NCBI GenBank assembly: GCA_045603085.1
Contig: JAZULL010000132.1
Location: 10,575 to 74,574 of the forward strand
DNA: 64,000 bases
Reading direction: 5' to 3'
Source: Eubacteriales bacterium
GTDB taxonomy: Bacteria > Bacillota > Clostridia > Oscillospirales > CAG-272
Shown in pieces: positions 1-64,000 of the stretch. Within the stretch, counting starts at the first letter, position 1. Each line of letters begins with the position of its first letter. The notes under the pieces were generated by a model. That model searched no databases. It saw only the letters and a program-made list of their open reading frames with translations, and was not told the DNA's origin. A program made the position numbers and the translations under genes.

Positions 1-1580
1 ACGGTCTCCAGCTTGAGCTCGTCACGCACGCGCGCACCGAATCGCAGAATATACGTCTGTATCGCCTCGGACAGCGGCGAATTTTCATGATATTTTTCCA
101 TCAGCGCTGCGGCATCCATGCAAGTAAAGTCCGCAAGCATTTCCGGGTCGCTGCGAATGCGCTCGGTCAAGGCGACCAGCTCCGAGGCACTCCCCACGCT
201 CTCCACGTCACCGCCGTTGGAGATATAGCAATTGAGCTGTTCGGCCGATATTCCCATGCGCCCTGCCCTGTCCTTGAGCATGCCGAACAGGATCATGACC
301 GCGCAATCATTGACAATGGGAACGGTGAACTCCTTGACGATATCGTTTTCAATGGTCTTGAAGGTTCTGTAAAGCTCCTCGTTTGTGCCCGAAAGGCTTT
401 TGCCGTAATAGGGCTTGACGATACGCTCAAAATTCTGTTCAAACCGATCGGACAAGGCGTCGATGCGGCACAGCTTATCAAGGAACGCCACGCCTAAGCG
501 AAGCATGTCAAAGGCGTTCATGCGCACGCGCTTGAAATCCTTGCCGGAGCTCTTGACGCCCATCATATTTTCCATATACGACGTGGATTTTTTGAACGGG
601 AATACCGAGGTGACGGCATACCAGCTGTTCATGTTGTAGTACACCTTGCCCTCGTATTGGTACAGCATTTCGGCAAGGTAGGGCGAGAGTGAGGAAATGA
701 TGCTCTCGCGGATCTTCCCGTAACGCAGGGTGGCGGTATACACGTCGCGGTATACGTCCTTGGCAAACGAAAAGGTCAGCGGCGAGGTAACGCCGAAATA
801 GGATTCAATAATATTGGCATTGTCGATCAGAAGACTGCGCCCGCGGGGACGGATATCCGCATAGGCGGCGATGGGGCGCGCCTGCAGAAAATAAACGCGA
901 TCACCCTTGACGGCAAACTCGATATCCAAAAAAGCGTCTGCCCGTGCGGCGGCCAAGGAGATCATGGAAAGGATATTTCCGAGCTGCTTTTTGCTCAGAA
1001 TATCCTCGCCCTCGACCTCGGTTTTGTCTCCGTTGATCTTATAGGTGCTGCCCGAGACCGTGCCGTCCACCAGCTTATCGCCAAGTCCCCGCGTCACCGC
1101 GATCACGGTGGTGTCGGGGTTGTCGGTCACGGGGTCAATGGTAAAGGCCACGCCTGCAAAATCGGCGTCTGCCATTTCCTGAATGATGACTGCAATGCCG
1201 ATCTTCTCGGTATCAAGGCCATTTGCGCGTCGGTAAGCCAATGCACGCTCGGAAAACGCACTTTTTTGCACCAGCGCGACGTGCGCGGGCACGTCCTCGG
1301 CCTTGACGTTCAGATAGGTATCGTGCATGCCCGCAAAGCTGGCATTGGCCGAATCCTCGTCGACAGCAGAGCTTCGCACGGCATACAGCACCCCCGGGCG
1401 CAACCATGCGTCCAGCTCACGTTGCAGCTCGTCCTTGGCAGCAGGGTCATGCTCTGCCCTTTCAAAATAAGAGATCGGCACCACGCGCAAGGGTGGCGTA
1501 TGCGGCATTTGAAATTCCAAAAGCACTTGCGCCTTGCCGCCAATCTGCGCAACACCCACGGGGCGGTCGATCAATATCAT
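1..1580 (-). CDS. PEP/pyruvate-binding (PPDK_N-type) domain protein, PEP-utilising phosphotransferase family; C-terminus runs off the window
   Basis: Missing from the ORF track because it runs off the edge. My hand translation from the ATG at 1580 is open to base 1. It reads MILIDRPVGVAQIGGKAQVLLEF...YAVRSSAVDEDSANASFAGMHDTYLNV...IAVIIQEMADADFAGVAFTIDPVT...TRGLGDKLVDGTVS...VYFLQARPI, typical of the PEP synthase/PPDK N-terminal nucleotide-binding domain. The ATG overlaps the upstream TGA (ATGA at 1577-1580). Confidence 0.8.
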   Translation of the reverse strand, partial: MILIDRPVGVAQIGGKAQVLLEFQMPHTPPLRVVPISYFERAEHDPAAKDELQRELDAWLRPGVLYAVRSSAVDEDSANASFAGMHDTYLNVKAEDVPAHVALVQKSAFSERALAYRRANGLDTEKIGIAVIIQEMADADFAGVAFTIDPVTDNPDTTVIAVTRGLGDKLVDGTVSGSTYKINGDKTEVEGEDILSKKQLGNILSMISLAAARADAFLDIEFAVKGDRVYFLQARPIAAYADIRPRGRSLLIDNANIIESYFGVTSPLTFSFAKDVYRDVYTATLRYGKIRESIISSLSPYLAEMLYQYEGKVYYNMNSWYAVTSVFPFKKSTSYMENMMGVKSSGKDFKRVRMNAFDMLRLGVAFLDKLCRIDALSDRFEQNFERIVKPYYGKSLSGTNEELYRTFKTIENDIVKEFTVPIVNDCAVMILFGMLKDRAGRMGISAEQLNCYISNGGDVESVGSASELVALTERIRSDPEMLADFTCMDAAALMEKYHENSPLSEAIQTYILRFGARVRDELKLET

Positions 1581-2065
1581 GCCCGATCTCTCCTCTCTTT
1601 TATCAATATTAAAGCGACGTCCATGGCCGCCAGCACGACAGCCGGAACAAGCACCCATGCATTGGGCGCAAAGCTGCCGTACACCAGCGCGATCACGGTC
1701 GCGGGTAAAAACAGCGGCTTGATCAGCTTATGCCACCGCGCAGGCAGCGCAAGCTGTAAAAGGATCAGCGAGAGCGGTAAAAGCATGCCGTAAAGTGCCG
1801 CCATCAGGCTCAGCACCAAGGCAGTTGCGGCAAGCAAGCAGCACAGCACGATCAGAATCCCGCGCGAAAGCGGGGCTTTGCCCAGCTCCTTATCCTTGTC
1901 ATAATCGCAGATATCATCGCAAACGCGCATCAGATATGCAAGCGCAAGCACGACGCCAAGCCCTGCACCGAAATACGGCGCAGAGCTGCCAAAAAGGGCG
2001 TATATGATGCTGTACAGCACCGCCGTCAGCACCGGCGGCATGCCGTAACGCTTGATCAGAAGCAC
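1577..2065 (-). CDS. small polytopic membrane protein (Asp-rich DDICDYDKD motif, possibly UbiA-like remnant)
   Basis: 162-aa ORF that is hydrophobic throughout. A GTG start lies 1 nt after the upstream TAA, and an alternative ATG sits at codon 9. The stop overlaps the next ATG. The function is a guess from the Asp-rich loop only. Confidence 0.55.
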   Translation of the reverse strand: MLLIKRYGMPPVLTAVLYSIIYALFGSSAPYFGAGLGVVLALAYLMRVCDDICDYDKDKELGKAPLSRGILIVLCCLLAATALVLSLMAALYGMLLPLSLILLQLALPARWHKLIKPLFLPATVIALVYGSFAPNAWVLVPAVVLAAMDVALILIKERRDRA

Positions 2066-2066
2066 G

Positions 2067-3137
2067 TTACCACCATCTTTTCGAATAAAGTTTTGCTTTG
2101 CAAATCAGCGCAGAGTAAGAGAGCCCCGCATATTCGCAAAAGGCGCGAAGCTCCTGCTCTGCTAAGTCCTTATCGATCTGCTCCCGCATTTTCTCGCAGG
2201 CTGCGGGCTTGTCCAGCACGCCCTGATTGATCATGACCGAATATTCGGGCATCAGATGCGAGCGGCGTGCGGTCAGATTTTTGAGATACAGCGCACCGTG
2301 ATGAATGGTGCAATCAAAATGCTCCTCCTCGGATTCCACTCTCCAGGAGGTGTTTTTTTCCAGAAAGTCGATCATATCACGCGAATTGTACGGGTGATAC
2401 AGAAAATATGCCAGAAAATCGCGATAGCCGCTTATGCGTGTATCGGCAAGCAGGGTCTCTTTGATCTCGCTTGACAGACGCTTGTCCACCAAAAGATCGA
2501 TCTTGGCAATAATGTCCGCGTACATGGCGTCAAGGTCAACCTCACCCGACGCAAGACCTGCATCGATAAAGGGGCGGAACACGTCGTCACGGCTGTCCGA
2601 AAGTCCTCTGAGCATCTGGTAAGGCGAGCGGCCGTGAATGCCCACGCGCGCATTGACGCGGGAGGCATAGTTGATCATGACCGCATAGCCGAGGAAGGAG
2701 CAGGCGATGCAGGGTGAGAGATAATGCGAGGTGATGTATCTGTATGTTTTTCGCAACAGCTCCATGTCGCACTCCACGTACTCATGCTCCACACCGATCT
2801 CGGCGACCAATCGGTCGATCTTTTGCCGCGCCTCTGCGGACATAAAGCCGTTATCCAGCGTATAGGCCTTGACGTGCAGGCCGTATTCCTTGACCAGCTT
2901 ATAGAGCACGTATGTGGAGTCCTTGCCGCCCGAAAATCCCAGCGCGACGTCATAGTCGTATTCCCCCGGTCTTTGCAGCTTTTGCAAAAACAGCTGCTCC
3001 AGAGCGTCATAATCGGTCAGGCGATCCTTATATTTGTCATAGCAGGTGCAATGCGAGCACAGCCCCGCGGTATCAAAGCGGATGCCCTTGACCGTTTTGT
3101 CGTTGACACAGCGCACGCAGGTCTGATTATTTCTCAT
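2067..3137 (-). CDS. PP-loop ATP pyrophosphatase, N-acetyl-sugar amidotransferase-like
   Basis: Contains the SGGKDS PP-loop (LGFSGGKDSTYVLYKL). An N-terminal Cys cluster (CVRCVNDKTVKGIRFDTAGLCSHC) is as in LPS/glycan amidotransferases. I trimmed the start to the ATG at 3137 (MRNNQTCVRC), which overlaps the upstream gene by 11 nt. Confidence 0.75.
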   Translation of the reverse strand: MRNNQTCVRCVNDKTVKGIRFDTAGLCSHCTCYDKYKDRLTDYDALEQLFLQKLQRPGEYDYDVALGFSGGKDSTYVLYKLVKEYGLHVKAYTLDNGFMSAEARQKIDRLVAEIGVEHEYVECDMELLRKTYRYITSHYLSPCIACSFLGYAVMINYASRVNARVGIHGRSPYQMLRGLSDSRDDVFRPFIDAGLASGEVDLDAMYADIIAKIDLLVDKRLSSEIKETLLADTRISGYRDFLAYFLYHPYNSRDMIDFLEKNTSWRVESEEEHFDCTIHHGALYLKNLTARRSHLMPEYSVMINQGVLDKPAACEKMREQIDKDLAEQELRAFCEYAGLSYSALICKAKLYSKRWW

Positions 3138-4590
3138 AGCCGTACCCCAACAGCGCGTAGCGCTTTTGCTTGACCGTATGATCCTTGAAAATGGCGTAGA
3201 GCGATTTTGTGCGGTCGTTCTGGAAGTGATACAGCACCTCGCCATGTCCTCTTTCCTGCATCATGCGGTAGGAATGGTCAATGACGGTAAAGATCAACCG
3301 ACGGCTTCGGTAATCCGAGCGGATCGCGGTGGTCTTGCATACGTAAAAGCGGTTTTCGGGATCGGGATAGCAGAAATTGAATGCGATGGGGGTGTCCCCG
3401 TCGTAGATGACAAGCAGATCGGGTGTGACGGCCTGCAGACCCTGCATATAGATCTCCATAAAGTCGGCACGGCTGATGGGCTCGTAAAAATCCGCCTTGG
3501 CAAAGGCCTCGAATGCGACCTCGCAGACGTCGGGCAGATATGCATAGGCGTCGGCGCCGCAGGCCTTGACAATACGATATTGCGCAGGCAGCCTTACCTT
3601 ACGCGCCATGTCCCAGATCTTATGATTGACCGTGCCCAGCGTTGAGGTATAATACTGCTTGGGCACAAGTCCGTTTTGTAACAGCACCTCCAGAACGGCG
3701 GGGTCGCTGATGCAATCGGGATAAAGCCGCCAATCAAAGCTGTCAACGGCCAATCTGTAGGAATAAAAGGTATTGCCGTTGATCGGCCCCAGCAACGGCT
3801 TTCCCCGGGCGCCTGCCAGCATTTGCTTGACGGTGGCATCAAAGCCCTGTGCATCGGCATATTGCAAATAGCCAAAATAGGCAGTTCCGTCGGAGTTGTG
3901 CATCAGCGTGACCTGATTCTCTCCCTCTGAAAAGGTGCGCCACGGCTTGCCCGCCAGCACTCTCTCCTTGGTCTGCAATGCATCAAGCACCGAGAGCAGG
4001 TCAAGCGGCTTTTGAATGCGGTAGGAATAGGCGGGGCTGTCTGTATAGCCGTATGCGGCATGGCAGAATTCCACGGCATAAGGATCGGGAATGGAAAGAT
4101 AGTCGTCGTGGCTGTCTCCCACAAACAAGATCTTCCCCTCACTCTCTTGCACAAGGCGCGCCAGCCGCTCGGATTTCTCCCCCATTTCAATGGTGTAAAT
4201 ATCCTTGAAGCAGCCCTCGGTGCCCGAGATCTGCACAAAGGCCTCGGCATAACCCCCGGGACAATTTGAGACGATATATAAATCATAGTCCCGACTCAGC
4301 GTGCGGATGAGCTCGGCAGCACCCTCGTAACAGCAATCATCGGGGTGGGCGCGCAGATATTCGATGGAATACGCCACCGCATCGTGCGCCAGTGACTGCA
4401 TATCGGTGACCGTGGGAAAGAGCGCCGGCAACAGCTTGTCCAGCTTGACACCGAGAAACGCCGTGACGTCCCCATCACTTGCAGTTGGCGCAACCGAATA
4501 TTTTTCGCACAGCTTGGCGTAGGTGTATAAGTAGGATTTGGCAGTCTGCCACAGCGTACCGTCCAAATCAAAGGCAACGGTTTTGATCAT
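3127..4590 (-). CDS. HAD-superfamily hydrolase domain fused to a C-terminal domain of unknown (possibly GNAT-like) fold
   Basis: The N-terminus MIKTVAFDLDGTLWQT carries the HAD DxDGT motif I, and VGDSHDDY resembles motif IV. The roughly 250-aa C-terminal half has no motif I can name with certainty. Confidence 0.7.
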   Translation of the reverse strand: MIKTVAFDLDGTLWQTAKSYLYTYAKLCEKYSVAPTASDGDVTAFLGVKLDKLLPALFPTVTDMQSLAHDAVAYSIEYLRAHPDDCCYEGAAELIRTLSRDYDLYIVSNCPGGYAEAFVQISGTEGCFKDIYTIEMGEKSERLARLVQESEGKILFVGDSHDDYLSIPDPYAVEFCHAAYGYTDSPAYSYRIQKPLDLLSVLDALQTKERVLAGKPWRTFSEGENQVTLMHNSDGTAYFGYLQYADAQGFDATVKQMLAGARGKPLLGPINGNTFYSYRLAVDSFDWRLYPDCISDPAVLEVLLQNGLVPKQYYTSTLGTVNHKIWDMARKVRLPAQYRIVKACGADAYAYLPDVCEVAFEAFAKADFYEPISRADFMEIYMQGLQAVTPDLLVIYDGDTPIAFNFCYPDPENRFYVCKTTAIRSDYRSRRLIFTVIDHSYRMMQERGHGEVLYHFQNDRTKSLYAIFKDHTVKQKRYALLGYGYEK

Positions 4591-4600
4591 TGATATCCTC

Positions 4601-5143
4601 TTAGTTTTTTACACAGATTTGCAGTACAGACATATCCACGTAGTCATAGATACTGTTGCGGAAGTGCGCAAAATCCCTGATGCCCCACAGCACGTGCTCC
4701 ACAGGGGCGTAGATCTGATCGGTATAGTAATCGTTATAATCGCGCAAAAACTCCACGTCCGCATGTCCCTTGATGACCACGTGCCCCGTGTTGAACAGCT
4801 TTTCCAAGGCGTTCTGGTGCAGCTCGACGGCGTCGATGCGATTGACGGTCAGGCGGGTACGGATGCGCTTGCGATTTTTACTTGAATGTCTGTAGCGCAG
4901 GAAAAAGCTTTGTTCATAGACAAAGATCCCCTGCTCCATGCGAAGCGAGTGGGGGTAGTGACTGAACAGCATGCCCACAACAGAGACAGCAAGAATGATG
5001 CCTACCATCACCGGCGCCGGCGCGGCTTCGGGGTTGGTGATCGCCACGATCAGCACGATCACGAAAATGACCGCCGATGCACAGGGATACCACCACGCCC
5101 GCTTATCCTGAATGCCCCAGAGCGGATTTAATTTGATTTCCAT
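4601..5143 (-). CDS. membrane protein with cytoplasmic PH-like (bPH_2/YdbT-like) domain, tentative
   Basis: 180-aa ORF with two N-terminal hydrophobic helices followed by a soluble domain. The ATG overlaps the upstream TAA by 1 nt (TAATG at 5141-5145). Confidence 0.55.
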   Translation of the reverse strand: MEIKLNPLWGIQDKRAWWYPCASAVIFVIVLIVAITNPEAAPAPVMVGIILAVSVVGMLFSHYPHSLRMEQGIFVYEQSFFLRYRHSSKNRKRIRTRLTVNRIDAVELHQNALEKLFNTGHVVIKGHADVEFLRDYNDYYTDQIYAPVEHVLWGIRDFAHFRNSIYDYVDMSVLQICVKN

Positions 5144-6168
5144 TACAGTACCTCGGCAAGCGCGTCAAGATCGGCTTGTGTCGTTCCCCAGCCGGTGGCA
5201 AGACGGATGACGGTATGCTCGGGGTCTGGCTTTTCCCATTCGGAAAAACGGACGTGCTTTGCCAGCTCCTCGCATTTTTGATTGTCAATGATAAAGAACT
5301 GCTGATTGGTGGGCGAATCCATGTAGGTCTTATATCCCCTTTCCAGACACATCTGCAAAAGCTTCTCTGCCATATCGATAGCGTTCTTACTGATCTCAAA
5401 ATACAGATCATCGGTAAACAGCGCGTCAAACTGCGCGCCAATCAGACGCCCCTTGGCAAGCAGAGCGCCGTTTTGCTTGATAAACGTAAAGAACCGCTTA
5501 GGGGTATTGCCGTGCGTGAACACCACAGCCTCGCCGCAAAGTGCACCCACCTTGGTGCCGCCTATGTAAAACACGTCGCAAAGATCGCAAAGGTCTCCCA
5601 ACGTCACGTCTGTGCCGTGTGCGACAAGCCCGTAGCCAAGGCGCGCGCCGTCCAGAAACAGCGGAATGTTATACTTGCGGCAGACCTCGGACAGCGCACT
5701 CAGCTCATCCTTGGTATACAGCGTGCCGTATTCGGTGGGATGTGAGACGTACAGCATACCCGGGAATACCATGTGGGTGTAGCTTGCATCGTTGTAAAAG
5801 CTCTTGATCAGCGCCTCGACCTCGTCGGCCTGCACCTTGCCCGCGTGTCCCGGAACGGTCAGCACCTTGTGCCCCGACGCCTCGATCGCGCCTGCCTCAT
5901 GGGCGGCCACGTGCCCCGTGGTGGCGGCGATCACACCCTCGGTGGGATGCAGCATGGAATCAATGACGATGCGGTTGGTTTGTGTGCCGCCCGCCAGAAA
6001 GTAGACGTCCAGCCCTTCTCTGCCGCAAGCGGCCTTGATTTTGCGCTTGGCAGATGCGGTATACTCATCCTCGCCGTATCCCGGCTGAGGTGTCATGTTG
6101 GTCTCAATCAGCTTTTGCAGCACCGCGGGGTGCGCGCCGATATTATAATCGCATTCAAAGGATAACAT
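5143..6168 (-). CDS. PLP-dependent threonine aldolase / beta-eliminating lyase family protein
   Basis: The N-terminus MLSFECDYNIGAHPAVLQKL...GYGEDEYT...FLAGGTQTN and the GGTKVG lysine motif are typical of low-specificity L-threonine aldolases. Confidence 0.8.
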   Translation of the reverse strand: MLSFECDYNIGAHPAVLQKLIETNMTPQPGYGEDEYTASAKRKIKAACGREGLDVYFLAGGTQTNRIVIDSMLHPTEGVIAATTGHVAAHEAGAIEASGHKVLTVPGHAGKVQADEVEALIKSFYNDASYTHMVFPGMLYVSHPTEYGTLYTKDELSALSEVCRKYNIPLFLDGARLGYGLVAHGTDVTLGDLCDLCDVFYIGGTKVGALCGEAVVFTHGNTPKRFFTFIKQNGALLAKGRLIGAQFDALFTDDLYFEISKNAIDMAEKLLQMCLERGYKTYMDSPTNQQFFIIDNQKCEELAKHVRFSEWEKPDPEHTVIRLATGWGTTQADLDALAEVL

Positions 6169-6188
6169 GGGAATACCTCGTTTTTTTG

Positions 6189-7487
6189 TTATTTTATCTG
6201 CGACGCGCTCAACAGCGCGACGTAACAGGGGTGTGAATCAATGGTAACGACGGCAACGTACAGGGCATCTTTGGGAACCTCTTGCAGATTCCGAAAAACC
6301 TGCAGATCAAACTGAAACCGTCTCGTTCCCTTTTGCGTAAAATAGCGGATCGGCTGCAAAGGTTCTTGCAGATCCTCGGCAGAATACTTACACAGCGTTT
6401 CATATAAAGGTCCTTGCTCAGCATCTGCGATAAAACCGATCATCAATTGACCGTCCAGCTCTGCTACGTATAATCCGTCGATCACTTCGCCCTTGACCTT
6501 AAGCTCAAAATAATCTACCTGCGAAACGGTCGCATACTCGGAAAGCGCCTTGGTAATTTCCTGCTCGGTCTTACGGTCCTCGATCTCGCCCGTGACCCAT
6601 ACGCTTGCAAGGACAAACACCAGCACACCAATAAAGTAAACCAAAAGCCCACCAACGCGCCAGATCATATACTCCTTGTTTTTGGGTAACGGGTTTGCAT
6701 CATTGGGGAAAACCTCGGGCAATTCGGCGCACGCTTTCCCTGCGTCCAGAGCTTGCAGCTCTTGCTTTGCAATGCGCACAAAGCCGAGACCCTCATTCCC
6801 CTTGGCCACCTGCCCGTAATAAGCTTGTGCCGTGTCCGCGTCTCCCAACAGGTTTTGTGCCACACGCGCCGCCATAAAGGCACTACGCAAATTATCGATC
6901 GGTGTCTCAGACCGGGGCGCGGCATCAAGCAAGCTTTGGCACTTTTCCCCGTCCCTGCTTGCATATGCCCAATAGAAATCAAAGATTCTGCCAATTCGGG
7001 CAAGGCGTGCGGCATCCTTCTCTACCGCCTTACGCGCTTCAACCGCCTTGCATACCTCTGCCAGCTTTTGTGTATCGTTCAGATCAAAATAGCAATAAGC
7101 AAGCGCGGACAGCCATTGATATTCCAATCTTCTGTTATACTTGCGCTTTTTGAGCATTTTCGTGCAATGATTGACGACAAGATCGTATTCTCCCGCCATG
7201 CTCTCGGCCAGTATATACAGTCCGCTTGTGGGATAATTGATCCCCCCATAGCGCACAAAGCTACGCAGGGCTTCAACATCCCCGCTTCCTAACAGTTTTT
7301 TCAGTTTCCTGGATTGTACGGTTCTTCTGATCAAAATCATGCTCAGCACGCCAACGAAACCGACAAGCGAGCAAAATTCTTCTTTACCAAATGCAAACAG
7401 TAAAAACATAACCGCCAGGGTCACAAATACAACAACAATGGGGAAAGCGGCATACCACCAAGCATACAGTTTGATGTTTCTTTTCAT
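6189..7487 (-). CDS. membrane protein with helical-repeat (TPR-like) central region, unknown function
   Basis: 432-aa ORF with N-terminal TM helices, an Ala/Leu-rich helical middle and one more TM segment. It is the first gene of the co-directional cluster at 1-7487. Confidence 0.55.
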   Translation of the reverse strand: MKRNIKLYAWWYAAFPIVVVFVTLAVMFLLFAFGKEEFCSLVGFVGVLSMILIRRTVQSRKLKKLLGSGDVEALRSFVRYGGINYPTSGLYILAESMAGEYDLVVNHCTKMLKKRKYNRRLEYQWLSALAYCYFDLNDTQKLAEVCKAVEARKAVEKDAARLARIGRIFDFYWAYASRDGEKCQSLLDAAPRSETPIDNLRSAFMAARVAQNLLGDADTAQAYYGQVAKGNEGLGFVRIAKQELQALDAGKACAELPEVFPNDANPLPKNKEYMIWRVGGLLVYFIGVLVFVLASVWVTGEIEDRKTEQEITKALSEYATVSQVDYFELKVKGEVIDGLYVAELDGQLMIGFIADAEQGPLYETLCKYSAEDLQEPLQPIRYFTQKGTRRFQFDLQVFRNLQEVPKDALYVAVVTIDSHPCYVALLSASQIK

Positions 7488-7711
7488 ATTGCTACCTCCC
7501 CTTGTTTGCAGTCTTTCATTACATTATACCACGAACAGACCGCTTTTGCAAGTCGCACACCCGACTTGCTCACCTATATAGTCGGATTTTTTTGTGTTCC
7601 GTTTCGCATGCAGGTAAAATTTTCATATTCCCCCACGATTGTTTAATCTTTGTTAACAAATACACATCAAATAAAATATATAATACTTAGCGGAAATATG
7701 ATGCGCCCCAT

Positions 7712-7797
7712 TATAAGGGAGTAGTCGGCACGTATCGGTGTGATGAAGTCAACAGCATGGATCTTCCTGGCTTCATCTTAAACGACGAGACTTATCT
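7712..7797 (+). promoter_or_regulatory. probable yybP-ykoY (Mn2+) riboswitch aptamer
   Basis: AUAAGGGAGUAGUC...GAUGAAGUCAACAGCAUGG...CUUCAUC...ACGAGACUUAU. The GGGAGUAG loop and the 3' ACGAGAC element flanked by a P1 helix (AUAAG/CUUAU) match my memory of the L. lactis and B. subtilis Mn2+ riboswitch consensus. The element lies in the leader of a P-type ATPase, a known context. Confidence 0.6.
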
Positions 7798-7826
7798 GTT
7801 ACAAATGCAGATAAGTCTTTTTTTTC
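7787..7826 (+). terminator. intrinsic terminator forming the riboswitch expression platform
   Basis: The stem AGACTTATCTG/CAGATAAGTCT is followed by T8. The 5' arm reuses the P1 3' strand (CUUAU), so P1 and the terminator are mutually exclusive (ON-switch logic). Confidence 0.75.
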
Positions 7827-7891
7827 GGTTTATATACATTTAATCAAGATAAAATATAATAATAACAATACATCCAACAGGAGGAAATGCA

Positions 7892-10531
7892 ATGAAGTTC
7901 TATTGCACAGACAAACAAGCGGTTCTTGAAGAGCTTGGCGCAAACGCCCAGGGCCTGTCCTCGGCAGAAGCGCAAAAGCGTCTTGAAGCTAACGGCAAAA
8001 ACAAGCTTGCCGCCGCTAAGGGCAAATCCATCATCCGCAGATTCCTGGAGCAGCTTGCTGACCCCATGATCATCATTCTGCTGGTTGCGGCCGCTATCAG
8101 CGGTGTGCTGGCAGTATTTGAGGGTGAAGGCTTTACCGACGTGATCATCATTCTTGCAGTCGTAATCATCAACGCAGTTTTGGGCGTATACCAGGAAAGC
8201 AAGGCTGAAAAAGCGATCGAGGCTCTGCAGGAAATGTCGGCCGCTACCTCTAAGGTACTGCGTGACGGCAAAGTGCAGGTCATCCACAGCGAGGATCTGG
8301 TTGTGGGCGATATCATTCTGCTTGAAGCAGGTGATGCTGTTCCCGCGGACGCGAGAATTCTTGAAAATGCATCCCTGAAGGTGGAAGAGGCAGCCCTTAC
8401 CGGTGAGTCTGTTCCCGTTACCAAGTTTATTGACGTGATCTACCTTAAGGAAGGTGAAAAGGACGTTCCTCTGGGCGATCGCAAGAACATGCTGTATATG
8501 GGCTCGACCGTGGTTTACGGCCGTGGCACCGCAGTTGTGACCGCTACCGGTATGGAAACCGAGATGGGTAAGATCGCAGGCGCGCTGTCCGAGGCAGAAG
8601 AGGGTCAGACCCCTCTGCAGCTCAAGCTCGCTCAGCTGTCCAAGATCCTGACCTGGCTGGTGCTTGGTATCTGCGTCATCGTATTTGGCGTTCAACTGAT
8701 CCGCGCAGGCAACTTCAGCTTTACCGATACCATCCTTCCCTCCTTTATGGTCGCCGTTTCTCTGGCGGTTGCCGCAATTCCCGAGGGTCTTGCCGCAGTC
8801 GTGACCGTCGTGCTTTCGATCGGTGTGACCAATATGTCCAAGCGTAACGCCATTATCCGCCGCCTGACCGCCGTTGAGACGCTGGGCTGTGCGCAGATCA
8901 TCTGCTCGGATAAGACCGGTACGCTGACCCAGAACAAGATGACCGTGGTTGACCACTTCGGCGACAACGAGGAATATATTGCCAAGGCTATGGCTCTTTG
9001 CTGTGACGCAGAGCTGGACCGTGACGGTGGCGTAACCGGTGAGCCCACCGAGGCCGCGCTGGTTGTCTGGGCCGATAAGCTGGGCATGAAGAAGTACGAC
9101 CTCAAGGCTGCCGCTCCCCGCTGTGGCGAGGCGCCCTTCGACTCCGGCAGAAAGATGATGTCCACCGTGCATACCGTGGACGGTAAGTGCATCCAGTACA
9201 CCAAGGGTGCGCCCGACGTTGTTATCGGCAAGTGCACGCATTACCTGGAGAACGGCGTAGCCGTTCCTATGACCGAGGAATACAAGAACGCTATTTTGGC
9301 CGCCAACAAGGCTATGGCAGACAAGGCTCTGCGCGTGCTGGCTTGCTCCGAGCGCGTATGGAACACCACCCCCGATAACTATGACGCAGAAAACCTTGAG
9401 ACCAACCTTTGCTTCGTTGGTCTGTGCGGTATGATCGACCCCGTCCGCCCCGAGGTCAAGGACGCCATCGTGCAGTGCCGCGGCGCCGGCATCCGTCCCA
9501 TCATGATCACGGGTGACCACGTGGACACTGCAGTTGCAATCGCTAAGGAGCTCGGCATTATCACCGAGGAGACCTATGCGATCACCGGTGCATAGCTCAA
9601 CGATATGGACGACGCCGAATTCGAGTCCAAGTTCATGAACATCAGCGTTTACGCGCGCGTTCAGCCTGAGCACAAGACCAGAATCGTTAACGCTTGGCGC
9701 AAGGCCGGCTACGTCACGGCTATGACCGGTGACGGCGTTAACGACGCTCCCTCCATCAAGTCCGCAGACATCGGCGTTGGTATGGGTATTACCGGTACCG
9801 ACGTTACCAAGAACGTTGCCGACATGGTGCTGACCGACGACAACTTTCCCACCATCGTAGGCGCAGTTGAGGAAGACCGCCGTATTTACGACAACATCCG
9901 TAAGGCAATTCAGTTCCTGCTCGGCTCCAACATGAGTGAGGTCATCTCGATCTTCACCGCGACCCTGCTCGGCTTTACCATTCTCGAGCCCGTACACCTG
10001 CTCTGGATCAACCTTGTTACCGACTGCTTCCCCGCTTTGGCGCTGGGTATGGAAAAGGCTGAGCCCGACATCATGAACCGTAAGCCCAGAGATGCTAAGG
10101 CAGGCGTTTTCGCAGGCGGCATGGGTATTGACATCCTGTATCAGGGTGTTCTGGTTTCCATTCTGACCCTGGTTTCCTACTTTATCGGTCACGCCATTGC
10201 AGGCGAAGCCGCAAACGGCGACCACGGCATGACCATGGCGTTCCTGACTATGTCCATGGCCGAGATCTTCCACAGCTTTAACATGCGTTCTCAGCGCGGC
10301 AGTATCTTCAGACTGCCCTCTCAGAACTGGACGCTCTGGATCGCAGGTGCAGGCGCTCTGCTGGCAACCACGCTGGTTTGCGAGATTCCCTTCCTTGCAA
10401 ATGCATTCGGCTTTGCATCGGTTGGCCTTGTTGAGTACGCCATCGCAATCGGCCTGGGTCTGACCATGATTCCGATCGTCGAGATCGTCAAGCTGGTTCA
10501 GAGAGCTGTTGCCAAGAAAAAGAACAAGTAA
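7892..10531 (+). pseudogene. P-type (IIA-like, Ca2+/Mn2+-type) cation-transporting ATPase interrupted by one in-frame TAG at 9593-9595
   Basis: ORFs 7892..9595 and 9605..10531 are in the same frame. Together they carry CSDKTGTLTQN, MITGDH and TGDGVNDAPSIKSADIGVGMG. The junction reads AITGA*LNDMDDAEF, where homologues have E or Q. Confidence 0.85.
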
Positions 10532-10539
10532 AAATGCAA

Positions 10540-10569
10540 AGAGACCGTCTTGCGACGGTCTCTTTTTTG
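10540..10569. terminator. bidirectional intrinsic terminator between convergent genes
   Basis: AGAGACCGTC-ttgc-GACGGTCTCT followed by TTTTTT. It sits between the ATPase stop (10531) and the stop of the minus-strand gene (10573). Confidence 0.8.
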
Positions 10570-10572
10570 ATT

Positions 10573-12687
10573 TTATTGCACGATCTGCGCACAGCTGATC
10601 ACCTTTTCGGCCAGCATGCCCTTATTATAGTAATAATGGTTGGCGGCCTCGTAGCCGATGCGGGGATTTTTTTGCATCAGGGCATACAGGGAAAGCGCGT
10701 TTTGCATTTCCTCTTTTGCGATCTCGCGCATTGTCTGCGCATCCCCTCGCTCTCTTGCAAGGATAAAGCGCACCTGCGCGTAGCAAGAAGCAAAAATTGC
10801 TTCAGCAGCCTGTGCCATTTGCTTATATTCGCAATCGGGCATACCGTCAAGGAGTGTAACGCCCCGATGCCAGCCCTCGGACAGCAATCTCCATTGCTCT
10901 GCGTACACCTCTCTTGGATAAATGGAGCGCCACGTGTCCAGATCGTCGTAGCTATAGCAGGTCATGGTTGCTACATAGCCGCTTGGCTTTGCATATAAAA
11001 GATTGGACGGACCGGGATTCTGCGGCCCGAAATACAGACTGCGCAGATCAAACGGAAATTGACGGAACGCCTCGGAAAAGGCCTTGGCAGATTGGCGAAC
11101 TATATCGGCATACTCACCGAATTCCTGCTCCAGCAGGCGCAGATAGGCTTGCTCAGAGGGGTCTTGCAGGCACTCGGAGGCTACCTTGAGATTGATCGAG
11201 GGATAGCCGCCCAAGGTCCACGACAGCATCAGGTGCTCCACGCCTGCCTCGCGCAGTCCCATCATGTGCTCGCGGATGAGATCAAACACCGGCAGATACG
11301 GCAAGGTACTGCACTCCCAGGTCACGTTGACCTGCACCTTGGCAGAGACCCCGTGTCCCTTTTTCTTAGCATACTCCCAGACTCTGCTTGCCAGCGGCGC
11401 AGGTCCGGGCACCGACATGCTGTAATCACGCACGTTTCCGCTCACACCGCCGCGTTCAAATTCCATCATGGCCTCGCTGTTGCTTTGTATGATGATCTCG
11501 GGCGGAAGCAGGTCGATACAGCTCTGCATCTGCTCCTCGGTCATATAATCGTCCCACGCCCACGTCCATGCAACGGTGCGGATGGTGGGATCAACCGCTC
11601 TTGATTCCTCGCTGATGGCAGTCAGCACCTCGGCAACCAAGCGCTCGATCGGGATATTCTTACAAGTCGGGCATTCTGTTCCCGCAAACGAGGATTTGCA
11701 ATGCGTCAGATTCTCCGAGCAGGTGATGGCGAAAAAGCCGCCCAAGCCGGGAGCACTTTTGCAAAGTGTGCGCACAGCCTGGCGCAGATAGGCCATGACG
11801 GCGGGATTCCGGGTGCACAGCGCGCTGTATTCCTCCCCCCGTCTGCCCAGCAGGTGGGGATGCTGCTCAAAAAACGCGTTTGGCATGCAACGCGGCTCGT
11901 TGAGATAGAGATAGACCTTGATGCCGTAATCGGCGGCACGCGCGATCAGCTCGCGCAGTCTTGCCATTCTGTCCTGCCATCCTATGGAATAGCTCTCGTC
12001 AAACGAAAACGGCACCAGCTGATACAGCACGGCGGGCAGCCATACCGCATTGACGCCAAGGTCGCGATACATAGCCAGCATCTCGTCGGGATAGGACAGC
12101 GAAATATCACGATCCAAGGCGGTGGCGTACAGACCGCAATAGGAATAGATCATGCGAAGTCCCCCGACTCTCGCGGTTGGTGCGGTAACTTTGGGCTGTT
12201 CTTCAAAAAAGTGAAACGGTGCTTTACCGCCAAACAGGTCAGAAAAATGCGTCTGCATCAGCTTGCGGATGCACGCAAGCTGCCCTTTTTGCGCGTCATT
12301 GAGCACAGGCAACATGATCGGCTCGCAGTACGGCTTAAAGTTTCCCAGCTTGACGCCAAAGAAATCGTCCTCCTTAAGCGCGTTGGCCAGCTGCTCCTCG
12401 CTCCAGCCAAGAAGCGGGAGCAGATTTTCATACGGCAGCACGTGCCAGGCGTTGCGGATGGTGGTGATATAGCCGCGCGTTGCCCAATCGGAAAGGTCAC
12501 CCTGCTGTGGCAGACCCATCCCGTCGGCGGCAGTCAGCACTGCACTCAGAGGCAGATCAAGTGCCTTGGCAATGCGCTTGGCTGGCACAGTTTCCCACAG
12601 ACGGAAAACAGCCGCATGAAAACGGCTTGGGAAATGCGGCAGATCTATGTGCACGTCCAATCTGACGGGGGGGAGTTTTTCGTACAT
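10573..12687 (-). CDS. large cytoplasmic protein, possible clan GH-A (TIM-barrel) glycoside hydrolase-like
   Basis: 704-aa ORF with no signal peptide. YLYLNEPRC contains the NEP acid/base-type motif of GH-A enzymes, and ITCSENLTHC is a candidate nucleophile strand. The function call is weak. Confidence 0.45.
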   Translation of the reverse strand: MYEKLPPVRLDVHIDLPHFPSRFHAAVFRLWETVPAKRIAKALDLPLSAVLTAADGMGLPQQGDLSDWATRGYITTIRNAWHVLPYENLLPLLGWSEEQLANALKEDDFFGVKLGNFKPYCEPIMLPVLNDAQKGQLACIRKLMQTHFSDLFGGKAPFHFFEEQPKVTAPTARVGGLRMIYSYCGLYATALDRDISLSYPDEMLAMYRDLGVNAVWLPAVLYQLVPFSFDESYSIGWQDRMARLRELIARAADYGIKVYLYLNEPRCMPNAFFEQHPHLLGRRGEEYSALCTRNPAVMAYLRQAVRTLCKSAPGLGGFFAITCSENLTHCKSSFAGTECPTCKNIPIERLVAEVLTAISEESRAVDPTIRTVAWTWAWDDYMTEEQMQSCIDLLPPEIIIQSNSEAMMEFERGGVSGNVRDYSMSVPGPAPLASRVWEYAKKKGHGVSAKVQVNVTWECSTLPYLPVFDLIREHMMGLREAGVEHLMLSWTLGGYPSINLKVASECLQDPSEQAYLRLLEQEFGEYADIVRQSAKAFSEAFRQFPFDLRSLYFGPQNPGPSNLLYAKPSGYVATMTCYSYDDLDTWRSIYPREVYAEQWRLLSEGWHRGVTLLDGMPDCEYKQMAQAAEAIFASCYAQVRFILARERGDAQTMREIAKEEMQNALSLYALMQKNPRIGYEAANHYYYNKGMLAEKVISCAQIVQ

Positions 12688-12800
12688 AGCGGCCTCCTTG
12701 GCTTGACGCGCCGCGGCGAGTCATCACTTCCCTTTTATTCTATCATCCCGGTGGCGCGTTGTCAAGAATTCTCAGGCAACTGATCAAAAACGCATGCGGC

Positions 12801-12836
12801 AAAACAAAATCCGCCGATCACTCGGCGGATTTTTGT
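12801..12836. terminator. bidirectional intrinsic terminator
   Basis: ATCCGCCGA-tcac-TCGGCGGAT is flanked by an A-run and a T-run. It lies just downstream of the stop of the 12845..13792 gene. Confidence 0.8.
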
Positions 12837-12844
12837 TAAATAAT

Positions 12845-13792
12845 TTACTGCTTGCCTCTCTGTATACCGTGCGTCATCTTGATGCCTCTCATATATGCGT
12901 GAGAAAGCTGGGTACAATGGTGCGAGCTATGCCAGAAGCCAAAGGTTACTTTGACATCGGACTGCGAGGGAGCTCTAACCTCTCCCTTCTTGACTCCGTT
13001 GATCACAACGCTGTAGCAACCGTCGATCACGGAAAGTACCATGTGGAATTTAGATCCCACCTGCGCCACCTGAGAGCCGTTTAACAGGAAGGTGCCGCCT
13101 TTTTCTGTGATCTGCGCGGTGATTGCTCCGAATGAAACGTAAAGATGTCCGCCCGGATGAGGGGAAATCGTAGAGGTGTCAACGTCACATTCAATCTCAA
13201 AATCGTCGTGTCCCTTTATCATATAGAACACGCCCTCGTTCATCTCACTCACGTTATATCCATGAAATTCAATATTCTCCTCGTTGGCAATCACGTGCTT
13301 TTTAGGCTCGATCAAGAGGTATTCAAGAGCGGTAGGATGCGTCTGAATGTTGTCAAAATGCGTCCATTCTACGTTGCTGAAGGTTACGATCTTGACCTCC
13401 TTGCCCTGCTCCAGAGTTACCTTATCGCCACGGATACCGGCAAGATCCGCACGGGTAGGAAGCGAATAATCCACTTCCAATTCACTACAATAAATGCAGG
13501 CAAACTGATAATCCATGCCTCGCTTGCATTGAACCATTTTTCTGGCGCAGGAGCAGCCACCTACCTTGCGATTTCCGCATATTCTGCATGCAAGCAAATT
13601 GGAATTGGTTTCAAAGCTGGGCTGTCGCACCTCCGAGGTAACAATTCTGGCTTTGTCATCGGGCAAGCTGGTCATATTGACCACTTTCCATGCAGAGCCA
13701 AACCTTTCAACATCAAGGCCATAGTAAATGCCCGTCTTTTTGCACTTAACTTTTACAAATTTTCTTTCCACTGTAGCACCGCCTTTACACAT
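12845..13792 (-). CDS. hypothetical protein with internal Cys-rich (zinc-ribbon-like) segment
   Basis: 315-aa ORF containing CRICGNRKVGGCSCARKMVQCKRGMDYQFACIYC. I recognise no family, and the start codon is uncertain because the SD is weak. Confidence 0.5.
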   Translation of the reverse strand: MCKGGATVERKFVKVKCKKTGIYYGLDVERFGSAWKVVNMTSLPDDKARIVTSEVRQPSFETNSNLLACRICGNRKVGGCSCARKMVQCKRGMDYQFACIYCSELEVDYSLPTRADLAGIRGDKVTLEQGKEVKIVTFSNVEWTHFDNIQTHPTALEYLLIEPKKHVIANEENIEFHGYNVSEMNEGVFYMIKGHDDFEIECDVDTSTISPHPGGHLYVSFGAITAQITEKGGTFLLNGSQVAQVGSKFHMVLSVIDGCYSVVINGVKKGEVRAPSQSDVKVTFGFWHSSHHCTQLSHAYMRGIKMTHGIQRGKQ

Positions 13793-13881
13793 TTATTGCA
13801 GATCGTCTGCATCTCTATTCTATTTTAACATACCTTATGTGATAAATCAAGACGGTATACGTTTATTTTTGACAAAATACG

Positions 13882-14613
13882 TCATTGTGTTCGCATCTGG
13901 CGCAAAAACAGCAGCACCGCGACTGCTGTGACCAGCACAGCATAGCCCGCAACCCAGCCCACGTGCGGCATGATGGCAGAAAAATCACCCGCAATGACCG
14001 CTCTTTCCAGCTCCACGGCATGAAGAAAAGGCAAAAGCCTTGCAATCTTTTCAAACGCGCCGCCCACCAGCTTGAGATCAAACCAGACGCCCGACAGCCA
14101 CGCCGATAGATTTGTCAGGAGTGCGCCGCATAAGCCGCCCACCTGCTTGACGTTCATGATACTGCCGCACAAAAGTCCCAGCGAAATATAAAATACCGCG
14201 ACGGGGATATTGCACAGAACAGCAAGCGGGACGTTGACCGTGACGGGAAGTCCGAGCACGATGGCCACCAGATAGCACGCGGCACTCTGCGCAAGCGCAA
14301 TGGGTAACATGGGCAGCATATAGCCGAGGATGAAATCCGCAGGGGTCATAGGCGTGGTATACAGCCTTTGCAGCAGTGCGCTTTCGCGATCCTTGGCGAT
14401 CAAGGTGGCCGAAAACAGCGTCATAAACGCCAGCCCGAACACCGAAATACCGGGGCTCAAGTGCGAAATGGCGAACAGCTCGACCGGCACGTTTGCCTGA
14501 ATGGCGCTGAGTAAAAGCAATAAAATGATCGGGAAACCAAGCCCGAAGGCCAAATTCAAGGGGTCGCGCAAGATCTCCCCTGCACATCTTTTGGAAAACG
14601 TCAACATTCTCAT
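13882..14613 (-). CDS. ABC-2 type transporter permease
   Basis: 243 aa with six predicted hydrophobic helices. The ATG overlaps the stop of the ATPase gene (ATGA). Confidence 0.75.
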   Translation of the reverse strand: MRMLTFSKRCAGEILRDPLNLAFGLGFPIILLLLLSAIQANVPVELFAISHLSPGISVFGLAFMTLFSATLIAKDRESALLQRLYTTPMTPADFILGYMLPMLPIALAQSAACYLVAIVLGLPVTVNVPLAVLCNIPVAVFYISLGLLCGSIMNVKQVGGLCGALLTNLSAWLSGVWFDLKLVGGAFEKIARLLPFLHAVELERAVIAGDFSAIMPHVGWVAGYAVLVTAVAVLLFLRQMRTQ

Positions 14614-15338
14614 ACGTCCGCCTCCTTTACGATTGCCACAAATGCATTTTCAAACCGATCCGTCCCCGTGCGCTCCATCAGCTCGCGCGCCGTGCCAAGT
14701 GCCAAAAGCTTGCCATCCTTCATAATGCCGATGCGGTCGGAGAGTGCCTCGGCCTCCTCCATATAGTGAGTGGTAAGAATGACGGTGACCGAGCCCCGCA
14801 TGGCGCGGATGATCTCCCACAGCTCGCTCCTTGCAATGACGTCCAGCCCCAGTGTGGGCTCGTCCAAAAACAGCACGCAAGGACGGCTGATCAGCGCCAT
14901 AGCGATGCTGACGCGGCGTTGCCAACCGCCCGACAGCTTGCCCGCCTTGCGCGACAGAACTCCGTCAAGCCCCAGCTTTTGTGCCAGCTCGGCAATTCTC
15001 TGCTTGCTCTCCTGCTTGTCAAGGCCGTGCAAGCCGCACATCAGCGCGAGGTTTTCCCGCACGCTCAGTCCCGGTGCGACCGCTGTTTGTTGTGGCGAAA
15101 CGCCGATCATGCGCTTGACGCGCGCGGCATCCCGAAGTATGCTGTACCCGCCCACCTGCGCGTCACCGCTCGTCGGGCGCGTCAGGCAGGACAGCATTTT
15201 GACCGTGGTGGTCTTGCCCGCACCGTTGATGCCAAGCAGCGCGAACAGCTCGCCCTGCGCGATTTCCAGATTCAAACTGTCCACCGCAACCACGTCCTTA
15301 TATTTTTTGGTTAAGTTCTCTGTTTTGATGGCTTGCAT
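14610..15338 (-). CDS. ABC transporter ATP-binding protein
   Basis: Walker A GINGAGKTTT, signature LSGGWQRR, Walker B LFLDEPTLGLD. I moved the start to the ATG at 15338 (MQAIKTENL), which has GGAGGT 4 nt upstream. Confidence 0.9.
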   Translation of the reverse strand: MQAIKTENLTKKYKDVVAVDSLNLEIAQGELFALLGINGAGKTTTVKMLSCLTRPTSGDAQVGGYSILRDAARVKRMIGVSPQQTAVAPGLSVRENLALMCGLHGLDKQESKQRIAELAQKLGLDGVLSRKAGKLSGGWQRRVSIAMALISRPCVLFLDEPTLGLDVIARSELWEIIRAMRGSVTVILTTHYMEEAEALSDRIGIMKDGKLLALGTARELMERTGTDRFENAFVAIVKEADV

Positions 15339-15370
15339 ACCTACCTCCAAATCTTGTTTTCGCTTTCATT

Positions 15371-15400
15371 ATTATAGCACCTCGGGAGCACAGATTGCAA
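15371..15400 (-). promoter_or_regulatory. sigma-70-type promoter for the ABC operon
   Basis: On the minus strand the sequence reads TTGCAA-18 nt-TATAAT. Confidence 0.45.
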
Positions 15401-15440
15401 GGACTCTTGATCCATCGGTCATCCGGGCGGTCTGAACGGC

Positions 15441-15472
15441 AAAAAGGAGAGTGAGCAATGCTCACTCTCCCC
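15441..15472 (-). terminator. intrinsic terminator after the lipoprotein gene
   Basis: GGAGAGTGAGC-aat-GCTCACTCTCC followed by TTTTT on the minus strand. Confidence 0.8.
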
Positions 15473-15492
15473 TTGTAGGTGATTATTTTTCG

Positions 15493-18400
15493 TTAACCCT
15501 CGACCTGCACCTGCTCGATGACCGTGATGATGCAAAGGCCGTCGGAATCCGAGGCGGGAACCAGCGCGAACACAACGTCCACAATCTGTCCCGCATAGGC
15601 AGACAGATCGGCAGAGACGCCCGAGGGCCTGCCCTCTGCGCCTTGGAAGACGATCTTATCGGGATTTTCCATAACGTCATAACCCGAAGCGGCAAAGAAA
15701 TTATCGGCCGCTGCGGCAATGCCCTGCCCTGCAACCAAGCCACCGAATGCGGCGGTGTTATAAAGCGAGCATTCCTGCCACGTCTTGCCGCCGTCGGCAG
15801 ACCACATATATTTGTCTATACCGCCCTCGGCGACCGCCCAGCCTGCAATGGCCAGCACGCTGCCGTCCACAGTTGTGCCACAATACTCGATCTTATCCAG
15901 CGGACTATCCGAGGCGGTGCCGCGCGAATCATACGCGCCGTTACCGTCACCCGTGCCGTTGATAAAATCGATTCTACCCATGTAGCGTACGTCGGACACG
16001 TTCCAGCCCGAGGAGAAGTCCACGTAATCGTAAACGGTATCTGCCGCACCGCCGGGATTGGCGGTCATACCGGTGGAGAAATCCAGCGCGTTGACCACGT
16101 TGCCGCCCTCGTAAAGCTCGCCCTTGCCGCTACCGTTGTGGCGGCAGATATCGGTCAGGCTGTTTGCAATGCCCACGTAGGCGATATCCACGTAGCAATC
16201 GGCGCTCATGGGGGTGTTGAAGACGTCAAAGCGGAGATACTGAGGCGCATAGTTGCCGTTGGCATCCGCTCCGAAGGTGGGCAGGCTTTGCGCGGACATA
16301 TCCACGATCAGCACGTGCCACTCGCCGTCCCGCAAAAGCTCTCTTGCATAGAAGCTTGCACCTGCCTGCGCACCGGAATGCTCGGTGCTGGAGAAGAATT
16401 CAAACTCAAATGTATCGGTATTGGCCTTGGGAATGCGATATTTGACCACAAGATACTGTCCGACCGAGGTAGAGGCAGACGCCTTGTATGCATCAAAGAA
16501 GGCTTCACCTGCGCCGTCACCGCTGCCAAAAATGCGGATATACGCGCCATCCTCCTGCACGCCCGTCTGACCAAAGCCCTTGCCTGCGGCAATGCGCTGC
16601 TGCAGCTCGGCGGGGGTGACCAGAACGTCCAGCGCAATCCGGCTTGCGGAATTGTCGCCCTCCTCCCAACCGGCAAAATCGGTATCGGCCACGATCTTGA
16701 AGGTGCGGCTCTGCGCGCCGTCCATATCGAAAGCAAATGCGTAGGAATACGTTCCGTCGCGGTCATAATACACGGTGTAGCCATCGTATGCATGCGCATT
16801 GCCCTTGAGGTCGGGGGTATTCTTGGAGCTGACCTCGTATCTGACCCACTCGCCATCGATCTTTTCATAGATGACGGGTGCGGTCAGCTTATCAAAGCCG
16901 TAAACGCGAACCACCTTATTGTTGGAAGAACCTGACACGGTAAACTCGACACTCTTGCCGTTGGTGGTACGGATCTTGGGCATATACGTGCAGGAGATCA
17001 GCTCACCGTCCGCTACAGTAGCCTGCAGGCGGTCAAGGCAGGTGTTCTTGCGGATCTTTTGCATATTGCCGTCATCGGTGGAGTCATAGAAGCCCCAAGG
17101 CGAGATGATCATGCATAGCTTGATGGTGTCCCCTGCCTTGAGCGTGACGTTGCCAAGATCCAACGACAGGCTGTACTTGGAATTCTGTCCCACCACGACA
17201 AAGCCGGCATCACTCGTCTTGCCGCCGATATTGATCTCGGAATCATAGATCACAAAGCCGATATTGACGTTATTATTGACAAAGGAGTCTGCAGTCGTTG
17301 CCAGATCGTACAGCGCTACGTAGGGGCACTGATCACCCAGCTTGATGACCTCGGGAGTGGCAGAGGCATTGACCTTGCCGCTCACGGGCTTGTTATTCTC
17401 GCCAAGATAGCCGATCTTTGTATAAGTGCCTGCATAGCCCTCAAACGAATAGAACGAGAAATCCTTGGCAAAATCCGCAACCGTGACGTCCTCAAGAATT
17501 TCATAATTGATCTCGTAGTAGGCGCGAAGCTCATCGGTCTCGGGCAGCTCTACGTGGTTGTAAGAAACCTTGATACGGCCGTCGTCCGAAATATAGTCCA
17601 TTTTGACGTCGGTGTATACGGGACCCGAGGAATCTATGTCGTTGTGATAGTTCTCGGTTGCAGAATATTTACCGTTTGCATCGGTGTACTGCAGGAAATA
17701 CTGGAAGCCGCCGTGCGTGTGCTGGGGCTGATTTCCGTATCCCGCGCCCTCGGGCAGCTCAAACCAATACGGCATGGACATGGAACGGAAGTCGGGCAGC
17801 GTCCACAGATCACGTGCGCCGTACCAAGGGGAGATACAGCTGGTTTCGGTCGTACCCAGCGAGAGGTGATAATAAGGCCAGAAATACTGGATCGAGGAGA
17901 GCTGCTTGAGCGGCACCTGACCCCAGTTCATGTAAAGGTTGAGCACCGTGACCTTGCAGGTCTCGCCTGCCTTGACGGTCAGTGGGAAATAGGTCTCGCT
18001 GTAGGACGCGTCGCCCGCATCAAAGATCGGCTCTTCGTTCTCGCCCTTGAAATTCTTGCAGATCATGGTGGGAATGGGCAAGAGCATCTGATTTTCATCC
18101 AGAATCAGCGCGTTTTCGCCGCAACCGCCCGTAAAGTAGGTGTAAACGTAGATATTTCGGTCGCTACCGTCGCCCTTGAAGGATACGTCGCAGGAATAAT
18201 GTCTGTTCTGCTCGGTAAAGAAGGGCTCGTTAAAGCCCGAGCCGCCGATCTCAAACTTGTATGCACCGCGCAGGGCATCATAGCCGAGATAGGTATCGCC
18301 ACCGACAGCCTCCAAGGGGTGTCTTTCGGCCTCTGCCGCAGCCACAAATGCGTCAAAGCTGTGGTTTTCATCAGTATAGAGGCGGTGACCCATGTAAAAA

Positions 18401-19746
18401 TCATTGACAGGGGTCTGAGAGTTGGGGGTCAGTTTGCCACCTTCGGGGCAGGAGGTCTGGGTGACGGTATAGACGCCGTCAGAGAGCGTTACCTCCAGCT
18501 TGCCGCTGGTCTCATGCGCCGGCAGGATATAGCCGAACACACCCGCATCCTTAATATCAAAGCCGACGTATTCGCAAGTGGACCAATCCACGCCGTCAAG
18601 CGAGTCGTGCGTGCCCTTTGCATCCTTGACGATCAGAGAGCTGACCGTGTCGGCAGCGATCTCGGTCACCATACCCAAGGTCTCGATGCCGCTTACCGGT
18701 GCGGTAGCAACAAAATGAAGCACCTGATTGAGCTTATCCGAATAGGTATGGAATGTTCTGTCCAGCAAAACGGCAGGAGCATCCGAGCTGACCTTGACGC
18801 CCTTGATATCCTTGATCTCAACCGTCTCACCCGACGTACCGATATCGAAGCGGAAGCCGGTGACCTTGCCTGTATAGTCGGTCACGCCGTCCAGCATCAC
18901 CGTATACGTCTGCCATTCGCCGTTAGCCGACATGCTGAATTTGACCTGCTGATCGGCATTATGAGAGGAGTACGAGCCTGCCACAAGGTACAGCTGTCCC
19001 TCGGTGGAATTGGTGCATTTGACCGAGAACTGCAATGCATTGTATTCGGTAGCCTCAAAGCTCAGTCGGGAGTTGTTTTTATCCGCAAGCAGATATACGT
19101 ATGGATCCATGCCACCTGCTACGTAGGAGATCAGACCGTCGGCAGTCGTAGTCAGACCTTCCACGTCGTTGCCACGCACGTTGCTCTTTTTATAAGAAAG
19201 CTCATGCGTTGCGCTGATCTGCGCGCCACCCATAAAATTCTGATCAAGCAGATGGATATCATAATAATAGTAGCCTAAGCGATAAATATTGGCGCGCGCC
19301 GAGGCAGTAGTATCGGAAGCATAGTAAACCTTTCCATCCTCCATTTTGATAAACGCGTCCATGGTATTTTGCAAGTAAGCATTCCCCGATGCACTTTTGA
19401 TCGCACCTACCTTGGGGCCTTGCGCGGCAGACAGCACGTAATCAAGGCTCATGTTGCCGTTGATGATGCGATATCCCGTGCGCGCGGCATCGGAATAATA
19501 CGCCTGCACCGCGCCCGCCTGCCGGTTGGCATACATGATGGAATCGGCATACGGTCCCTCGATCACGGGCTCAACCCATTCGGGATCCTGACCGGGATTT
19601 TGTTCTGTTCCCTGTTCGGTCCCATCCGTGGTATCGGTGGGATCCTTTTCGGGGTCCTGATTTCTGTTGCGGCAGGACGACAGGCCGCCGCCAACAAGCA
19701 ACAGCGACATGCAAAGTCCAAGCGTAAGGATGCGGGTGTACTTCAT
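15493..19746 (-). CDS. very large secreted lipoprotein, unknown function (one Asp-box/BNR-like motif near C-terminus)
   Basis: I trimmed the start to MKYTRILTLGLCMSLLLVGGGLSSC, a signal peptide plus lipobox (LSSC). The protein is 1417 aa. SADGGKTW matches the SxDxGxTW Asp-box. Confidence 0.75.
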   Translation of the reverse strand: MKYTRILTLGLCMSLLLVGGGLSSCRNRNQDPEKDPTDTTDGTEQGTEQNPGQDPEWVEPVIEGPYADSIMYANRQAGAVQAYYSDAARTGYRIINGNMSLDYVLSAAQGPKVGAIKSASGNAYLQNTMDAFIKMEDGKVYYASDTTASARANIYRLGYYYYDIHLLDQNFMGGAQISATHELSYKKSNVRGNDVEGLTTTADGLISYVAGGMDPYVYLLADKNNSRLSFEATEYNALQFSVKCTNSTEGQLYLVAGSYSSHNADQQVKFSMSANGEWQTYTVMLDGVTDYTGKVTGFRFDIGTSGETVEIKDIKGVKVSSDAPAVLLDRTFHTYSDKLNQVLHFVATAPVSGIETLGMVTEIAADTVSSLIVKDAKGTHDSLDGVDWSTCEYVGFDIKDAGVFGYILPAHETSGKLEVTLSDGVYTVTQTSCPEGGKLTPNSQTPVNDFYMGHRLYTDENHSFDAFVAAAEAERHPLEAVGGDTYLGYDALRGAYKFEIGGSGFNEPFFTEQNRHYSCDVSFKGDGSDRNIYVYTYFTGGCGENALILDENQMLLPIPTMICKNFKGENEEPIFDAGDASYSETYFPLTVKAGETCKVTVLNLYMNWGQVPLKQLSSIQYFWPYYHLSLGTTETSCISPWYGARDLWTLPDFRSMSMPYWFELPEGAGYGNQPQHTHGGFQYFLQYTDANGKYSATENYHNDIDSSGPVYTDVKMDYISDDGRIKVSYNHVELPETDELRAYYEINYEILEDVTVADFAKDFSFYSFEGYAGTYTKIGYLGENNKPVSGKVNASATPEVIKLGDQCPYVALYDLATTADSFVNNNVNIGFVIYDSEINIGGKTSDAGFVVVGQNSKYSLSLDLGNVTLKAGDTIKLCMIISPWGFYDSTDDGNMQKIRKNTCLDRLQATVADGELISCTYMPKIRTTNGKSVEFTVSGSSNNKVVRVYGFDKLTAPVIYEKIDGEWVRYEVSSKNTPDLKGNAHAYDGYTVYYDRDGTYSYAFAFDMDGAQSRTFKIVADTDFAGWEEGDNSASRIALDVLVTPAELQQRIAAGKGFGQTGVQEDGAYIRIFGSGDGAGEAFFDAYKASASTSVGQYLVVKYRIPKANTDTFEFEFFSSTEHSGAQAGASFYARELLRDGEWHVLIVDMSAQSLPTFGADANGNYAPQYLRFDVFNTPMSADCYVDIAYVGIANSLTDICRHNGSGKGELYEGGNVVNALDFSTGMTANPGGAADTVYDYVDFSSGWNVSDVRYMGRIDFINGTGDGNGAYDSRGTASDSPLDKIEYCGTTVDGSVLAIAGWAVAEGGIDKYMWSADGGKTWQECSLYNTAAFGGLVAGQGIAAAADNFFAASGYDVMENPDKIVFQGAEGRPSGVSADLSAYAGQIVDVVFALVPASDSDGLCIITVIEQVQVEG

Positions 19747-19894
19747 AATGGTATCCCCTTTCATAAAAATCAATGTGTTACCTATATTTTACATGATACC
19801 GCATATAAATGTCAATCGGTTATGAGGATTTCGTGCAATATCGGCGTTTTTACCAATCCCTTTTGATGCTTGGTTTTATTTCACTATGGCACTT

Positions 19895-19929
19895 CAAGAA
19901 AGCCCCACGGCCAAACGTCGGCCGTGGGG
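19895..19929 (-). terminator. probable intrinsic terminator
   Basis: A 10-bp stem CCCCACGGCC/GGCCGTGGGG is followed by CTTTCTT on the minus strand. It lies just after the oxidoreductase stop. Confidence 0.55.
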
Positions 19930-19936
19930 TATCGTA

Positions 19937-20890
19937 TTATTTGGATGCGTAGACCTCTCTGATGGTATCAATGACAGCTTCCAGCTCGCCCGGCTGAACC
20001 ATTTCGGGCATCTTGCCCTCCTTAACACAGTCAACGAAGTAGCGCAGCTCATTGTAGTAGCCGTCCGACTGCGGCACGTAGCAGCCTTCCTCGATATTGC
20101 TGGCCGTGTTCATATCCTCGCATGTCCAGTCTTCCTTGTAGATCTTAAGACCCATGCCGTTGAATTCCAGCACGGCGTGCTCAAACTGCATGCGGAAGGT
20201 GGCTGCGAACTGTACGGGGGCGTGGAACCATGCCGCCTCGCAGGCTATGCGCGCCTCGTCGAAGCGATATACCGTGTGCATATAGTCCATGCCGTGGAAA
20301 ACGTGCTCGATCTCGGGCTTGCCCATGGTATAGATCAGGAAATCCAGGTCGTGGATATGCAGATCAAAAGGAACCATGCCGCTGCGGCTGGCATCCTGCA
20401 TCCAGTTATCCCAGCTGACCGTGGGGATCGCACCGATACGCGTCATGGTACCGCTGACCAGCTTGCCAAAGCGGCCGCTGTCCATACAATCCTTGAGATA
20501 TACGTATTCCGGCCACCAGCGCAGCACCTGCGCCACCATAAAGCACTTGCCGTTGTCCTTCGCCGCGCCGTAAACGCGCGCTACGTCCTCTCTCTTAAGC
20601 GAGATCGGCTTTTCCGAGACAACGTGAATACCGCGGGAGAGTGCCTTGACCGCGTAATCGGCATGCATATACGTAGGCAGGGTGATATCCAGAATGTCGA
20701 TCTGCTCGTTTGCCAGCATCTCGTCAAAATCCGTGTATTTCTTTGCGGTGATCTGGCCGTCATAGCGGTCCATCATTTCGGGGCGAATGTCGCAGATCGC
20801 AACAAGCTCCACGTCCTCCATGCGATTCCATGCGGAAACGTGTACCGGGCTGATGCCGCCCATACCAATCTCGGCTACTTTGAGTTTCAT
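19937..20890 (-). CDS. Gfo/Idh/MocA family NAD(P)-dependent oxidoreductase
   Basis: MKLKVAEIGMGGISPVH is the Rossmann GxGxxS/G motif, and the length and layout fit the family. I trimmed the start to the ATG at 20890. Confidence 0.8.
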   Translation of the reverse strand: MKLKVAEIGMGGISPVHVSAWNRMEDVELVAICDIRPEMMDRYDGQITAKKYTDFDEMLANEQIDILDITLPTYMHADYAVKALSRGIHVVSEKPISLKREDVARVYGAAKDNGKCFMVAQVLRWWPEYVYLKDCMDSGRFGKLVSGTMTRIGAIPTVSWDNWMQDASRSGMVPFDLHIHDLDFLIYTMGKPEIEHVFHGMDYMHTVYRFDEARIACEAAWFHAPVQFAATFRMQFEHAVLEFNGMGLKIYKEDWTCEDMNTASNIEEGCYVPQSDGYYNELRYFVDCVKEGKMPEMVQPGELEAVIDTIREVYASK

Positions 20891-21056
20891 AATTGTAGTT
20901 CCTTTCCAAATTGCGGGATCAAAGCTCCGCGTTTTATTGTCAAAAAACAGTATATCACAATTTGTTTGCAATGTCAATTGATCGGACAAGTGTTCTTATA
21001 AATTTATCTCGTTTTGAATCAAATTATGCCAATTTGCATTTCGGGGTGAGTGTACC

Positions 21057-21085
21057 TTGCCATTGATTGCAGGTTGTATTATAAT
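21057..21085 (+). promoter_or_regulatory. near-consensus sigma-70 promoter
   Basis: TTGCCA-17 nt-TATAAT. Confidence 0.6.
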
Positions 21086-21090
21086 TAGTA

Positions 21091-21155
21091 GCCGTACGGG
21101 AGTCGAACCGAATTGCCCGACGGCGATGAATTTTCGCACCTTTTGGCGCGCTTTT
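21091..21155 (+). promoter_or_regulatory. structured leader: long hairpin followed by a small terminator-like hairpin
   Basis: The first hairpin is GCCGTaCGGG...CCCGACGGC (21091-21124). It is followed by CGCACC-tttt-GGCGCG plus CTTTT (21135-21155), about 60 nt before the RBS GGAGG. Confidence 0.4.
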
Positions 21156-21215
21156 ACTCGCAAGATAGTACGGAAATATGATTATCAAATTGCAAGTACA
21201 ACATGGAGGTGGATT

Positions 21216-21509
21216 ATGGCTGTAATGAAAAGTAGCGACGGAAACGATCTGATGCTGGACTGTCGCTGTGGATGCTGCAGCGGACTGAGATTCAAGATCG
21301 ATAAGTATTCTGATGACGGTTATGGATTAATCACCTATACCAGCGGAAACTTCTACACAGAGCAGGATCATACAGTCTGGGCTGTATGGAAAAAGAAGAT
21401 CAGGAAGATCTGGCGGATTCTCCGAGGCAAGGACTATTGCTATAGCGAGGTATTGCTGAGCAAGTGCGAGATGGAGGAATTCAAGGAGTATCTGCTGAGT
21501 CTGGAGTGA
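21216..21509 (+). CDS. small hypothetical protein (97 aa, CxCxCC motif)
   Basis: GGAGGTGGATT-ATG start. The protein reads MAVMKSSDGNDLMLDCRCGCCSGLRF.... I recognise no family. Confidence 0.55.
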   Translation: MAVMKSSDGNDLMLDCRCGCCSGLRFKIDKYSDDGYGLITYTSGNFYTEQDHTVWAVWKKKIRKIWRILRGKDYCYSEVLLSKCEMEEFKEYLLSLE

Positions 21510-21542
21510 TTGGACAACGGCAAAAAATACCGCTTCGTTTTT

Positions 21543-21746
21543 GGCGTGATACTCTTAACGGTGTATCACGCCAGTTCTATTCGCCTGTGGCGAGTGATAT
21601 TGCTGACGCAGTTATATTCGGCATATGCCGAGTGGTATTCGCTTCGCGAGTTTCAGGGCGAATGGAATATCACTGAAGCCGCAAGGCTTCAATATCACTA
21701 TTGCGCAAGCAATAATATCACTCTTTGCGAGAGCAAAGAATATCAC
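21543..21746 (+). repeat. array of short hairpins joined by conserved (A)ATATCAC linkers
   Basis: ATATCAC occurs at 21667, 21692, 21715 and 21740, a 23-25 nt period. Between copies lie TGAAGCC-GCAA-GGCTTCA, TATTGC-GCAA-GCAATA and TCTTTGC-GAGA-GCAAAGA. Upstream are ATTCGC...GCGAAT, CGGCATATGCCG and GGCGTGATAC...GTATCACGCC. The inverted copy GTGATAT is at 21594. Confidence 0.8.
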
Positions 21747-21753
21747 TAAAAAA

Positions 21754-21810
21754 CAGAGAAGAGAGAGTTCACGAAATTTTGTAACCGTGTTACTCTCTCT
21801 TCTGCTTTTA
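21754..21810 (+). terminator. intrinsic terminator with large loop
   Basis: CAGAGAAGAGAGAG...CTCTCTCTTCTG followed by CTTTTATT. Confidence 0.65.
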
Positions 21811-22080
21811 TTGCCAGTTTCGCATTTGTTTAACAAACGCATCGGGCGATTCCCATACCCTTATTTTATTTCTCCGATAAGGACAACAGCCATTATACGA
21901 AGCGGTATTTTTATATTCTGACCGTTGCCATTCCGTCCTCTGCATAGGCGATACGGTTGCCGCGCGCATTCAGCGCATCCACGTATGCAAGATATGCCTC
22001 CTTGGAGTCAAAGAGCGGCTTGAATAATCTTTTCCATATCCACACCAACCTTATTTATAGTATGCATTGCATTCTCTTGA

Positions 22081-22383
22081 TCAATACCTGAGCGATCTTG
22101 GCGTGATGCGGATGCGCGGCGGAATCACAACGTAATCACTGTACGGATCGATCACCACGCCCCAATAATGGGTATAAGGATTGGAATCTATCGATTGCAT
22201 CATGTCTTTCAAGGTCCCCTTGATAATGACGTGTTGCATACCGTTCAGCTCCAAATAACTCTGACACGCCTCAAGCGTGGTAAACGCAGTCTGATAATCA
22301 CCCGGAAACTGCTCGTTTTTCATCGCGTTGCTATAGCCGAAGAGAGCCGAGCTCATACGCCCTGCGGCGAGCAATTTCCGCAT
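22081..22383 (-). CDS. hypothetical protein (100 aa)
   Basis: I trimmed the start to MRKLLAAG, 13 nt after the upstream stop. The 230-aa track ORF overlaps the upstream gene out of frame. Confidence 0.5.
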   Translation of the reverse strand: MRKLLAAGRMSSALFGYSNAMKNEQFPGDYQTAFTTLEACQSYLELNGMQHVIIKGTLKDMMQSIDSNPYTHYWGVVIDPYSDYVVIPPRIRITPRSLRY

Positions 22384-22396
22384 CTTTCGGCGTGCT

Positions 22397-23314
22397 TTAG
22401 CTCGCAAGATTAGTATCTTGCTTCGCAAAATCCCACCAAAATCTATCAAAAATTGCAACGCCGGAGGGTGCTTCGCAGTTTTGAGTGAGCAAATATTTGG
22501 CAGATGCAAAGAGAATTTTTGAAGCAATATAAGATATTGCGAGAAATTTATCTGTAGCAGGTGCGAATATTTGCCTCTCAAAACCGTGTGAGTTCGACTC
22601 TCTTCGGCTATACCACTTTCCATTTTCCCTTTGTGTGAATGGCACAAAATAATACAGCGTCTTTCTGTAATTGAGGTCAACAAATTCCTGAATCCCGATC
22701 TGCTGGGAAATAGCCAGATCAATTGTTTCCGCCCAGACTTGATCGGGTGACTTAAAACGATCACGCCATCCACCGCGCTGTCGAAGGTGCAGATCCCCGC
22801 CCTCGGCCAGAGGCTTCCACTTGCGCCATATCAATTGCTCGGGATCGATCAGCGTGTTTTTGATGTAACGGATGCGGCGGTCATCCCCATCTCTCTCCAT
22901 ATCAAAAACAATTTGAAACCGCCCTCCCTCAATCTCGGTCAGGTCATACCAAAACGGTGCGCAGAAATGGAAGATTGCAAACTTTTTTGCGTCAAGATCG
23001 ATCACCAAAACAAAACGCTTGCCATAACGGTACAAGGCTTTGAGGAACAACAGCTTGCCGTCCTTGCTGAATTTGGCGTACGGTTCGAAGTTAACGTACG
23101 GAATATGCAACAGCAGCTCCGGATTTTCCTTGTTTTGAAAGATCGCGCAAAAGCCGAGATAATACATCATACTAACCTCGGTGACAGAATAAATCAAGCA
23201 TGCGCGCGACTCGTCCCCGGACTCGGTCAGATAGTCTTTACAATCCTTCATCACCTCGCGATTTTCCCATCGCGGCAAGCTTTCAAAGTCATATTCCCAA
23301 CCCGCAATATTCAT
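22397..23314 (-). CDS. hypothetical protein (305 aa), no recognisable motif
   Basis: Single long ORF expressed from the consensus promoter at 23350-23378. The Trp/Phe-rich soluble protein resembles immunity-protein-like orphans, but that is only an impression. Confidence 0.6.
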   Translation of the reverse strand: MNIAGWEYDFESLPRWENREVMKDCKDYLTESGDESRACLIYSVTEVSMMYYLGFCAIFQNKENPELLLHIPYVNFEPYAKFSKDGKLLFLKALYRYGKRFVLVIDLDAKKFAIFHFCAPFWYDLTEIEGGRFQIVFDMERDGDDRRIRYIKNTLIDPEQLIWRKWKPLAEGGDLHLRQRGGWRDRFKSPDQVWAETIDLAISQQIGIQEFVDLNYRKTLYYFVPFTQRENGKWYSRRESNSHGFERQIFAPATDKFLAISYIASKILFASAKYLLTQNCEAPSGVAIFDRFWWDFAKQDTNLAS

Positions 23315-23349
23315 AAATACTTATCCTCATCGCATCAATCATTGCTTTC

Positions 23350-23378
23350 ATTATAGCACACGCACCTCTTGCTGTCAA
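23350..23378 (-). promoter_or_regulatory. perfect consensus sigma-70 promoter
   Basis: The minus strand reads TTGACA-17 nt-TATAAT. The -35 lies inside the palindrome CTGTCAAGTTGACAG. Confidence 0.65.
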
Positions 23379-23400
23379 GTTGACAGACTAATACGCACAA

Positions 23401-23588
23401 TCACGGCGAAGGCGTGTATGGAATCCGCAGCTTGCCTGCGGTATGTAATTGCACCGAAGGTGCGTATGGAATCAAACCGCAGGTTGTCGAAATAATGCAC
23501 GCTTGCGCGTGATACCATGCGCGACTGCGTCGTATTTCCATACATTGCGCAAGCGCGCTGATGACATGCCAAGCCTGCGGCTTGGATA
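23401..23588. repeat. cluster of about 8 short GC-rich hairpins separated by AT-rich linkers (TATGGAAT/TATGTAAT)
   Basis: Hairpins include CCGCAG-cttgc-CTGCGG, GCACC-gaa-GGTGC, CACGC-ttgc-GCGTG, CGAC-tgc-GTCG, GCGCaaGCGC and CCAAGCC-tgc-GGCTTGG. TATGGAAT occurs twice, TATGTAAT once, and an inverted near-copy TTTCCATA once. Confidence 0.7.
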
Positions 23589-23589
23589 G

Positions 23590-23618
23590 AAAAAAGCAGG
23601 TCAATGACCTGCTTTTTT
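23590..23618 (-). terminator. intrinsic terminator after the 2034-aa gene (bidirectional shape)
   Basis: AAAAAA-GCAGGTC-aat-GACCTGC-TTTTTT. Confidence 0.8.
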
Positions 23619-23703
23619 CTTGGCTCTCCTTTGAGAGTGTAAGTTGAACCGCGTGATACAGTCGCTATGCAAAATAACGCTTGTTTTTGCGGTGTTATCA
23701 ATA

Positions 23704-26700
23704 TTACACCTTTTTCTTACGGATGACCAACAAATAGACCGCTACACCGCCACCGATCAGTGCTGCCGCAACGATCGCTACGATCCAGACCCACGTGTAG
23801 CTTGCGGGAGTGGGATCATTCGGATCATCGGGTACCGTATCGGGAGCAGTATCGGGTTCCGTGTCGGCGCCCGTATCGGTAGTATCGGTATCCTTCTCCA
23901 ATACGTCTTTGCAAGCACATACACCTTCGACCCAGTCATGCTCTACCGTCAGGATATAGCTTACGCTTGCCTCTAAATACTCGTCGGTCTGTGCCGCCGT
24001 GACGGTAATGGTGACCTGCCCTGCCTTGTGCGCGGTGATCCTGCCTGTCGCAGCATCTACAGACGCGATAGTGGGATCACTGCTGCTGTACGTTACAGCA
24101 CCCTTTGCACTGACCGGGCGAGCATCCAGCACCTGCGTGCAGGTTGCCTTGCGTTCTGATAGGTCGATCTCGATGGTCTGCTCCTGCTTTTCGGGAATGT
24201 CCGGAGCCTTTGCCTTGACCGTCAGCACATAGTACGCGCTGGTCTGCCCATACTCACCGATCGCTTCGACCACAGCGGCGACGGTAGTTGTTCCGGCGCC
24301 GATGATGGTGACCTTGCCGTTCTGATCAACCGTAGCCACGCTCTCATCCGAGCTGTGGTAAGTGATCCGGCTGCCCTCTACCGCGCCAGAAACAGTCATG
24401 GTAAAGTCCTCATCGCCTTCGGTCTTTTCTACCGAGGTGCTTTCAAAGGCAATGCTCTGCAGCTTCACATCCTCACCTACGCCTACGATCACGCCTGCGT
24501 TCAAGGACTCCACACTTGCCGATATCATCGCGTGCGCATTCTCATCAATGCCTGTTACAACGCCTCTTTGATCAACGCTTACGTTGCCCGAGATGCTTGT
24601 TACAGACCAAATAATGCGGTTTGCCATATAACTATCGGGATTGACGGTTATCATCTTTCCCTTACTCATCAATGCCATCGTCAACTGCTTACCCTCATGT
24701 TCCTCGGTCAGCTGCGAAATTGGCTGTCCGTCAAGCAGTATGATCGCACGCAGACCATCCTTTCCAAGAAGCTCGTTGGTCAACGTCAGGCTGATCTCGC
24801 GGCTCTCGTTGCCAAGGAAATTGGTTGCCTTGACAGTGATAGACTGATATGCTGCAGAGATATCCATATCCAGCGTAACCGTGAAGCTGCCGTTGGTGTC
24901 TGCGACAACCTTGACAGGCTCGCCTTCAAGCGTAACGGTGATCTGTGCATTCGGATCAGTGATACCGCTTACACATATCTGCTCGCCAAAGAAGCTGCCG
25001 TTGCCCGGAGAGGACAGCATCAGCACGGGAGAGGTTGCACGAACCGTAAAGGTATAGATGCAATCAAAGGCATCGCCCTGCGCATCCTCACCGCGAAGCA
25101 CCAGCTTGTGTCCGCCTTCGCTCAAACCTTCCAAGTAAATGGAATCTCCCTCAAATGCGATCCAATCATCCTCGCTTGTATTGAGATCGCCGCCGTCATC
25201 CAGCATATACTTGAGATTTTTCAGTGTTTCATCGCTTGTAATTTGAATAGTCACGTCACTCTTGCCTACGTAGTCCGCACCGTCAACGGTCACCTTGCCT
25301 TGTGCTGTCATAGACACGGTGGGTTTCACAGCCTCAAGCATCACAACGCCGTCACTCAGGATCTCCTCGGAGGGCAGATATACACCCTCTTCAACCTCTT
25401 TATAGGTGCGGATGCCTGCCACGTAGGTTTTTCCTGCCATGAGTCCATAAGTGATGGTTTGTGCTTCGAACATGGGCGCATCCGCGCCCTCTTGGGTGTA
25501 AGCATCCACCGTCGAGGTGTACTGACCGCCCAAGGTCAGCGTGGTCTGCCCCTTATCCATGAGCACGTCGCTGTACACGGTGGGAGCCAGGCTTCCATCC
25601 TCGCCAAGCTCGTATACCGTCACCAGATATCCGTCAAAATCGCCTGCAGGAGCGGTAACGGCTACGTCAACGGTGTAATCACCGCCAAGTGCGATCCCGT
25701 TCAAGGTGGGCTTTTCGGGCGTGTTGGGATTTTCGTATGCAAAGTTTTCAAGGGAGACAATGGGATTGGAGGTCATGTCGGCGGTTGAGCCTACCGCTGT
25801 GACGGTATAGCTTCCGCTCGGCATATTCTCCGGGTACACAAGGGTCACATTCCGGTTTGCCGCGCCCTCGTAGATCACGTATCTGCTGCCATCCTCGGCA
25901 ATCGCATAGATCACAAGACCGTCAAGTCCGGAAACGTCACCCACAAGCTCAGCCTCCGTGCCGTTGACGCTGATGCTGTCAAGGCCGGGCAGACGGGGCA
26001 TGCCGTATACGGTCGCATCAGAGATCAAAGTGGTCGTAACGGAAATCTCCTTATCAAAGCAATCCGCATCGGTCACAGTAAAGGAGATATACGCAGTTTG
26101 GGACTGCTCGTCGTAAGTAATTCTCGCGTTTGCGTCTGCATTGTCGGGGTGGTCAAGTGCCTTGGAGTCATCCACCCACACTAAGGGGTAGGATTCTCCA
26201 TCGCACACGACAGCAAAGCCTTCCTTTGCTTGCTGCATAGAGGATGCATAAATGCTGACGCTGATCAGCGCGTCCTCCTGCCCTGCCAGAGCGCCGTCAA
26301 GGGTAAAGGTATGCTGTGTCTGTGCTTCGTTGGTTGTGATAGCGGTATCACTCAAGCCGTTCTCGCTAGCCGCAAGCGACATGTAAAGCGTTCTGCCTGT
26401 GGCTGCATCTGTAGCCACGGCGCTGCGAAGTCTTGCATAAGGGCTGACGGTCGGCTCGGGAGCGTCGTATTTGCCAAGGCCGAACTCCACGTCACCGCCC
26501 CAATAGTAGGTAACGCCTGCGTCAATGCCTATGACGTGTATCGCGCCCCAGACGCGCTCCTGATTCACTCCCAGGTCTGCGCTACCCACGTTGGTATTGC
26601 CAATGGCGGGAATCCAAGCAGGGATCTTGATGCCCGCTGTTACGTAGCCTTCCCAGAAGAAGCCCTCGTCAAGCTCTTGCAGGATCAGAGAGCCGCTTCC

Positions 26701-29700
26701 GTAGATCACGTCCAGAATGCTGACCTGTATGCCTGCAGAGAAGCGAATGGTGGGATACCAATACAGCTCGGCATACAGCTCATCGATCACGTTAATGCCC
26801 GCTACCCCAAGATCCGAGATCGCCGCCGAAAATCCTCTTGCGGACAGCGAAAGCTCACCCGTTGCAGTCAGTGTGCCGAACAGCGCGTACTGACCCTTGA
26901 ACATAATGGTCAGCGGAGGCAGGATGGACGCGGTGAAAATGGTTTCGTAGATCTTATCCACGCCGCCACCCAGTCCGCGTATCCAAAAGATACCCATGCC
27001 GTCCACGTTGATGCCGGGGGTTACGCCACCCATAAAGAAGTAAAGCTTATCCGGAACGGGGATGCCGTTGTGGGAGCGAAGTCCAAACTCGCCCTCCATT
27101 TCGAAAATGATGAAGTCTGCCGCGCCCTTGACGTTCATCGCCCATTCCTCGCCCATGACCTTCATGTTCAGATGGCCTTCAAGCGAGGGCATGCCCTGGG
27201 TGTAGGCGGGAATGCCGATATCGACCGATGCATTAAAGCCGATAAAGCCGCCGCCAAAGAGAATGTCGTGCAGAGCGATCGAAAGCGCACCGTTTTTGTT
27301 GGCCTTCATCTTTTGGATATCCGCGCGGTTGCGCTCATTGACGTCACGGATCTCCTTGGCTACGTAGGGTCTGCCTGCCAGGCGGTTCTGCTCCTGATGG
27401 TAATCCCACTTAGCCTCCACACCCTTGTCGTAAGCAAAAGTGCTGGGAACCAGGAAATCGGGGCTGACCTCTGCCGAGAAGGCGATAACAAACTTGGACG
27501 CTCCCTCATTCTTTTCGCTCTCGTAGAACATTCTGCCAAACTCCGCATAGCGGAATTCCATGACCATGCCTGCCAGAGTCTGTGCGCCCGAAGCCGCTCC
27601 GGGCCAGCAAAGCATGATTGTATCCATATTTGCTTCACTGGTTTCCACCTTATCGTTAACATGCTTACCGATCTGATTGTACTTGGCGAGTATGGTGTCG
27701 TTTCCAATCGCAGTCAGGGCGCAAACACCGTCCCAGACCTTGCTTCTGGCACCCGTGGTATAGACCTCGCCGTCAATATCCACAAGGATCTCCTGATCTG
27801 CCGTGCCGATCTGCTCGATGCTGATCTCAAGCGTGCCGTTATCAACGTCCAGGCAGTTGCTGATATTGATCGAGTCGCCCCCTTGGATCGCAGTTGCCTT
27901 GGCAGCGATCACGGTTTTGTTGTCTGCTGCCATGGTAATGCTGAAGTCACCTCTGAATTCCATCAGGACGCTGTCCATCTTGTCCCCTGCCGAAAATTCC
28001 AGCGCATAGTCCTCTTCGCTCTCATAAGCGTACAGGATATATTTGTTGTCAGAATCGCTTTCCGAATCGTAATAGGGGTTTTGTTCGATGGTGACGATGC
28101 CGTAAACGGTATTCTTGAAGCTTGCGTTGTTGCTGACCGAGAAACGAAGCGCATCGCTTGTCGTGTCAAGCTTTGTTGCATCCTTCCAGTCAAATACGAC
28201 CTGTCTTGTTCCCGTGTCAAGATACTCGGAGATAACGATCTCTGCAGTATTATTCTCAGTATCGATGAAAACTCTCTCGGGAGGGATCTTGACGTCGGGT
28301 CTGCCGTCAGTCGAGCGCAGAAGTACGTCATACGTGCTCTTGTCGCGCAGATAAGAGAAGTTTGCACCCGAAAGATACAGACTGCGCGTGCCCGTGTAAT
28401 AGATGACGTTGGGCGTAATGCTGTTAAAGGAGAGAGAGGTGCCCGAGCCGCCCGGGCAAAGCACGTAGGAATCGCGCTCACCGATCACCTTTTCCTGCAG
28501 CAGATGGAGGTTGGTGCCATCGATATCAAAAATGCGGACACCGATCTTGCGGTATTCGGTATTGGTGTGAGGCGTTGCGGCAAAATTGACCGTGACCATT
28601 CTCTCTTCGCCCGGAATCAGATCGATGACACGAACGTAATAGGGGTCCGCCGCTGTTGCGGTTGAATTCTGAACACCCGTGAGATCATAGGAAACCAATC
28701 CTTCCTCGGGATACAGCGCGATGGCAATATCTTCAAGCGTCTCGGAGGAGATATTGGTAATTCTGAGATGCATGGCAAACGTGCCGGGCGCACCTGCGTT
28801 CTGAATGCGTACGTAGCCATCAGCGTCCGCATTGAGTTCAAGCGCCGCGGGCATCTCGAAATTGATCGCTACCTTTTCCTCTTCGCTGATATTGACATTG
28901 GAGTAGATACCGTAATACGTACCGATCGCAGTTCCCTTTCCGCCTTCGGGCGCTGTTCCCATATCGAAATACAGCGCATAAGCACTGTCGGCGGTCAGAT
29001 ACTCGTTCTGGCTGTTGGTAAAATAGACGTCCCCGGGAGTGAAATCGAAAACAGTGGATGCCAGATTGTTCCAATGTCCGAACGCGACGCGTGTGGGCTG
29101 ACAAGGCTGGTCGTTGACCGTTGCGTTGACGGTATATGCCGTCACAGAGGGCGAATATTCGTTGTCCCAAGCATAAAACGAGCTTGCGTAGGCAGAGCCC
29201 TCAAGCAGCTGCTCGCTCTCCACCGTGAGGTATTCTCCGTCAGGCTGGGTCAGCTCGTACAGGGCGTAATCCTGATAGCCAAGCGCCGTGTCCATCATGA
29301 CTCTGGCCTGGATCTGAGCGTCCTCTTTCGCGTTCTCAACCTCGTAGGTGATAAACACCATGCCGTGCTGATTTGCTGTCGTATCGAGCAGGGTCAGCGT
29401 TTGAATAAAGGTCAGTCCGTCCACGCTCCACTTGGCAACGATGCTGTTGTTTACCTTTTCTATTTCCACGTCGGAGGAAGCAAGACCCAAAAATCCGTAA
29501 TTTCTACCGAAGATATAGTCCTTGCTCTCACCGTTGCGCGTGACGCGGAACGAGGTATAGGAGGTGTCAAAATCATCGTCGGGATAGAGCAAAAATTTAT
29601 TGTCGTCCGACTTTTTGAGTTGGTCTCCTTCAACCGTATCGATCAGAAAGCCGCCGTTCTTAGCAGAGACCTTGACCGACAGATAGCCGTCGCTCAAAGC

Positions 29701-29808
29701 AAGATAATCAGGTTGGTCATCATCGGCAGCAAAGATGCTCAAGGGCAAAGCCCCCAGCAGCATTGCTACTGTCATAACGACGGCAAGCAAACGGGTAATG
29801 TTTTTCAT
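23704..29808 (-). CDS. giant membrane-anchored surface protein (2034 aa) with C-terminal Big_2-like Ig domains
   Basis: Signal peptide MKNITRLLAVVMTVAMLLGALPLSIFA. There are two Big_2-like segments (ITYHSSDESVATVDQNGKVTIIGAGTTTV and VTYSSSDPTIASVDAATGRITAHKAGQVTITVTA). The C-terminus has a TM helix plus RKKKV. Confidence 0.85.
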   Translation of the reverse strand: MKNITRLLAVVMTVAMLLGALPLSIFAADDDQPDYLALSDGYLSVKVSAKNGGFLIDTVEGDQLKKSDDNKFLLYPDDDFDTSYTSFRVTRNGESKDYIFGRNYGFLGLASSDVEIEKVNNSIVAKWSVDGLTFIQTLTLLDTTANQHGMVFITYEVENAKEDAQIQARVMMDTALGYQDYALYELTQPDGEYLTVESEQLLEGSAYASSFYAWDNEYSPSVTAYTVNATVNDQPCQPTRVAFGHWNNLASTVFDFTPGDVYFTNSQNEYLTADSAYALYFDMGTAPEGGKGTAIGTYYGIYSNVNISEEEKVAINFEMPAALELNADADGYVRIQNAGAPGTFAMHLRITNISSETLEDIAIALYPEEGLVSYDLTGVQNSTATAADPYYVRVIDLIPGEERMVTVNFAATPHTNTEYRKIGVRIFDIDGTNLHLLQEKVIGERDSYVLCPGGSGTSLSFNSITPNVIYYTGTRSLYLSGANFSYLRDKSTYDVLLRSTDGRPDVKIPPERVFIDTENNTAEIVISEYLDTGTRQVVFDWKDATKLDTTSDALRFSVSNNASFKNTVYGIVTIEQNPYYDSESDSDNKYILYAYESEEDYALEFSAGDKMDSVLMEFRGDFSITMAADNKTVIAAKATAIQGGDSINISNCLDVDNGTLEISIEQIGTADQEILVDIDGEVYTTGARSKVWDGVCALTAIGNDTILAKYNQIGKHVNDKVETSEANMDTIMLCWPGAASGAQTLAGMVMEFRYAEFGRMFYESEKNEGASKFVIAFSAEVSPDFLVPSTFAYDKGVEAKWDYHQEQNRLAGRPYVAKEIRDVNERNRADIQKMKANKNGALSIALHDILFGGGFIGFNASVDIGIPAYTQGMPSLEGHLNMKVMGEEWAMNVKGAADFIIFEMEGEFGLRSHNGIPVPDKLYFFMGGVTPGINVDGMGIFWIRGLGGGVDKIYETIFTASILPPLTIMFKGQYALFGTLTATGELSLSARGFSAAISDLGVAGINVIDELYAELYWYPTIRFSAGIQVSILDVIYGSGSLILQELDEGFFWEGYVTAGIKIPAWIPAIGNTNVGSADLGVNQERVWGAIHVIGIDAGVTYYWGGDVEFGLGKYDAPEPTVSPYARLRSAVATDAATGRTLYMSLAASENGLSDTAITTNEAQTQHTFTLDGALAGQEDALISVSIYASSMQQAKEGFAVVCDGESYPLVWVDDSKALDHPDNADANARITYDEQSQTAYISFTVTDADCFDKEISVTTTLISDATVYGMPRLPGLDSISVNGTEAELVGDVSGLDGLVIYAIAEDGSRYVIYEGAANRNVTLVYPENMPSGSYTVTAVGSTADMTSNPIVSLENFAYENPNTPEKPTLNGIALGGDYTVDVAVTAPAGDFDGYLVTVYELGEDGSLAPTVYSDVLMDKGQTTLTLGGQYTSTVDAYTQEGADAPMFEAQTITYGLMAGKTYVAGIRTYKEVEEGVYLPSEEILSDGVVMLEAVKPTVSMTAQGKVTVDGADYVGKSDVTIQITSDETLKNLKYMLDDGGDLNTSEDDWIAFEGDSIYLEGLSEGGHKLVLRGEDAQGDAFDCIYTFTVRATSPVLMLSSPGNGSFFGEQICVSGITDPNAQITVTLEGEPVKVVADTNGSFTVTLDMDISAAYQSITVKATNFLGNESREISLTLTNELLGKDGLRAIILLDGQPISQLTEEHEGKQLTMALMSKGKMITVNPDSYMANRIIWSVTSISGNVSVDQRGVVTGIDENAHAMISASVESLNAGVIVGVGEDVKLQSIAFESTSVEKTEGDEDFTMTVSGAVEGSRITYHSSDESVATVDQNGKVTIIGAGTTTVAAVVEAIGEYGQTSAYYVLTVKAKAPDIPEKQEQTIEIDLSERKATCTQVLDARPVSAKGAVTYSSSDPTIASVDAATGRITAHKAGQVTITVTAAQTDEYLEASVSYILTVEHDWVEGVCACKDVLEKDTDTTDTGADTEPDTAPDTVPDDPNDPTPASYTWVWIVAIVAAALIGGGVAVYLLVIRKKKV

Positions 29809-29992
29809 ATTGAATAACCATTCCTTTCAAAAAGTTTAGGCGAATATCATGCGGTTTTGCAAACGATTTGCTTTGATTGAAAACTTGATTGCCAAAACCG
29901 CTGACGTGAAATACCTTCACGTAATTCTCCTTTTCCCGCACCCTGCACCGAGGCTCTCCCCGGTGCAGGGTGTTGCAAGGGGTGCAGGATGA

Positions 29993-32900
29993 TTATTTTA
30001 TATAGATGGTAATGCGGTATTGGTCGTGGCTTTGGGTGGTGATGAGGATGGTGTAGTATCCGCTCTGTCCCGCAAAGGGCAAAAGGATCTCGTCATCCAC
30101 CAATTCAAGCTCGGTGGCGTGTGTCTTCATCTGCGCTGCGGTTCTGATGCCGCTCAACCACGTAAGCTCGTAGGGTTCTCCTTGCATATCCACTCTCAGA
30201 TTGAGCGCGTCTTGGCTTTCTGCAAGGTAAATGCTCTCGCGCTCAACAACATTGCCATCAATGGCAACGCCGGGCAGGACGGTTTGGTAAACCTGCAGCA
30301 TACCCGTTATCTCGGATTTGTTGCCTGCTGCATCCGTTGCAGTATAGGTCACGGGATAAGCTCCCGCTTCGGTGGGTATTTCATACGCCACATGAACCTG
30401 TACGTTACCGTCTCTGTCATCGACTGCCGCGCAGTTGGCGAGAATGCGCGCTTCCAGATCCGAAAGATCCAGCATGGATGCGTAAACCGTGTACATTACA
30501 AGCTGCATTTTGGGGGCAACCTGATCGGGATAATCAATACTTGTAAACACTGCACCGCTGACGTTGCCGTAAGCATCTCTTGCATAGATCGAGCCGCCGC
30601 TCTTGTCGCCAACCGCCAATCCAAGCCACTCATGCGCATCAACAGCGTAGCTTTCACCGTTGAAGCTGACGGTAGCCGCTCTGTCAACGCTGACGTAGAA
30701 GATGTCGCCGATAGCAACCTCTCCCAGCGCATCGGGTGTGGCAACTGCCTCGCTGCCGTCGGCATTTTTGCTGAAACTGAACGTGGGCGCGGTATCTACG
30801 ATGCCCGTGATATTTACCGTGACCGTTGCAGCGTTGCCTGCAGCGTCAACAAATACGTATTCGTAAGCACCGTTTTGGTCAAACGTACGGGTAAATGCGG
30901 TGCTGACACTGCTGCTTTCTCTGAAGCTGACCTTCTCATCCGAGGTCAAGCTGACGGTGGCTTTTCTTCCGTCTGTGCTGTAAACGGGATCACTGACCGT
31001 GATCTCGGGCGCATCCCTGTCAATATTGGTCACCGCGCCAAGCGTGATCACTTCGCTCCACTTTCCGTTTATACCACGGAAAAGCAGCTCCAGGTCACGG
31101 TAATTGTCGCTGTAACGCACCGTGACCGTGTTGCCTACCGCCTTGACCGTGACGCTGTCGGGAAGCTCCGCGGCACCAAGGGTGGTCTGCACCAGATCAA
31201 TGGGCTTGCTGAAGGTCAGCGTCACCGTCACCTCACCTCTGGTGGAAGTGCCCGCCTGTACCGACCACCGTCGGCTCAGCAGAATGGGTGCGTCGTTATC
31301 AACCTCGATGATCTCGATCTTCAATTGCTCGTCAACCGGCTCGCCCTGATACAGGTAAGAGTAGCTGATGGTGTAAATGCCGTTTTTGGTAAAGATCGCC
31401 TCGGTGGCAGGCACACCGTCCACCGCCGTGATGCGCAGGTCGGTGCCATCCGCAGGGACGGTCAGATCGACTCTGATCGCATGATCGTCGCCTACCGTAG
31501 CAGGCATCTTGGTATAGGTAGGTACGGGTGCGTTACCGACGTTGTAAAGGTTCATTCTAAAGGCTGTCACGTTCCCCATTTCATCTATGACGAAGATGGT
31601 AAACTGCGCAGGTCCCGTCACCTCAAGCGTATTTCCGAGAAGCGACACGTTTTCAACCACGTCGCTGCTTGCCGTGTAATAGCTTTCGGGGGCTGACGCG
31701 TATAAGCCGTTTTTGATGATGATACGCGTCTTGTTGAGGTCCTGCACCTCGATATTGAATCGGTATCTGCTTGCCCAGCCCAGTGCCTCGGCAAATTCCG
31801 CAGCGTCGGTATAGGCGGCATAGCCCTCGTAGGGCAAGAGCGAGGGATTGAGCAGGTCGATGTAATTCTCATCTCCGCTCTGCATTCTCTGTTCAAGATC
31901 CTCGTAAACCAGATAGCTTTCTCTGGGAACTGCCTCTTGATTTCTCATGGCGTACGGAACGATCTGTACGCTGGGAGCTCTTGTATCGATCTCGATCATG
32001 GGAGGAGGCGGAAGCTCTTTCAGCTCGACCTCCAGCGCGATGGTAAATGCACCGAGATCGCAGTATCCGTCCTCCCCCGAAAGCGCATCGATACGCAAAG
32101 TCGGGAAGGTATACTCCGTTACACCGCTTCCGTATACGAAGGTGTACGTGGGAGCCTTGCCGGTCATGGGGTCGATGATATCCCAGTTGCCGTTTTTGTC
32201 GTAAACGTAAGCGATCACGTCGCCGTACACGTAATCCTCGGGGTTCTCCCCGTAGTCCCAGCGAACTGCCAGGTCAGCAGGATGGATATTGTCGATCTCA
32301 AGATAGTAGCCCATATAAGCATCGCTTACGTCGGGCGTGAGATCCCAGTAAATCTCCACGCTGGTCGACGCCTTGAAGATCACCGTGACCGTGCTCGTAC
32401 CACTTCCCTCGATGATCACGTCATCTCCGCCACCGCTGACCCACACGGAGTCGTAAGCTGCACCGTCGGGGACTGTGACCGTAACCGTTACGGGCTGTGT
32501 CGTCTTCTCGGTGTTATCGATCTGCACGATGGGAGACTGGAACTTTGCAAAGTGGGTGGTGGTCACCGTTACGGTCTGGGTCAGACCAAAGCGGTCGGTC
32601 ACCGTGATTTGGTGATCTCCGTCCTGGAAGATGTTAAGCTTATGGTTGAAGTTGGCAGAAGTACCGCCCTGTACGTAGACCGAGGTGTTCCAGTTCAGAC
32701 GCAATCCGTCGTAGTCATCCAGCCAATACGGCTCGGGAACGGGATCCTCGTAAGTTCTGTCGGGATGTGTAACCTCAAGAACGTTGGAGCGAAGCTCTCT
32801 GCCCGTGTTTGCATCATACAGCACCAGCTGTGCCCAGACCGACTCGACGCGGTCACCAATCTGATGATTGATTCCGTCCGCCAAGGGATTTATCATCTCG

Positions 32901-35900
32901 ATCTCTACCTGATTCCCACCGCTCGTGCTGATCATTCCCATAGAATAACCAACCGCGTTGGTTCCCGAATAGTAGCCTTCGAGATAGAAGCGCTCGATCT
33001 CGTTACCGTAAGCGTCGGTAAAGATCACGTAGCTGACGCTCCGGTCAACGTACACGCCGTTAGAAATCGAAGCATACATATCAAGGGTACCGTTGCCAAT
33101 GTTGTAGCAGGGGCCGATTTGGAATTCACCCTTGAATTCCACTTGCTTGTCGGTAAGACGGTACTTGGGCTGATACCCCTCTACTACAGGCTGCGCATAC
33201 GCATCCTCGGTGGGAGCGAATTGCGGGAACACCAGCACGCAGGCACCGCTGTCGGTGATGATCATAAAGGCTCCGTTTGCTGCCTCCATGTTATTTCCCA
33301 TTTTATAGGTGACACATTCGTCAGTACCGCCATCCGCGCTCGTCATATAGGTGCGGGAGTCATCACCCTTGAGTCTGATGATCGCATCCGGCTCAACCGA
33401 ATAAAGATTGTAATAATACACCGACGACTGATAATAGAGTCTGTGTCTGGTATCGGAAACCTGATTGCCGTTTGCATCGTAACAGTACCCGTAGCTGGCG
33501 TTATACATCACGAAATCTCTGTACGTCCACTGTGGGTAATATCCGCTGTTGAGATCGTTCAACGTATTGCTTCGCGTATATTTGTACTCTTGATATTGTT
33601 CGACAAGGCTACCGTCATCCCCCTCGGTGTAGGTCAAAAGCCCCATGGCATCCTTGGTCAGATAATAAGTACCCACGATACCTGCCGACGTAAACACATT
33701 CTGAAGACTGATATCTGCACCGGCTATATTGATGGGCTCTCCTTCGGCAGAAAGGTTGAGCTTTTCCTCCAAAACGTCGGTATCAAGCCCTGCGGAAGGG
33801 GTTTCGGTGTTGGCGTAAACCGTGAACTGCTCCACGGGGCTCTCAAGGCCGTTTTCCATGACGACCTGATAGCAGATGACGTTGTTTCCGTCGGTAAGAC
33901 CGATCAGCCGGGCCATGGTGTAAATACCATCGGCGTTCTTATTCAGCGTACTCTTTCCGATGCCCGTGATCTCATCGTAGGTCCAGGTGTCGTGATCGAT
34001 CGCGTTTTCACTGTGGAAGGTGAACACGTAGCCGTCTGTGGTAACCAGCCCCTGCTCGCGGCTTTGGTGGATCGCGGGATTCCAGACGTATATCGCCGCA
34101 ATCTTACCCACCGTAAATCCCTGTAAAGTCTGCTCGGCGGATTCTGCCGTGACAGAAAAGCCGAAGTTTAATACGCCGCCCACCTCGTTGGTGTAGGTGC
34201 CCGTACGAATTGTTTCGCTCTGCCCCGCCATGCTGACGGTCATGTGTTCGATATATCCGTCGGTGGCTGTGTTGCGAATGACAAAGGTTGAGGTGTCATA
34301 CAGGTTAAGCGCTGAATTGACCGACTGTCCTTCAGCCAGATAGGGCTTTCCGTTCTCGTCAAATCGGATCAGCGACGGCATACTGCTGTGGCTGGAGATC
34401 GGAATATTGGGTGTGATATAGGTTTCGGTGACACCCGCCCGAACTACGGTATTATCAAGTACAAGCCGTTCGGCTGCCGTGACGGTCATGACCTGACCGT
34501 CCTTCATTGCCACCGTGACCTGCACCGTATATACTCCGGTTGACAGCTCGACCCGCGGTATGGTCAGGCGTTGCAGCACCGCCATGCTCCAAGGGATAGT
34601 AATAACAGGCTGTCCAAGGCTGCCATCCGCGTTGACCTTTACGATGCTGACAAAGGTATCGTTCTCATCCACGTCACGCACGCCAAGCTCGGGCCAATAC
34701 GTATTCTGCAAGGTCAGGTCGAAGCTGACTCCGGCAAGCGTCTGATAGAACATTTTGTTCCCCTCAAAGCTCTCTCCCTGCGCATCGGCAAAATTGAAAA
34801 ATTCCACCTCGAATACGTTCTGTATATCACAGCTGACAAGGAAAACGATCTCGTCCTCTGCCTGAATGTAAGAGCCGTCTGTCACCTGTGCGCTCAGCAA
34901 GCCGTTTTGCGGAATCAGAACATTGTCTGCAACGGTTGCATTGTCGTCATACGCAAGGTCAAACGTCACGCGTACGTCACCGTACCAACCAGCAAGCAGG
35001 TCGTCAAACGACTGCATGGTGAGTGTGCTGACACTTGTAAAGGTAGCGTTGTCATTCTCGTCCGTTCCCATCACGACTCTGTATACGTCGCGGCTCGAAA
35101 TGCCCGACTGTGTCAGGGGGAAGACGTCGATGCTCTGCGCTGCTTCAAGATCTGCGGAGCTGAGAATGAAAACGTAGGTGTAGGAATACGCATCGTCCTT
35201 CCCCTCGGGAGATACGAAGCTGACAAACGCGCGCAAGTATCCGTCCTTGTCTGCCGACAAGCCCTGCGCTACCGAAAGATTGAGCGAAGGTTCTTTTGTG
35301 GGGACGGCGGGATCTCCCTTGAGATTTGCCGAGTAATTGGGCTTATCCAGCAGAACTTGGACGGTTTTCGAAGCCATCTCGCTCTTGTTTCCGCTCTTAT
35401 CCACCGCGTACACCCAAAGCGTAAGCGTGGTATCGGTTTCGCTGTCAAATGCGGGATATCCTTCCTCGGGCAGCAACCATGCAAAGCCCTCTGCCTGCTT
35501 GCCTGCGCTCATCCAGCCTGCGCTATAATCGGCAGGCTTGGTCTCTCTCCACTGATAATAGGTGGTAATGCCATCGTCCCCGCTGAAGTCGGATGCCGAC
35601 CATTGTGCCGTTACGTACGCGCCCGTGTTGGTGTAGTGTACCGATGCCGAAAGGTCACTGACCTTCGGAGGCGTCTCGTCATAAGTGTAGCCCGGCTCGA
35701 CTCTCGAAGCATCCGTCGTATTTCTGTTTCCTGCCCAGTCGGGAAGGCTGTATTCCACCTTAAGCTCATCTACGGTAATAGAGCTTGCTTCTCCAACGAG
35801 CTTGATGTGGATATATCTCGTGCCGCTGTAGAGCGGAATGGTCTGCCATGAAACCTCATTCGCCCTGAATGCGCCCGAATAAGTATAGGCGCTGTCATCC

Positions 35901-37606
35901 GGAATGGTCATGGTGTCGGTGATTGCCATTTGGTAGTTCACCGTTCCCTCGGTCTTGGCAGACAGACCGATCTGACCGCTAAGCCCGATGAATCCCGAAC
36001 CGACGTCACTCATGGTCAGCTGAATCGAAATATCTCTCGTTCCATTTCCGCTGTAAAGCGATGCGCTGACCGAAGGGGCTGTTGCATCAAGATATATCTT
36101 TTGCGCCGAGGTCTTGACGTCGCCTGTGATGTAGTTCCAAGAGGTATCTGCATAGGTTCCGCTCATTCCGATAACCCGGATCGGGTTGTTTTCATGTCCC
36201 GGTGCCATGGTCATACCGGCACTTACCGTAAACGGACCGTACCGTGCCACGGTGCAGGTATCTCCATTGGCATTGACTGACGTAGAAAGCGTGGGATTGC
36301 TCAGCGTGACGTTCACACCGTTCGCAAGGACGTTGAGCGTAACGCTCCCCACTTGTTTCATCTTTTCTGTGAAATACACGTCAAAGTAAAGGAAGTCGCC
36401 ATCCGTTCCCGCCCAAACCGAGGAAAAGTCGGTCAGCTCCGGCCAACTCTCCTTATCGGTTTCATTGAGCTTGGGGCTCATGCTGCCAGTCATAGTAATT
36501 TTTTCAATTTCGGGCGATTTGTTGTCTATAAGGATATTGTAGTCTATGAGATCCCACTTATTGGGAAGCGTCAGCGCATTACCCGCAAGGTCGGTCACGG
36601 GTGCCCTGCCCTCAACAGCGTCTATAAATCTGAGCGGATTGTCCTCATAAACCAGCGTATGCTGATCGGTGTATTTGTCATAGGCTACACTGTAAGCGTA
36701 GACCTGACCGATTCCGAACACGTCGAACGTTTCGTCGTCTGCTCCGTTTGAAGAACCGACAATGGCAAGAACCAGATATTCCCCTTCCTCGGGAGCTGCG
36801 CCGCCCGAGATCCGGAAGGTCATGCGGTTATTCTCAAAGGATTCTGCGCGATAGGTGAGCCGACCGACCTCCACACCGCTGTTGGCTTTTGCATACGAAA
36901 GGGTCACGGTGTATTCGTCAAGAGAGATCTCTCCGTTGGCAGGACGAAGGGTTTCACTGAAGGTCAGCGTAAAGGATGAAAAGTCATCCATCTCGATCCC
37001 CGTGATCCCGGGCTTTTTGTTATCAATCGCTACCGCATAGGGCGTGGACAGATTGGCTTGGGTCTGGAGCTTATCAACCTTGTAATAATCCACGTCCATG
37101 TATCCCTTTTTCACAGTTCCAAGAGACGCACCGTCTCTGTCAAGTGCCTGCATCGAGCCACCGCTGTAGGAAATCGCGCCAATTCTCATCACGGTTTCAC
37201 TGCTGAAAACACCGTAGTATCGGCTGCCGTAGTAATCCCACGTGCCCGTGCCCTCATACACGACCTTGGTTCCCGTGATCATGTTGTATATGCCACCGTG
37301 GGCATATCCCCAAGCCATCTGGGTGTGGGGGTGCTCATTTGTTCTGAACAGCGGGCCGATGCTCATCGTCGTGGATGTACGTGCATACTCGTACTTGATC
37401 CATTCCGCCTTGAGCTCGTTATAGATCTCGTCGTTGTAAACCGGAGCGACCGTATAATCTCTCAGATCGATGGTGGAGGTATAGGGCTCCTCTTCCGCCC
37501 GAACCTCAATCACCGCTGTATCAAAAACGATCTGCGGCGCCAGTGGCAAAAGCACCGCGAGCGTCAGAAGCAGTGCCGCCAGCTTCTTGAATATGGTTTT
37601 GTTCAT
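29993..37606 (-). CDS. giant secreted protein (2537 aa) with many Ig-like domain boundaries
   Basis: I trimmed the start to MNKTIFKKLAALLLTLAVLLPLAP (signal peptide). The motif D-x-x-[AKSP]-P-x-[IV] recurs (DNKKPGITGI, DNKSPEIEKI, DATAPSVSAS, DETPPKVSDL, DTRAPSVQIV, DNDAPILLSR, DRDAPEITVS, DQVAPKMQLV), as at the starts of bacterial Ig-like domains. There is no anchor motif. Confidence 0.85.
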   Translation of the reverse strand: MNKTIFKKLAALLLTLAVLLPLAPQIVFDTAVIEVRAEEEPYTSTIDLRDYTVAPVYNDEIYNELKAEWIKYEYARTSTTMSIGPLFRTNEHPHTQMAWGYAHGGIYNMITGTKVVYEGTGTWDYYGSRYYGVFSSETVMRIGAISYSGGSMQALDRDGASLGTVKKGYMDVDYYKVDKLQTQANLSTPYAVAIDNKKPGITGIEMDDFSSFTLTFSETLRPANGEISLDEYTVTLSYAKANSGVEVGRLTYRAESFENNRMTFRISGGAAPEEGEYLVLAIVGSSNGADDETFDVFGIGQVYAYSVAYDKYTDQHTLVYEDNPLRFIDAVEGRAPVTDLAGNALTLPNKWDLIDYNILIDNKSPEIEKITMTGSMSPKLNETDKESWPELTDFSSVWAGTDGDFLYFDVYFTEKMKQVGSVTLNVLANGVNVTLSNPTLSTSVNANGDTCTVARYGPFTVSAGMTMAPGHENNPIRVIGMSGTYADTSWNYITGDVKTSAQKIYLDATAPSVSASLYSGNGTRDISIQLTMSDVGSGFIGLSGQIGLSAKTEGTVNYQMAITDTMTIPDDSAYTYSGAFRANEVSWQTIPLYSGTRYIHIKLVGEASSITVDELKVEYSLPDWAGNRNTTDASRVEPGYTYDETPPKVSDLSASVHYTNTGAYVTAQWSASDFSGDDGITTYYQWRETKPADYSAGWMSAGKQAEGFAWLLPEEGYPAFDSETDTTLTLWVYAVDKSGNKSEMASKTVQVLLDKPNYSANLKGDPAVPTKEPSLNLSVAQGLSADKDGYLRAFVSFVSPEGKDDAYSYTYVFILSSADLEAAQSIDVFPLTQSGISSRDVYRVVMGTDENDNATFTSVSTLTMQSFDDLLAGWYGDVRVTFDLAYDDNATVADNVLIPQNGLLSAQVTDGSYIQAEDEIVFLVSCDIQNVFEVEFFNFADAQGESFEGNKMFYQTLAGVSFDLTLQNTYWPELGVRDVDENDTFVSIVKVNADGSLGQPVITIPWSMAVLQRLTIPRVELSTGVYTVQVTVAMKDGQVMTVTAAERLVLDNTVVRAGVTETYITPNIPISSHSSMPSLIRFDENGKPYLAEGQSVNSALNLYDTSTFVIRNTATDGYIEHMTVSMAGQSETIRTGTYTNEVGGVLNFGFSVTAESAEQTLQGFTVGKIAAIYVWNPAIHQSREQGLVTTDGYVFTFHSENAIDHDTWTYDEITGIGKSTLNKNADGIYTMARLIGLTDGNNVICYQVVMENGLESPVEQFTVYANTETPSAGLDTDVLEEKLNLSAEGEPINIAGADISLQNVFTSAGIVGTYYLTKDAMGLLTYTEGDDGSLVEQYQEYKYTRSNTLNDLNSGYYPQWTYRDFVMYNASYGYCYDANGNQVSDTRHRLYYQSSVYYYNLYSVEPDAIIRLKGDDSRTYMTSADGGTDECVTYKMGNNMEAANGAFMIITDSGACVLVFPQFAPTEDAYAQPVVEGYQPKYRLTDKQVEFKGEFQIGPCYNIGNGTLDMYASISNGVYVDRSVSYVIFTDAYGNEIERFYLEGYYSGTNAVGYSMGMISTSGGNQVEIEMINPLADGINHQIGDRVESVWAQLVLYDANTGRELRSNVLEVTHPDRTYEDPVPEPYWLDDYDGLRLNWNTSVYVQGGTSANFNHKLNIFQDGDHQITVTDRFGLTQTVTVTTTHFAKFQSPIVQIDNTEKTTQPVTVTVTVPDGAAYDSVWVSGGGDDVIIEGSGTSTVTVIFKASTSVEIYWDLTPDVSDAYMGYYLEIDNIHPADLAVRWDYGENPEDYVYGDVIAYVYDKNGNWDIIDPMTGKAPTYTFVYGSGVTEYTFPTLRIDALSGEDGYCDLGAFTIALEVELKELPPPPMIEIDTRAPSVQIVPYAMRNQEAVPRESYLVYEDLEQRMQSGDENYIDLLNPSLLPYEGYAAYTDAAEFAEALGWASRYRFNIEVQDLNKTRIIIKNGLYASAPESYYTASSDVVENVSLLGNTLEVTGPAQFTIFVIDEMGNVTAFRMNLYNVGNAPVPTYTKMPATVGDDHAIRVDLTVPADGTDLRITAVDGVPATEAIFTKNGIYTISYSYLYQGEPVDEQLKIEIIEVDNDAPILLSRRWSVQAGTSTRGEVTVTLTFSKPIDLVQTTLGAAELPDSVTVKAVGNTVTVRYSDNYRDLELLFRGINGKWSEVITLGAVTNIDRDAPEITVSDPVYSTDGRKATVSLTSDEKVSFRESSSVSTAFTRTFDQNGAYEYVFVDAAGNAATVTVNITGIVDTAPTFSFSKNADGSEAVATPDALGEVAIGDIFYVSVDRAATVSFNGESYAVDAHEWLGLAVGDKSGGSIYARDAYGNVSGAVFTSIDYPDQVAPKMQLVMYTVYASMLDLSDLEARILANCAAVDDRDGNVQVHVAYEIPTEAGAYPVTYTATDAAGNKSEITGMLQVYQTVLPGVAIDGNVVERESIYLAESQDALNLRVDMQGEPYELTWLSGIRTAAQMKTHATELELVDDEILLPFAGQSGYYTILITTQSHDQYRITIYIK

Positions 37607-37631
37607 AGTGGGTTTCCTTTCATTATGTAAA

Positions 37632-37943
37632 TCATGCTGTCGTCTTTCTGTTCTGCTCACACATGCAAATGCCAATCAGGTCGTCGCCGTGGCAATAATG
37701 TGCGCAATCCACACAACAGCCCTCTATGAAGCGACTGGTACCGTATCGGCACAGCTCCTGCATCTGTGTTACGAAGGGGCGACCGTCGTCTGTGTACAGA
37801 GGGTTTAACTTGAAATCGGGATAAATGGGTATCGGAGCGCCTTGGGCTCTTTCAAATTCCTCGTAGTACCCGTACCGCAATTCGAATTGCTTTCCAAACA
37901 CCGTCAACATCTTAAAAACGTCGCCGTCTCTTATCTGATTCAT
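37632..37943 (-). CDS. small Cys/His-rich protein (103 aa), first gene of the giant-protein operon
   Basis: GGAGA RBS. The C-terminus reads CRYGTSRFIEGCCVDCAHYCHGDDLIGICMC. The stop is 25 nt before the 2537-aa gene. Confidence 0.6.
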   Translation of the reverse strand: MNQIRDGDVFKMLTVFGKQFELRYGYYEEFERAQGAPIPIYPDFKLNPLYTDDGRPFVTQMQELCRYGTSRFIEGCCVDCAHYCHGDDLIGICMCEQNRKTTA

Positions 37944-37969
37944 TCTTCATCGTCTCCTTTCGGGGGCAA

Positions 37970-38010
37970 GAAAAAATCCTGCATACTTTTCTTTAACAGT
38001 ATACAGGATT
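37970..38010 (-). terminator. intrinsic terminator after the LuxR-type gene
   Basis: AATCCTGTATAC...GTATGCAGGATT followed by TTTTTT on the minus strand. Confidence 0.7.
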
Positions 38011-38078
38011 TATATGTGATTTTGTACCACCCAATGCAGCAAATAAAGCACATTTATTTTTATACCTTACAGGGGGGA

Positions 38079-39299
38079 TTATAGGATGCTTGGGAATTCC
38101 GACCTGTCCTTTACGCCGGTTTTTTGGACGACTCGAAGTACGGTCTGCTTTACCGTGGATTCGGATATGTAGAGCATCGCTGCAATCTCCTTGGAAGTAA
38201 AACCAAAGGTTGCCAGCTTTGCCACTTCCCTTTCTCTGGCTGTCAGGTTTATTGCAATATTTCGGTTACGCACGATACCGCTGAGCTTTGACCAGCCAAC
38301 GTTATAAGTTCTGTACAGCTCCAGCACGCGATCAACCGCCCCGGGATCTTGAAGCGCGATTCGCTCTTCCAACAGTCCGTCGAAGTGACGGACGTATTCG
38401 GCAAGCACACCGAAAAAACGGTCAGCTAACGCCAAGCTGATTGCTCTATCCATGTGTCGTATCGCGGATTCATTGTCTCCGCCATTGTGATAGGAGACGG
38501 CGCAGGATAGTCTTAAAAACATTTCCGGAAGAATCGTTTCGTCTACAACCGCTTGTGAGATCATCGGCTCAACGGTATATGGCATCATTCTCATCATAGC
38601 CAAGCCGTGAACCCCCTCGAACTCAAGCTGTTTTGCAGCGATTGAATATGCTTTCATATACAAGTATTTGGTGTAAAAGACCTTTGCGGCAGGATGCGCC
38701 TCAGGCGGCAAGGGTTCAAAGCAGCCCGTAGTAAACCATGAGGGAAAATCCTTATTATCATAAAGTGAGCTGTCTGCAATAGCAAGCGAAAGCGAGATGA
38801 TCTCTCTTTGCGTTTCGCTCTCACAAGGAGCTTCAAAGATGTGTCTTTTGGCTTCCTTCCACAGCTCATAGTCGCCTCTCCAGATGGCACATTGTGCCAG
38901 CAGCATACCGCCACCCAAAATAGCATAAAATCCGGAATGTGCTGATAAAAAATATCTTGCGCGGTCATATACCTTATCAATTTCTCCCCGTCGATATGCG
39001 ATCTGCGCTTCAAAAAGCGTCATCGCCTCCGGATTGTTCTCCAACATTGCGACACAACCGTCCGCATTCCCAACCTGATTGTATAGATCGGTCATATCAA
39101 GGAAGGGGCTTTTTCTGGGCATAGGCATATGAGGAACCTCCCCCTTTGCGGCACTGGGCAATACCGCATGTGCCGGGATCATCCAGGTGCGTTCCCATCT
39201 CACAGCACCCTTGATCTTCCCTTCCTTGCAAAGTCCTTGCACTCTGCGAGGGGTCACACCCCATTTTTCCGCTGCTTGCTTTACCGTGATCAGATCCAT
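38079..39299 (-). CDS. transcriptional regulator with N-terminal MerR/excisionase-type HTH and C-terminal LuxR/GerE HTH
   Basis: The N-terminus is MDLITVKQAAEKWGVTPRRVQGLCKEGKIKGA. The C-terminus is LTAREREVAKLATFGFTSKEIAAMLYISESTVKQTVLRVVQKTG. I trimmed the start to the ATG at 39299, which has a GGAG RBS. Confidence 0.8.
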   Translation of the reverse strand: MDLITVKQAAEKWGVTPRRVQGLCKEGKIKGAVRWERTWMIPAHAVLPSAAKGEVPHMPMPRKSPFLDMTDLYNQVGNADGCVAMLENNPEAMTLFEAQIAYRRGEIDKVYDRARYFLSAHSGFYAILGGGMLLAQCAIWRGDYELWKEAKRHIFEAPCESETQREIISLSLAIADSSLYDNKDFPSWFTTGCFEPLPPEAHPAAKVFYTKYLYMKAYSIAAKQLEFEGVHGLAMMRMMPYTVEPMISQAVVDETILPEMFLRLSCAVSYHNGGDNESAIRHMDRAISLALADRFFGVLAEYVRHFDGLLEERIALQDPGAVDRVLELYRTYNVGWSKLSGIVRNRNIAINLTAREREVAKLATFGFTSKEIAAMLYISESTVKQTVLRVVQKTGVKDRSEFPSIL

Positions 39300-39360
39300 A
39301 AATTCTCCTTTATCATATATGTACATATATGCTTAAACTACATTGTACGCATACCGCCGC

Positions 39361-39439
39361 TTCGTTTGAACGAATTTTGTTTACGTCGATTTTTCGTTCT
39401 AACGAAACTCCTGCTTCTATTATACTTCGTTCTAACGAA
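39361..39439. promoter_or_regulatory. three phased 14-bp palindromic operators TTCGTT-NN-AACGAA
   Basis: Perfect copies lie at 39361-39374, 39393-39406 and 39426-39439, spaced 32-33 bp apart. Copy 1 overlaps a putative -35 (TTCAAA-17-TACAAT) for the regulator gene. Confidence 0.65.
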
Positions 39440-39493
39440 ATTGTCAACACTTTTGGGGAAAATAATGCCATCATTTTTGTATTTACGATAGAA

Positions 39494-39527
39494 GGTGTCA
39501 CCGGTTCAAGTCCAGTAGGGGGAGCCA
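39494..39527 (+). other. tRNA 3'-end remnant (T-arm, acceptor 3' strand, CCA), putative att-site scar
   Basis: ACCGG-TTCAAGT-CCAGT-AGGGGGA-G-CCA. No complementary 5' acceptor strand (TCCCCCT) exists upstream, so this is not an intact tRNA. It sits at the GC-to-AT compositional break. Confidence 0.55.
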
Positions 39528-39530
39528 ACG

Positions 39531-39554
39531 AAAAAAGCAGGCCGAGTGGCCTGC
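39531..39554 (-). terminator. intrinsic terminator (minus-strand orientation)
   Basis: GCAGGCC-actc-GGCCTGC followed by TTTTTT on the minus strand. Confidence 0.65.
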
Positions 39555-39620
39555 TTCGTTGTGCTCGTAGGACAAAATTGCAACTCAAGCGATATAATGT
39601 TATTCTTAAAAAGAGACTTC

Positions 39621-39690
39621 TATAAAGGCTTTTAGAAACCAAAAATACCTGGCATCTAAACTACAACAGTTCGGATCACAAGGTCTTTTC
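39621..39690 (-). repeat. cassette-boundary repeat, copy A (short form, hairpin-terminator core)
   Basis: TATAAAGGCTTTTAGAAACCAAAAATACCTGGCATCTAAACTACAACAGTTCGGATCACAAGGTCTTTTC aligns with copies B and C. It lies immediately 3' of the RloC-like gene. Confidence 0.7.
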
Positions 39691-39702
39691 CAAATACGAT
39701 TA

Positions 39703-42270
39703 CTAGACACCCATGCGTTTGTTGTATTCTGTCACCCAAACGCGAAAAGCTTCTACATCTTTTTTGAAATCTTCAATATCTACAATGACCGGAGCTGAAT
39801 CCTGAGGTTGAGAGTGCTCAAAATATGAATACTTCGTCATCATACTTTCGATAATCTCGCAATCTTCAACCCTGATATTAGCTAGTTTTTTGATGATTCC
39901 TTGCGTTCTTATTTGCTTATCAAATCTTTGAACAGATTTTAGAATCAAAACATCTTCCACAGAACGTTCAACCAGTATTCTAAATCTTTTGTATTCGGTG
40001 TCTATAGCATGTTGATATTCTTCAGAATCTTCATCTTTTTTCTTAATTTGAGCTATTGCATCCAAAATGCCACTCAACTGACTTTTTATTTTTCCATGAT
40101 ATAAATCCTCAAAATCTGGAAGTCCCTTGTATTTTGAACCCGCACGAATGTGGCACTCTTTAAAAGCAACTGACATTTCCTTACAACATGTCGAAAGGCC
40201 AACCAATAAAGAAATCCTATGCGTAAATACAATGACCTGTCGTGTTTGAGACATTTCAACAATTCTTTTGGTCGCATATTCTTCGTAATTGCAATCAAGC
40301 GATGATATAGGATCGTCAATGATAACAGGACTCAAGGCATCTCGTCCTGTAGCATCAGCAAAAAAAGCCGCTAAAGCTACAATTCTTTGCTCACCTTCGC
40401 TCAGAATGTCCTCAGGTTTTGCGCTTGTTTCATCAGTAATAAGCTTTATTCTGTAAGGCGACTTACCTTTCGTAGATGGCGCTTTCTCCAATTGAACCTT
40501 CAACCTGGGAGCCATTCTTTTTAGTTCGGCAGCAAAGCGTTCAATATATGATTCTGTGATCAGTATATCTGCTAGTTCATTGCTTTGACTGGTTATTTTA
40601 TTCGTTTTTACTAAAGTTAGTGAATCATCTAAAACTTTCATTTCAGATTTGTTAGAGATCACCCTTTTTATATTCTCTTGATTGTCTGCAATCCATTTAT
40701 GACACTCTAAGCATTCAAGTTCGCTACGTAAAATCTCTTGCGCCCCATCCTTTAAAGTATCTGTAAGATTTTTATACTCTTTTTCAAGATAGCACTTAAC
40801 AGAAACGAGTTCTTTTACGGCTGTGTCAACATCAATTTTTTGCAAAGAAATATAGCATTCTTCAGCTGTTTTTATATCTGAAAATTCTATACTCTTTTTA
40901 TAAAAATCAAATGTAGCATTGAACGAAAATCCTTCAATGTATTTACCTAGAGCATGCTCCACTCTATTAAAATTGAAATCTCGTTTTGCAAGTAATTTGC
41001 ATAAAGCAAAAAATTTGTTTTCTTTTTTTTCAAGATTTTCACTACATTGCCCATTGACATAATTATCGATAGAAGAAAATCTTTTCAAAGCATCGTCGGA
41101 TAATTGTTGATTGCAAAGAGGACATATTGAACCGCTGCCCGCGTATTCGATTCCAGTCTTGGGCTGAAGAGTTGAAACATAATACTGTTTGGCATATTTC
41201 CACAGTTCCCTCCAAGCAACCAACTTAACACTGCAATTATCATTTTCGTTTGCAGCTTCGCTAAACATTTTTTGGGATAAACCATACGCCTCTTTTGCTT
41301 CAACGTACTCTTTATACATTTCACAAATATCATGTTTGTTGTATACTGTCTGTGCAGTCACGAGATCTTCTAAAATTTGAGTAACTTCGCCGAGTCGTTC
41401 ACTTATTGTTTTGATTTTCTGATCAATAAACTCACGGTTTAATACTGCCGAAATTTCAGATAATCTATTTTCTTGTTGCTCTGTCCAATTCAAATACTTA
41501 TCATCAAACACGGTATTGCTTTCAATGCTTTTTACCCACTGTATGTTTGAATACGACCCAATTGAAGAAGGCACTTGTATAGTAATCTTTTCGAGAGCTT
41601 TTTTTCGAGATAAAATTTTAGCTTTTATTCTTTCAGCTATATTTGCTAATTCAGTTAATACAGAAAACACAAAAGGCTCGTAAGAAACCTTGTTAGATGA
41701 TGTAACGTATGCTCCAGATATTTTAGTATCGAATACATCGCAAGATGTGAGTGCCGGGTGCTTTTCTTCCTTCGACAAATCGCAAGTTATAGTTTTGGTT
41801 TCTCCGTTTTGCGAAACTTCAATTTTGCATGTCGGTTTTCCCGAACCACTTTTTTCAAACACATTTGCTTGTATAAGATCCGCATACGGTGTTCCGCTTA
41901 CTCTTTTAAACATTCGCATAAAGCTCGATTTACCTGTGCCATTAGCTCCATATACAACCGTTACGCCTTTTTCCGCAAAAGAAAGCTGAGCTTTCGAATC
42001 AAGGGCGTTTACACCACATATATCAAATATTTTAAGTATAGATAACTGTTCTAAAACCGTGCTTGGCAAGGTTTCTTGGCTTTTAAGTTCTTTATAATCA
42101 ACGATTTCTTTTTTTGTTTGCTTAATGCACATATCTGCATATGCTTCAATTTGTGCATCCTCGATAGGTTGGGAGTTGTATATTCTCCATACAGCATCCC
42201 TAAGCCAGTACGGTTGATTATGCATCCATTTTTCAAACTTACCATACATTGCATTTGCACTCTCAGTCAT
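39703..42270 (-). CDS. RloC/PrrC-like AAA_13 ABC-type ATPase with coiled-coil CxxC hook (candidate anticodon nuclease / abortive-infection protein)
   Basis: - Walker A: YGANGTGKSSF.
- CxxC motif mid-protein, within a long helical region: GSICPLCNQQL.
- Signature-like: SEGEQRIVALAAFFA.
- Walker B: VIIDDPISSLD.
- H-loop: VIVFTHR.
- C-terminal R-x-x-x-E (RILVE) plus FEHSQ, reminiscent of the PrrC nuclease triad.
- Start trimmed to the ATG at 42270, which has a GGAG RBS. Confidence 0.65.
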   Translation of the reverse strand: MTESANAMYGKFEKWMHNQPYWLRDAVWRIYNSQPIEDAQIEAYADMCIKQTKKEIVDYKELKSQETLPSTVLEQLSILKIFDICGVNALDSKAQLSFAEKGVTVVYGANGTGKSSFMRMFKRVSGTPYADLIQANVFEKSGSGKPTCKIEVSQNGETKTITCDLSKEEKHPALTSCDVFDTKISGAYVTSSNKVSYEPFVFSVLTELANIAERIKAKILSRKKALEKITIQVPSSIGSYSNIQWVKSIESNTVFDDKYLNWTEQQENRLSEISAVLNREFIDQKIKTISERLGEVTQILEDLVTAQTVYNKHDICEMYKEYVEAKEAYGLSQKMFSEAANENDNCSVKLVAWRELWKYAKQYYVSTLQPKTGIEYAGSGSICPLCNQQLSDDALKRFSSIDNYVNGQCSENLEKKENKFFALCKLLAKRDFNFNRVEHALGKYIEGFSFNATFDFYKKSIEFSDIKTAEECYISLQKIDVDTAVKELVSVKCYLEKEYKNLTDTLKDGAQEILRSELECLECHKWIADNQENIKRVISNKSEMKVLDDSLTLVKTNKITSQSNELADILITESYIERFAAELKRMAPRLKVQLEKAPSTKGKSPYRIKLITDETSAKPEDILSEGEQRIVALAAFFADATGRDALSPVIIDDPISSLDCNYEEYATKRIVEMSQTRQVIVFTHRISLLVGLSTCCKEMSVAFKECHIRAGSKYKGLPDFEDLYHGKIKSQLSGILDAIAQIKKKDEDSEEYQHAIDTEYKRFRILVERSVEDVLILKSVQRFDKQIRTQGIIKKLANIRVEDCEIIESMMTKYSYFEHSQPQDSAPVIVDIEDFKKDVEAFRVWVTEYNKRMGV

Positions 42271-42666
42271 TTTCTCCACTCCTTCACAAAACGTTCTGCT
42301 CGTTAATTAATTATAGCACTATTTAAGCGTAAATTCAATCAATTTTACAAAAAAAACACGTTTCTCGCGGCACTACTAACTAGTTGTGTGAGTGGATTTA
42401 TCCTCTATTTTACAGAATGCATTTACTACAATCTTCCCGTATATACCATTAGATTTTTACTTTCTTACATTTGGAGGCGTTATTAGAAAAACCACACCTG
42501 CCAAAAACGAATGAAAAGTGATAGAATCTATCCGAGCCTATCTTCTCACTTTTTAGTTAACGTTTCAATTGTGATTCTAATACCGAGTTTGATTGCGTAG
42601 CAGAATATTACACAATCACCATGACTTGCATACTTGCTCCAGCTTTCCCAAAGAAACGCTGTCCCC

Positions 42667-42858
42667 AAATCCTGAACAGCTTGATTCATATAATTGAAGA
42701 TGTTTTTATTTGCAAATCGATTTTGAGTAATTTTCAAAATTTTTTATTGGACACATCCATTGGCAGAATCCGTGAAAAAACATTGAAATATAAGGCTTTC
42801 GGGCACAAAAAAAGACCTTGCATCTAAACCGTAATGGTTCGGATTACAAGGTCTTTTC
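42667..42858 (-). repeat. cassette-boundary repeat, copy B (about 190 bp)
   Basis: Aligns over its full length with 46978-47167, including the hairpin AGACCTTG...CAAGGTCT plus T-run (minus strand) and the start of a mini-ORF (MNQAVQDL...). Confidence 0.75.
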
Positions 42859-42900
42859 ATTTTTCTGGCTCCCCATTATCAACCTAAATTGAACTGAACA

Positions 42901-45900
42901 TTAGTCCTCCTCATCTCTTTGCTTCATTCTTTGCATGTACTGGTGCTCCTTAATATGATGCATCGCTTCGTTTGTATAACTATCTGCGATATCACGCAAT
43001 GCTTCAGCGTATTTTGCGTACCCCATAGACTCGACCTTTTCGGCCATTTCGTTATATTTCTGTGCCAATTGCAATTCGGGTTTTCCTTCGGGATCTACTC
43101 TCACAACTCCTCTTTGATTAAATACTCCGATACAATACCCCCTTCTCATTTCATCATTTTCTACTTTGTTTAATTCGTTGATAATAAACTCGTCAATCAA
43201 ACCGTTTTCAAGCTTTTTCGCATGTGAAAGACCGCGCCCTATAGTTTGGAGGACGACTTCTTCTCGATCTTCTTCTTTCCCCCACTTTTTACAATATGTC
43301 ATCCAGGTTGAAAATATTTCTTCGTGATAGCATCCATTCCAATCTGTTCCTGGCACAACACAGAATTCGAATATCAGATGATATAGACGCTTTACGTCAT
43401 ATTCAGAAAGTTGTTCTTCATGAGTATCTGAATGCTTTTTTCTATAAACAAGCTTAATAAGTTCGCAGAAAAATTCAGGTTCGTTTGCAAGTCTATAACG
43501 CGTTGCCAATGGTTTCACCGAAGAATGATCATCAAGCCACAACAAATAAATCATCTCAATATCTGAAATTTCTTTTATACTTATGCTTCTCTCTTGCTGA
43601 AGCAAGCCAATTAAATTTATAACTGCATCTGGATCCAATTCGTCGTTGCTTTCGGTAGTAGCAGCTTTAATCAAAACTGTATATATCTCAGTATGAGAAA
43701 TATTACAATTTTCAACGGTATTTCCATACAAATTGACCGCTGCTGCGTATCGCTCTACTTTCACTAGGTTTTTCCAAACAATATCCGACTCAACACTATC
43801 GTCTAAACCAAAGCGGGGTATAAGAATAGCACGCCAAAACAAATCAAAGTTTTCTTGTAAGAGTTGCTCAGCGATTTCAAATAACCGCATTGACAACCTT
43901 GGTCTCGACAATACCCATGCTACGTAATTTGCGTCATAAGTATTAAACTTTGCTGAAGATAACGCCTCCGGACCGTTTACTATAACAAACCCATAGATGA
44001 CCGTAGCAAAAAAGGTTTTATCTATTTTATTTTCATAACAGAGTTGTACAAGCCTGAAAAATTCCTCCTCGTTTAATTTCATTCCTAAATGTTGAGCAAT
44101 CCAAGTTGGTTGACTCAGAGCCGTTCCAAATTCGACAACTGAATCTATACCAAATGTCGTAAATATCTCGTAAACTGCATTTTCCTGCTTATTTCGTTTA
44201 GCTTGCCATTTTGTCTCGAATTGATCATCTTCATCATAATCGATATACCCTGATTCATACAACAACCGATAACTATATCGAATATCAGTCGGAGCAGTCA
44301 ATGCAATACTGGAATCCAATATTTCTATCATAGATGAATCTATCTCATCTTCCGAGTGGTGTGTTATCCATTGTTTTTCAAAACAAAAAGCTTTCCAAAA
44401 CGGATATTTTTGAGAATCACCCCAATTTGCTGCTTTCACATTGACTAAAGAAAGGAATTCAATCATGGTTTCACGTCCCATATGATCAAAGTCGGATAAC
44501 AGGTCTTTCATTTTTTCATAATTTTCTTTAGCAAGAGACAAGGCTAATTGAGAGTAGTACTGGTATAAAGATGCAATGTCTTGATTCGAAAGTTTAATCT
44601 CCTTAGGCAAATTAGGTAGAATATATCGAGGACGATGTGTTCCCCCTGTCATGCGAGTAGCATGAGGAAGCAGTTGTGTGATGATCATCCAAGCAATTTC
44701 CGGACATTCGCGTTGTAACGCCATGAGTGCTGACTTCTGTTTTTCGACTGATGCCATTGTTTGTATATGCCATGGAAGCAAGATACTAACAATTGAATTT
44801 GTTGGCGTGTTTGAATAATTGGTTTTCTCATATTTTAAATTCGCTAACAGTCCCAATATTCTGATGCACTTAATCAAATGATCCTTATCCCAAGCCAATC
44901 CTTCAACTGACCATAATACTGAACAAATAGTATTTCGAGAGAATATTGGGTTGTCATTAGCCTTGGGAAATAATGCTTCGATACTTTGAGGAGATGTTAC
45001 GATTTGTTTCTCTAAACATTCTAAAAAAGTTTCTGGGCTTATTTCTGCAATCACAGGCAAATGCGATTCTAAACTTATCCAGACGGTTTTATCTGCATCA
45101 GTAAAAACTGCACGGATTAATTCTCTTGCCTTTGAGGCAATAAAATTCGATGAACATGATGTCTGCATTCCAATATTACAGATAATCGCTAAGCCGTGAA
45201 TCAATCCATTCCTAAGCGCATCAGAATGATCAAATGCACCGCCTTCCGGAGTCAGCCAATCAATATCACCGTTTTCTTTAATGCGTTTATCCTTTTCTTC
45301 TAAGACCGCTTTCGAGACCTCAAAGGCTTTTTTGATAATATCGTCAAAATAAGTTTTTGAACAAGATTGGATTATAGAACGTCTATGATTTATATGCCAT
45401 ATACCATCCATGAACGAAACATTGGGATCAGGCTGCAGAGAATCTTCTTGGAGTTTTCGTCGGATATCCGAATAATTCGTTTCCAATAAAGTTGCCAATA
45501 ACTCTTTATCATTACTATTCTTTTCATTCCATTCTCCCACCAAAGCGATCTTTGCCCAAAAGGAGTCATCAGAATAATCATGAGGTAGTTCTTTTGTCTC
45601 AACCAAATCAATTACACTGATAAATTTTTCTTTAATAAAATCCGGTATACTGCTTATCGTAACATACTTAGCGCTTCTATCATATCTGCTTGCCCAATCT
45701 ACGAGCAATGCCCACACTGACATTGCATCATCTTTACAATTAGACGCTATTAAGGATCGGATCAAAAAATCATTGATGCTACTTTCGTAGTCCAAATCAA
45801 AAATGAGAATTGTGAATATCTTGCAGAACGCCCATAGTTGCTCGTCTGTAATGTCCTGATTATTATTAGCCTGTGATAAGTGTTTTTTTATTATATCTAG

Positions 45901-46416
45901 TTTTTCTCTATTGGTATCACTGGAGTAATGAGGAGTTTGAATTCTATTTAAAAAGTCTCTGGCACTCGATGCACCATTAGCTTGATCATGAATAAAACGG
46001 AGCGAATCTTCATTGGCTACTGAACCTGAAATCAAAACGATTTTATCAGTGTTTGGATCAAATGTTTCTTTGTTAAAATCGCTCCAAGCAGCGGCAATTA
46101 CTTCTTTGAAAGCCGGATTGTCACCTATAGTTATTCCATGTTTTATTTGGCACAGCAGATTTGCTGAACGTGATTCTGCAGAAGCTGTCACAACAATATC
46201 ATCGATATCTTTACCAAGTCTTTTGGCTTGAAAATCTAGTGATGTTACAGGTAAGTCTAGTAAAGGAGAAAAACCTTTTACCAAAAGAGCAAGAATAAAT
46301 GTAGCTTGAACGCGGTGCTCAAAATCTACGCCACCTCCACCGGTAGAAAAAGGATTGCTAAGTTTTTTTACTGTTAGTCTATCTAAACTCTCGCCTCTCT
46401 GTGTTTGAGATGTCAT
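42901..46416 (-). CDS. 1171-aa protein: N-terminal PD-(D/E)xK-like (Cap4/DUF4297-style) nuclease motif, then about 1000 aa of helical repeats
   Basis: GGAGG RBS and ATG at 46416. The N-terminus reads STGGGGVDFEHRVQATFILALL...LDFQAKRLGKDIDDIVV...LLCQIKHG, giving an (E/Q)...DD...QxK pattern. There is no Walker A motif. The remainder is Leu/Ile/Glu-rich and helical. Confidence 0.5.
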   Translation of the reverse strand: MTSQTQRGESLDRLTVKKLSNPFSTGGGGVDFEHRVQATFILALLVKGFSPLLDLPVTSLDFQAKRLGKDIDDIVVTASAESRSANLLCQIKHGITIGDNPAFKEVIAAAWSDFNKETFDPNTDKIVLISGSVANEDSLRFIHDQANGASSARDFLNRIQTPHYSSDTNREKLDIIKKHLSQANNNQDITDEQLWAFCKIFTILIFDLDYESSINDFLIRSLIASNCKDDAMSVWALLVDWASRYDRSAKYVTISSIPDFIKEKFISVIDLVETKELPHDYSDDSFWAKIALVGEWNEKNSNDKELLATLLETNYSDIRRKLQEDSLQPDPNVSFMDGIWHINHRRSIIQSCSKTYFDDIIKKAFEVSKAVLEEKDKRIKENGDIDWLTPEGGAFDHSDALRNGLIHGLAIICNIGMQTSCSSNFIASKARELIRAVFTDADKTVWISLESHLPVIAEISPETFLECLEKQIVTSPQSIEALFPKANDNPIFSRNTICSVLWSVEGLAWDKDHLIKCIRILGLLANLKYEKTNYSNTPTNSIVSILLPWHIQTMASVEKQKSALMALQRECPEIAWMIITQLLPHATRMTGGTHRPRYILPNLPKEIKLSNQDIASLYQYYSQLALSLAKENYEKMKDLLSDFDHMGRETMIEFLSLVNVKAANWGDSQKYPFWKAFCFEKQWITHHSEDEIDSSMIEILDSSIALTAPTDIRYSYRLLYESGYIDYDEDDQFETKWQAKRNKQENAVYEIFTTFGIDSVVEFGTALSQPTWIAQHLGMKLNEEEFFRLVQLCYENKIDKTFFATVIYGFVIVNGPEALSSAKFNTYDANYVAWVLSRPRLSMRLFEIAEQLLQENFDLFWRAILIPRFGLDDSVESDIVWKNLVKVERYAAAVNLYGNTVENCNISHTEIYTVLIKAATTESNDELDPDAVINLIGLLQQERSISIKEISDIEMIYLLWLDDHSSVKPLATRYRLANEPEFFCELIKLVYRKKHSDTHEEQLSEYDVKRLYHLIFEFCVVPGTDWNGCYHEEIFSTWMTYCKKWGKEEDREEVVLQTIGRGLSHAKKLENGLIDEFIINELNKVENDEMRRGYCIGVFNQRGVVRVDPEGKPELQLAQKYNEMAEKVESMGYAKYAEALRDIADSYTNEAMHHIKEHQYMQRMKQRDEED

Positions 46417-46485
46417 ATGTTGCCTCCTATCTGTCTTATCATGTCCTTTTTTGAATCGATTCTTTACAACATTATCTGACACCTT

Positions 46486-46514
46486 ATTATACCATATAAC
46501 TATAAATTGCACAA
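46486..46514 (-). promoter_or_regulatory. sigma-70 promoter with extended -10
   Basis: The minus strand reads TTGTGC-17 nt-TGGTATAAT, about 65 nt upstream of the ATG at 46416. Confidence 0.45.
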
Positions 46515-46977
46515 TAGTTAATGTATGCATTATTATATATTATCCGCGGGCTCCCCCCTTCAGCCATGTTCAATGCAGCACAGATCTCTTAGATGTAAAT
46601 ATAAAAAATATCACTGAGAAATGAAATAGCAGTTCAAAGGCAGGTATCGATTGAAAATCTGCGCCAAGACTAATTCTCCACTCAGACAACAAGACAAATC
46701 TCACTTATTATACTTGCACAACATGTCTGAAAGAGTTCAGTGCCAAGCAATCACTTTCCCATGCGCAGAACTCCTACAACTATTTCGCTTGCGAATCATG
46801 TTCCAAGACTCTCAAGCAAGATTGAATATTCAGAAAAGACTTTCGTTCTGAAAAAATATGTTCCGTTCTATCACGTGATTTATGGAGTTTTAAAATAATG
46901 ATCGCCCACACTCAATGAACGGGTACTGAACACCAAATAAATGTGACGCTGACTACCATAAAAGAAAAGCCGTCCGG

Positions 46978-47167
46978 AAATCTTGAACAGCTTGATTCAT
47001 AGTATGAAGCGATATTTATTTCCCAACAAGATTTGAGCAGATCTCAAAAAGTATTATTAGACAAATCTAAAGGGAGAAAACGCGAAAAAGCATTGATACA
47101 TAAGGCTTTTTGTTACAAAAAGGGCTTGCATCTAAACCGTAATGGTTCGAAATGCAAGGTCCTTTTG
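46978..47167 (-). repeat. cassette-boundary repeat, copy C (about 190 bp)
   Basis: See copy B. Here the mini-ORF is truncated (MNQAVQDFRTAFLLW*). Confidence 0.75.
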
Positions 47168-47179
47168 TCTCTATAACAT

Positions 47180-47740
47180 TCACTTTATACCTATGCAAGA
47201 ATCAAACCGTGACAAAAACCAACTACGCAAAGCACAAACAACAGCCTCATCTTTTACTAATACTGCTACATAACTACTATTAGTAGGTAACGCAACAACA
47301 GCCTCCTTGGTAGATAGTCCTTGTATTCTAATATCATTATCCTTCCGTAGGCGTATTTCAGCATTGAGAATTGTGAACAATTCTTTCAACTCTTCTTTAG
47401 CGTTTGCTGCTTTACTGATATCTGAATTAAATATCATCTGAAATTTTACCCCACGAGCTGCGGCAGTAGCAATTTTTCCATTTACATCACCATATATATT
47501 TCCCGAAACGCTTTGTCCCCAAATAATCTCATCCTTTTTTGCCCGTGTATACATAGAGTGAAGGTGTACTAACATTGCATCACGTGAAGTAAAAACAGTT
47601 AATTTATCATTAACTTTCAATTTATTTTCTGTCTTTGCTGCATATTCCTTGCGCTTGTAATGAACAGCCACACATACAGATACAATATTTGTTATTAATA
47701 AAGCGAACGATATAATTATTGGAATAAATACTTCTGCCAT
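47180..47740 (-). CDS. membrane-anchored hypothetical protein (186 aa)
   Basis: I trimmed the start to MAEVFIPIIISFALLITNIVSVCVAV, an N-terminal TM helix, followed by a soluble domain of unknown family. GGAGG RBS lies inside the upstream gene. Confidence 0.6.
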   Translation of the reverse strand: MAEVFIPIIISFALLITNIVSVCVAVHYKRKEYAAKTENKLKVNDKLTVFTSRDAMLVHLHSMYTRAKKDEIIWGQSVSGNIYGDVNGKIATAAARGVKFQMIFNSDISKAANAKEELKELFTILNAEIRLRKDNDIRIQGLSTKEAVVALPTNSSYVAVLVKDEAVVCALRSWFLSRFDSCIGIK

Positions 47741-47741
47741 A

Positions 47742-48560
47742 TTAAACATCCTCCTTATTGATCTCCATATATTCACAAGCACCACACAATATAGAATTTT
47801 GTGTACAGGCATATCGATAATATGTCATAATAAAATCATCATATTTCTCACATATTCTACTTCGAATTGGATTTTGATAGTTTACATCAACATCAAATAA
47901 ATCCACTGCTCTTTGGTTAGTTATAGAACCAGAACACAAACTATTGACCCACGATTCATTGAATGACTTTTCTACACTTTTAGTTAGATTTATGCCATCA
48001 CAACAAAATTTAATAGTAACTGCTTTTTTATCTCTTGTTAAAACAGAAAAAATCCCGTGAGTAACATCATTTTTTACAATAACACCCCATCCCCATTTAT
48101 CTAAAAACTGTTGTATAGGTAATTCCCCAAATTGTTTATCCTGATAAACAATAGCCGATGCGGCATAAATATTATTTTTATATAGAATTCTTCCTTGAAA
48201 TATACCATGTGGGATTATTACATTCCACGCGGAAAAACAATCGATAGAATTCTCATATAAATTTTGTTCAATAGTTTCACAACAACAAGTAAATGAAATC
48301 GCTCCATCAACTTCTATAAATCCTTTTTTTAGATGTACTCGCAATATATCACCGTCTAAGAAAAATGGGGAATCGCTACATGATAACAAATAACGTTCAT
48401 GCCCTTTCTTTCCATCGATTGTATAATATGATACCGACATATATGATGAATGCTCATATCCAAACATATCAGTCTGATGTAAAATCACATTAATAAAAAT
48501 ACTATCAGAAACAAATTGAGTATACAGCCATTCAAAATTATACGAAGTAGCATTTTTCAT
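47742..48560 (-). CDS. hypothetical protein (272 aa)
   Basis: GGAG RBS. The stop is 1 nt before the next ATG. The protein looks Cys- and aromatic-rich with predicted beta-rich sequence, and I recognise no motif. Confidence 0.6.
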   Translation of the reverse strand: MKNATSYNFEWLYTQFVSDSIFINVILHQTDMFGYEHSSYMSVSYYTIDGKKGHERYLLSCSDSPFFLDGDILRVHLKKGFIEVDGAISFTCCCETIEQNLYENSIDCFSAWNVIIPHGIFQGRILYKNNIYAASAIVYQDKQFGELPIQQFLDKWGWGVIVKNDVTHGIFSVLTRDKKAVTIKFCCDGINLTKSVEKSFNESWVNSLCSGSITNQRAVDLFDVDVNYQNPIRSRICEKYDDFIMTYYRYACTQNSILCGACEYMEINKEDV

Positions 48561-48818
48561 TATTCTGCTCCTATTACAGTCAAAGCATATAAGCCCTCAG
48601 TTTATTATACTACAATTGTTGCATTTTTCAATACATGAAACGCCTAACAAAAATTGATGTAAATGATATAACAAATATATATTCACATATCTACGCAAAA
48701 CAAGTTTTTTTGTTATAAACCTTTTAACCAAAAAACACCTAAAGTCAAACTGGCAGTTAAAATGAAGATGTTCAAAAATAAAGCCAAAAAAACCACATTG
48801 TGTCAATACTTAATCTAA

Positions 48819-49421
48819 TTAGTATATTGAGAAAATTCCAAAAAAAATAGTAAATAGCAAACCCACAACAGATAGTAACGTAGCAATCGTGTTAGTTTTT
48901 TCTTGCTTTTTTAATCTAAATTCTTTATTCATTATTTCCTCAGACAATTGTTGCAGCACCATTTCTCCCAACTCAACATTCCCATGAACTAACGCTTCGC
49001 TAATATTATTAAGCAATGTAGCCTCTTTAGTGGGAAGATTGGAAAATGGTGTCTTTTCTGTAACATATGTATGTAATATCAGACACATTGTACGTACATT
49101 CTCGTTCTTCTTTTCGTGAAAAACACTTTTAAAATTAGCATCTGTATATGCATCATATCGAAATAAAATTTGTTCGAGTATATCTAAGTATGATGTTTGT
49201 TTTTTAGATGATAAACCTTGATATATTTTGTTATAATTCATCATCGACCGATCATAAATTTCCTCAATTGAACTTTTATTATCAGAAACAATGGATTTTA
49301 TAGCACAATGAAAGCGTCTTAATTTAACTTGTTCTTGAAATTTATTAAGATAAAAAAAACAAAAAGCGCATATATACAACAACATAAGAAAAATAACAAG
49401 CACATACTGAAAAACATCCAT
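48819..49421 (-). CDS. hypothetical membrane protein with TM helices at both termini (200 aa)
   Basis: GGGGAGG RBS. N-terminal helix MDVFQYVLVIFLMLLYICAFCFFYL and C-terminal helix LLSVVGLLFTIFFGIFSIY. Confidence 0.6.
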   Translation of the reverse strand: MDVFQYVLVIFLMLLYICAFCFFYLNKFQEQVKLRRFHCAIKSIVSDNKSSIEEIYDRSMMNYNKIYQGLSSKKQTSYLDILEQILFRYDAYTDANFKSVFHEKKNENVRTMCLILHTYVTEKTPFSNLPTKEATLLNNISEALVHGNVELGEMVLQQLSEEIMNKEFRLKKQEKTNTIATLLSVVGLLFTIFFGIFSIY

Positions 49422-49834
49422 ATTATTACCTCCCCTAGTTTTTAAATACATTTATATTATGTCGAAAACAGAAGTATTTTTTAATATATTATCAAAAAAA
49501 CTACGTAATCATTCAGTAAAATTATCCCCTGCAGAAAAATTCCTTAGTGAGTTGATTTTTCAATCACTCTATTACAACTATATATAAAAATCACTTAATA
49601 GGATTTATTGAAAATCTTATGTTATACTATACTTTCTTCGTCTAACAATTTATGACACTCAAGTGTTTTAAGAAGATTAATTGAATAACCCATTTCCTAA
49701 TTGTAGACAAGCACTGTAATACTCCTTTATCTACGTCTGAAATACAATTAATGATTTCACAAATTCCCATCTCACTAATTAAAAATCCTTTATGAGACAG
49801 ATTATAACAAATATCGACAATATATTCAATATTC

Positions 49835-49894
49835 AGGGATAATTAACAATTTATAGGGATAAATAACATTTTATAAGGATAAAAGCATTTTGTA
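49835..49894. repeat. three tandem 20-bp direct repeats (iteron-like)
   Basis: AGGGATAATTAACAATTTAT, AGGGATAAATAACATTTTAT and AAGGATAAAAGCATTTTGTA start at 49835, 49855 and 49875. They lie 30 bp from the 3' end of the recombinase gene. Confidence 0.75.
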
Positions 49895-49924
49895 AACCAA
49901 GATGTGTTTTTCGGATATTTAAAG

Positions 49925-51568
49925 TTATTTATGTCTTTTCCTCCTTTTCAATTCTTCCTCAGCTCGATACCCACCTTTGAGAGTTATGACAATTTTTTTG
50001 TTTCCGCAGACTTGGACGCACTCAACCAACCTGCGAACAGTAACGTCATCAAACTCCGTAAAGTTCATATTCGTCTGTTTGAGAATATCCATTATTCTTG
50101 CAATCTCTGCATTAACAGACTCACTCTGTGCTGCTTGACTCTTGGCAAGGTCGAGTTTACCGCGAAGCACAACCAACTGATCGAACATCTTTTTCAGTTC
50201 GACCTCATATCTTTCGGGATCACCCTCGGTTCTTGCCGCAAGTTCGGTCATTTGCTGAATATCTTCCTTCAGCTCGTTCATCTGCCTTTCGATGGAAAAG
50301 ACATCAAGTGCTGCATTGTTTCCCGAGACCGCATAGGAAAGATTGCTTTGAATAAGGCTGAACACTTCCCCGCTGTTTGCCATCATCTTGGATAAGCAAC
50401 GACAAATGGCTTCGTGAAGCATCTGCTCCTCTATCCCTGCCGAGTCCTTGCAATATGTTCTACCGTGTTCGATACGGCTCACACATCTCCAATAGTAAGT
50501 AGTCTTGCCTTTGGCACTTTTGGAGGTTCTACGAAAAGAACCACCGCAAGACCCGCACACAAGCAATTCTGTAAGGGCATATTTCGCACTGTACTTTCCC
50601 TGCTCGGTAACAGCAGAATCGAGTTTCTTTCTCTTATTGTTTCTTCGTGCAAGCTCAGCTTGTACCAAGTTGAAGGTATCACGGTCAATAATCGCAGGGT
50701 GATTGTTGGAGATCAGATATCTCGTTACTTCACCGCGATTGACCTTTGCCTTTTTACTGATACAATCGGTACGGAAGGTCTTTTGATAAAGAACGTCACC
50801 GACATACTTTTCATTGGAAAGCATATATCGAATAACCGAGATTGACCACACATCCTTCCCTTCCGGTGTTTTGATATTATTAGACTCAAGGAACTCCTTT
50901 AACTGTCCGAGACTTGCTCCATCGAGGATCATTCGGAAAAGTGCTCTCACGACCTCGGCTTCATCTGCAACAATATACGGATTTCCATCGTCACCCTTCC
51001 TCAGACCAAGCATTTTGAAGCGGAGAGAGTAAGTTCCGTTCTTCATTCTCTTTTGGATACCCCACTTGACGTTGGCGCTGATACTCTCACTCTCGGATTG
51101 TGCCATAACGCTGAAGAAGCCAAGTAAGGTTTCATTCTCTGCTTTCAAGGAGTCGAGGTTCTGTTCCTCAAAGTACACGCCGATACCCATAGCGCGGAGT
51201 TTTCTGATCCAAGTCAAGCTGTCGACCGTGTTTCTCGCAAAACGGGTGGTGGATTTGGTCAGTATCATATCGACCTTCCCTTTTTCACAATCGCGCATCA
51301 GTTTAAGGAACTTCTCACGCTTGTCTGTTCGGGTTCCCGTGATACCTTCGTCTGCGTAGATACCTGCCATCGTCCAATTCGGGTTTTCAGCGATCTTCCC
51401 GGTATAGTATTTCACCTGCGTATCCAAGCTGTTAAGCTGATCTTCTTCATCGGTGGAAACACGGCAATAAGCCGCCACTCTCATTCTTCTGTATTCATCC
51501 TTCCTGCTTGTGAGTGCAGGATTGGCTTCTATCTTTGTTATTGTTCTTACGGGTGCGTATTCGCTCAT
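49925..51568 (-). CDS. large serine recombinase
   Basis: Catalytic motif VAAYCRVSTDEEDQLNSLDTQ, a recombinase domain, a Cys zinc-ribbon (CGSCGGSFRR...YYWRC) and a C-terminal coiled coil. Confidence 0.9.
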   Translation of the reverse strand: MSEYAPVRTITKIEANPALTSRKDEYRRMRVAAYCRVSTDEEDQLNSLDTQVKYYTGKIAENPNWTMAGIYADEGITGTRTDKREKFLKLMRDCEKGKVDMILTKSTTRFARNTVDSLTWIRKLRAMGIGVYFEEQNLDSLKAENETLLGFFSVMAQSESESISANVKWGIQKRMKNGTYSLRFKMLGLRKGDDGNPYIVADEAEVVRALFRMILDGASLGQLKEFLESNNIKTPEGKDVWSISVIRYMLSNEKYVGDVLYQKTFRTDCISKKAKVNRGEVTRYLISNNHPAIIDRDTFNLVQAELARRNNKRKKLDSAVTEQGKYSAKYALTELLVCGSCGGSFRRTSKSAKGKTTYYWRCVSRIEHGRTYCKDSAGIEEQMLHEAICRCLSKMMANSGEVFSLIQSNLSYAVSGNNAALDVFSIERQMNELKEDIQQMTELAARTEGDPERYEVELKKMFDQLVVLRGKLDLAKSQAAQSESVNAEIARIMDILKQTNMNFTEFDDVTVRRLVECVQVCGNKKIVITLKGGYRAEEELKRRKRHK

Positions 51569-52437
51569 GCCGTTTTATCCTCCGTTTCTATGTTCGTTAC
51601 CTCTGCGTGATTGATAAATGTGACGGTCAGCGTTCCGTCTCTGTTGACCGCTATCTTCTGTACCGTTTCCCGTATCAGCATTATGTCAAGTTCGGTGATA
51701 ATCGGCAGATTGCGATACTTGTCCATCAGAGCTTCGGTCATTCCTCTGCTTCTGTCAAGAGGGCAGCACTCATATTTGTGTTCAACACATTTGAGTATCA
51801 TCTTGGAAAGAACACCAAACTCAACGTCCGTCTGTTCCTTGACTCTCTCAATCTCCTTGTTCTGTCGTATAACCTCCATCGAGGGAGAATACTCAATGTT
51901 GGAAGTATTCAATCGCAAAAGCTCGGGATTGTTTCGCACCCGATTCAAGATAATGAGCATGGCTGTAAAGATCTCTCTGTCACCCAAGTATATATCCACC
52001 TTACAACCGCTTGGGCAAAGCCATTTTTCTCGGCTTCTCCACTTGTTGCGGCGCCCCATATTCTGACCGCAGCAGGAACACACTAATTTACTTTTGATAA
52101 GTGTGGTAATCTCGGGGAGCTCGGTCTGTGTGCCACCCATATCCGACTTTCTTTTGTTGGCGAGATCAAAATCGGTCTGCGATATGATGGCGGGATAACC
52201 GTCTGCCCCTGCGTATTTCGGATTTGCTATGATACGGGAGATCAAGTTTTTCGTCCACACAGATTTATCAAGATAGTAGATAACTCCCTGCTCTGTCAGT
52301 TCGGCGGCAATAGCCATTAATGACTTACCGCCTATGTAATCTGCGAAGATGTCGCGGACTACTTTGGCTTCAAATTCAAGAATAACGGGCTTGCCGTTCT
52401 TGACTTCATATCCGTAAAGTATGGTTCTTAAACTCAT
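51565..52437 (-). CDS. recombinase-domain/zinc-ribbon protein lacking the N-terminal resolvase catalytic domain
   Basis: The protein starts directly with YGYEVKNGKPVILEFEAKVVRDIF (recombinase domain), followed by CSCCGQNMGRR...WLCPSGC. There is no RVST catalytic serine motif. ATGA overlaps occur on both sides. Confidence 0.8.
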   Translation of the reverse strand: MSLRTILYGYEVKNGKPVILEFEAKVVRDIFADYIGGKSLMAIAAELTEQGVIYYLDKSVWTKNLISRIIANPKYAGADGYPAIISQTDFDLANKRKSDMGGTQTELPEITTLIKSKLVCSCCGQNMGRRNKWRSREKWLCPSGCKVDIYLGDREIFTAMLIILNRVRNNPELLRLNTSNIEYSPSMEVIRQNKEIERVKEQTDVEFGVLSKMILKCVEHKYECCPLDRSRGMTEALMDKYRNLPIITELDIMLIRETVQKIAVNRDGTLTVTFINHAEVTNIETEDKTA

Positions 52438-54002
52438 GCCGCGACACCTACGCTTTCTTTCAAATTCAGACCACCTTTAAGTACAAAGGTGATGGTTCCG
52501 TTATCGTCCGCCTTAATTCTTTCAACGATTGATGTAAAGAGGTTTTCATCAAAGGAAAGAATGGCGGGAGGATAACTCTGCAACAGTTCTTTGAGGAATC
52601 GGAGATCTTCAATGTAGTGAGTATCCTCATCTTCACTAATCAGCTTCAAACGGCGGTTGCGGAGTGTTGTGATTCTGTTTTGCAGTTCCGCCGTTTGCTC
52701 TGCGTATGAGACCTCATCCATAATGTTCTTCGCACGAAATTTAGAGTACATATCGTTCTGTGACCAGAGCTTTGCGATCTCCGCATCTATCTGTGCAATC
52801 TCTTGGCTACCCGAGACAAGCCTTGTGCGAATGTCGATGAGCTGTGTCAGCGTGTTATCGACAAGCAAGGTCTCATATTGGCGTAAGCGATTATACATTA
52901 TAATAAAGGAAGAAAAGATCTCGCTTTCAAGGAGGTTCTTCCCTCCGCACTCATGCCCGGAATTACCTTTTCGGGAGCAGACCCAATAGGTAATACCGTT
53001 CTGCACTCTACGCTTATACGCCCATCCGCACTCATCGCAATAAATCATTCGGGTAAGCAAATACTGTTGCTTGGGGTTCTTTGGCGCATACTGTTCTCTC
53101 TCCTTGAGTCTCTGCTGCGCTACTTCAAAGACTTCTCTGCTGATAATGGCAGGGTGAGAGTTGGTAACATAGAACTTGTCCTTTTCTCCGTTGTTCTTGC
53201 GGTTACGCAAGGGTAAGATCTCGGGAGTAAAGGTCTTTTGGAGAAGTGCGTCACCGATATATTTTTCATTGGAGAGGATATATCGGATGTGCGCCTTGTT
53301 CCATTTACCTTCGCGCGAGGGTACGCCTTCACGGTTCAAGATTGCCGAGATCTGCCCCATTCCTTTCCCTGCGAGGTACATATCGAAGATACGGACAACG
53401 ATTACCGCTTCTTCCTCAACAATGACAAGAGAACCGTTTTCAAGTCGATAACCGTATGGAGCGCAGTAGGTAATGAAGTTACCCTCCTCCATCTTCATTC
53501 GGTACGACATTGCCATTCTCTTGGAGAAGTTCAAGGAATCGTTTTGAGCAAAGGCGCTCTTGATATATAGGATCATTTCAGAACTCATCGACCTTGTGTC
53601 GATCCTATCACTCTCAAAGTAAACGCTTGCTCCGTAGTCTGCGAGTTTTCGCACCGACTCCAAACATTCAAGAGAGTTTCTTGCGAAACGCTGAACGCTC
53701 TTAACATAGATACGGTCGATCTTGCCGAGCCTTGCATCGTTCAACATTCGCTTAAAATCGTCTCTTTTATCCAAGCTCGTTCCCGTTATGCCCTCATCGG
53801 CGTAAATATCGACAAGCTCCATCTTGTCTGATGTGCGGATGAAATCGGTGTAGTACCTCACTTGGTTCAGAAAGGAATTAACTTGGTCGTCGGAATCGGT
53901 ACTTACACGACAGTATGCCGCAACTCTTTGGACTCTCGCATTTGCGGAGTATTCCGCAAGCGGACGTATGATTTGTACTTGTTTTTCTGTGGCTACATTC
54001 AT
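52434..54002 (-). CDS. large serine recombinase
   Basis: Catalytic motif VAAYCRVSTDSDDQVNSFLNQ, a recombinase domain, CDECGWAYKRR...YWVC, and a coiled-coil tail. Confidence 0.9.
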   Translation of the reverse strand: MNVATEKQVQIIRPLAEYSANARVQRVAAYCRVSTDSDDQVNSFLNQVRYYTDFIRTSDKMELVDIYADEGITGTSLDKRDDFKRMLNDARLGKIDRIYVKSVQRFARNSLECLESVRKLADYGASVYFESDRIDTRSMSSEMILYIKSAFAQNDSLNFSKRMAMSYRMKMEEGNFITYCAPYGYRLENGSLVIVEEEAVIVVRIFDMYLAGKGMGQISAILNREGVPSREGKWNKAHIRYILSNEKYIGDALLQKTFTPEILPLRNRKNNGEKDKFYVTNSHPAIISREVFEVAQQRLKEREQYAPKNPKQQYLLTRMIYCDECGWAYKRRVQNGITYWVCSRKGNSGHECGGKNLLESEIFSSFIIMYNRLRQYETLLVDNTLTQLIDIRTRLVSGSQEIAQIDAEIAKLWSQNDMYSKFRAKNIMDEVSYAEQTAELQNRITTLRNRRLKLISEDEDTHYIEDLRFLKELLQSYPPAILSFDENLFTSIVERIKADDNGTITFVLKGGLNLKESVGVAA

Positions 54003-54068
54003 ATTCGTGTCGCCCTCCTTTCGACCATGATTATACTGATTTTTGAGAATCCCGCAAGGATGCGATTA

Positions 54069-54224
54069 TTATGCGATTTCTACCGCTGTGCATCCCATTG
54101 TTTCTGCGTTTTTCTTGTTAAGTCTATCAATGACTTTTCGTTCTACCTTTCCCGATCTGAGCAATCTGCGAAGCACATCGACAGATGCGAGGTAGATCAT
54201 TTGTTTTCTTACTGCTTCACTCAT
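54069..54224 (-). CDS. small hypothetical protein (51 aa) abutting the MazF stop
   Basis: My hand translation gives MSEAVRKQMIYLASVDVLRRLLRSGKVERKVIDRLNKKNAETMGCTAVEIA*. The ATG directly follows the mazF-like TAA (TAAATG). It is below the ORF-track length cutoff. Confidence 0.45.
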   Translation of the reverse strand: MSEAVRKQMIYLASVDVLRRLLRSGKVERKVIDRLNKKNAETMGCTAVEIA

Positions 54225-54572
54225 TTACTCTACCCCCATACTGGTTTTCAGTGCTTGATCGACAGCCGCCATCGACTCTTTACTCGCCCGTCCAACGTAG
54301 TGGATGAGCCTTGACTTATCTACGGTTCGCACCTGCTCGGCAAGTACAATCGACCTCATAGGAAGATCACTACTCTCAATAGGAATATGCGTAGGCATAA
54401 ACTTTTTCTTTTGACAGCGACTTGTAATGGCAAGCACTATAACCGTTGGGCTATGCGTGTTTCCTGCGTTATTTTGAATGACCAACACGGGGCGCTCTCC
54501 GCCCTGCTCTGACCCTACCACGGGATCGAGGTTAGCGATGTAAATCTCACCGCGTCTGATTTTTCTTTCCAT
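54225..54572 (-). CDS. MazF/PemK-family endoribonuclease toxin
   Basis: RGEIYIANLDPVVGSEQGGERPVLVIQNN...VIVLAITS...IVLAEQVRTVDKSRL is the canonical PemK/MazF pattern. I trimmed the start to the ATG at 54572, which has a GGAGG RBS. Confidence 0.85.
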   Translation of the reverse strand: MERKIRRGEIYIANLDPVVGSEQGGERPVLVIQNNAGNTHSPTVIVLAITSRCQKKKFMPTHIPIESSDLPMRSIVLAEQVRTVDKSRLIHYVGRASKESMAAVDQALKTSMGVE

Positions 54573-54885
54573 AAATATGAACCTCCTTTGAATTGCCACA
54601 ATCGGCTATGTATGAGGAGAACCGCCTCAATAATCGGGCGGTTCTCTTGTCATGAAATGAAAGGAATATACTGCTTCAGTTTCACATTCGAAGAGCAATT
54701 CAAGAGTGCTGTATTTGCTCCGAGGATGCTTTTGCGATACTAACTAGTACCTATGGTGCCCGTGCATGATTACACCGCAACACGCCCTAATCGAATCTGT
54801 AATTCTCTAATCCTCAAGATTCTTTTTTCAAACTATGCAAACGCGTCTTCGGTCAGCAGCGGGATAATTTATCCAAACTTGAAAG

Positions 54886-55269
54886 TTACTTCACATTAGA
54901 CTCCGCCCAGCAAGTAGCTTTGCTTCTCAAAACAAGATACAGAAGATAATCTCTAAATTCCTCGCAAATCTGCTGATTGGTATTGATTCTGTAGCAAAAC
55001 ACAAGGAAGTAAAAGATCGCTTCTCTGTCATCACCGATACAAACCTCAATCTTGTTGCCTGCCTTTTCGCTTGTGTAAACGCAAGGCTTTCCGTTCAACC
55101 AACGGCGAATGTTCCGATCCTGATCCTTGAATATCTTTTCAAGTTTGCGCAGCGCCCACTTGCCGTTGTTGGTGAATGTGATCTCTGCCTGCTCGTCAAG
55201 GTGGTTATGTTGCGCGTCGATTGCGTTCATTACCGCGTTCATGTAGTTGTTAAATGCTCTGAAGTTCAT
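54886..55269 (-). CDS. hypothetical protein (127 aa), small mobile-element-associated protein
   Basis: GGAGG RBS and start MNFRAFNNYMNAV. I cannot assign a family with confidence; it may be TnpV-like. Confidence 0.55.
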   Translation of the reverse strand: MNFRAFNNYMNAVMNAIDAQHNHLDEQAEITFTNNGKWALRKLEKIFKDQDRNIRRWLNGKPCVYTSEKAGNKIEVCIGDDREAIFYFLVFCYRINTNQQICEEFRDYLLYLVLRSKATCWAESNVK

Positions 55270-55299
55270 TTTTCTTTCCTCCGTTTTTCTTTTGATAGC

Positions 55300-55660
55300 A
55301 TAATTAAATACCCACAACCATATGGTTCTTCCCATCAAAGGTACGGGTATGTATCCGAGCCGCCGCAGGCAGACCTATGTGGAAATTGTTCTGCCGTTTT
55401 ACCTTTGGCTCTTAACACACCTATTTGTCCTCGACACCCCAGTGTGACCGAACTATGTTCAGCGTAGGAAGTCATCAAGCGTCCGATTACGAGTCGGCTA
55501 CATAGGAATCTCACCTCCCCCGGGTACTCCGCGGGCAGCGCCTTTCGGCTACTGAAGTATCATTATCCCTCACGTTTGTCATCGCCCTCTGTCGGTGGTA
55601 ATCCGACTTCACTCAAAGTATCGTTTGATCGCTCCCTCCTTGAAGGGAGATCTTGGCGCA
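55300..55660 (-). ncRNA. candidate structured RNA / long structured leader (unclassified)
   Basis: About 360 nt with no credible ORF on the gene strand, and visibly more GC-rich than its flanks. The region is dense in helices: CUCCCU/AGGGAG, UGAAGU/ACUUCA, CGG/CCG, GCC-GAAA-GGC, CUAUGU/ACAUAG, CCGA/UCGG, CACAC/GUGUG, GGCAGA/UCUGCC and AUACCC/GGGUAU. It begins GUGCGCC. Confidence 0.4.
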
Positions 55661-55753
55661 CCTTTTGAGCTTGGCTTGTTTACTCATCGCAAAACTAACG
55701 TGGGTAAAGTGCTTAATGAATGGTATTCAATTGTCGTTTTTTCTGCTTCTCCT

Positions 55754-56086
55754 TTACTTACTGGCAATCGGATTGGAATACTTTTTGATGATGCCTTGTA
55801 AAATAGCAAGTTCCTCTCCTGCTACCGTTTCGGATAACCGCTTCAGCAAGTCGATCTGCACAGGACTCATGTATTTGAGACCGAGAGAATACCCCTCTGC
55901 AATCCGTACACCGCCGCCTGTGCCTCTCGACGTTTCAATGGGGTATGAACACATGAGGATCTGCAAATCGCGATCCACGGTATTTTTTGACACTTTGAAC
56001 TCCTGCATCAGTTTCGATCTCGTAGTTGATCTGACTTCACACAGATATTCAAGCATCAGCTGACGTCTTTCGGTCGCAGCCTGCAT
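55754..56086 (-). CDS. HTH (DeoR/HTH_11-like) DNA-binding protein (110 aa)
   Basis: GGAGG RBS. MQAATERRQLMLEYLCEVRSTTRSKLMQEFKVSKNTVDRDLQIL is a winged-helix DeoR-type N-terminus. Confidence 0.65.
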   Translation of the reverse strand: MQAATERRQLMLEYLCEVRSTTRSKLMQEFKVSKNTVDRDLQILMCSYPIETSRGTGGGVRIAEGYSLGLKYMSPVQIDLLKRLSETVAGEELAILQGIIKKYSNPIASK

Positions 56087-56280
56087 GTATTCACACCTCC
56101 TTTCTTTGCTTTGTGGCAATATTTTACAAGGACAACTCCCCACCTAATGGGGAGTTAGAAAAAACATTTTCGTTTTTTAGAGCTTTTTTGCGGTTATTGG
56201 CATTTTATCAGCTAAGCCAACTGAAATTCAATGAAATTTACTGAATTATACTGAAAATAACTGTTGATTGCGAACCAACG

Positions 56281-56357
56281 AAAACGAAAAGAAGCCGCCG
56301 ACGCGACAGATCATCCTATGGATATTCCATAAGACTTTCTATCGTATCGGCGGCTTC
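56281..56357 (-). terminator. terminator-like long hairpin with nested palindrome
   Basis: An 11-bp stem GAAGCCGCCGA/TCGGCGGCTTC encloses a 45-nt loop that contains TATGGA-TAT-TCCATA. It is followed by TTTTCGTTTT on the minus strand. Confidence 0.5.
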
Positions 56358-56519
56358 ACATCATTGTTTTCGCAGTCCTGGCATTGCCAACCAATTGTAA
56401 AGTGAGATCCATCAGACGGCTTATGTAAGCTCTGTTTCGGCTCGGCGTCTTGAACTATTCACCTTTTCATATTCAATTCAATAGATGTAACCGTTTGGCG
56501 TAAATTAAGACAGTATGTA

Positions 56520-56720
56520 TCATTCTTTCTCTTGCTTCTTTCCTTTCGGCACGATCAACTCTATCGTATTATGCCGACGGCTATGGTGTGACCGTACCAT
56601 CATGACTCGGCAATTATCACACCGAAAATGGTGTTCGCCATTCTCAAGCGTTTGCCCAATGTTTAAAGTTCCACAGTTCGGGCAATAGATCTGAATAATC
56701 GATAAATCTGTTTTTGACAT
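56520..56720 (-). CDS. small zinc-ribbon protein (66 aa)
   Basis: CPNCGTLN...FRCDNCRV gives two CxxC pairs. This is a common small ORF type in Firmicutes mobile elements. Confidence 0.6.
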   Translation of the reverse strand: MSKTDLSIIQIYCPNCGTLNIGQTLENGEHHFRCDNCRVMMVRSHHSRRHNTIELIVPKGKKQEKE

Positions 56721-57044
56721 CTTTTTTCCTCCTGTAATTTCTAAAGCAAAAAAACAAGCCTAAAACACCTATTCGAACAAATAAGTGTTTTAGGCTGTAT
56801 TTATGTATGTGTCACGAAGCGTGAGTTCACTCTCGAAAGTATAGATTACCTCATACAGAGCAAGACTTTTTTTAACCGCAGTTTGATTTTATTCATACTA
56901 TAATCCTCCGTGCATAATGATAATGTGAACTATTTGTGTAAGTCAGTTGATGTGTCGTCTCCTTTAACTATTTCAAAGTGAACTGTATAATGTTGGCAAG
57001 TGAAATATTACTTCACTTTCAATATTAGAAAGGATAGCACCCAG

Positions 57045-57377
57045 ATGGAAAACAATTGCTTTAAGGAAATTGGTCTGGCTATTAAAGCCGAGAGAAAAAA
57101 GGCGGGGTTAACACGTGAACAGTTGGCTGAAACAATCCACGTATCCACAAGGTATTTGATTGCCATTGAAAATGATGGGCAGGCTCCAAGTTTTCAAGTA
57201 CTGTATATGCTTGTACGAACACTTAACATATCTATTGACCAGTATATACACGAGGATTCTTTACCTACTCAGAGCACATTAAGACGAAATGTACTCGCTT
57301 TACTCGAGAAAATTGATGAAAATGATTTGGTTATTATAGAAAGCACAATATATGGTATAATGAGCAGGAGTAAATAA
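57045..57377 (+). CDS. XRE-family HTH transcriptional regulator
   Basis: AGLTREQLAETIHVSTRYLIAIENDGQAPSFQVLYMLVRTL. I trimmed the start to the ATG at 57045. Confidence 0.8.
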   Translation: MENNCFKEIGLAIKAERKKAGLTREQLAETIHVSTRYLIAIENDGQAPSFQVLYMLVRTLNISIDQYIHEDSLPTQSTLRRNVLALLEKIDENDLVIIESTIYGIMSRSK

Positions 57378-57647
57378 TTATTGATTCAACCAACCATTTA
57401 TCAACGAAGTATCTCTCAGTAGCATGCAGGGGCTATACACCTCCATTTCAGCAGATTAACGAATCAAAAACGTCCCACTGGCCAGGGGATAAAAAAGATC
57501 TTAGGTTTGAGACATTTTTACATTACACACCACATGAATGTACGCCGCATTATTTTATTGGGCAAATTCATTTCGCGCCCTATCACCTTAAGCCCCTTTT
57601 CACAATAAAACGTCTGCTGCACTTAATATTATTTATAGAACTTACCA

Positions 57648-59402
57648 TCAAGAGGCATTATCCTTAAACACTCTCATATACAATATATTGGGAATGTCAA
57701 ATCCATTTTCGCTTCTAATCCTCTTAGTGAATTTCACCTTGAACTTTTCGCTTGTAATTGTGTCAAATTTCACTGTAATAATCTGCCGGCCATCTAATTG
57801 CTTTAGAGTAGAAATGACCTTCCATCCTTCATCTACCCATGCTTCAATCTGAATCTCCGCCACTCTTCTCTCAACATAGTGTTGAATAACAACTAAGGTG
57901 TCCACAATAGTGGGAATTTCAAAGTGAAGCTCCACAAATGGTTCCGGATCATTCACATCCGGACACCAAAAATTATCCGCATGTTCTCCGAGGTTATCCG
58001 CCTTAATAAATGGAGGGGCAGTTGGATATGTTGTTGATGGTATATACTTAATGGTGCTCGACCAGCTTTTAACGACATACATCATGGCGTCTCCATCATC
58101 TTGCATTGGCAAAGACGGGTGCCAAATGCACTTTGAAACTTTTTGGTATATCGGATAATAGTACACATTCCCTGCGCGTGTATCATCAATCCGGATCGTG
58201 TTTTCATCAATAGTTAGTGTTCCCTTAAATATCCTATCACAAGCATACAATACAATCCCATCAATATAACAGCCATCATTACAAAAAACAAAATCTCCGC
58301 ATTGATCTGGCATCGCCTTTTGAATATTCTTGTGAGCAAAACTTTCACTCATGTGCAGTCCTGCCAACTCTCGCAAAATCTTTTTCAACACGCATCGCTC
58401 TTGCCCTATCAACTCATATAGCATCGATTGTAACTTGCGTGCCGTTTTCTCACTATAATTTATGTCATATAAGTTGTGATTCTCTGAAATTGATTTTTTC
58501 ATGGCTAACAAACGGGCTTTTTCATATTTGTCAACAATTTGCTCATATTCATCTACACATTGACTAAAAACACTAATATTAAAGTACGCGTATCTCGCGG
58601 TAATATATTTTAAGCGTTTAAGTATGTTCTTTTTGTTTTCACATACCATATGTAACACACGATAATCAAAACATCTCAGGTGTCTAGCCACCAATCCATC
58701 CGCAAGCAATTCGGTCACTTTCAATCCATAACAAGATAAATCATAATGATATTTGGAATCGACAATGTGTTCGCCTTTAAAAAAGTAAGCACCTTTATGC
58801 TTTCCTCTTCCTGTAGCATAATCATTTAATTCACTCACAAATGATTCTAACGAAAACTCACATGTTATATCATTGCGAACTTTGAAAATGCAAAATACAT
58901 CGTCGTCATTAATATGCATATCAACTTCTGCAGCTTTTACCAAAGCTTGATGATATTCACTCATCACTACATCAGCACTATATACGCCTCGCTCAATAGA
59001 AAAGCATTTACAATGATATACTGATCTTTTCGAATCACAGCCATAAACCAAAATTGGATGAATATCATGCTTTATTTCATAAAAAGGTGTAGCAGAAATA
59101 TAATACTGATCCACCCAAGCATAGATATATTTATTCGAAGAAATGCATTCCGTGAAAAAATCTATTGTGTTGAAGCACAGAGCTGTCGAATATGTAAACG
59201 TATCTATGTCCATTACCCCTGAATAAAAACATTTATAATCAGTATAATCATAAAACGAGGGATATTCATAGCGATAAAAAATATTTATAAAATTGTTCAT
59301 GTACCACCCCTCTGTTTTCGGGCTAATAAACGGTATTAGCAATGGCAAAGAGTGATGTGTATATAGCGTCATATCGGCTTTATCATTAATTAATAATTTC
59401 AT
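57648..59402 (-). CDS. hypothetical protein (584 aa) with C-terminal discoidin/F5-8-type-C-like domain (tentative)
   Basis: GGGGG RBS and start MKLLINDKADM. The C-terminal 130 aa (FWCPDVNDPEPFVELHF...IQIEAWVDEGWKVI...) look like a galactose-binding-like jelly roll. The N-terminal part may be BtrH/DUF4872-like, but I cannot verify that. Confidence 0.5.
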   Translation of the reverse strand: MKLLINDKADMTLYTHHSLPLLIPFISPKTEGWYMNNFINIFYRYEYPSFYDYTDYKCFYSGVMDIDTFTYSTALCFNTIDFFTECISSNKYIYAWVDQYYISATPFYEIKHDIHPILVYGCDSKRSVYHCKCFSIERGVYSADVVMSEYHQALVKAAEVDMHINDDDVFCIFKVRNDITCEFSLESFVSELNDYATGRGKHKGAYFFKGEHIVDSKYHYDLSCYGLKVTELLADGLVARHLRCFDYRVLHMVCENKKNILKRLKYITARYAYFNISVFSQCVDEYEQIVDKYEKARLLAMKKSISENHNLYDINYSEKTARKLQSMLYELIGQERCVLKKILRELAGLHMSESFAHKNIQKAMPDQCGDFVFCNDGCYIDGIVLYACDRIFKGTLTIDENTIRIDDTRAGNVYYYPIYQKVSKCIWHPSLPMQDDGDAMMYVVKSWSSTIKYIPSTTYPTAPPFIKADNLGEHADNFWCPDVNDPEPFVELHFEIPTIVDTLVVIQHYVERRVAEIQIEAWVDEGWKVISTLKQLDGRQIITVKFDTITSEKFKVKFTKRIRSENGFDIPNILYMRVFKDNAS

Positions 59403-59826
59403 ATTTTGAATTCCCCCTCTTATACACAATTCAGTTACCTTGATTTAAGGAAATAATGATGCAAACGTAATAGTCTTGTTGTATAAACTTGATTTCATCC
59501 TCTTTAAATTGGTTTTTTATAGATACTACCAAAATCGAGGGCTGTAATTGACAATTGTAGTGACACAGCCCATTAGGATTTTTCCCTTACTATCATCTAA
59601 CCGAATGACATATGCGCAACATTAGGGGTACACAACAAGTAGGATAAGGGGTAATTCCGTGTCAGGTTGATATCGACACACGGCATGATTGGTTCAATAC
59701 TGATCGATGCATTTTTTTGCCTCAACACATTTCAATTCACCACAAATTTGCGCATATACTACATCATCAACTTAGAAAAAACACATAGCCTTGCCTGTCT
59801 ATTCGAAATGACAAATCTATATATAA

Positions 59827-61150
59827 CTATTCACCCAAGCAAAGAGTTCTCTTCTCAAGATCGAAGAAAATCGCCTCAAAGGCAGAGAAGCCTTGCTTGC
59901 ATGCGGTGGATAAATAGGCAAGTATGTCAAAGTACGCGACAGTCACCGGTTTGGTGCAGAAGCCCTTTGAGGCCTTCCATTTCGCCGTGGCAAAACGAAT
60001 GTCCCACTCTGCTTGGTTGTTATCAAAGGGTACGGAAAAATCCTCCGCAAACAGGCAAATATTAGCCTTGAATTTACGAAGACGATTCAAAAACGAACCC
60101 GTTTCGATTGCCCGTTTTTAGTTTGAGGAGGACATTCGAGATGTTCTTGGTATCCCTCATTCAGAATTGAGTCATACTCCAGGGTAGGTCGCAGAATTTC
60201 AGAGTCCATTTATCTCCGTAATTCTCCTCAATTCCGTTCAGTTTCCGCAAGAAATGAACGCCAACAGAGGGCATGACGGGACTGTTCGTACTTGAAAAAT
60301 GAATCCCTCCGTCATGGATCACCATTCCCGTGAAGTACGGCATGCCCTTGCCTATTTGACTCCAGAGCCTCCTCTGAGCTCCTGTTTCGAGAATTAGGTG
60401 ATTTTCCGTCAGATGCGCGATATGGAGCTAGTAAAGAGTCTTATACAGATGGAGGCTGGTCTCGTCGCAGTGACAAACATCCAGATTGTTAACTTTTTCG
60501 TGAATTCGCCCAATATCCTCTTGGATGTTGTCATAGCAGCGACATACGAAATTGGCGATGGTTCCATCACTCATGGGAACCTTCAAAACATTCTTCAAAA
60601 GCTCGTGAGTGCGAGCCATACTCATCATGCCATGCACATAGAGAGTCATCGCCAAGGCGCCCCCCGACTGATGTATTGAATGGTTGATTTAATTATGTAT
60701 CTGCATGGTTCTAGTCATACAATACCCCAGGCGCATTAGGCATTACAATGCTGCGGCGGCATGAGCAATTGCCTTGCGGCTGATCTCTACGTCCACCTCG
60801 TACTTTGTTTGGATCTTTTTCGCATTTGCCAAGCATTTGGCCCGATGAGGGAACCCTGCACACCTGGTATAAAAGCAAAAAAATTTCTTCTGTGATACCT
60901 TCTTTTTTTGATCTGAGCTGTCCTTCCCCTGTGCCCCTTTTGTTCCCGCTGCTTTCTCAGAGGCTCTTAGGTGAGGGCTTCTTATATCCGTCCTCGACGG
61001 GTATTGAGAACGGTTCCCGCTATTACGGTTGATCTGCTCCAGCAATTCTTGGATGAGTCAGCTCTGCTCTTCAATCATCTTTTAAAGCCTTTCATTTTGC
61101 CCCAGCAGATACTTCTTCAACTCTATCGCTTCTCCCCATCGTTTTCTTAT
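59827..61150 (-). mobile_element. IS66-family transposase pseudogene (split into at least 4 fragments by frameshifts and stops)
   Basis: - 60743..61045: Lys-rich N-terminal region plus a Cys region.
- 60428..60655: contains ...CHCDETSLHLY.
- 60161..60343: contains GMVIHDGGIHF.
- 59827..60090: contains VPFDNNQAEWDIRF...KGF, the IS66 C-terminal motif (compare PxDNNxAERxxR). Confidence 0.75.
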
Positions 61151-61287
61151 CTCTAATTTCACCACCTTTCGCTTTAAGCGTCAATATGACATCTTTTTTC
61201 AAACCGGCATCTTGACGGCTGAATAAGCTACATCTACAGTTTCTGTATTATTTATGAGGCATTCAATCGCTATACAACCTCAAACGA

Positions 61288-61548
61288 TTAATTTGCATTA
61301 ATATGGTCAACAAGAGCTATACAAAAGTCATTAAGCGTAAGATCCGTTATTGTTAATAACAGCTCATCTGGTACTTCGATTTGAAATTTTTCTTCAATCA
61401 TAATAACAAATGTCACGTGAGATAGAGAGTCCGATAATAAATCAACCATTGCGAAATTGTCAATCACATCATTTGTTTCTGTACGCTGGATCAATTGGCT
61501 TATTTGTAACAGTTCAAATACAGCTTCTTTGCATGTAACCAACTCCAT
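61288..61548 (-). CDS. acyl/peptidyl carrier protein
   Basis: GGAGGG RBS. The sequence DLLSDSLSHVTFVIMIEEKFQIEVPDE contains the DSL phosphopantetheine-attachment serine. Confidence 0.75.
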   Translation of the reverse strand: MELVTCKEAVFELLQISQLIQRTETNDVIDNFAMVDLLSDSLSHVTFVIMIEEKFQIEVPDELLLTITDLTLNDFCIALVDHINAN

Positions 61549-61574
61549 TTCCCTTTTCCCTCCAAATATTATAC

Positions 61575-63332
61575 TCAACCCACATACCATTCAAGCTGTG
61601 ATTCGTACATTCTCATATACTTACCATTCTCTAAGTGCATCAATTCATCGTGTGTCCCCACTTCACAGATATTACCATTATCAAAAACAATAATTCTATC
61701 TGCATGTTTTGCGAATCCCAAACGATGAGAAATAAAGAATACCAATCTATCTTCTGCCAGCGACAATATATACTCGTACATTTTGATTTCAGAAATAGGA
61801 TCAAGAAATGCTGTAGGCTCATCTAAAATCCAAATTTTTGCTTCATTATTTGCCAACATACGTGCTAAAGCAATACGCTGAAACTGACCTTTTGAAAATT
61901 CCACACCATTTTCAAGTTGACCTATGTGTGTATAGATTCCGTCTGGTAATTCTTTTATATAGTCATACATATCGACTTGCTTTAGTATATTCCAAACTTC
62001 CTCATCATCCATATATTCTCCACCTCGCCCCAACTCCACATTTTCCTTTATTGTAAATTGGTAAGATTGGAAGTCCTGCATAATGGCAACCGCCTTCCCA
62101 ACTTGATTGTAACACATCCCAGAGTTTTCATTTAAAAGCCTGAGCAAAATTTGCACAAATGTTGTTTTTCCACTTCCATTAACACCAACCAACGCTATTT
62201 TTTCTCCCTTTTCAAAAACACAGGATACCCCCCTGAGTGCATTACTTGATGCCTGTGGATATTGATAAAACACATCCTTTACTGATAGAACTCCATTCAA
62301 TGTATCTGGATTTTCGGTATCGATCTCTGGCATAGCCATTATTTCATAGTAGGTTTGGATAGATTTCATATATTCTTTTTCAGAAAAAATATATCCCGTT
62401 AAGCTCTTAAAAAGCATAAATAATTGCACCATCAGAGATGTCATAAGAGTATAGGAACCCAGAGATCGATTCCCTTTTACAATACTGTTAGCAGTAACTA
62501 ACAATATAACTAACATCATAAAGAAAAAGAAACCGGACATTGCAAGTTCTGTAAAAAAAGATAATAGATTCATTTTCAATCGATACTTGCGTTCCATATC
62601 AGAATGCTCCTCATACCTTTGTGCAAAAAATGGGAGTTGTCTGTTTATTTGCATAGTGCTATGATTAACACGATTTGATAAAACACTCTCAAAGTATGCG
62701 CTCATTCTTTCTTCGGGTGCCAATAGTGCATCATAATAGCAGCTCCATTTCTTACCATTCCGTTTTTGAACAATGAAATAAAGCAAAAATGCAATAGCTA
62801 GAACCCCCAAGAGGGAGAGATGTATTTGAACCAACATAATGCTGTACACCAAAAAATACACAAAGATATTAAACAAGGACGTGATATATGAAATAGATTG
62901 TGCGTATTGATCGGGAGCTTTGCACGATAGCCATATTTTATAATTAGAATCCGCACTTTCGAAATGCTCATAAGAAATCTTGCTGATTTTTTTCATCAGA
63001 TCATAATTCTTTTGCATAACAATCTTTTGGGTAAAGCGAATATTAAACAAACTGAACAGCCATCTTCCTATAATGAACAGCAGAAGACTAAACAGAACAA
63101 GCAGTATATGAAACATGACCCTCTCAACTGCTTGATTATTCATTAGATTTTGTTGATTAATAGAATCAATAATATCTTCACTAAATTTCAGTTCAACTAC
63201 ACTCGCAAGTGGAAGGATGAGCGAAATAATGAGTATTGTCACAAAACCGATTTTATTTGCTCGAAACAAATCCTTCGCTATCTGTACATAAAAGTGAACA
63301 TTTTCTTTTAGTTTTACGAAGCATCCACGCAT
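61575..63332 (-). CDS. ABC exporter, fused permease/ATP-binding protein
   Basis: Six N-terminal TM helices. Walker A GVNGSGKTTF, signature-like FSKGQFQRIALARML, Walker B IWILDEPTAFLD, H-loop FISHRL. Confidence 0.9.
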   Translation of the reverse strand: MRGCFVKLKENVHFYVQIAKDLFRANKIGFVTILIISLILPLASVVELKFSEDIIDSINQQNLMNNQAVERVMFHILLVLFSLLLFIIGRWLFSLFNIRFTQKIVMQKNYDLMKKISKISYEHFESADSNYKIWLSCKAPDQYAQSISYITSLFNIFVYFLVYSIMLVQIHLSLLGVLAIAFLLYFIVQKRNGKKWSCYYDALLAPEERMSAYFESVLSNRVNHSTMQINRQLPFFAQRYEEHSDMERKYRLKMNLLSFFTELAMSGFFFFMMLVILLVTANSIVKGNRSLGSYTLMTSLMVQLFMLFKSLTGYIFSEKEYMKSIQTYYEIMAMPEIDTENPDTLNGVLSVKDVFYQYPQASSNALRGVSCVFEKGEKIALVGVNGSGKTTFVQILLRLLNENSGMCYNQVGKAVAIMQDFQSYQFTIKENVELGRGGEYMDDEEVWNILKQVDMYDYIKELPDGIYTHIGQLENGVEFSKGQFQRIALARMLANNEAKIWILDEPTAFLDPISEIKMYEYILSLAEDRLVFFISHRLGFAKHADRIIVFDNGNICEVGTHDELMHLENGKYMRMYESQLEWYVG

Positions 63333-63343
63333 AATCTTCTCCC

Positions 63344-64000
63344 TTAATGATACAGTTCCTTCTGCATATTAAACATTTCTGCATAACAACCATTTTGATC
63401 AATTAATTCTTGATGTGTTCCAGTTTCTATAATTTTCCCCTTCTCCATTACCACGATTTTATCTGCTAGACGTGCAAACCCTATGCGGTGCGAAATCAGT
63501 ATAGCTGTTTTCCCATTTAATACGGTTCTAAAATTGTTCAACAATTCGATTTCTTTCATAGGATCTATAGAAGCCGTGGGTTCATCCAGAATTAATATTT
63601 CCGGTTCTCCCATATAGGCAGAGGCAATCACTAATTTTTGCATCTCTCCGCCTGAAACATCTATACCTTCGGGGTCATATGATTTGCCAATAATTGTTTC
63701 ATCCTTTTTGGGGAACTGATTGAAGAATTTTTCAACATTAGCCTTCTCATATGCAGATTGAACAGCTTCTTTCTCGTACATCATTTCAATTCTTCCAAGA
63801 CCCACAAATTCTTTCATACTCACCGAAAACGTTGAATACTCTTGCGGAGCAGTACCAAAATAACAAAACACATCGTTTTTAGAGAATTCTTCTATAGGAT
63901 GTCCATTAATAAATATAGTGCCATCATCGGGTGTATAGGCACCACATAAGAGTTTTGATAGTGTGGTTTTACCGCTTCCATTGTAGCCAAGTATACTAAC
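63344..64000 (-). CDS. ABC exporter ATP-binding domain (N-terminal part beyond window end)
   Basis: The reading frame stays open upstream of the track ORF to base 64000 (VSILGYNGSGKTTLSKLLCG, Walker A). It also carries VSGGEMQKL, ILILDEPTASID and ILISHRIG. Confidence 0.85.
   Translation of the reverse strand, partial: VSILGYNGSGKTTLSKLLCGAYTPDDGTIFINGHPIEEFSKNDVFCYFGTAPQEYSTFSVSMKEFVGLGRIEMMYEKEAVQSAYEKANVEKFFNQFPKKDETIIGKSYDPEGIDVSGGEMQKLVIASAYMGEPEILILDEPTASIDPMKEIELLNNFRTVLNGKTAILISHRIGFARLADKIVVMEKGKIIETGTHQELIDQNGCYAEMFNMQKELYH

Follow-up and report, generated by a model that had tools for sequence, protein, structure and literature searches.

A Gut-1-type hairpin array as the probable core of a MITE-like element in the loop of a terminator

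Introduction

What is a row of small hairpins, each with a different stem and all joined by the same heptamer, doing behind a bacterial gene? The question is raised by a window of 64,000 nt, the whole stretch of DNA analysed here, from a Eubacteriales bacterium (CAG-272; GCA_045603085.1, contig JAZULL010000132.1, positions 10,575-74,574 of the forward strand). An initial annotation, made from the letters alone, read the row as an RNA or single-stranded DNA shape under selection, for instance a multi-site protein sponge or a recombination or processing substrate, placed in the 3' UTR of a 97-aa gene or in a separate RNA.

A closely similar layout has long been on record. The Gut-1 RNA motif (Rfam RF01706; Weinberg et al. 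2010, PMC2864571) consists of tandem short hairpins connected by GUGAAAU or GUGAUAU linkers and following a terminator-like hairpin; it was found in gut metagenomes only and rated 'certainly RNA' (PMC2864571). Rfam has listed it since 2010 as a gut-only 'sRNA' whose function is not known, and its published description holds no function, mobility, inverted end repeats or terminator-loop context (PMC2864571). Our search of the literature on Gut-1 function or on terminator-loop-targeting elements returned nothing past that 2010 description.

Here, we report that the hairpin array is, as far as sequence comparison can tell, one arm (arm 2) of a two-armed Gut-1-type element, and that the Gut-1 motif is on the same grounds the conserved core of a MITE-like element of about 350 bp. 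The motif itself was already known; what is new is that it is recognisable as a MITE-like element targeting terminator loops.

Results

The hairpin array and its relation to Gut-1

The tandem hairpins of the initial annotation are borne out as three perfect hairpins and four AATATCAC linkers (arm 2; Table 1). The stems TGAAGCC/GGCTTCA, TATTGC/GCAATA and TCTTTGC/GCAAAGA are fully complementary and the loops read GCAA, GCAA and GAGA, just as described. The linkers start at 21666, 21691, 21714 and 21739 on the + strand, at a spacing of 23-25 bp with the hairpins between them, and a single copy of the same heptamer lies on the - strand, at 21594. Over the window as a whole there are nine matches to it against 2.4 expected; the pattern ATATCAC-N14-22-ATATCAC has three matches in the window, all at arm 2, and none in 100 shuffles. 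Folding of the region 21540-21815 gives z values of -9.5 (+ strand) and -10.1 (- strand).

Searched against Rfam, the array region matched no family besides Gut-1, to which the - strand scores 43.8 bits at 21662-21748 and the + strand 34.7 bits at 21572-21643, both under the gathering score of 50 bits. A 93%-identical copy at another locus (L232) scores 50.8 bits and other copies of the family 52-74, and arm 1 of relatives passes the threshold. The layout that marks Gut-1, at least three short hairpins with GUGAAAU/GUGAUAU linkers, is found in the linkers of arm 1 and in arm 2, which carries four GTGATAT when read on the - strand. Direct alignment agrees: blastn of the window against MT835815.1, which carries a sequence near-identical to the Gut-1 seed BAAZ01025322.1, gives 80.4% identity over 104 nt (E = 7e-15). 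The Rfam model spans one arm only, whereas the window element is two-armed; in the Gut-1 seed sequences a second, inverted arm also lies in the flanks, in the same two-arm layout. The window holds a single copy of this type. CRISPR, integron attC, tRNA-like and riboswitch readings of the array were set aside: there were no cas genes or other supporting features, ARAGORN gave no tRNA and Rfam gave only Gut-1.

An insertion in a split terminator

The gene upstream of the array encodes a conserved Cys-rich protein with nine homologous protein clusters at 55-100% identity; the promoter-like site TTGCCA-17-TATAAT described upstream is present at 21057-21085. The 'intrinsic terminator' that had been placed behind the array (21748-21812) belongs to the inserted element, and the gene's own terminator is split into two halves (21523-21537 and 21898-21912) on either side of it. 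At two empty sites (L132 and L133), from two other metagenome samples encoding the identical protein, these halves are contiguous save for a short loop, with no insert. In the one pair for which filled and empty sites were compared directly, blastn of the window against L132 aligned the flanks at 98-99% identity; the alignments break at 21542 and 21893 and overlap by 2 nt (TT). Since other samples carry the intact terminator, the insertion site is polymorphic. The comparison shows that the window element is an insertion in the loop of the predicted Rho-independent terminator of the 97-aa gene. We regard it as very probable that the array is homologous to Gut-1 and is part of a mobile insertion that entered a terminator.

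A tie between the array and the 97-aa protein, raised in the initial annotation, is rejected because homologues of the protein in other contexts have no array downstream; the two samples with the identical protein and an intact terminator speak against it as well.

Table 1. Coordinates of the inserted element, its parts and the interrupted host locus, in window positions
Feature	Position	Strand	Remarks
Host gene, conserved 97-aa Cys-rich protein	21216-21509	+	its terminator is the insertion target; outside the element
5' half of the split host Rho-independent terminator	21523-21537	+	A-tract and stem, AAAAATACCGCTTCG; complementary to 21898-21912
Inserted non-coding mobile element, ~350 bp	21543-21892	+	TT on both sides; blastn against L132
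Hairpin A	21543-21572	+	holds the left terminal inverted repeat; terminator-like, 10-11 bp stem then AGTTCTATT
Arm 1	21574-21650	+	four GTGATAT-type linkers and hairpins hp1-hp4; stretch matching the Gut-1 model on the + strand
Long-range helix P1	21576-21666	+	TCTATTCGCC (21576-21585) pairs with GGCGAATGGA (21657-21666), enclosing arm 1
Arm 2 (core of the initial annotation)	21666-21746	+	four AATATCAC linkers and hairpins 21674-21691, 21699-21714, 21722-21739
Hairpin B	21748-21812	.	long GAGAGAG stem, A-run before, T-run after
Tail module M	21813-21859	-	GCCAGTTTC, hairpin GCATTTGT..ACAAACGC, hairpin GGGCGATTCCC, then ATACCC
Right terminal inverted repeat	21868-21892	+	ATTTCTCCGATAAGGACAACAGCCA
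3' half of the split host terminator	21898-21912	+	stem and T-tract, CGAAGCGGTATTTTT

Anatomy of the element

The upstream hairpin GGCGTGATAC...GTATCACGCC is present as annotated and forms hairpin A at the left end. It is followed by arm 1, with the linkers GTTCTAT (21574), GTGATAT (21594), GTTATAT (21611) and GTGGTAT (21632); the GTGATAT at 21594 that had been taken as 'free' is the second of the four linkers of this inverted array. The local hairpin ATTCGC...GCGAAT, proposed ahead of the first linker of arm 2, is less likely than a longer-range pairing, for GGCGAAT (21657-21663) pairs best with TATTCGCC (21578-21585) and covariation in the family backs this helix, P1, which competes with hp1 (21581-21593).

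Hairpin B, by its A-run before and T-run after, resembles a bidirectional terminator; conserved at loci L148, L150, L153, L161, L174 and L232, it is part of the element in the subfamily of the window copy. The orientation of module M varies, being forward in L140, L162, L171, L188 and L222 and inverted in the window, L232, L153, L161 and L174. Reversed and complemented, the right end reads TGGCTGTTGTCCTTATCGG, which can be aligned to TGGCGTGATACTCTTAACGG at the left end. The left boundary is common to the copies of the subfamily and the right boundary to the window copy and L232, a copy 92.8% identical over 376 nt that lies in the loop of another terminator. The right-hand array sits 150-200 bp from the right end of the element rather than at the end. 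No promoter was found inside the element. ORFs of 76-98 aa overlap it; the non-coding character claimed for the array region is supported by indels between family copies whose lengths are not divisible by three, together with compensatory changes in the stems.

A dispersed family in gut Clostridia

The metagenome search for hairpin-linker arrays suggested in the initial annotation uncovered a dispersed family of at least 120 loci, which among the loci listed all lie in gut Clostridia MAGs, several per MAG, and which share similarity with sharp boundaries. The family is multi-copy in gut Oscillospirales-type Clostridia. Membership in a scattered, high-copy family without conserved linker or loop had been named as what would overturn the RNA-shape reading: the scattered family is there, yet its linker and loop type are conserved. 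Among the roles offered for the array, that of a recombination substrate comes closest. A 3' UTR device peculiar to the locus of the 97-aa gene is not supported; the array is one copy of a dispersed family.

The sites occupied follow a pattern. Of 89 evaluable copies, at least 25 have flanks complementary over at least 10 nt, as expected of split host terminators; shifted controls gave 1-3 of 84-86. Among the loci listed, 29 complete copies have a terminator half on either side. A tRNA or tmRNA gene stands directly upstream of 16 genomic copies and of the copy in one phage record, all 17 of 17 co-oriented (among the loci listed). Copies recur in split terminators or directly after tRNA genes. 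The upstream neighbour gene is co-directional at 77 loci and opposite at 25 (among the loci listed), an orientation bias that in tandem gene contexts amounts to 25 versus 13.

Terminal inverted repeats are imperfect, about 20-26 bp long and different between subfamilies; the similarity between a copy's own left and right ends is 18.5, against 11.9 for shuffled ends and 13.1 for the ends of other subfamilies. Junctions show TT on both sides in more than 10 copies and AT or TC in a few, and the 2-nt TT may reflect duplication of 2 bp, a dinucleotide shared for crossover, or ambiguity in placing the junction. The left flanks of the copies are alike only in T-richness. Many copies consist of a core of about 175 nt with no recognisable end repeats or tail, so the core may be selected for something other than mobility; such core-only copies adjoin tRNA-Gln genes in MAGs of several different species, a persistence that hints at retention at the level of the host. 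In a subset of copies, a conserved -35/-10 promoter follows about 8 nt after the end of arm 2. A sister family with the linker pair GTGAAAT / ATTTCAC keeps the architecture unchanged.

Clustering of 516 ORFs neighbouring the at least 120 loci revealed no enrichment of transposases or recombinases, no conserved neighbour gene and no associated regulator gene, and no autonomous copy was found among these neighbourhoods or in the plasmid and phage collections. BLAST of the plasmid collection gave no match; that of the phage collection gave one unannotated record with a non-coding copy, whose single-arm arrays lie in sense orientation between genes. A scan of viral contigs for three GTGATAT motifs returned at least 120 matches, nearly all of them tandem coding repeats in giant viruses, with real arrays only in L014 and L044 among the matches listed; a stricter mixed-orientation pattern returned two coding false positives only. 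In the window itself, large serine recombinases are encoded at 49928-54002, about 28 kb off; they are of a different type from IS607 TnpA and have no apparent link to the element.

Covariation, loops and the folding strand

In an alignment of 102 homologous copies with 37 consensus pairs, double changes occur in 25 of the 37 pairs, in keeping with the claim that stem pairing is maintained through compensatory changes. The stems of arm 2 covary strongly, as do hp3 and hp4 of arm 1. Helix P1, spanning about 80 nt, has a column pair with AU 42, CG 28, UA 28, wobble 3 and mismatch 1, and 24 of its 29 distinct end combinations are Watson-Crick. Stems and long-range helix kept through compensatory change argue that a single strand folds. 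The two arms are constrained differently: in arm 2 the linkers (7-9 nt) are nearly invariant and the stems free, in arm 1 the stems are conserved and the linkers degenerate.

Loop composition is strand-asymmetric. Loops of the form C(GNA)G or C(GNNA)G cap 93 of 158 distinct arm-2 hairpins on the + strand versus 2 on the other strand, and in arm 1 the asymmetry of G..A loops is 0 to 46, which places the G..A loops of the arms on opposite strands. Canonical GNRA loops occur in 33 arm-2 hairpins. On the + strand, which is co-oriented with the upstream genes, G-U pairs outnumber A-C pairs by 25 to 12. With RNA and with DNA energy parameters alike, the + strand is preferred for tetraloops; triloops receive no score in either set. 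A 'ladder' model, in which the linkers of arm 1 pair with those of arm 2, is predicted by the minimum-free-energy fold, and the complementarity on which it is built persists in the GTGAAAT / ATTTCAC sister family; it is made less likely by the arm 1 variants GTTATAT, GTGGTAT and GTTCTAT, which are uncompensated in arm 2, and by the alignment fold, which prefers P1.

Discussion

Alternative explanations

The most serious competitor is the original view of Gut-1, in which the array acts as RNA. Transcription running on from the gene or tRNA operon upstream, or starting at a promoter that escaped recognition, would produce it; arm 1 within P1 and the hairpins spaced by AAUAUCAC would then be a sponge for an RNA-binding protein or a block to 3'-end exonucleases, with the mobile element as mere vehicle. 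The strong compensatory changes, the excess of G-U over A-C pairs on the + strand, the canonical GNRA loops, the co-orientation of all tRNA- and tmRNA-adjacent copies together with the mostly co-directional upstream neighbours, the recurrence of core-only copies at tRNA-Gln loci, the 2010 rating and the sense orientation of the phage arrays all favour it. Yet a terminator-like hairpin lies right before the array and a bidirectional one after it, which, with no evident promoter inside the element, leaves transcription as a protein sponge unproven. The arms being inverted, one transcript would carry one arm, with its G..A loops, in the 'wrong' sense, exonuclease protection does not explain invariant linkers, and the orientation bias in tandem gene contexts is modest. 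Half of the loops, moreover, are GNA triloops closed by C-G, which are not favoured in RNA and are classic stable DNA mini-hairpins. We consider this account unlikely, although it is the strongest of the alternatives.

Binding of a protein to duplex DNA, with the heptamers as operator-, iteron- or centromere-like sites that control an adjacent promoter or organise DNA, would suit repeats that are direct within an arm and inverted between arms, the promoter close behind arm 2 in some copies, and the heptamer TATCACT, which would fit WATCACW, the heptad that the omega repressor of inc18 plasmids binds. Omega-type operators are contiguous 7-bp heptads, and an operator array of that kind was rejected on the 23-25 bp spacing with intervening hairpins. 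There is no associated regulator gene among the neighbouring ORFs, the copies lie at 3' ends and in terminators of unrelated genes, the loops are strand-asymmetric, and the variable palindromes between sites, kept by compensatory change, point to intrastrand pairing and not to duplex recognition. This reading is improbable. More improbable still is an array of guide-RNA type, comparable to TIGR-Tas or IS110 bridge RNAs, with the repeats as protein handles and the variable segments as target specifiers. The formal layout (conserved repeat, variable segment, loop, variable segment, all short) is alike, and the linker GUGAUAU resembles box C (RUGAUGA). TIGR systems occur in gut phages and in Flavonifractor (Oscillospiraceae) (PMC12045711), and Gut-1 arrays in phage contigs. 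Against this reading, the two variable segments within each unit are mutually complementary, as TIGR spacers A and B are not, the repeat period of 23-25 nt departs from 36, stem variants are ordinary compensatory substitutions at homologous positions and not spacer-like turnover, and no Nop-domain (Tas) or IS110 gene was seen among the ORFs neighbouring any copy listed. Last comes the absence of any function, a decaying selfish repeat whose small palindromes are held perfect by template-switch (quasipalindrome) correction in replication. The element is indeed non-coding, dispersed and non-autonomous, and palindrome correction can mimic compensatory evolution. Near-invariant linkers in at least 120 copies from many species while stems diverge, the 93 to 2 bias in G..A loops, the covariation of P1 over its span and the architecture kept in the sister family leave this the least probable explanation.

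The preferred reading and its possible mechanism

The best explanation, that the two-armed Gut-1-type array is the core of a MITE-like element in a terminator loop, is assigned a probability of about 0.6 when taken together with the roles proposed below. The element would supply its own terminator-like hairpin A upstream, plus the bidirectional hairpin B in the subfamily of the window copy; we infer from these hairpins that the interrupted gene still ends in a hairpin and a U-rich tract. As a best guess, the near-invariant heptamers between G..A-capped hairpins, in opposite orientation on the two arms, could form a repeated landing pad for a mobilising protein acting in trans, most plausibly either a recombinase that, like serine transposases, swaps strands across a 2-bp core, or an enzyme of single-stranded DNA that recognises hairpins.

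This role of the heptamer arrays in mobilisation is a tentative suggestion. Counting against it are the lack of an enriched recombinase family or an autonomous copy near the at least 120 loci, the position of the right-hand array 150-200 bp inside the right end, the different constraint on the two arms, the 23-25 bp spacing with hairpins, unlike helically phased IS607-type motifs, and a TT that may be junction ambiguity and not a crossover core. Taken as a whole, a wider picture is more doubtful: Gut-1 elements might be a class of structure-seeking mobile DNA that recognises extruded terminator hairpins, integrates in their loop by 2-bp-core exchange, offers heptamers on hairpins in two inverted arrays as the landing pad of the enzyme and repairs the damage with its own terminators. 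We know of no described IS or MITE family with such a combination of features.

Should Gut-1 prove to form the core of mobile DNA directed at terminator loops, an orphan motif becomes open to direct tests. It would also call for caution, as strong covariation in a metagenome-derived 'RNA motif' could reflect a folded mobile-DNA element and not a cellular RNA. Elements that enter terminators with replacement terminators or outward promoters could rewire gene 3' ends and downstream expression in abundant gut Clostridia, and a recombinase recognising hairpin loops rather than sequence would be of mechanistic, possibly biotechnological, interest.

Comparison with known systems

Several features of a MITE are present, namely small size and non-coding content (350 bp insert), imperfect terminal inverted repeats, dispersed copies and presence/absence polymorphism; a cognate autonomous element with matching transposase was not found among the 516 neighbouring ORFs or in the plasmid and phage collections. 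REP/BIME/REPIN elements, mobilised by RAYT, consist of hairpin units with a short conserved 5' motif, alternating or inverted, in intergenic DNA often near 3' ends, and are thought to act as folded single-stranded DNA. The Gut-1 elements share the hairpin units with a short conserved motif, the inverted arrangement and the intergenic position, often near 3' ends. They differ in that the REP stems of one genome share a conserved sequence and have GTAG as their motif, whereas Gut-1 stems vary freely around GTGATAT/ATATCAC; no RAYT gene was seen among the clustered neighbouring ORFs. To our knowledge, REPINs are not found inside terminator loops, nor with separate end repeats.

Palindrome-associated elements derived from IS200/IS605, which lack inverted end repeats and have a fixed 4-5-nt target, were rejected as a model, the Gut-1 elements having inverted end repeats and left flanks that are only T-rich. 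Closer are the ends of the IS607 family: each contains several short direct repeats, imperfect inverted repeats lie close to the termini without reaching them, strand exchange uses a 2-bp dinucleotide common to the element ends and the target, and target specificity is low (PMC6188088). The likeness lies in the direct repeats, the imperfect inverted repeats and the low target specificity, and TT/TT at most junctions may be a further parallel; in IS607, by contrast, the dinucleotide is GG and the motifs are 9 bp, helically phased and without hairpins between them (PMC6188088), a preference for terminator loops is undescribed, and no tnpA (a serine recombinase with N-terminal DNA-binding domain) is enriched among the ORFs neighbouring our copies. 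TIGR arrays, known from phages and gut metagenomes, also alternate very short conserved repeats with very short variable segments, and include 'stem-loop array' variants, but their units measure 36 nt, each with two spacers that are not complementary, and a Nop-domain Tas gene lies next to the array (PMC12045711). Gut-1-type units are 23-25 nt long, their variable halves pair mutually and no Tas gene was seen among the neighbouring ORFs.

RUP, among the small pneumococcal repeats, is associated with a TA duplication. The junction dinucleotide of the Gut-1 family is TT and not TA. Together with BOX and SPRITE, RUP forms a group of small, non-coding, dispersed and modular elements with highly folded transcripts, enriched at gene 3' ends (PMC3049150; review PMC10969869); SPRITE is terminator-like with AAAA/TTTT 'ends', and BOX has a variable number of internal modules (PMC3049150; PMC10969869). 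No matching insertion sequence is known for the Gut-1 elements. The window element resembles BOX, RUP and SPRITE in being small, non-coding, dispersed and modular, and differs from them in that it splits a pre-existing terminator and carries two inverted hairpin arrays with invariant heptamer linkers.

Two convergent hairpin arrays of the Gut-1 type

The tandem perfect-stem hairpins with ATATCAC linkers described in the initial annotation were borne out by several analyses. The linker AATATCAC occurs four times on the + strand, and the units between its copies form three perfect hairpins (TGAAGCC-GCAA-GGCTTCA, TATTGC-GCAA-GCAATA and TCTTTGC-GAGA-GCAAAGA). The spaced pattern ATATCAC-N14-22-ATATCAC has three matches in the window, all in this array, and none in 100 shuffles, while the linker octamer is found nine times over the whole window versus 2.4 expected. 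Folding of 21540-21815 gave z-scores of about -9.5 and -10 for the two strands.

Searching Rfam with a relaxed threshold placed the Gut-1 motif (RF01706) over these hairpins (43.8 bits), with a second match just upstream on the opposite strand (34.7 bits), both below the gathering score of 50 bits; the window contains a single copy of this type. Because the two matches lie on opposite strands at adjoining stretches, the locus is composed of two convergent arrays, the hairpins of the initial annotation being half of a larger symmetric object. The linkers of arm 1 read GTTCTAT, GTGATAT, GTTATAT and GTGGTAT, and those of arm 2 are four ATATCAC. In the Gut-1 seed alignment and its flanks, a terminator hairpin comes first, then GUUAUAUUCGCC..GGCGAG, hairpins spaced by GUGAUAU, a central part that ends in GCGAAUAUA and finally hairpins spaced by AUAUCAC (Weinberg 2010, supplementary file), the same two-array layout as at our locus. 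The original paper goes no further than to say that the motif was found in sequence from the human gut and probably represents an RNA (Weinberg 2010), and our literature searches found no later published work on Gut-1. MT835815, a BLAST match to the window (E = 7e-15), carries a sequence near-identical to one Gut-1 seed. The Rfam threshold is passed by arm 1 of many family copies, including that of locus L232 (93% identical to the window copy), and also by one of two single-arm arrays of GTGATAT-spaced hairpins in a GC-rich phage contig (L044, IMGVR_UViG_3300028832_000052, 37.8 kb; ~3650-4500, - strand). Both phage arrays are intergenic, lying between co-directional genes; one of these genes encodes, as judged by eye, a Prp-like protease.

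Features of the locus and of the rest of the window
Feature	Window coordinates	Strand	Remark
tRNA-like sequence in leader	21089-21168		resembles 3' half of a tRNA (GTAGCCGTACGGGAGTCGAACCGAA)
97-aa gene	21216-21509	+	host gene
Split host terminator halves	21523-21537 and 21898-21912
Element	21543-21892		350 bp
Hairpin A	21543-21572		left end
Gut-1 match, arm 1	21572-21643	+	34.7 bits
Gut-1 match, arm 2	21662-21748	-	43.8 bits
Linker starts, arm 2	21666, 21691, 21714, 21739	+	AATATCAC
Hairpin B	21748-21812
Candidate small RNA	21748-21897	-	~135 nt
Tail module M	21813-21859
Match to left end	43821-43838		18 nt, 2 mismatches
Three adjacent recombinase genes	49928-54002	-	domain content
pemK RNA motif (RF02913)	55500-55566	-	70.1 bits
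Very large ORFs	15493-19773 (1426 aa), 23704-29808 (2034 aa), 29993-37675 (2560 aa)	-	flank the locus

Insertion into the terminator of the 97-aa gene

The 97-aa ORF upstream of the array is a real, conserved protein, whose homologues elsewhere have no array downstream. In two metagenome contigs (L132 and L133) encoding the identical protein, the terminator behind the stop codon is uninterrupted (AAAAAAATACCGCTTTG-CTTTTATA-CGAAGCGGTATTTTTT), and both continue past it with the window's own downstream sequence. blastn placed the breakpoints at 21542 and 21893, with a 2-nt overlap (TT) and flanks 98-99% identical. On the basis of these empty sites and breakpoints, the 350 bp are an insertion within the terminator loop, polymorphic between samples sharing an identical 97-aa gene.

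The protein is Cys-rich and conserved (L124-L131), although Pfam contains no match to it. Its homologues immediately follow holB and PSP1/ricT, with dnaN and gidB nearby; this is the position of yabA in Bacillus. The gene is a lone + strand gene amid - strand genes, the orientation of nearly all genes in the window. Its leader contains the tRNA-like sequence, and in L132 (1177-1456) an extra 200-bp segment ending in an inverted copy of GTAGCCGTACGGGAGTCGAACCGAA; next to the element, this leader forms a second hot spot of rearrangement.

A dispersed family targeting terminator loops

Scanning representative genomes with the pattern TATTCGCC-N55-85-GCGAATNNAATATCAC retrieved at least 120 loci. 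The matches listed are all from Clostridia MAGs of mammalian guts (Oscillospiraceae, Acutalibacteraceae, Ruminococcus, Faecousia, 'Eubacteriales'), several with more than one copy. All-against-all comparison delimited a sharply bounded core of ~175 nt, from 5-10 nt before TATTCGCC to past the fourth ATATCAC, beyond which longer units are common to subsets of copies. At least 29 copies, mostly of 340-375 bp, are flanked on one side by an A-tract with one half of a stem and on the other by the complementary half with a T-tract. Under a strict criterion (at least 10 nt of exact complementarity between flanks), 25 of the 89 evaluable copies among the matches listed have split-terminator flanks, versus 1-3 of 84-86 for shifted controls. 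The L232 copy sits in the loop of an unrelated terminator. Comparison of flanks shows terminator loops as the recurrent target, and the element as a mobile, apparently non-coding unit landing in them.

The ends are imperfect inverted repeats of ~20-26 bp, matched within one element and differing between subfamilies, the left one comprising the loop of hairpin A and the 5' strand of its stem; most junctions have TT on both sides. At least 16 genomic copies and one in a phage record lie ~40 nt past a tRNA or tmRNA gene together with its terminator, and each of these 17 copies has the orientation of that gene. The upstream neighbour is co-directional in 77 of the listed loci and opposite in 25, the downstream neighbour showing no bias. 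The 516 neighbouring ORFs show no enrichment of any transposase or recombinase, which argues that the element is non-autonomous.

Nested small insertions occur within the loop of the second or third arm 2 hairpin at six loci (L155, L162, L196 (+ copy), L197, L201 and L235), as in TTTCTTTTG[GAAATATCTCGCCACAGGCGAGGTTTTTT]CAAAAGAAA, where the inserted sequence is similar to the first unit of arm 1 in reverse complement; the element's own loops may be targets. The 18-nt match to the reverse complement of the left end, inside a 1209-aa ORF, is probably due to chance.

Conserved fold and covariation

RNAalifold, applied to 102 distinct copies, predicted the three arm 2 hairpins, hairpins 2-4 of arm 1 and a long-range helix (P1) enclosing arm 1, in which TATTCGCC and the preceding bases pair with GGCGAAT and the following bases. 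Double compensatory changes affect 25 of 37 consensus pairs, and one P1 position covaries (A-U 42, C-G 28, U-A 28). Arm 2 linkers are nearly invariant; as changes in arm 1 linkers are uncompensated in arm 2, covariation gives no support to linker-to-linker pairing. In L163, a sister family has retained the complete design, with GTGAAAT / ATTTCAC as its linker pair and another P1 sequence. The second Gut-1 copy of this locus (1560-1960, - strand; 74 bits) has (G/A)TGAAAT in arm 1, ATTTCA(C/T) in arm 2 and TTCGTTCC / GGAACGAA as P1.

Possible working of the element

Hairpin A, followed by AGTTCTATT, would stand in for the terminator split by the insert, and hairpin B, with its bidirectional terminator shape, would shield the other side. 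The heptamers are the most constrained features, which implies a sequence-specific partner; IS607-family elements provide a precedent: their ends have short direct repeats, with imperfect inverted repeats close to the termini, and recombination takes place over an identical 2-bp dinucleotide (PMC6188088). On these grounds we tentatively favour heptamer arrays serving as a recombinase landing pad (probability of about 0.35). The main rival, a functional RNA, is somewhat less likely.

As to which strand folds, the count of wobble pairs points to the + strand (25 versus 12). On the strand reading ATATCAC, 93 of 158 arm 2 loops are of the G..A type, 91 of them closed by C-G, with only 2 on the opposite strand; arm 1 has its G..A loops on the strand opposite to that of arm 2. 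Triloops make up half of all loops, and no more than 33 are of the GNRA type. Since C(GNA)G and C(GNNA)G are typical of stable mini-hairpins of DNA, single-stranded DNA accounts for the data no less well than RNA does; energy models did not discriminate between RNA and DNA folding.

On the - strand, a TATAAT across the right junction, not called by a promoter scan, precedes module M and hairpin B with its six-T run, an arrangement that could encode a small RNA. Module M occurs in either orientation among other copies. At the right end, other subfamilies instead have a conserved promoter that faces outward, with a Shine-Dalgarno sequence and ATG abutting unrelated small ORFs. In one subfamily (L141, L163 (both copies), L219 and L252), the promoter TTGCxCC-17-TATAAT downstream of arm 2 is followed by AAGGCGGTGATTATATG, which supplies the Shine-Dalgarno and start codon, some of the ORFs being membrane-like in appearance.

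Other features of the window

The pemK RNA motif, well over its gathering score, is the sole other above-threshold Rfam match in the window. Of the three recombinase genes, two encode complete large serine recombinases of 547 and 522 aa, each with Resolvase, Recombinase and Zn-ribbon domains and of a kind that exchanges over a 2-bp core, and the third a 290-aa Recombinase-domain protein; they probably mark an integrated mobile element. The N-termini of at least the 1426-aa and 2034-aa ORFs resemble signal peptides, and these ORFs have the look of surface proteins.

Comparison with known systems

TIGR-Tas and omega-heptad arrays were considered and rejected, the defining features of neither being matched. 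In kind, the element comes closest to bacterial MITEs and small interspersed repeats such as BOX, RUP and SPRITE, and the closest family is Gut-1 itself. Four aspects appear to be new, namely that Gut-1 is linked to mobility, that terminator loops are the target, that helix P1 encloses a two-arm design and that the ends are modular.

Follow-up and report, generated by a model that had tools for sequence, protein, structure and literature searches.

Composite SCCmec islands, with their large serine recombinases (CcrAB/CcrC), combine serial insertion at one site with recombinase-less pseudo-SCC units and variable cargo, and comparable traits are proposed for the locus described below. Serine-recombinase islands that stand in tandem at a tRNA-like gene, some of them integrase-less, are known from Dehalococcoides (McMurdie et al. 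2011, PMC3146451). There, the recombinase is a serine recombinase of the CcrB type, integration takes place at the 3' part of the tRNA-like RNA gene ssrA, several islands with variable adaptive cargo are stacked downstream of that gene, and members without an integration module are explained as cis-mobilisable elements joined by accretion. Serine-integrase triplets, i.e. three adjacent serine recombinase genes, have been described at the extremities of ICEs and IMEs (Ambroset et al. 2016, PMC4701971), together with very short junction repeats and sometimes with one or more CDSs between triplet and target. In the tandem accretion of ICESt1/ICESt3 (Pavlovic et al. 2004, as far as it is described in PMC3146451 and PMC5704250), site-specific integration takes place beside a resident element, the older partner loses its recombination modules, and the resulting composite islands are bounded by att-derived repeats.

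We analysed a 64-kb stretch of DNA (the window) in which a repeated module occurs as copies A, B and C (Table 1). On balance, these copies are probably the seams of an accreted and partly decayed island, namely the cargo-bearing right-hand part of an integrative element that has three large serine recombinase (LSR) genes in a row. The locus is best read as the product of repeated site-specific integration at a tRNA-end/terminator site and of decay; the initial annotation of this DNA had already named serial insertion at a reconstituted site as one of two possibilities.

Table 1. Features of the island and its surroundings (positions in the window)
Feature	Position	Strand	Details
tRNA-Asn-like gene, 3' part (T arm and acceptor, ends ..GGGGGAGCCA)	39490-39527	+	points toward island
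Palindromic intrinsic terminator, host flank	39534-39557	.	terminator scan: 10 pairs, 6 G-C; predicted
RE2, copy of the LSR element's right end (GAGTTGCAATTTTGTCCTACGAGC, then ACA)	39563-39586	-	24/24 nt
Module copy A	39621-39690	-	decayed hairpin 39642-39689 and ~20 nt of following module
Cargo gene 1, ABC/SMC-type ATPase, 855 aa (858-aa ORF)	39703-42270	-	PADLOC candidate defence family PDC-S06; Pfam AAA_13, SMC_N
47-aa ORF starting MNQAVQDL	42546-42689	-	first 14 codons antisense of IS3 tail
Module copy B	42647-42860	-	hairpin 42809-42857, second hairpin, AT-rich stretch, last 9 IS3 codons (antisense)
Seam before copy B	42866-42893	-	holds TTCAATTTAGGTTGATAATGG overlapping GGGGAGCCA
Cargo gene 2, 1171 aa	42901-46416	-	predicted N-terminal Cap4/LmuA/Avs3-type nuclease fold (~residues 30-265) and C-terminal alpha-solenoid
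Region upstream of cargo gene 2, travels with gene	46417-46628	-	same left boundary in two unrelated contexts
IS3-family (rve) transposase, pseudogenised C-terminal third	46640-46983	+	in-frame stops and frameshift
Module copy C	46953-47167	-	hairpin 47117-47165, second hairpin, AT-rich stretch, IS3 tail
Three small, very AT-rich ORFs (210, 272, 210 aa)	47180-49451	-	GC 27-34%; different genes in L023 slot
Right arm past last recombinase gene	49727-49924	-	promoter-like site TTGAAT-17-TATAAT with TG
LSR triplet	49925-54002	-	547, 290, 522 aa; Pfam Resolvase, Recombinase, Zn_ribbon_recom

The three copies are direct repeats, all on the minus strand. A repeat search recovered the 49-nt hairpin core as a three-copy family (39641-39689, 42809-42857 and 47117-47165; 84-88% identity to copy B) and two families shared by B and C (42650-42690/46961-47001, 88%; 42695-42811/47005-47121, 71%). 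An nhmmer profile built from the full copies found A (39690-39625), B (42860-42647) and C (47167-46953) and no further copy in the 64-kb window, in agreement with the three repeats first annotated. Their reported place 3' of minus-strand genes was likewise borne out: each module starts 12-40 nt past a stop codon (39703 for cargo gene 1, 42901 for the 1171-aa gene, and 47180). The hairpin that had been ascribed to every copy is strong in B (-24.2 kcal/mol, z -6.8) and C (-21.5 kcal/mol, z -5.8), but has decayed in A (-12.4 kcal/mol, z -1.6). A 34-nt hairpin pattern with up to 3 mismatches matched B and C only, with 0 matches expected in shuffles. Both have a stable stem-loop, A5 before it and a T5-7 flank and are predicted to act as intrinsic (bidirectional) terminators; they are absent from a simple terminator scan because their stems have internal loops. 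Among 185,579 species genomes, the exact hairpin pattern occurs at 11 loci with one match per locus; it was also found in one metagenome contig and in none of the viral contigs. A dispersed intergenic repeat of the REP/BOX kind, the contrary case considered in the initial annotation, was rejected on the basis of this rarity and of the confinement of all three copies to 7.5 kb of the window.

The island borders on the remnant of a tRNA-Asn-like gene that has no 5' half. Its last part (39503-39527, plus strand) matches the last 25 nt of tRNA-Asn(GTT) from the relative L015 at 88%, which substantiates the tRNA remnant noticed earlier; ARAGORN detected no intact tRNA in the 64-kb window. The host terminator abuts this remnant on one side and the right-end sequence on the other. 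In relatives, which are gut Clostridia, the hairpin starts 2-4 nt past the CCA of an intact tRNA-Asn (L009, L015). The order in L015 and L016 is two 5S rRNA copies, an intact tRNA-Asn(GTT) ending ..GAGCCA, TCTG, hairpin and module; L009 shows the same order with another intact tRNA-Asn, and in L004, L006, L007, L010 and L021 the hairpin comes after a tRNA 3' remnant. L014 and L015 represent an insertion polymorphism: the downstream DNA is the same, and where L015 has the tRNA end ..GAGCCA/TCTG-hairpin, L014 has an LSR gene, 55 nt and ..GGCAAACACA/TCTG-hairpin. As empty-site evidence, this polymorphism is one-sided and comes from relatives only. The outer edge of the hairpin is sharp, with cargo 3' ends joined to it at the same nucleotide in at least ten different junctions. 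The seam before copy B holds TTCAATTTAGGTTGATAATGG, which is common to the 3' flank of cargo gene 2 in L026, and, overlapping it, GGGGAGCCA, which is identical to the 3' end of tRNA-Asn; the 9-mer can be read in more than one way.

The initial annotation had seen no obvious integrase nearby, but the LSR triplet lies only 2.7 kb from copy C. Its middle gene (290 aa) has no catalytic domain, and the LSRs match CcrB and CcrC models weakly, far below cut-offs. The same triplet is found in 18 loci (L027-L044) with 91-94% nucleotide identity to 54670-49945 of the window. Beyond it, these loci have 226 nt in common, ending ..CGAGCTCA, after which at least five different flanks follow (a tRNA-Lys start, terminators and others). 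As in serine-integrase-triplet elements, adjacent LSR genes are thus situated near one extremity, with a conserved end and varied flanks. The final bases of this arm constitute the right-end sequence (RE), and 39586-39563 of the window is identical to them in all 24 positions, with the host terminator directly after. The 10 kb from 49727 to 39563 can therefore be read as cargo that has accreted between the LSR genes and the right end. RE is conserved over ~27 nt and closes the unit in relatives: LSR-less units of 4.3 kb (L009) and 2.2 kb (L006) consist of tRNA-Asn or its remnant, hairpin, cargo, RE and terminator. RE copies are also present in L013 and L002, and directly after every RE stand an A-run, a hairpin and a T-run. 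The end of the right arm, ..TTGTATTTCAGACGTAGATAA, is the point at which the window and its close relative L023 diverge. The LSR element reaches past position 64000 at its left end, so that the hairpin as the start of a full LSR element is suggested by LSR-less relatives only. Between 54000 and 64000, PemK, HTH and ABC ATPase domains are present, and no relaxase or T4SS domain was found.

Positions ~150-217 of the module are the tail of an IS3 transposase with its 3' flank. The window copy aligns with residues 263-377 of an IS3 transposase at 60-75% identity (tblastn, E 3.8e-32) and is a pseudogene fragment; the intact relative in L009 has the rve (DDE) transposase domain and HTH N-terminus of the IS3 family (Pfam rve, HTH_21, HTH_23). 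Intact IS3 copies adjoin the module in L004, L009, L012 and L013-22. What had been taken for a recurring 5' gene fragment is this transposase end in antisense. The letters MNQAVQDL are indeed there, but they oppose the transposase C-terminus (..KRKAVRKS-stop) and are not a gene start, and an intact gene of that name is not to be expected. The 47-aa ORF, which has no family match, is probably not a gene, since its first 14 codons are antisense to the IS3 tail.

The cargo is defence-like. Cargo gene 1 is a full-length match to the candidate defence family PDC-S06 (PADLOC, E 5.8e-219; residues 11-855 on profile positions 4-859 of 862), and a promoter-like site (42338-42310) lies ahead of it. AF2 models of cargo gene 2 (pLDDT 84.8 and 83.7) resemble LmuA (Foldseek, 9hr5_A, E 3.2e-6, TM 0.50) as well as Cap4 and Avs3; together with its invariant residues E33, D72, D73, Q90 and K92, the predicted fold makes it a putative Cap4/LmuA-type nuclease effector. 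The region upstream of this gene ends at blastn breakpoints of 46626 in L024 and 46628 in L026. Cargo gene 2 is also found without the module, where it closes an ICE-like element beside tRNA-Glu or tRNA-Pro, so that part of the mosaic comes from other kinds of element. Defence-type cargo across the loci comprises PDC-S06, the Cap4/LmuA-type nuclease protein, PDC-S01, PDC-S31, Hachiman HamB, SIR2, type I RM and Fic. The resemblance of the cargo to phage-defence genes, proposed at the outset, is supported by PDC-S06 and a putative nuclease fused to an alpha-solenoid. At 39.5 kb, the GC content drops from ~53% to 27-38%.

The number or content of the units differs between the window and L023, and also among L004, L009, L013 and L012. 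L023 shares 50053-49727 (88%) and 47165-42808 (94.6%) with the window, and between these flanks it carries 6.9 kb, including a 465-aa gene, another module copy and PDC-S31, as opposed to 2.56 kb in the window. This is the variation in related strains that had been proposed as a check, and it ties the repeat to variable cargo; its right breakpoint is the outer edge of hairpin C. Arrays of at least two module copies with cargo between them are found in L004, L009, L013-16 and L023; L012 and L022 have 5 and 11 cargo genes, respectively, with a single hairpin.

Serial insertion could have built this arrangement as follows. An element of the family would insert exactly at the 3' end of a tRNA gene (here tRNA-Asn), between the terminal ..CCA and the next terminator, in a reaction presumably catalysed by the LSRs with the crossover at or beside the CA. 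Its left end would be the repeated module (tRNA ..CA, 2 variable bases, TG, A-run, 40-nt imperfect hairpin, T-run) with an IS3 element ~130 nt further inward; the hairpin would supply a replacement terminator to the tRNA or rRNA-tRNA operon, and its arm may be an LSR half-site. The right end would be a tRNA-3'-end-like arm of ~27 nt (RE, ..GAGTTGCAATTTTGTCCTACGAGCTCA). As the occupied site (tRNA end and hairpin terminator) resembles the empty site (tRNA end and terminator), more elements could therefore enter there. In the order of events that we infer, each newcomer would use the same point and displace its predecessors downstream, and these would shed the recombinase genes and the bulk of their length. 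The remnant would be a run of co-oriented cargo genes, mostly for phage defence, with left-end hairpins between them that have come to act as their terminators as well, and with a single RE at its close. Some observations speak against this scheme. RE does not precede hairpin C, B or A in the window, whereas simple tandem integration predicts it at internal seams and L014 shows one there. The precision of the junctions at the hairpin edge is not accounted for by simple decay. None of the 18 near-identical LSR loci has a module in its 10-kb flanks, the arm of the window itself ends in ..ATAA at 49727 and not in ..CA, and cargo gene 2 exists without the module.

The same junction precision would suit a true cassette system. 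The hairpin would then be a specialised recombination site, comparable to integron attC but used by a serine recombinase, and defence genes would enter and leave there singly, next to the recombinase genes and behind the promoter of the arm. Such a system is very unlikely, even though the hairpin edge is invariant against at least ten unrelated upstream sequences, all cargo is co-oriented with the module, an outward promoter is conserved after the last LSR gene, and the slot nearest the recombinases is where the window differs from L023, with the distal units kept. Inspection of the sequence further shows that the left arm of the hairpin holds GGTTCGGAT inverted, resembling a motif of the GGTTCGAAT type that the tRNA-like arms carry equally far from the junction. 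However, the single hairpins of L012 and L022 demonstrate that it does not follow each cargo unit, cargo genes have promoter-like regions of their own, cargo gene 2 moves without a hairpin, and a circular cassette junction was not found. Moreover, left junctions lie at different depths in the module or IS3, which points to deletions instead of site-specific exchange.

In an IS3-driven mosaic, the module would be the right end of an IS3-family element and a favoured target, and its copies solo ends left by IS-mediated deletions that joined cargo. The transposase tail within the module, the intact IS3 copies beside it and the nested truncations, which all come from the IS side, are in line with this idea. 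We consider it quite improbable, because the hairpin end does not match the IS left end (TGCTATAATATTGC..) in inverted orientation, as terminal inverted repeats (TG..CA) would, and the 3-4 bp target duplications of IS3 elements were not found. Copies with the hairpin alone or with 60 further nt contain no IS sequence (A, L001, L003, L005, L008), and the fixed spacing from the tRNA CCA across species would be left unexplained. Homologous recombination alone could also exchange cargo by double crossover between module copies and recombinase genes, with the module as a portable terminator or flank and no site-specific step at the hairpin. The copies are 71-88% alike over ~210 nt, which is enough for exchange, the difference between the window and L023 falls between two conserved flanks, and hairpins B and C with their A and T runs resemble bidirectional terminators. 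Yet homologous recombination keeps junctions and cannot create them, and the hairpin adjoins more than ten different sequences at one and the same base; as the tRNA-end/RE architecture and the L014/L015 polymorphism indicate site-specific insertion, this explanation on its own is unlikely.

Serial site-specific integration with decay thus invites comparison with the systems introduced above. In the Dehalococcoides ssrA islands, the repeat consists of 20 bp from the 3' end of ssrA, and crossover takes place in the T loop (PMC3146451), whereas here the crossover apparently falls after the terminal CCA of tRNA-Asn or tRNA-Lys. In addition, the seam here is an element-borne terminator hairpin of 50-210 nt with the IS3 tail, the recombinases form a triplet and the cargo is of the phage-defence kind. 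ICEs and IMEs with serine-integrase triplets target protein genes such as mutT, traG and hsdM (PMC4701971) and not tRNA ends; in the present element, no conjugation module was seen in the part within the window, and 10 kb of accreted cargo lie between triplet and end. For ICESt1/ICESt3, the citing papers (PMC3146451, PMC5704250) describe a tyrosine integrase, insertion at the fda 3' end and both att sites in each unit. Attachment-derived direct repeats also separate the units here, as three module copies that correspond to a position 2-4 nt past the tRNA-Asn CCA in L009 and L015, but the internal seams keep the left-end hairpin only, and there is one RE (39563-39586) for the entire run.

Integron cassettes with attC sites, for example the Vibrio cholerae repeats, offer a further parallel: co-oriented cargo genes are followed by imperfect hairpins that are sharply bounded on one side, the repeats of an array are homogeneous, and a promoter adjoins the recombinase. 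In contrast to integrons, R''/R' core sequences are lacking from the module, the cargo genes are equipped with promoters of their own, and most genes in relatives have no hairpin after them. Among the ORFs scanned between 37.6 and 64 kb, the only recombinases found were serine recombinases, with no tyrosine recombinase (IntI). An integron/attC array was therefore rejected, since no IntI was found among these ORFs, the 5-11 genes with one hairpin in L012 and L022 do not conform to one attC per cassette, and a promoter-like site is present at 42338-42310; the cassette system envisaged in the initial annotation is accordingly not integron-like. The SCC islands finally differ in their target, the 3' end of rlmH (orfX), and in their repeats of 15-18 bp, in place of which a structured 50-nt hairpin is found here. 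The mode of island building is already known, while its guise at this locus is new.

A compositional switch at about 39.5 kb in the GC profile of the window separates a left part of about 53% GC, which carries giant surface-protein ORFs and a LuxR-type regulator, from a right part of 27-46% GC. Except for a tRNA-Asn-like remnant, all island features of interest lie on the minus strand, and they are summarized in the table. They comprise three copies of a repeat module (A, B and C), the cargo genes between them, a triplet of large serine recombinase (LSR) genes and the right end (RE) of the LSR element.

Features of the island, in the order in which they follow on the minus strand
Feature	Position	Strand	Remark
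PemK toxin gene	54225-54599	-	adjoins the LSR triplet upstream
Three LSR genes	54002-52434, 52437-51565, 51568-49925	-	assigned by domain matches
Arm after last LSR gene		-	200 nt; promoter-like site inside
Three small, strongly AT-rich ORFs	49451-47180	-	
Module copy C	47167-46953	-	after the AT-rich ORFs; followed by a 320-nt IS3 remnant
1171-aa gene	46416-42901	-	followed by copy B
Module copy B	42860-42647	-	
855-aa gene	42270-39703	-	followed by copy A
Module copy A	39690-39621	-	
RE sequence GAGTTGCAATTTTGTCCTACGAGC	39586-39563	-	about 35 nt beyond copy A
Palindromic terminator	39557-39534		beyond RE
tRNA-Asn-like gene, last 37 nt only	39490-39527	+	opposite strand, directed inward

The host-like side of the junction contains two giant minus-strand ORFs (23704-37675; 2034 and 2560 aa), the larger of which has a signal peptide. 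Directly outside the island, a perfect TTGACA-17-TATAAT promoter (39419-39447, minus strand) precedes the LuxR/HTH_17 regulator gene at 38079-39326. Downstream of the 2034-aa ORF, the GC-rich intergenic segment 23399-23598 shares 75% identity with the DNA immediately before the RE copy in one related locus (L009), and seems to be a dispersed repeat of these genomes in its own right.

A repeat search and a profile search agree on three module copies at the positions proposed in the initial annotation, and neither revealed a further copy in the 64 kb, where the chance expectation is zero. The three-copy observation is real and non-random, and the module lacks the features that define a dispersed repeat. 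Copies B and C are about 210 nt each and 71-88% alike, while the decayed copy A consists of the hairpin and about 20 nt more. The hairpins are preceded by an A-run and followed by a T-run, with folding energies of -24 (B) and -21.5 kcal/mol (C), and from this structure we infer that they also act as terminators of the cargo genes. No family of Rfam matched the module; the region 39400-47300 had no match even at E<=1, and at gathering thresholds only pemK was detected in the whole window. ARAGORN predicted no tRNA in the window, a BLAST comparison of module B with plasmids and phages gave no match, and three pattern scans of viral contigs gave zero matches. In the hairpin alignment, 92% of cells are paired, which is not above shuffles, the formal test was not significant and only one pair changed on both sides; covariation is therefore not claimed. 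Two compensatory-looking changes, in L022 and L009b, are anecdotal. The 9-mer ahead of copy B, GGGGAGCCA, was first taken as a certain tRNA-Asn remnant, but its orientation is ambiguous because the adjoining 21 nt are homologous to locus L026, where a reverse tRNA-Glu comes next.

In several relatives the end of the module merges with an intact opposite-strand gene for a transposase of the IS3 family, which has HTH and rve domains. Residues 263-377 of this transposase match the plus strand of the window at 46640-46983 (tblastn; 60-75% identity, E 3.8e-32), where the fragment contains in-frame stops and one frameshift. Copy B retains just the final 9 IS3 codons. The conserved 5' gene fragment that had been described as a mini-ORF starting MNQAVQDL is instead the antisense of this IS3 tail, MNQAVQDF.. 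being the complement of the transposase end ..KRKAVRKS*. A gene start, perhaps fused to the cargo, is ruled out by the stops on translation and by the opposite-strand IS3 tail. A family search found no relatives of the 47-aa ORF beginning in copy B, which is probably noise. As a caution for annotation, a seemingly conserved "leader peptide" can be an IS tail read in antisense.

Scanning 185,579 species genomes with the hairpin pattern yielded 11 loci with one exact-pattern match each, and a metagenome collection added one more. All 11 come from MAGs of gut or rumen Clostridia that carry the label Oscillospiraceae or Eubacteriales. Some of these loci hold more, further-diverged copies, as revealed by profile searches, and additional loci were gathered via relatives of the IS3 protein, the 1171-aa protein and the last LSR. 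In L015 and L016, two 5S rRNA genes are followed by an intact tRNA-Asn(GTT) ending ..GGGGGAGCCA, by TCTG and by the hairpin. The hairpin begins 2-4 nt past the CCA in these loci and likewise in L009, which has a different tRNA-Asn, and in L004, L006, L007, L010 and L021 the 3' part of a tRNA alone precedes it. The homology of all module copies begins at one base (..NN TG AAAAGACC..) regardless of the upstream DNA. In L013 (5907-5951) and also in L014-L016, a tRNA-Asn 5' half (nt 1-45, cut past the anticodon stem) has a module copy on one side and a PDC-S01 gene on the other, and separate 3' fragments occur elsewhere in these loci. These split pieces show signs of a second, anticodon-loop-type integration or of an inversion.

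The initial annotation had seen no obvious integrase nearby, a view that does not hold given the three LSR genes at 49925-54002. A near-identical triplet is found in 18 contigs (L027-L044), with 91-94% identity to window 54670-49945. Beyond the triplet match these contigs share 226 nt ending ..AACCGAGTTGCAATTTTGTCCTACGAGCTCA, and beyond the RE their sequences part: what comes next is a tRNA-Lys gene from its first base, the stretch found behind the tRNA-Lys remnant of L005, or a plain terminator. The RE of the window is identical at 24/24 nt, and RE-like copies lie downstream of the arrays in L009, L006, L013 and L002. Every RE is directly followed by an A-run, a hairpin and a T-run. It resembles a tRNA 3' end (GTT....GAGC.CA), and the equivalent arm of L004 is plainly tRNA-like: GGTTCGAAATTGTTGGGGGGAGCCA. 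The 4.3-kb unit of L009 contains tRNA-Asn, hairpin, IS3, a P-loop gene, a second module copy, an HTH gene and the RE, and the 2.2-kb unit of L006 has a single cargo gene; both look like complete members without a recombinase. In L014 the LSR gene is followed by 55 nt and the junction ..GGGCGGCAAACACA|TCTG-hairpin, whereas L015 has tRNA-Asn ..GAGCCA|TCTG-hairpin, the downstream DNA being the same in both. Thus, the LSR element of L014 occupies the precise junction of the tRNA end with the hairpin that leads an older unit. This older unit lacks a recombinase and ends in a second copy of the same arm. Clusters of related recombinases number more than 7,500 in public data, and we found no literature description of a CCA-end/terminator target for serine-integrase triplets. 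The window does not reach the left end of its element.

The middle triplet gene (51565-52437, 290 aa) has the 'Recombinase' domain only, without the catalytic resolvase domain, and the same form is seen in 18/18 related loci. A pemK RNA motif (Rfam RF02913, 70 bits) is located at 55500-55566, just upstream of the triplet, and the PemK/MazF toxin gene recurs beside the triplet in relatives.

At the junctions compared, the arm of the tRNA or RE invariably ends in ..CA, and an A-run with a hairpin invariably follows. This suggests that tRNA gene ends are the insertion site of this LSR family, the insertion point lying between ..CCA and the terminator. The LSRs would catalyse the insertion, and the crossover would lie at or next to the CA. 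The leading end of the element would be the repeated hairpin, a terminator look-alike, so that the tRNA/rRNA operon would still be terminated after insertion and the new junction would again resemble the target. Serial insertion at one spot would therefore be possible, as in L014 over L015. Older units would be shifted downstream and then whittled down, and the varied truncation depth of the modules on the IS3 side would mark such deletions. The window would represent an end state, in which the LSR genes and arm are followed by the remains of at least three hairpin-led units with defence genes and a single RE forms the outer border of the composite, next to the host terminator. In outline, the initial annotation was right in proposing that defence cargo accreted at a reconstituted site.

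Simple stacking predicts an RE ahead of internal hairpins, as seen in L014, but none is present in the window, and the cargo 3' end joins the hairpin at the same base in at least 10 junctions across loci. L013 differs from L014 in lacking precisely the 24-nt arm and 2 nt more, and RE-less seams may thus derive from RE-bearing ones. Alternatively, the hairpin could be a working LSR half-site, a terminator that mimics the tRNA T-arm motif and through which the element family would capture, stack and swap single defence genes at one constant position downstream of an outward promoter. This would make it a serine-recombinase analogue of the integron, spread in gut Clostridia, but we consider it improbable. 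An integron proper is rejected, because its hallmarks IntI and the attC core are both absent here, promoters are located on the cargo, and in relatives most of the genes are not followed by the hairpin. The hairpin is also probably not the end of the IS, since a search for inverted repeats or target duplications joining it to the IS left end found none.

For the cargo that serial insertion would have accumulated, the label "defence-like", already used in the initial annotation, is well supported by homology. The 855-aa protein is a full-length member of PDC-S06, a PADLOC candidate family, with an ABC/SMC-type ATPase. The 1171-aa protein has no sequence match in Pfam, NCBIfam or PDB; its predicted model (pLDDT 84.8) shows an alpha-solenoid in the C-terminal 800 residues. 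Because a fold search with the whole protein returned generic HEAT/karyopherin solenoids only, the N-terminal domain was modelled separately. In structure comparison it matches the Cap4-type nuclease of Lamassu LmuA, CBASS Cap4 and Avs3 (E 3.2e-6, TM 0.50). E33, D72, D73, Q90 and K92 are invariant in the family (27 relatives), and the domain also heads proteins of about 1700 aa with STAND-type ATPase domains. The arrays of relatives carry PDC-S01, PDC-S31, Hachiman HamB, a UvrD-like helicase, SIR2, a type I RM system, Fic and AAA_15/DUF3226. The 1171-aa gene and its 210-nt upstream region (46628-42901) are also found, with the same boundaries but without the module, as the terminal part of an ICE-like element, next to tRNA-Glu in L026 and close to tRNA-Pro in L024, and other element types thus contribute to the mosaic. 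In L026 (13519-13910), the 1172-aa homologue is the last gene of an ArdA/PcfJ-bearing element and abuts convergent tRNA-Glu and tRNA-Met; 21 nt of this terminator region recur at window 42873-42893. An exact-protein look-up found no identical record for five window proteins, among them LSR3, the LuxR-type regulator, the ABC ATPase and PDC-S06 (ATG start).

Two or more module copies with cargo between them are present in L004, L009, L013-L016 and L023, the closest relative of the window. Two blocks are common to L023 and the window: one comprises the final part of the last LSR gene with 215 nt beyond it (88%), and the other, 4.36 kb long, runs from module C up to and including hairpin B (94.6%). 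The blocks are separated in L023 by 6.9 kb that hold a 465-aa gene, a further module copy, genes for PDC-S31 and a peptidase-U49-like protein and others, whereas the window has the three small ORFs there. On the right the two sequences part at the outer edge of hairpin C, on the left at the arm end. Cargo content hence differs between related genomes. The three ORFs (47180-49451) are overlapping or adjacent, have 27-34% GC and predicted membrane segments, gave no family match in Pfam, NCBIfam or PADLOC, and sit in the slot that carries defence candidates in L023. Just upstream of a module copy, L023:1880-2040 contains a small unit that has a consensus-like promoter and a terminator of its own and in which 22 nt are the reverse complement of the 16S rRNA 5' end (GAGAGTTTGATCCTGGCTCAAG); it could be a captured rRNA-operon scrap or an antisense RNA.

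If the model holds, a very common element family of gut Clostridia inserts at the tRNA CCA-end/terminator junction and supplies its own terminator. Its right end would accrete defence-gene arrays that can be mined for new systems, such as the 1171-aa Cap4-nuclease/solenoid family and the three small AT-rich ORFs, and the att arms could serve as new recombinase tools. The closest case described is that of the Dehalococcoides ssrA islands, with a CcrB-type serine recombinase, a tRNA-like target, tandem islands, integrase-less members and accretion (PMC3146451). Streptococcal ICEs have serine-integrase triplets at the element extremity, short junction repeats and sometimes intervening CDSs, and target protein genes (PMC4701971). 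Different from both, the target here is the CCA-end/terminator junction of tRNA-Asn and apparently tRNA-Lys, the recurring seam is a structured, element-borne terminator hairpin, and the content is defence-related and located in gut Clostridia.

Follow-up and report, generated by a model that had tools for sequence, protein, structure and literature searches.

The window analysed here, a stretch of 64,000 nucleotides, carries on its minus strand an uninterrupted ORF for a protein of 1171 amino acids (aa), a length in agreement with the 1165–1175 aa of its homologues. Position and length are as given in the preliminary description, in which the strand was unstated. The features of the locus are as follows.

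42901..46416, minus strand: coding sequence, 1171 aa plus stop codon; ATG at 46416, TAA at 42903-42901
46423..46427, minus strand: ribosome-binding site GGAGG, separated by 6 nt from the ATG (consensus match only)
46486..46494, minus strand: extended -10 promoter-like element TGGTATAAT, read from the sequence (consensus match only)
46514-46509, minus strand: weak -35 element TTGTGC, accompanying the extended -10
42809..42857, minus strand: intrinsic-terminator-like element, a long hairpin with U-run, directly 3' of the stop codon
46961..47165, minus strand: direct repeat of about 205 bp, upstream copy (hairpin and adjoining sequence)
42650..42857, minus strand: direct repeat of about 205 bp, downstream copy (contains the terminator hairpin)
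42279-39703, same strand as the nuclease gene: downstream neighbour with AAA_13 domain (PADLOC PDC-S06)

The extended -10 element and the ribosome-binding site, both attributed to the gene earlier, are in place. The former is absent from the consensus promoter scan because of its weak -35. A longer ORF from 46530 was rejected; it is without a ribosome-binding site, and the extended -10 would fall within it. The hairpin downstream of the stop codon folds as RNA at -24.6 kcal/mol (z = -6.7); this repeated hairpin has no match in Rfam. Together with the U-run it forms a terminator-like element closing the transcription unit. The gene is autonomous; a promoter-like site and a terminator-like element of its own accompany it.

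The gene is situated within a 10-kb island of low G + C content (28–37% vs about 52%). Beside the island are three ORFs of the serine-recombinase family, two of which are complete large serine recombinases. The direct repeats bracket the gene and its promoter in a cassette-like manner. No obvious prophage was detected with PHROGs in the remainder of the window. The upstream ORF of 210 aa is unrelated to the SLATT protein found upstream of one homologue (P0010).

Domain organisation of the protein

Three regions are distinguished.

45622..46368, minus strand: head module, residues 17-265; predicted Cap4-type PD-(D/E)xK core (about 29-130) and helical sub-domain
45565..45621, minus strand: linker, residues 266-284; predicted disordered, pLDDT <50 at 267-278
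42904..45564, minus strand: body, residues 285-1171 (about 890 aa); AF2 pLDDT 80.6, helical by DSSP

The motifs quoted for the N-terminus in the preliminary description are all present: GGGGVDFEHRVQATFILALL at residues 26-45, FQAK at 62-65, DIDDIVV at 70-76 and LLCQIKHG at 87-94. Across 120 relatives, full invariance or a conservation of at least 98% is seen at G26, G28, G29, E33, Q37, Q63, D72, D73, Q90 and K92, which argues that the motifs are not chance strings. Putative catalytic residues are E33, D72/D73, Q90 and K92, and their placement fits the secondary structure of the modelled head. The third catalytic position is occupied by Q, not by D or E. Glutamine is tolerated there in the 'QxK' sites of Avs and Cap4 nucleases.

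The AF2 model of the head (pLDDT 86) has the alpha-beta-beta-beta-alpha-beta topology of a restriction-endonuclease-like core, with helices at residues 32-45 and 101-114 and strands at 56-62, 74-80, 83-91 and 125-130. A Foldseek search with a predicted model had been proposed in the preliminary description; the head returned immune nucleases and the body generic solenoids only. The best match of the head in the PDB is the nuclease domain of Avs3 (8dgc_A, E=2.7e-6, TMq 0.54, probability 1.00), with LmuA (9hr5_A, E=1.2e-5, probability 1.00), Cap4 (7yib, E=1.8e-4, probability 1.00; also 6wan and 6vm6) and HerA-DUF4297 (9c1m) among the others. The best structural matches are all Cap4-type immune nucleases. 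On its predicted fold, these matches and the conserved catalytic residues, the region of residues 17-265 is a Cap4-type (DUF4297-like) PD-(D/E)xK nuclease, as had been suspected, with putative metal-dependent cleavage of double-stranded DNA.

The Pfam Cap4/DUF4297 model does not match the head, and the whole protein is without a Pfam match at E<=0.1. A single weak PADLOC match to the whole protein, 'DUF626_VIII' (E=1e-4), covers residues 24-193 and thus the head only. The head is therefore regarded as a divergent relative, not as a member of Cap4 as defined by Pfam. Searches of Pfam, NCBIfam and PDB sequences with the whole protein and with a head profile gave nothing useful. Residues 17-265 share 40% identity with the N-terminal regions of 1,700-aa proteins that match the PADLOC Avs4 model from residue 266 onward (E=1e-189). 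At the level of sequence, the same head caps Avs4 STAND immune receptors. These relatives have Pfam matches to STAND NTPases, unlike the protein described here.

Alignments to two relatives (P0100 and P0096) stop or begin at the linker, which marks it as the junction for head exchange in relatives.

In the AF2 model and by DSSP, the body begins with a small alpha/beta unit, winged-helix-like (residues 285-350), and continues as an all-alpha solenoid. Conserved blocks are found at residues 501-600 (LLPWxPQT) and 951-1150 (NxRGxxxVDPxGxPE). The stretch between them, 601-950, is variable, with 11–26% identity among distant relatives. Neither a Walker A motif (G....GK[ST]) nor any GK[ST] occurs in the whole protein, and the NTPase families ATPase_2, AAA_16 and nSTAND give no Pfam match. 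The earlier account of a helical body without NTPase motif thus holds, except for its size, which is about 890 aa and not about 1000. No match to the body was found in Pfam, NCBIfam, PADLOC or PDB sequences, body profile included. Foldseek with the full model against the PDB returned generic HEAT/ARM solenoids only (TM 0.10–0.17). With structural matches of this generic kind, a sensor role of the body rests on analogy and on the pattern of head swapping.

Interchangeable heads and distribution of relatives

The protein had been called an orphan. It is without annotation, yet about 95 full-length homologues exist, and 7,011 clusters (50% identity) contain the body. A word-indexed search with the body profile yielded few new proteins; the family size was exposed by exhaustive profile search. 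The Cap4-type head is carried by 172 of the top 247 body-containing proteins. Other heads in this set are SIR2_2, TIR/bSEFIR, PNP_UDP_1 (nucleoside phosphorylase), FRG/PDC-S15, GT4-conflict (glycosyltransferase), SMEK_N, DUF4145, AlbA_2, Metallophos and HTH_3. About 25 of the 247 are headless, some of them perhaps truncated. The body is a distinct module with interchangeable heads. It is not exclusively tied to toxic effectors, since some members are headless or have DNA-binding heads (HTH_3, AlbA_2). In the SIR2-headed relatives P0130 and P0135, the SIR2 domain resembles that associated with pAgo and not that of Dsr.

All named relatives are annotated as 'hypothetical protein'. No mention of the homologue accessions and no specific named system with this architecture were found in the literature. 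The family is large and as yet unnamed, and the statement that no named system fits stands. Pfam, NCBIfam and PADLOC all lack a model for the body, so that thousands of such genes are missed by current defence-annotation pipelines.

Relatives have a patchy distribution: of 185,579 species genomes, 247 contain one, from many bacterial phyla and from archaea, some of them methanogenic. A homologue is found in 8 of 5,426 E. coli genomes. In the phage collection no homologues were found. Neighbours at one homologue locus are CBASS, type I RM with Abi_C, an Mrr-STAND protein and a reverse transcriptase; at another, RM, HNH, Vsr and Fic genes. The CBASS operon is a separate system. One homologue is on a conjugative plasmid with Abi and SieB nearby, and others adjoin toxin-antitoxin modules, AbiEi/Eii and HipA among them. 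At 89 homologue loci the most frequent neighbours are subunits of type I RM systems and recombinases; no conserved neighbour or partner gene was found there. With PADLOC, type I S and M subunits were recognised in 5 each of 116 immediate neighbours, these being family-wise counts only. The homologues are accessory genes of variable islands and of mobile elements (plasmids, prophages), not of conserved housekeeping loci, which agrees with the defence setting proposed earlier.

Comparison with known immune systems

Dsr1 and Dsr2 are similar in architecture and in presumed logic, with an effector head, a helical sensor of about 900 aa, no NTPase, a single gene and a location in defence islands. 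In the NTPase-less Dsr1, an Avs-type sensor detects phage capsid protein (PMC13581612). The head of these proteins is SIR2, whereas that of the present protein is a Cap4-type nuclease. The protein and seven body-containing relatives, two of them SIR2-headed, match no PADLOC Dsr model, and the top 50 PDB matches of the structural model in Foldseek include no DSR2 chain.

Shared with the Avs proteins are the effector head (Avs4, at the identity given above; Avs3, the best structural match), the swapping of heads and a C-terminal region that is large and helical. Tetramerisation activates the Cap4 domains of Avs3/Avs7 (PMC13581612) and likewise those of Lamassu (PMC12663957). The protein differs from Avs in the lack of a STAND NTPase. 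Its body has no profile similarity to the NTPase-plus-sensor region of Avs4, the sole Avs compared (hhalign probability 0.2%, no relationship).

Lamassu consists of the Cap4-headed LmuA and the SMC-like LmuB, with Cap4, Sir2, SMEK and others as alternative heads (PMC12663957). The N-terminal nuclease and a comparable repertoire of heads are common to LmuA and the protein described here. The latter is without the LmuA C-terminal domain (no PADLOC LmuA match) and three times larger, and no conserved LmuB/LmuC or recurrent SMC neighbour occurs at the 89 loci. With CBASS Cap4 (7yib, 6wan, 6vm6) the nuclease fold is shared; differences are the lack of a SAVED Pfam match, of a cyclase among the neighbours in the window and of a match to the Pfam family model.

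Proposed function and alternatives

The combination of Dsr1/Dsr2-like architecture with nuclease output is most likely that of a single-protein, NTPase-independent defence receptor. At a probability of about 65%, the gene encodes a stand-alone, single-polypeptide, NTPase-independent anti-phage or anti-mobile-element immune receptor with a solenoid sensor and a nuclease output. By analogy, the C-terminal alpha-solenoid of about 890 aa would act as the sensor. In the resting state it would keep the N-terminal Cap4-type nuclease inactive. Binding of an infection cue to the solenoid, the likeliest cue being a phage protein, would induce conformational change and oligomerisation of the whole protein. 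The nuclease heads would be gathered into an active DNA-cleaving assembly. Indiscriminate DNA degradation by this assembly would abort the infection. A nucleotide switch would not be involved; the logic would be that of Dsr1/Dsr2, with a nuclease output as in Avs3/Avs7, Lamassu and CBASS Cap4.

Within a defence role, the cue may be other than a phage protein, which is considered rather unlikely. The body would then sense a structure in nucleic acid, a small molecule or, in a guard model, the perturbation of a host factor, with the winged-helix-like unit (residues 285-350) in contact with DNA. The order of elements at the start of the body points in this direction, as do the relatives with HTH_3 and AlbA_2 heads, and the invariant polar motifs in 501-600 and 951-1150 could form a ligand site. 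Dsr1, Dsr2 and Avs, however, bind phage structural proteins via large helical sensors (PMC13581612), and the variable stretch 601-950 fits a fast-evolving surface for protein recognition.

An addiction or competition module of a mobile element, in which a nuclease toxin stabilises the element or excludes rivals and the body is regulatory, is improbable. The cassette-like unit between direct repeats adjoining large serine recombinases would suit such a module, and so would homologues on conjugative plasmids and beside AbiEi/Eii and HipA. Defence genes on mobile elements show the same contexts, and this explanation therefore overlaps with that of an immune receptor. Against it, neither a cognate antitoxin nor a small conserved gene was found beside the homologues at the 89 loci, and a conserved solenoid of 890 aa far exceeds the needs of a toxin.

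A two-gene system is very improbable. The nuclease would here be paired with the adjacent AAA_13/SMC-like ATPase (PDC-S06) in a Lamassu/RloC-like manner, the ATPase sensing DNA ends or damage and releasing the nuclease. The two genes are adjacent, on the same strand and in one low-GC island. AAA_13/SMC_N domains are present in the neighbour, which also matches LmuB weakly (E=9e-13), and Lamassu couples LmuA to LmuB (PMC12663957). By tblastn, however, no homologue of the neighbour occurs within 10 kb of a homologue of the nuclease gene (0/89 loci), which largely refutes the pairing. A homologue with 85% identity has different neighbours. The genes are separated by a gap of 620 bp that contains the strong terminator hairpin, with a separate promoter-like site before the AAA_13 gene. 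The nuclease protein has no PADLOC LmuA match, and the catalogue entry of PDC-S06 is that of a one-gene candidate. The AAA_13 gene was rejected as a partner in view of the 0/89 loci, the differing neighbours of the 85%-identical homologue and the lack of a conserved neighbour. The preliminary description had placed an RloC-like gene next to the nuclease gene; the neighbour does have the AAA_13 domain, but its adjacency is coincidental, on the grounds of the 0/89 loci and the terminator between the genes.

A housekeeping DNA-repair or scaffold protein, in which a HEAT-repeat platform would carry a structure-specific nuclease in the manner of eukaryotic repair complexes, is barely credible. The best PDB matches of the body are HEAT/ARM scaffolds, DNA-PKcs and the FANCI/FANCD2 complex among them, but the similarity is generic (TM <= 0.17). 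The gene is rare in E. coli and among species genomes (counts above), conserved synteny is lacking, the island is of atypical GC, and the head is interchangeable with SIR2, TIR and others.

If the family is indeed a defence system, it would add a widespread receptor without an ATPase switch, found in numerous phyla of bacteria and in some methanogenic archaea and borne on plasmids and prophages. It would also sharpen the question of how, without nucleotide exchange, ligand binding by a large helical sensor leads to activation of the effector. A wider proposal is advanced tentatively, at somewhat less than even odds. The body would represent a very large unnamed family (about 7,000 clusters) of immune receptors in bacteria and archaea that work without an NTPase and are unrelated to the sensors of Avs4, DSR2 and Dsr1/Avs7. 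These receptors would detect a hitherto undescribed infection cue and drive at least 10 interchangeable heads purely by ligand-induced assembly. Such a family would constitute a new branch of pattern-recognition immunity on a scale comparable to the Avs family. One conserved body with many heads is a natural experiment: a trigger found once would be transferable to many effectors. The hypothesis is directly testable, since a tractable E. coli homologue exists (WP_044867624.1), which in strain A28 lies at the end of a lambdoid prophage.

Gene and genomic island

The uninterrupted focal coding sequence occupies 42901-46416, the coordinates given in the preliminary description, which left the strand unstated; it is the minus strand, and stops occur throughout the plus-strand translation of this interval. 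Every motif cited there is found in the 1171-aa translation, and both the claimed GGAGG RBS and the -10 element are seen upstream of the ATG. A longer ORF starting at 46530 has no RBS and would enclose the -10 element; the 1171-aa product is preferred for these reasons. A long hairpin with a U-run lies immediately 3' of the stop (-24.6 kcal/mol, z = -6.7 versus shuffles). This terminator-like element argues for a separate transcription unit and an autonomous gene, as read from the sequence.

Features of the island and its flanks
23704-29808, minus strand: giant ORF, 2034 aa, with Big_2 Ig-like domains, in flank of approximately 54% GC
29993-37675, minus strand: giant ORF, 2560 aa, in flank of approximately 54% GC
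38079-39326, minus strand: 415-aa protein, N-terminal HTH_17 (excisionase-like) and C-terminal LuxR/GerE HTH, at the flank/island boundary
39703-42279, minus strand: AAA_13/SMC_N ABC-type ATPase, 858 aa, downstream of the focal gene
39641-39689, 42809-42857 and 47117-47165: shared long hairpin with U-run, about 49 nt, ending three consecutive gene units
42650-42857 and 46961-47165: direct repeats, about 205 bp, about 85% identity, flanking the focal gene and extending two hairpin copies
42901-46416, minus strand: focal coding sequence, 1171 aa, ATG at 46416
6-nt spacer 5' of ATG 46416, minus strand: GGAGG RBS, read directly
46494-46486, minus strand: extended -10 element TGGTATAAT, promoter-like
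47180-47812, 47742-48560 and 48819-49451, minus strand: small ORFs of 210, 272 and 210 aa, in the lowest-GC part (28%)
49925-51568, 51565-52437 and 52434-54002, minus strand: tandem serine-recombinase-family ORFs beside the island

GC content drops from about 52% to 28-37% over 39.7-50 kb. This island lies between the HTH/LuxR regulator and the three serine-recombinase-family ORFs, of which two are complete large serine recombinases (Resolvase, Recombinase, Zn_ribbon_recom) and the third, of 290 aa, carries the Recombinase domain only; the three together are probably the integration module of the island-carrying element. Cassette-wise assembly of the island is suggested, because three units share the hairpin, which has no match in Rfam, and the repeats bracket the focal gene. 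The three small ORFs give no significant family match, only faint membrane-protein-like ones, and could be further island cargo. The 2034- and 2560-aa ORFs are probably surface proteins; the latter has no Pfam match whatever.

The adjoining AAA_13 gene matches PADLOC PDC-S06, a candidate single-gene system (E=6e-219). Its adjacency to the focal gene, earlier noted under the name RloC-like, does not recur: across 89 loci its homologues are never within 10 kb of focal homologues, and even an 85%-identical focal homologue is without an AAA_13 neighbour. Since a terminator also separates the two genes, the AAA_13 gene is treated as an independent candidate defence system in the same island.

Nuclease head

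In an alignment of 120 N-termini, G26, G28, G29, E33, Q37, Q63, D72, D73, Q90 and K92 are invariant or at least 98% conserved; W111, D113, D124 and D207 are likewise conserved. The AF2 model of residues 1-275 (pLDDT 86, pTM 0.81) contains alpha 32-45, beta 56-62, beta 74-80, beta 83-91, alpha 101-114 and beta 125-130, the order expected for a PD-(D/E)xK core. Helix 1 carries E33, D72/D73 immediately precede beta-2, and Q90-x-K92 falls where beta-3 ends. The top Foldseek PDB matches are Cap4-type immune nucleases only; the nuclease-like N-terminus first noted from motifs is recovered as a predicted fold.

Foldseek matches to the head
8dgc: Avs3, E=2.7e-6
9hr5: Lamassu LmuA, E=1.2e-5
7yib, 6wan, 6vm6: CBASS Cap4, E about 1e-4 to 3e-3
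9c1m: HerA-DUF4297, E=4.4e-3

No curated Pfam model matches the head, and its sole profile match, to PADLOC model DUF626_VIII, is weak; the head is therefore classed as a predicted, divergent Cap4-like nuclease outside Pfam-defined membership. Residues 17-265 share 40% identity with the N-terminal part of proteins of about 1,700 aa that bear STAND Pfam signatures and match PADLOC Avs4 from residue 266 on (E=1e-189 to 1e-175). The module boundary is identical in both architectures, and a linker predicted as disordered (267-278, AF2 model) marks it in the focal protein. Judged by sequence, the head belongs among the effector modules of immune systems.

Body and exchangeable heads

The full-length AF2 model (pLDDT 80.6) shows a small alpha/beta unit at 285-350, then an all-alpha solenoid up to the C-terminus. 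Neither Walker A nor any GK[ST] occurs across the entire 1171 aa, in agreement with the absence of an NTPase motif reported previously. Conservation is highest in the head, 501-600 (LLPWxPQT) and 951-1150 (NxRGxxxVDPxGxPE), and lowest in 601-950 (11-26% identity among distant relatives), which is also the stretch of lowest AF2 confidence. The body has no sequence match in Pfam, NCBIfam, PADLOC or PDB, and its profile does not resemble that of the Avs4 NTPase-plus-sensor region. Foldseek returns generic HEAT/ARM solenoids only (karyopherins, exportins, CAND1; TM 0.10-0.17), with no DSR2 or Avs chains in the top 50 PDB matches.

The protein is not the orphan it was first called: about 95 full-length relatives share its architecture, and those bearing a name are all 'hypothetical protein'. 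Used in an exhaustive search, an HMM of the body retrieves 7,011 clusters (50% identity) at E<=1e-3 and 3,958 at E<=1e-30. Head types were tallied in the top 247 body-containing proteins. The Cap4-like head is present in 172/247; second commonest (27/247) is a head of about 375 aa without Pfam match, with Metallophos or HTH_3 in front of it in some proteins. The remainder comprises SIR2_2 (pAgo-SIR2-like), TIR/bSEFIR, PNP_UDP_1 ('PN-superfamily effector'), FRG (PDC-S15), GT4-conflict, SMEK_N, DUF4145 and AlbA_2 heads, and about 25 proteins are headless. Avs, Lamassu and Dsr proteins show the same pattern, in which a single large conserved module is joined to any of many alternative 'conflict-system' heads.

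This second class is represented by relatives P0141, P0146, P0125, P0126 and P0189, with heads of about 375-530 aa; plasmid-borne proteins with such heads are annotated 'helix-turn-helix transcriptional regulator'. By eye, the C-terminal half of these heads looks like a nucleotide-binding domain of the STAND type minus the P-loop (e.g. 'REKAVEQLLRVF...LLLQTRYPEEGVDFVAAVLASL'), a hint at a possible origin of the family from STAND receptors.

Proposed mechanism and distribution

The basis for a mechanism is the intact conserved Cap4-type head, the absence of an NTPase, the giant solenoid, which is both conserved and swappable, the autonomy of the gene and its accessory distribution. Cap4 domains are inactive monomers switched on by tetramerisation in Lamassu (PMC12663957) and likewise in Avs3/Avs7 (PMC13581612); the helical sensor of Dsr1 detects a phage capsid protein, the STAND NTPase not being needed (PMC13581612). 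In the focal protein, an infection cue would be bound by the solenoid, autoinhibition would be lifted, the freed protein would oligomerise, the heads would form an active DNase assembly, and infection would be aborted. The probability of this whole mechanism is put at about 0.65, and confidence in any specific trigger class is lower.

A system of this kind, with effector and helical sensor in a single protein and no NTPase, is already known. Pfam, NCBIfam and PADLOC 2023 contain neither the focal combination of head and body nor the body family, and the literature search found no paper on either. The main uncertainty is that the body may belong, as a very remote relative, to the Avs7/Dsr1 sensor superfamily (9,097 proteins, many heads; PMC13581612).

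Distribution is accessory, of the island or mobile-element type. Relatives are found in 247/185,579 genomes (one per species). The best 80 of these 247 matches are all full length, and originate from Clostridia, Cyanobacteria, Gamma- and Deltaproteobacteria, Planctomycetota, Verrucomicrobiota, Chlorobium, one spirochaete and two methanogens. No homologue is present in the phage collection. Clustering of all ORFs within 6 kb at 89 loci gives no conserved partner gene; type I RM subunits (8, 7 and 6 loci) and recombinases turn up most often.

Examples of annotated neighbourhoods of homologues
CBASS, type I RM with Abi_C, Mrr-STAND protein, reverse transcriptase
RM/HNH/Vsr/Fic cluster
ArdA, PcfJ, resolvase, in a conjugative element
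SLATT with integrases
Abi and SieB, on a conjugative Shewanella plasmid
AbiEi/Eii, beside an HTH-headed relative

In E. coli the gene occurs in 8/5,426 complete genomes. The homologue of strain A28, WP_044867624.1 (NZ_CP028747.1, 3805625-3809167; 'hypothetical protein'), is located at the tail-fibre end of a lambdoid prophage, adjoining an IS3 element, and would be a handy experimental model. The closest relative, P0001 (97% identical), has surroundings different from those in the window: upstream of it, at 3972-5069 of its contig, are a weak match to Peptidase_U49 (Lit-like phage-exclusion protease) and a DUF2971 gene.
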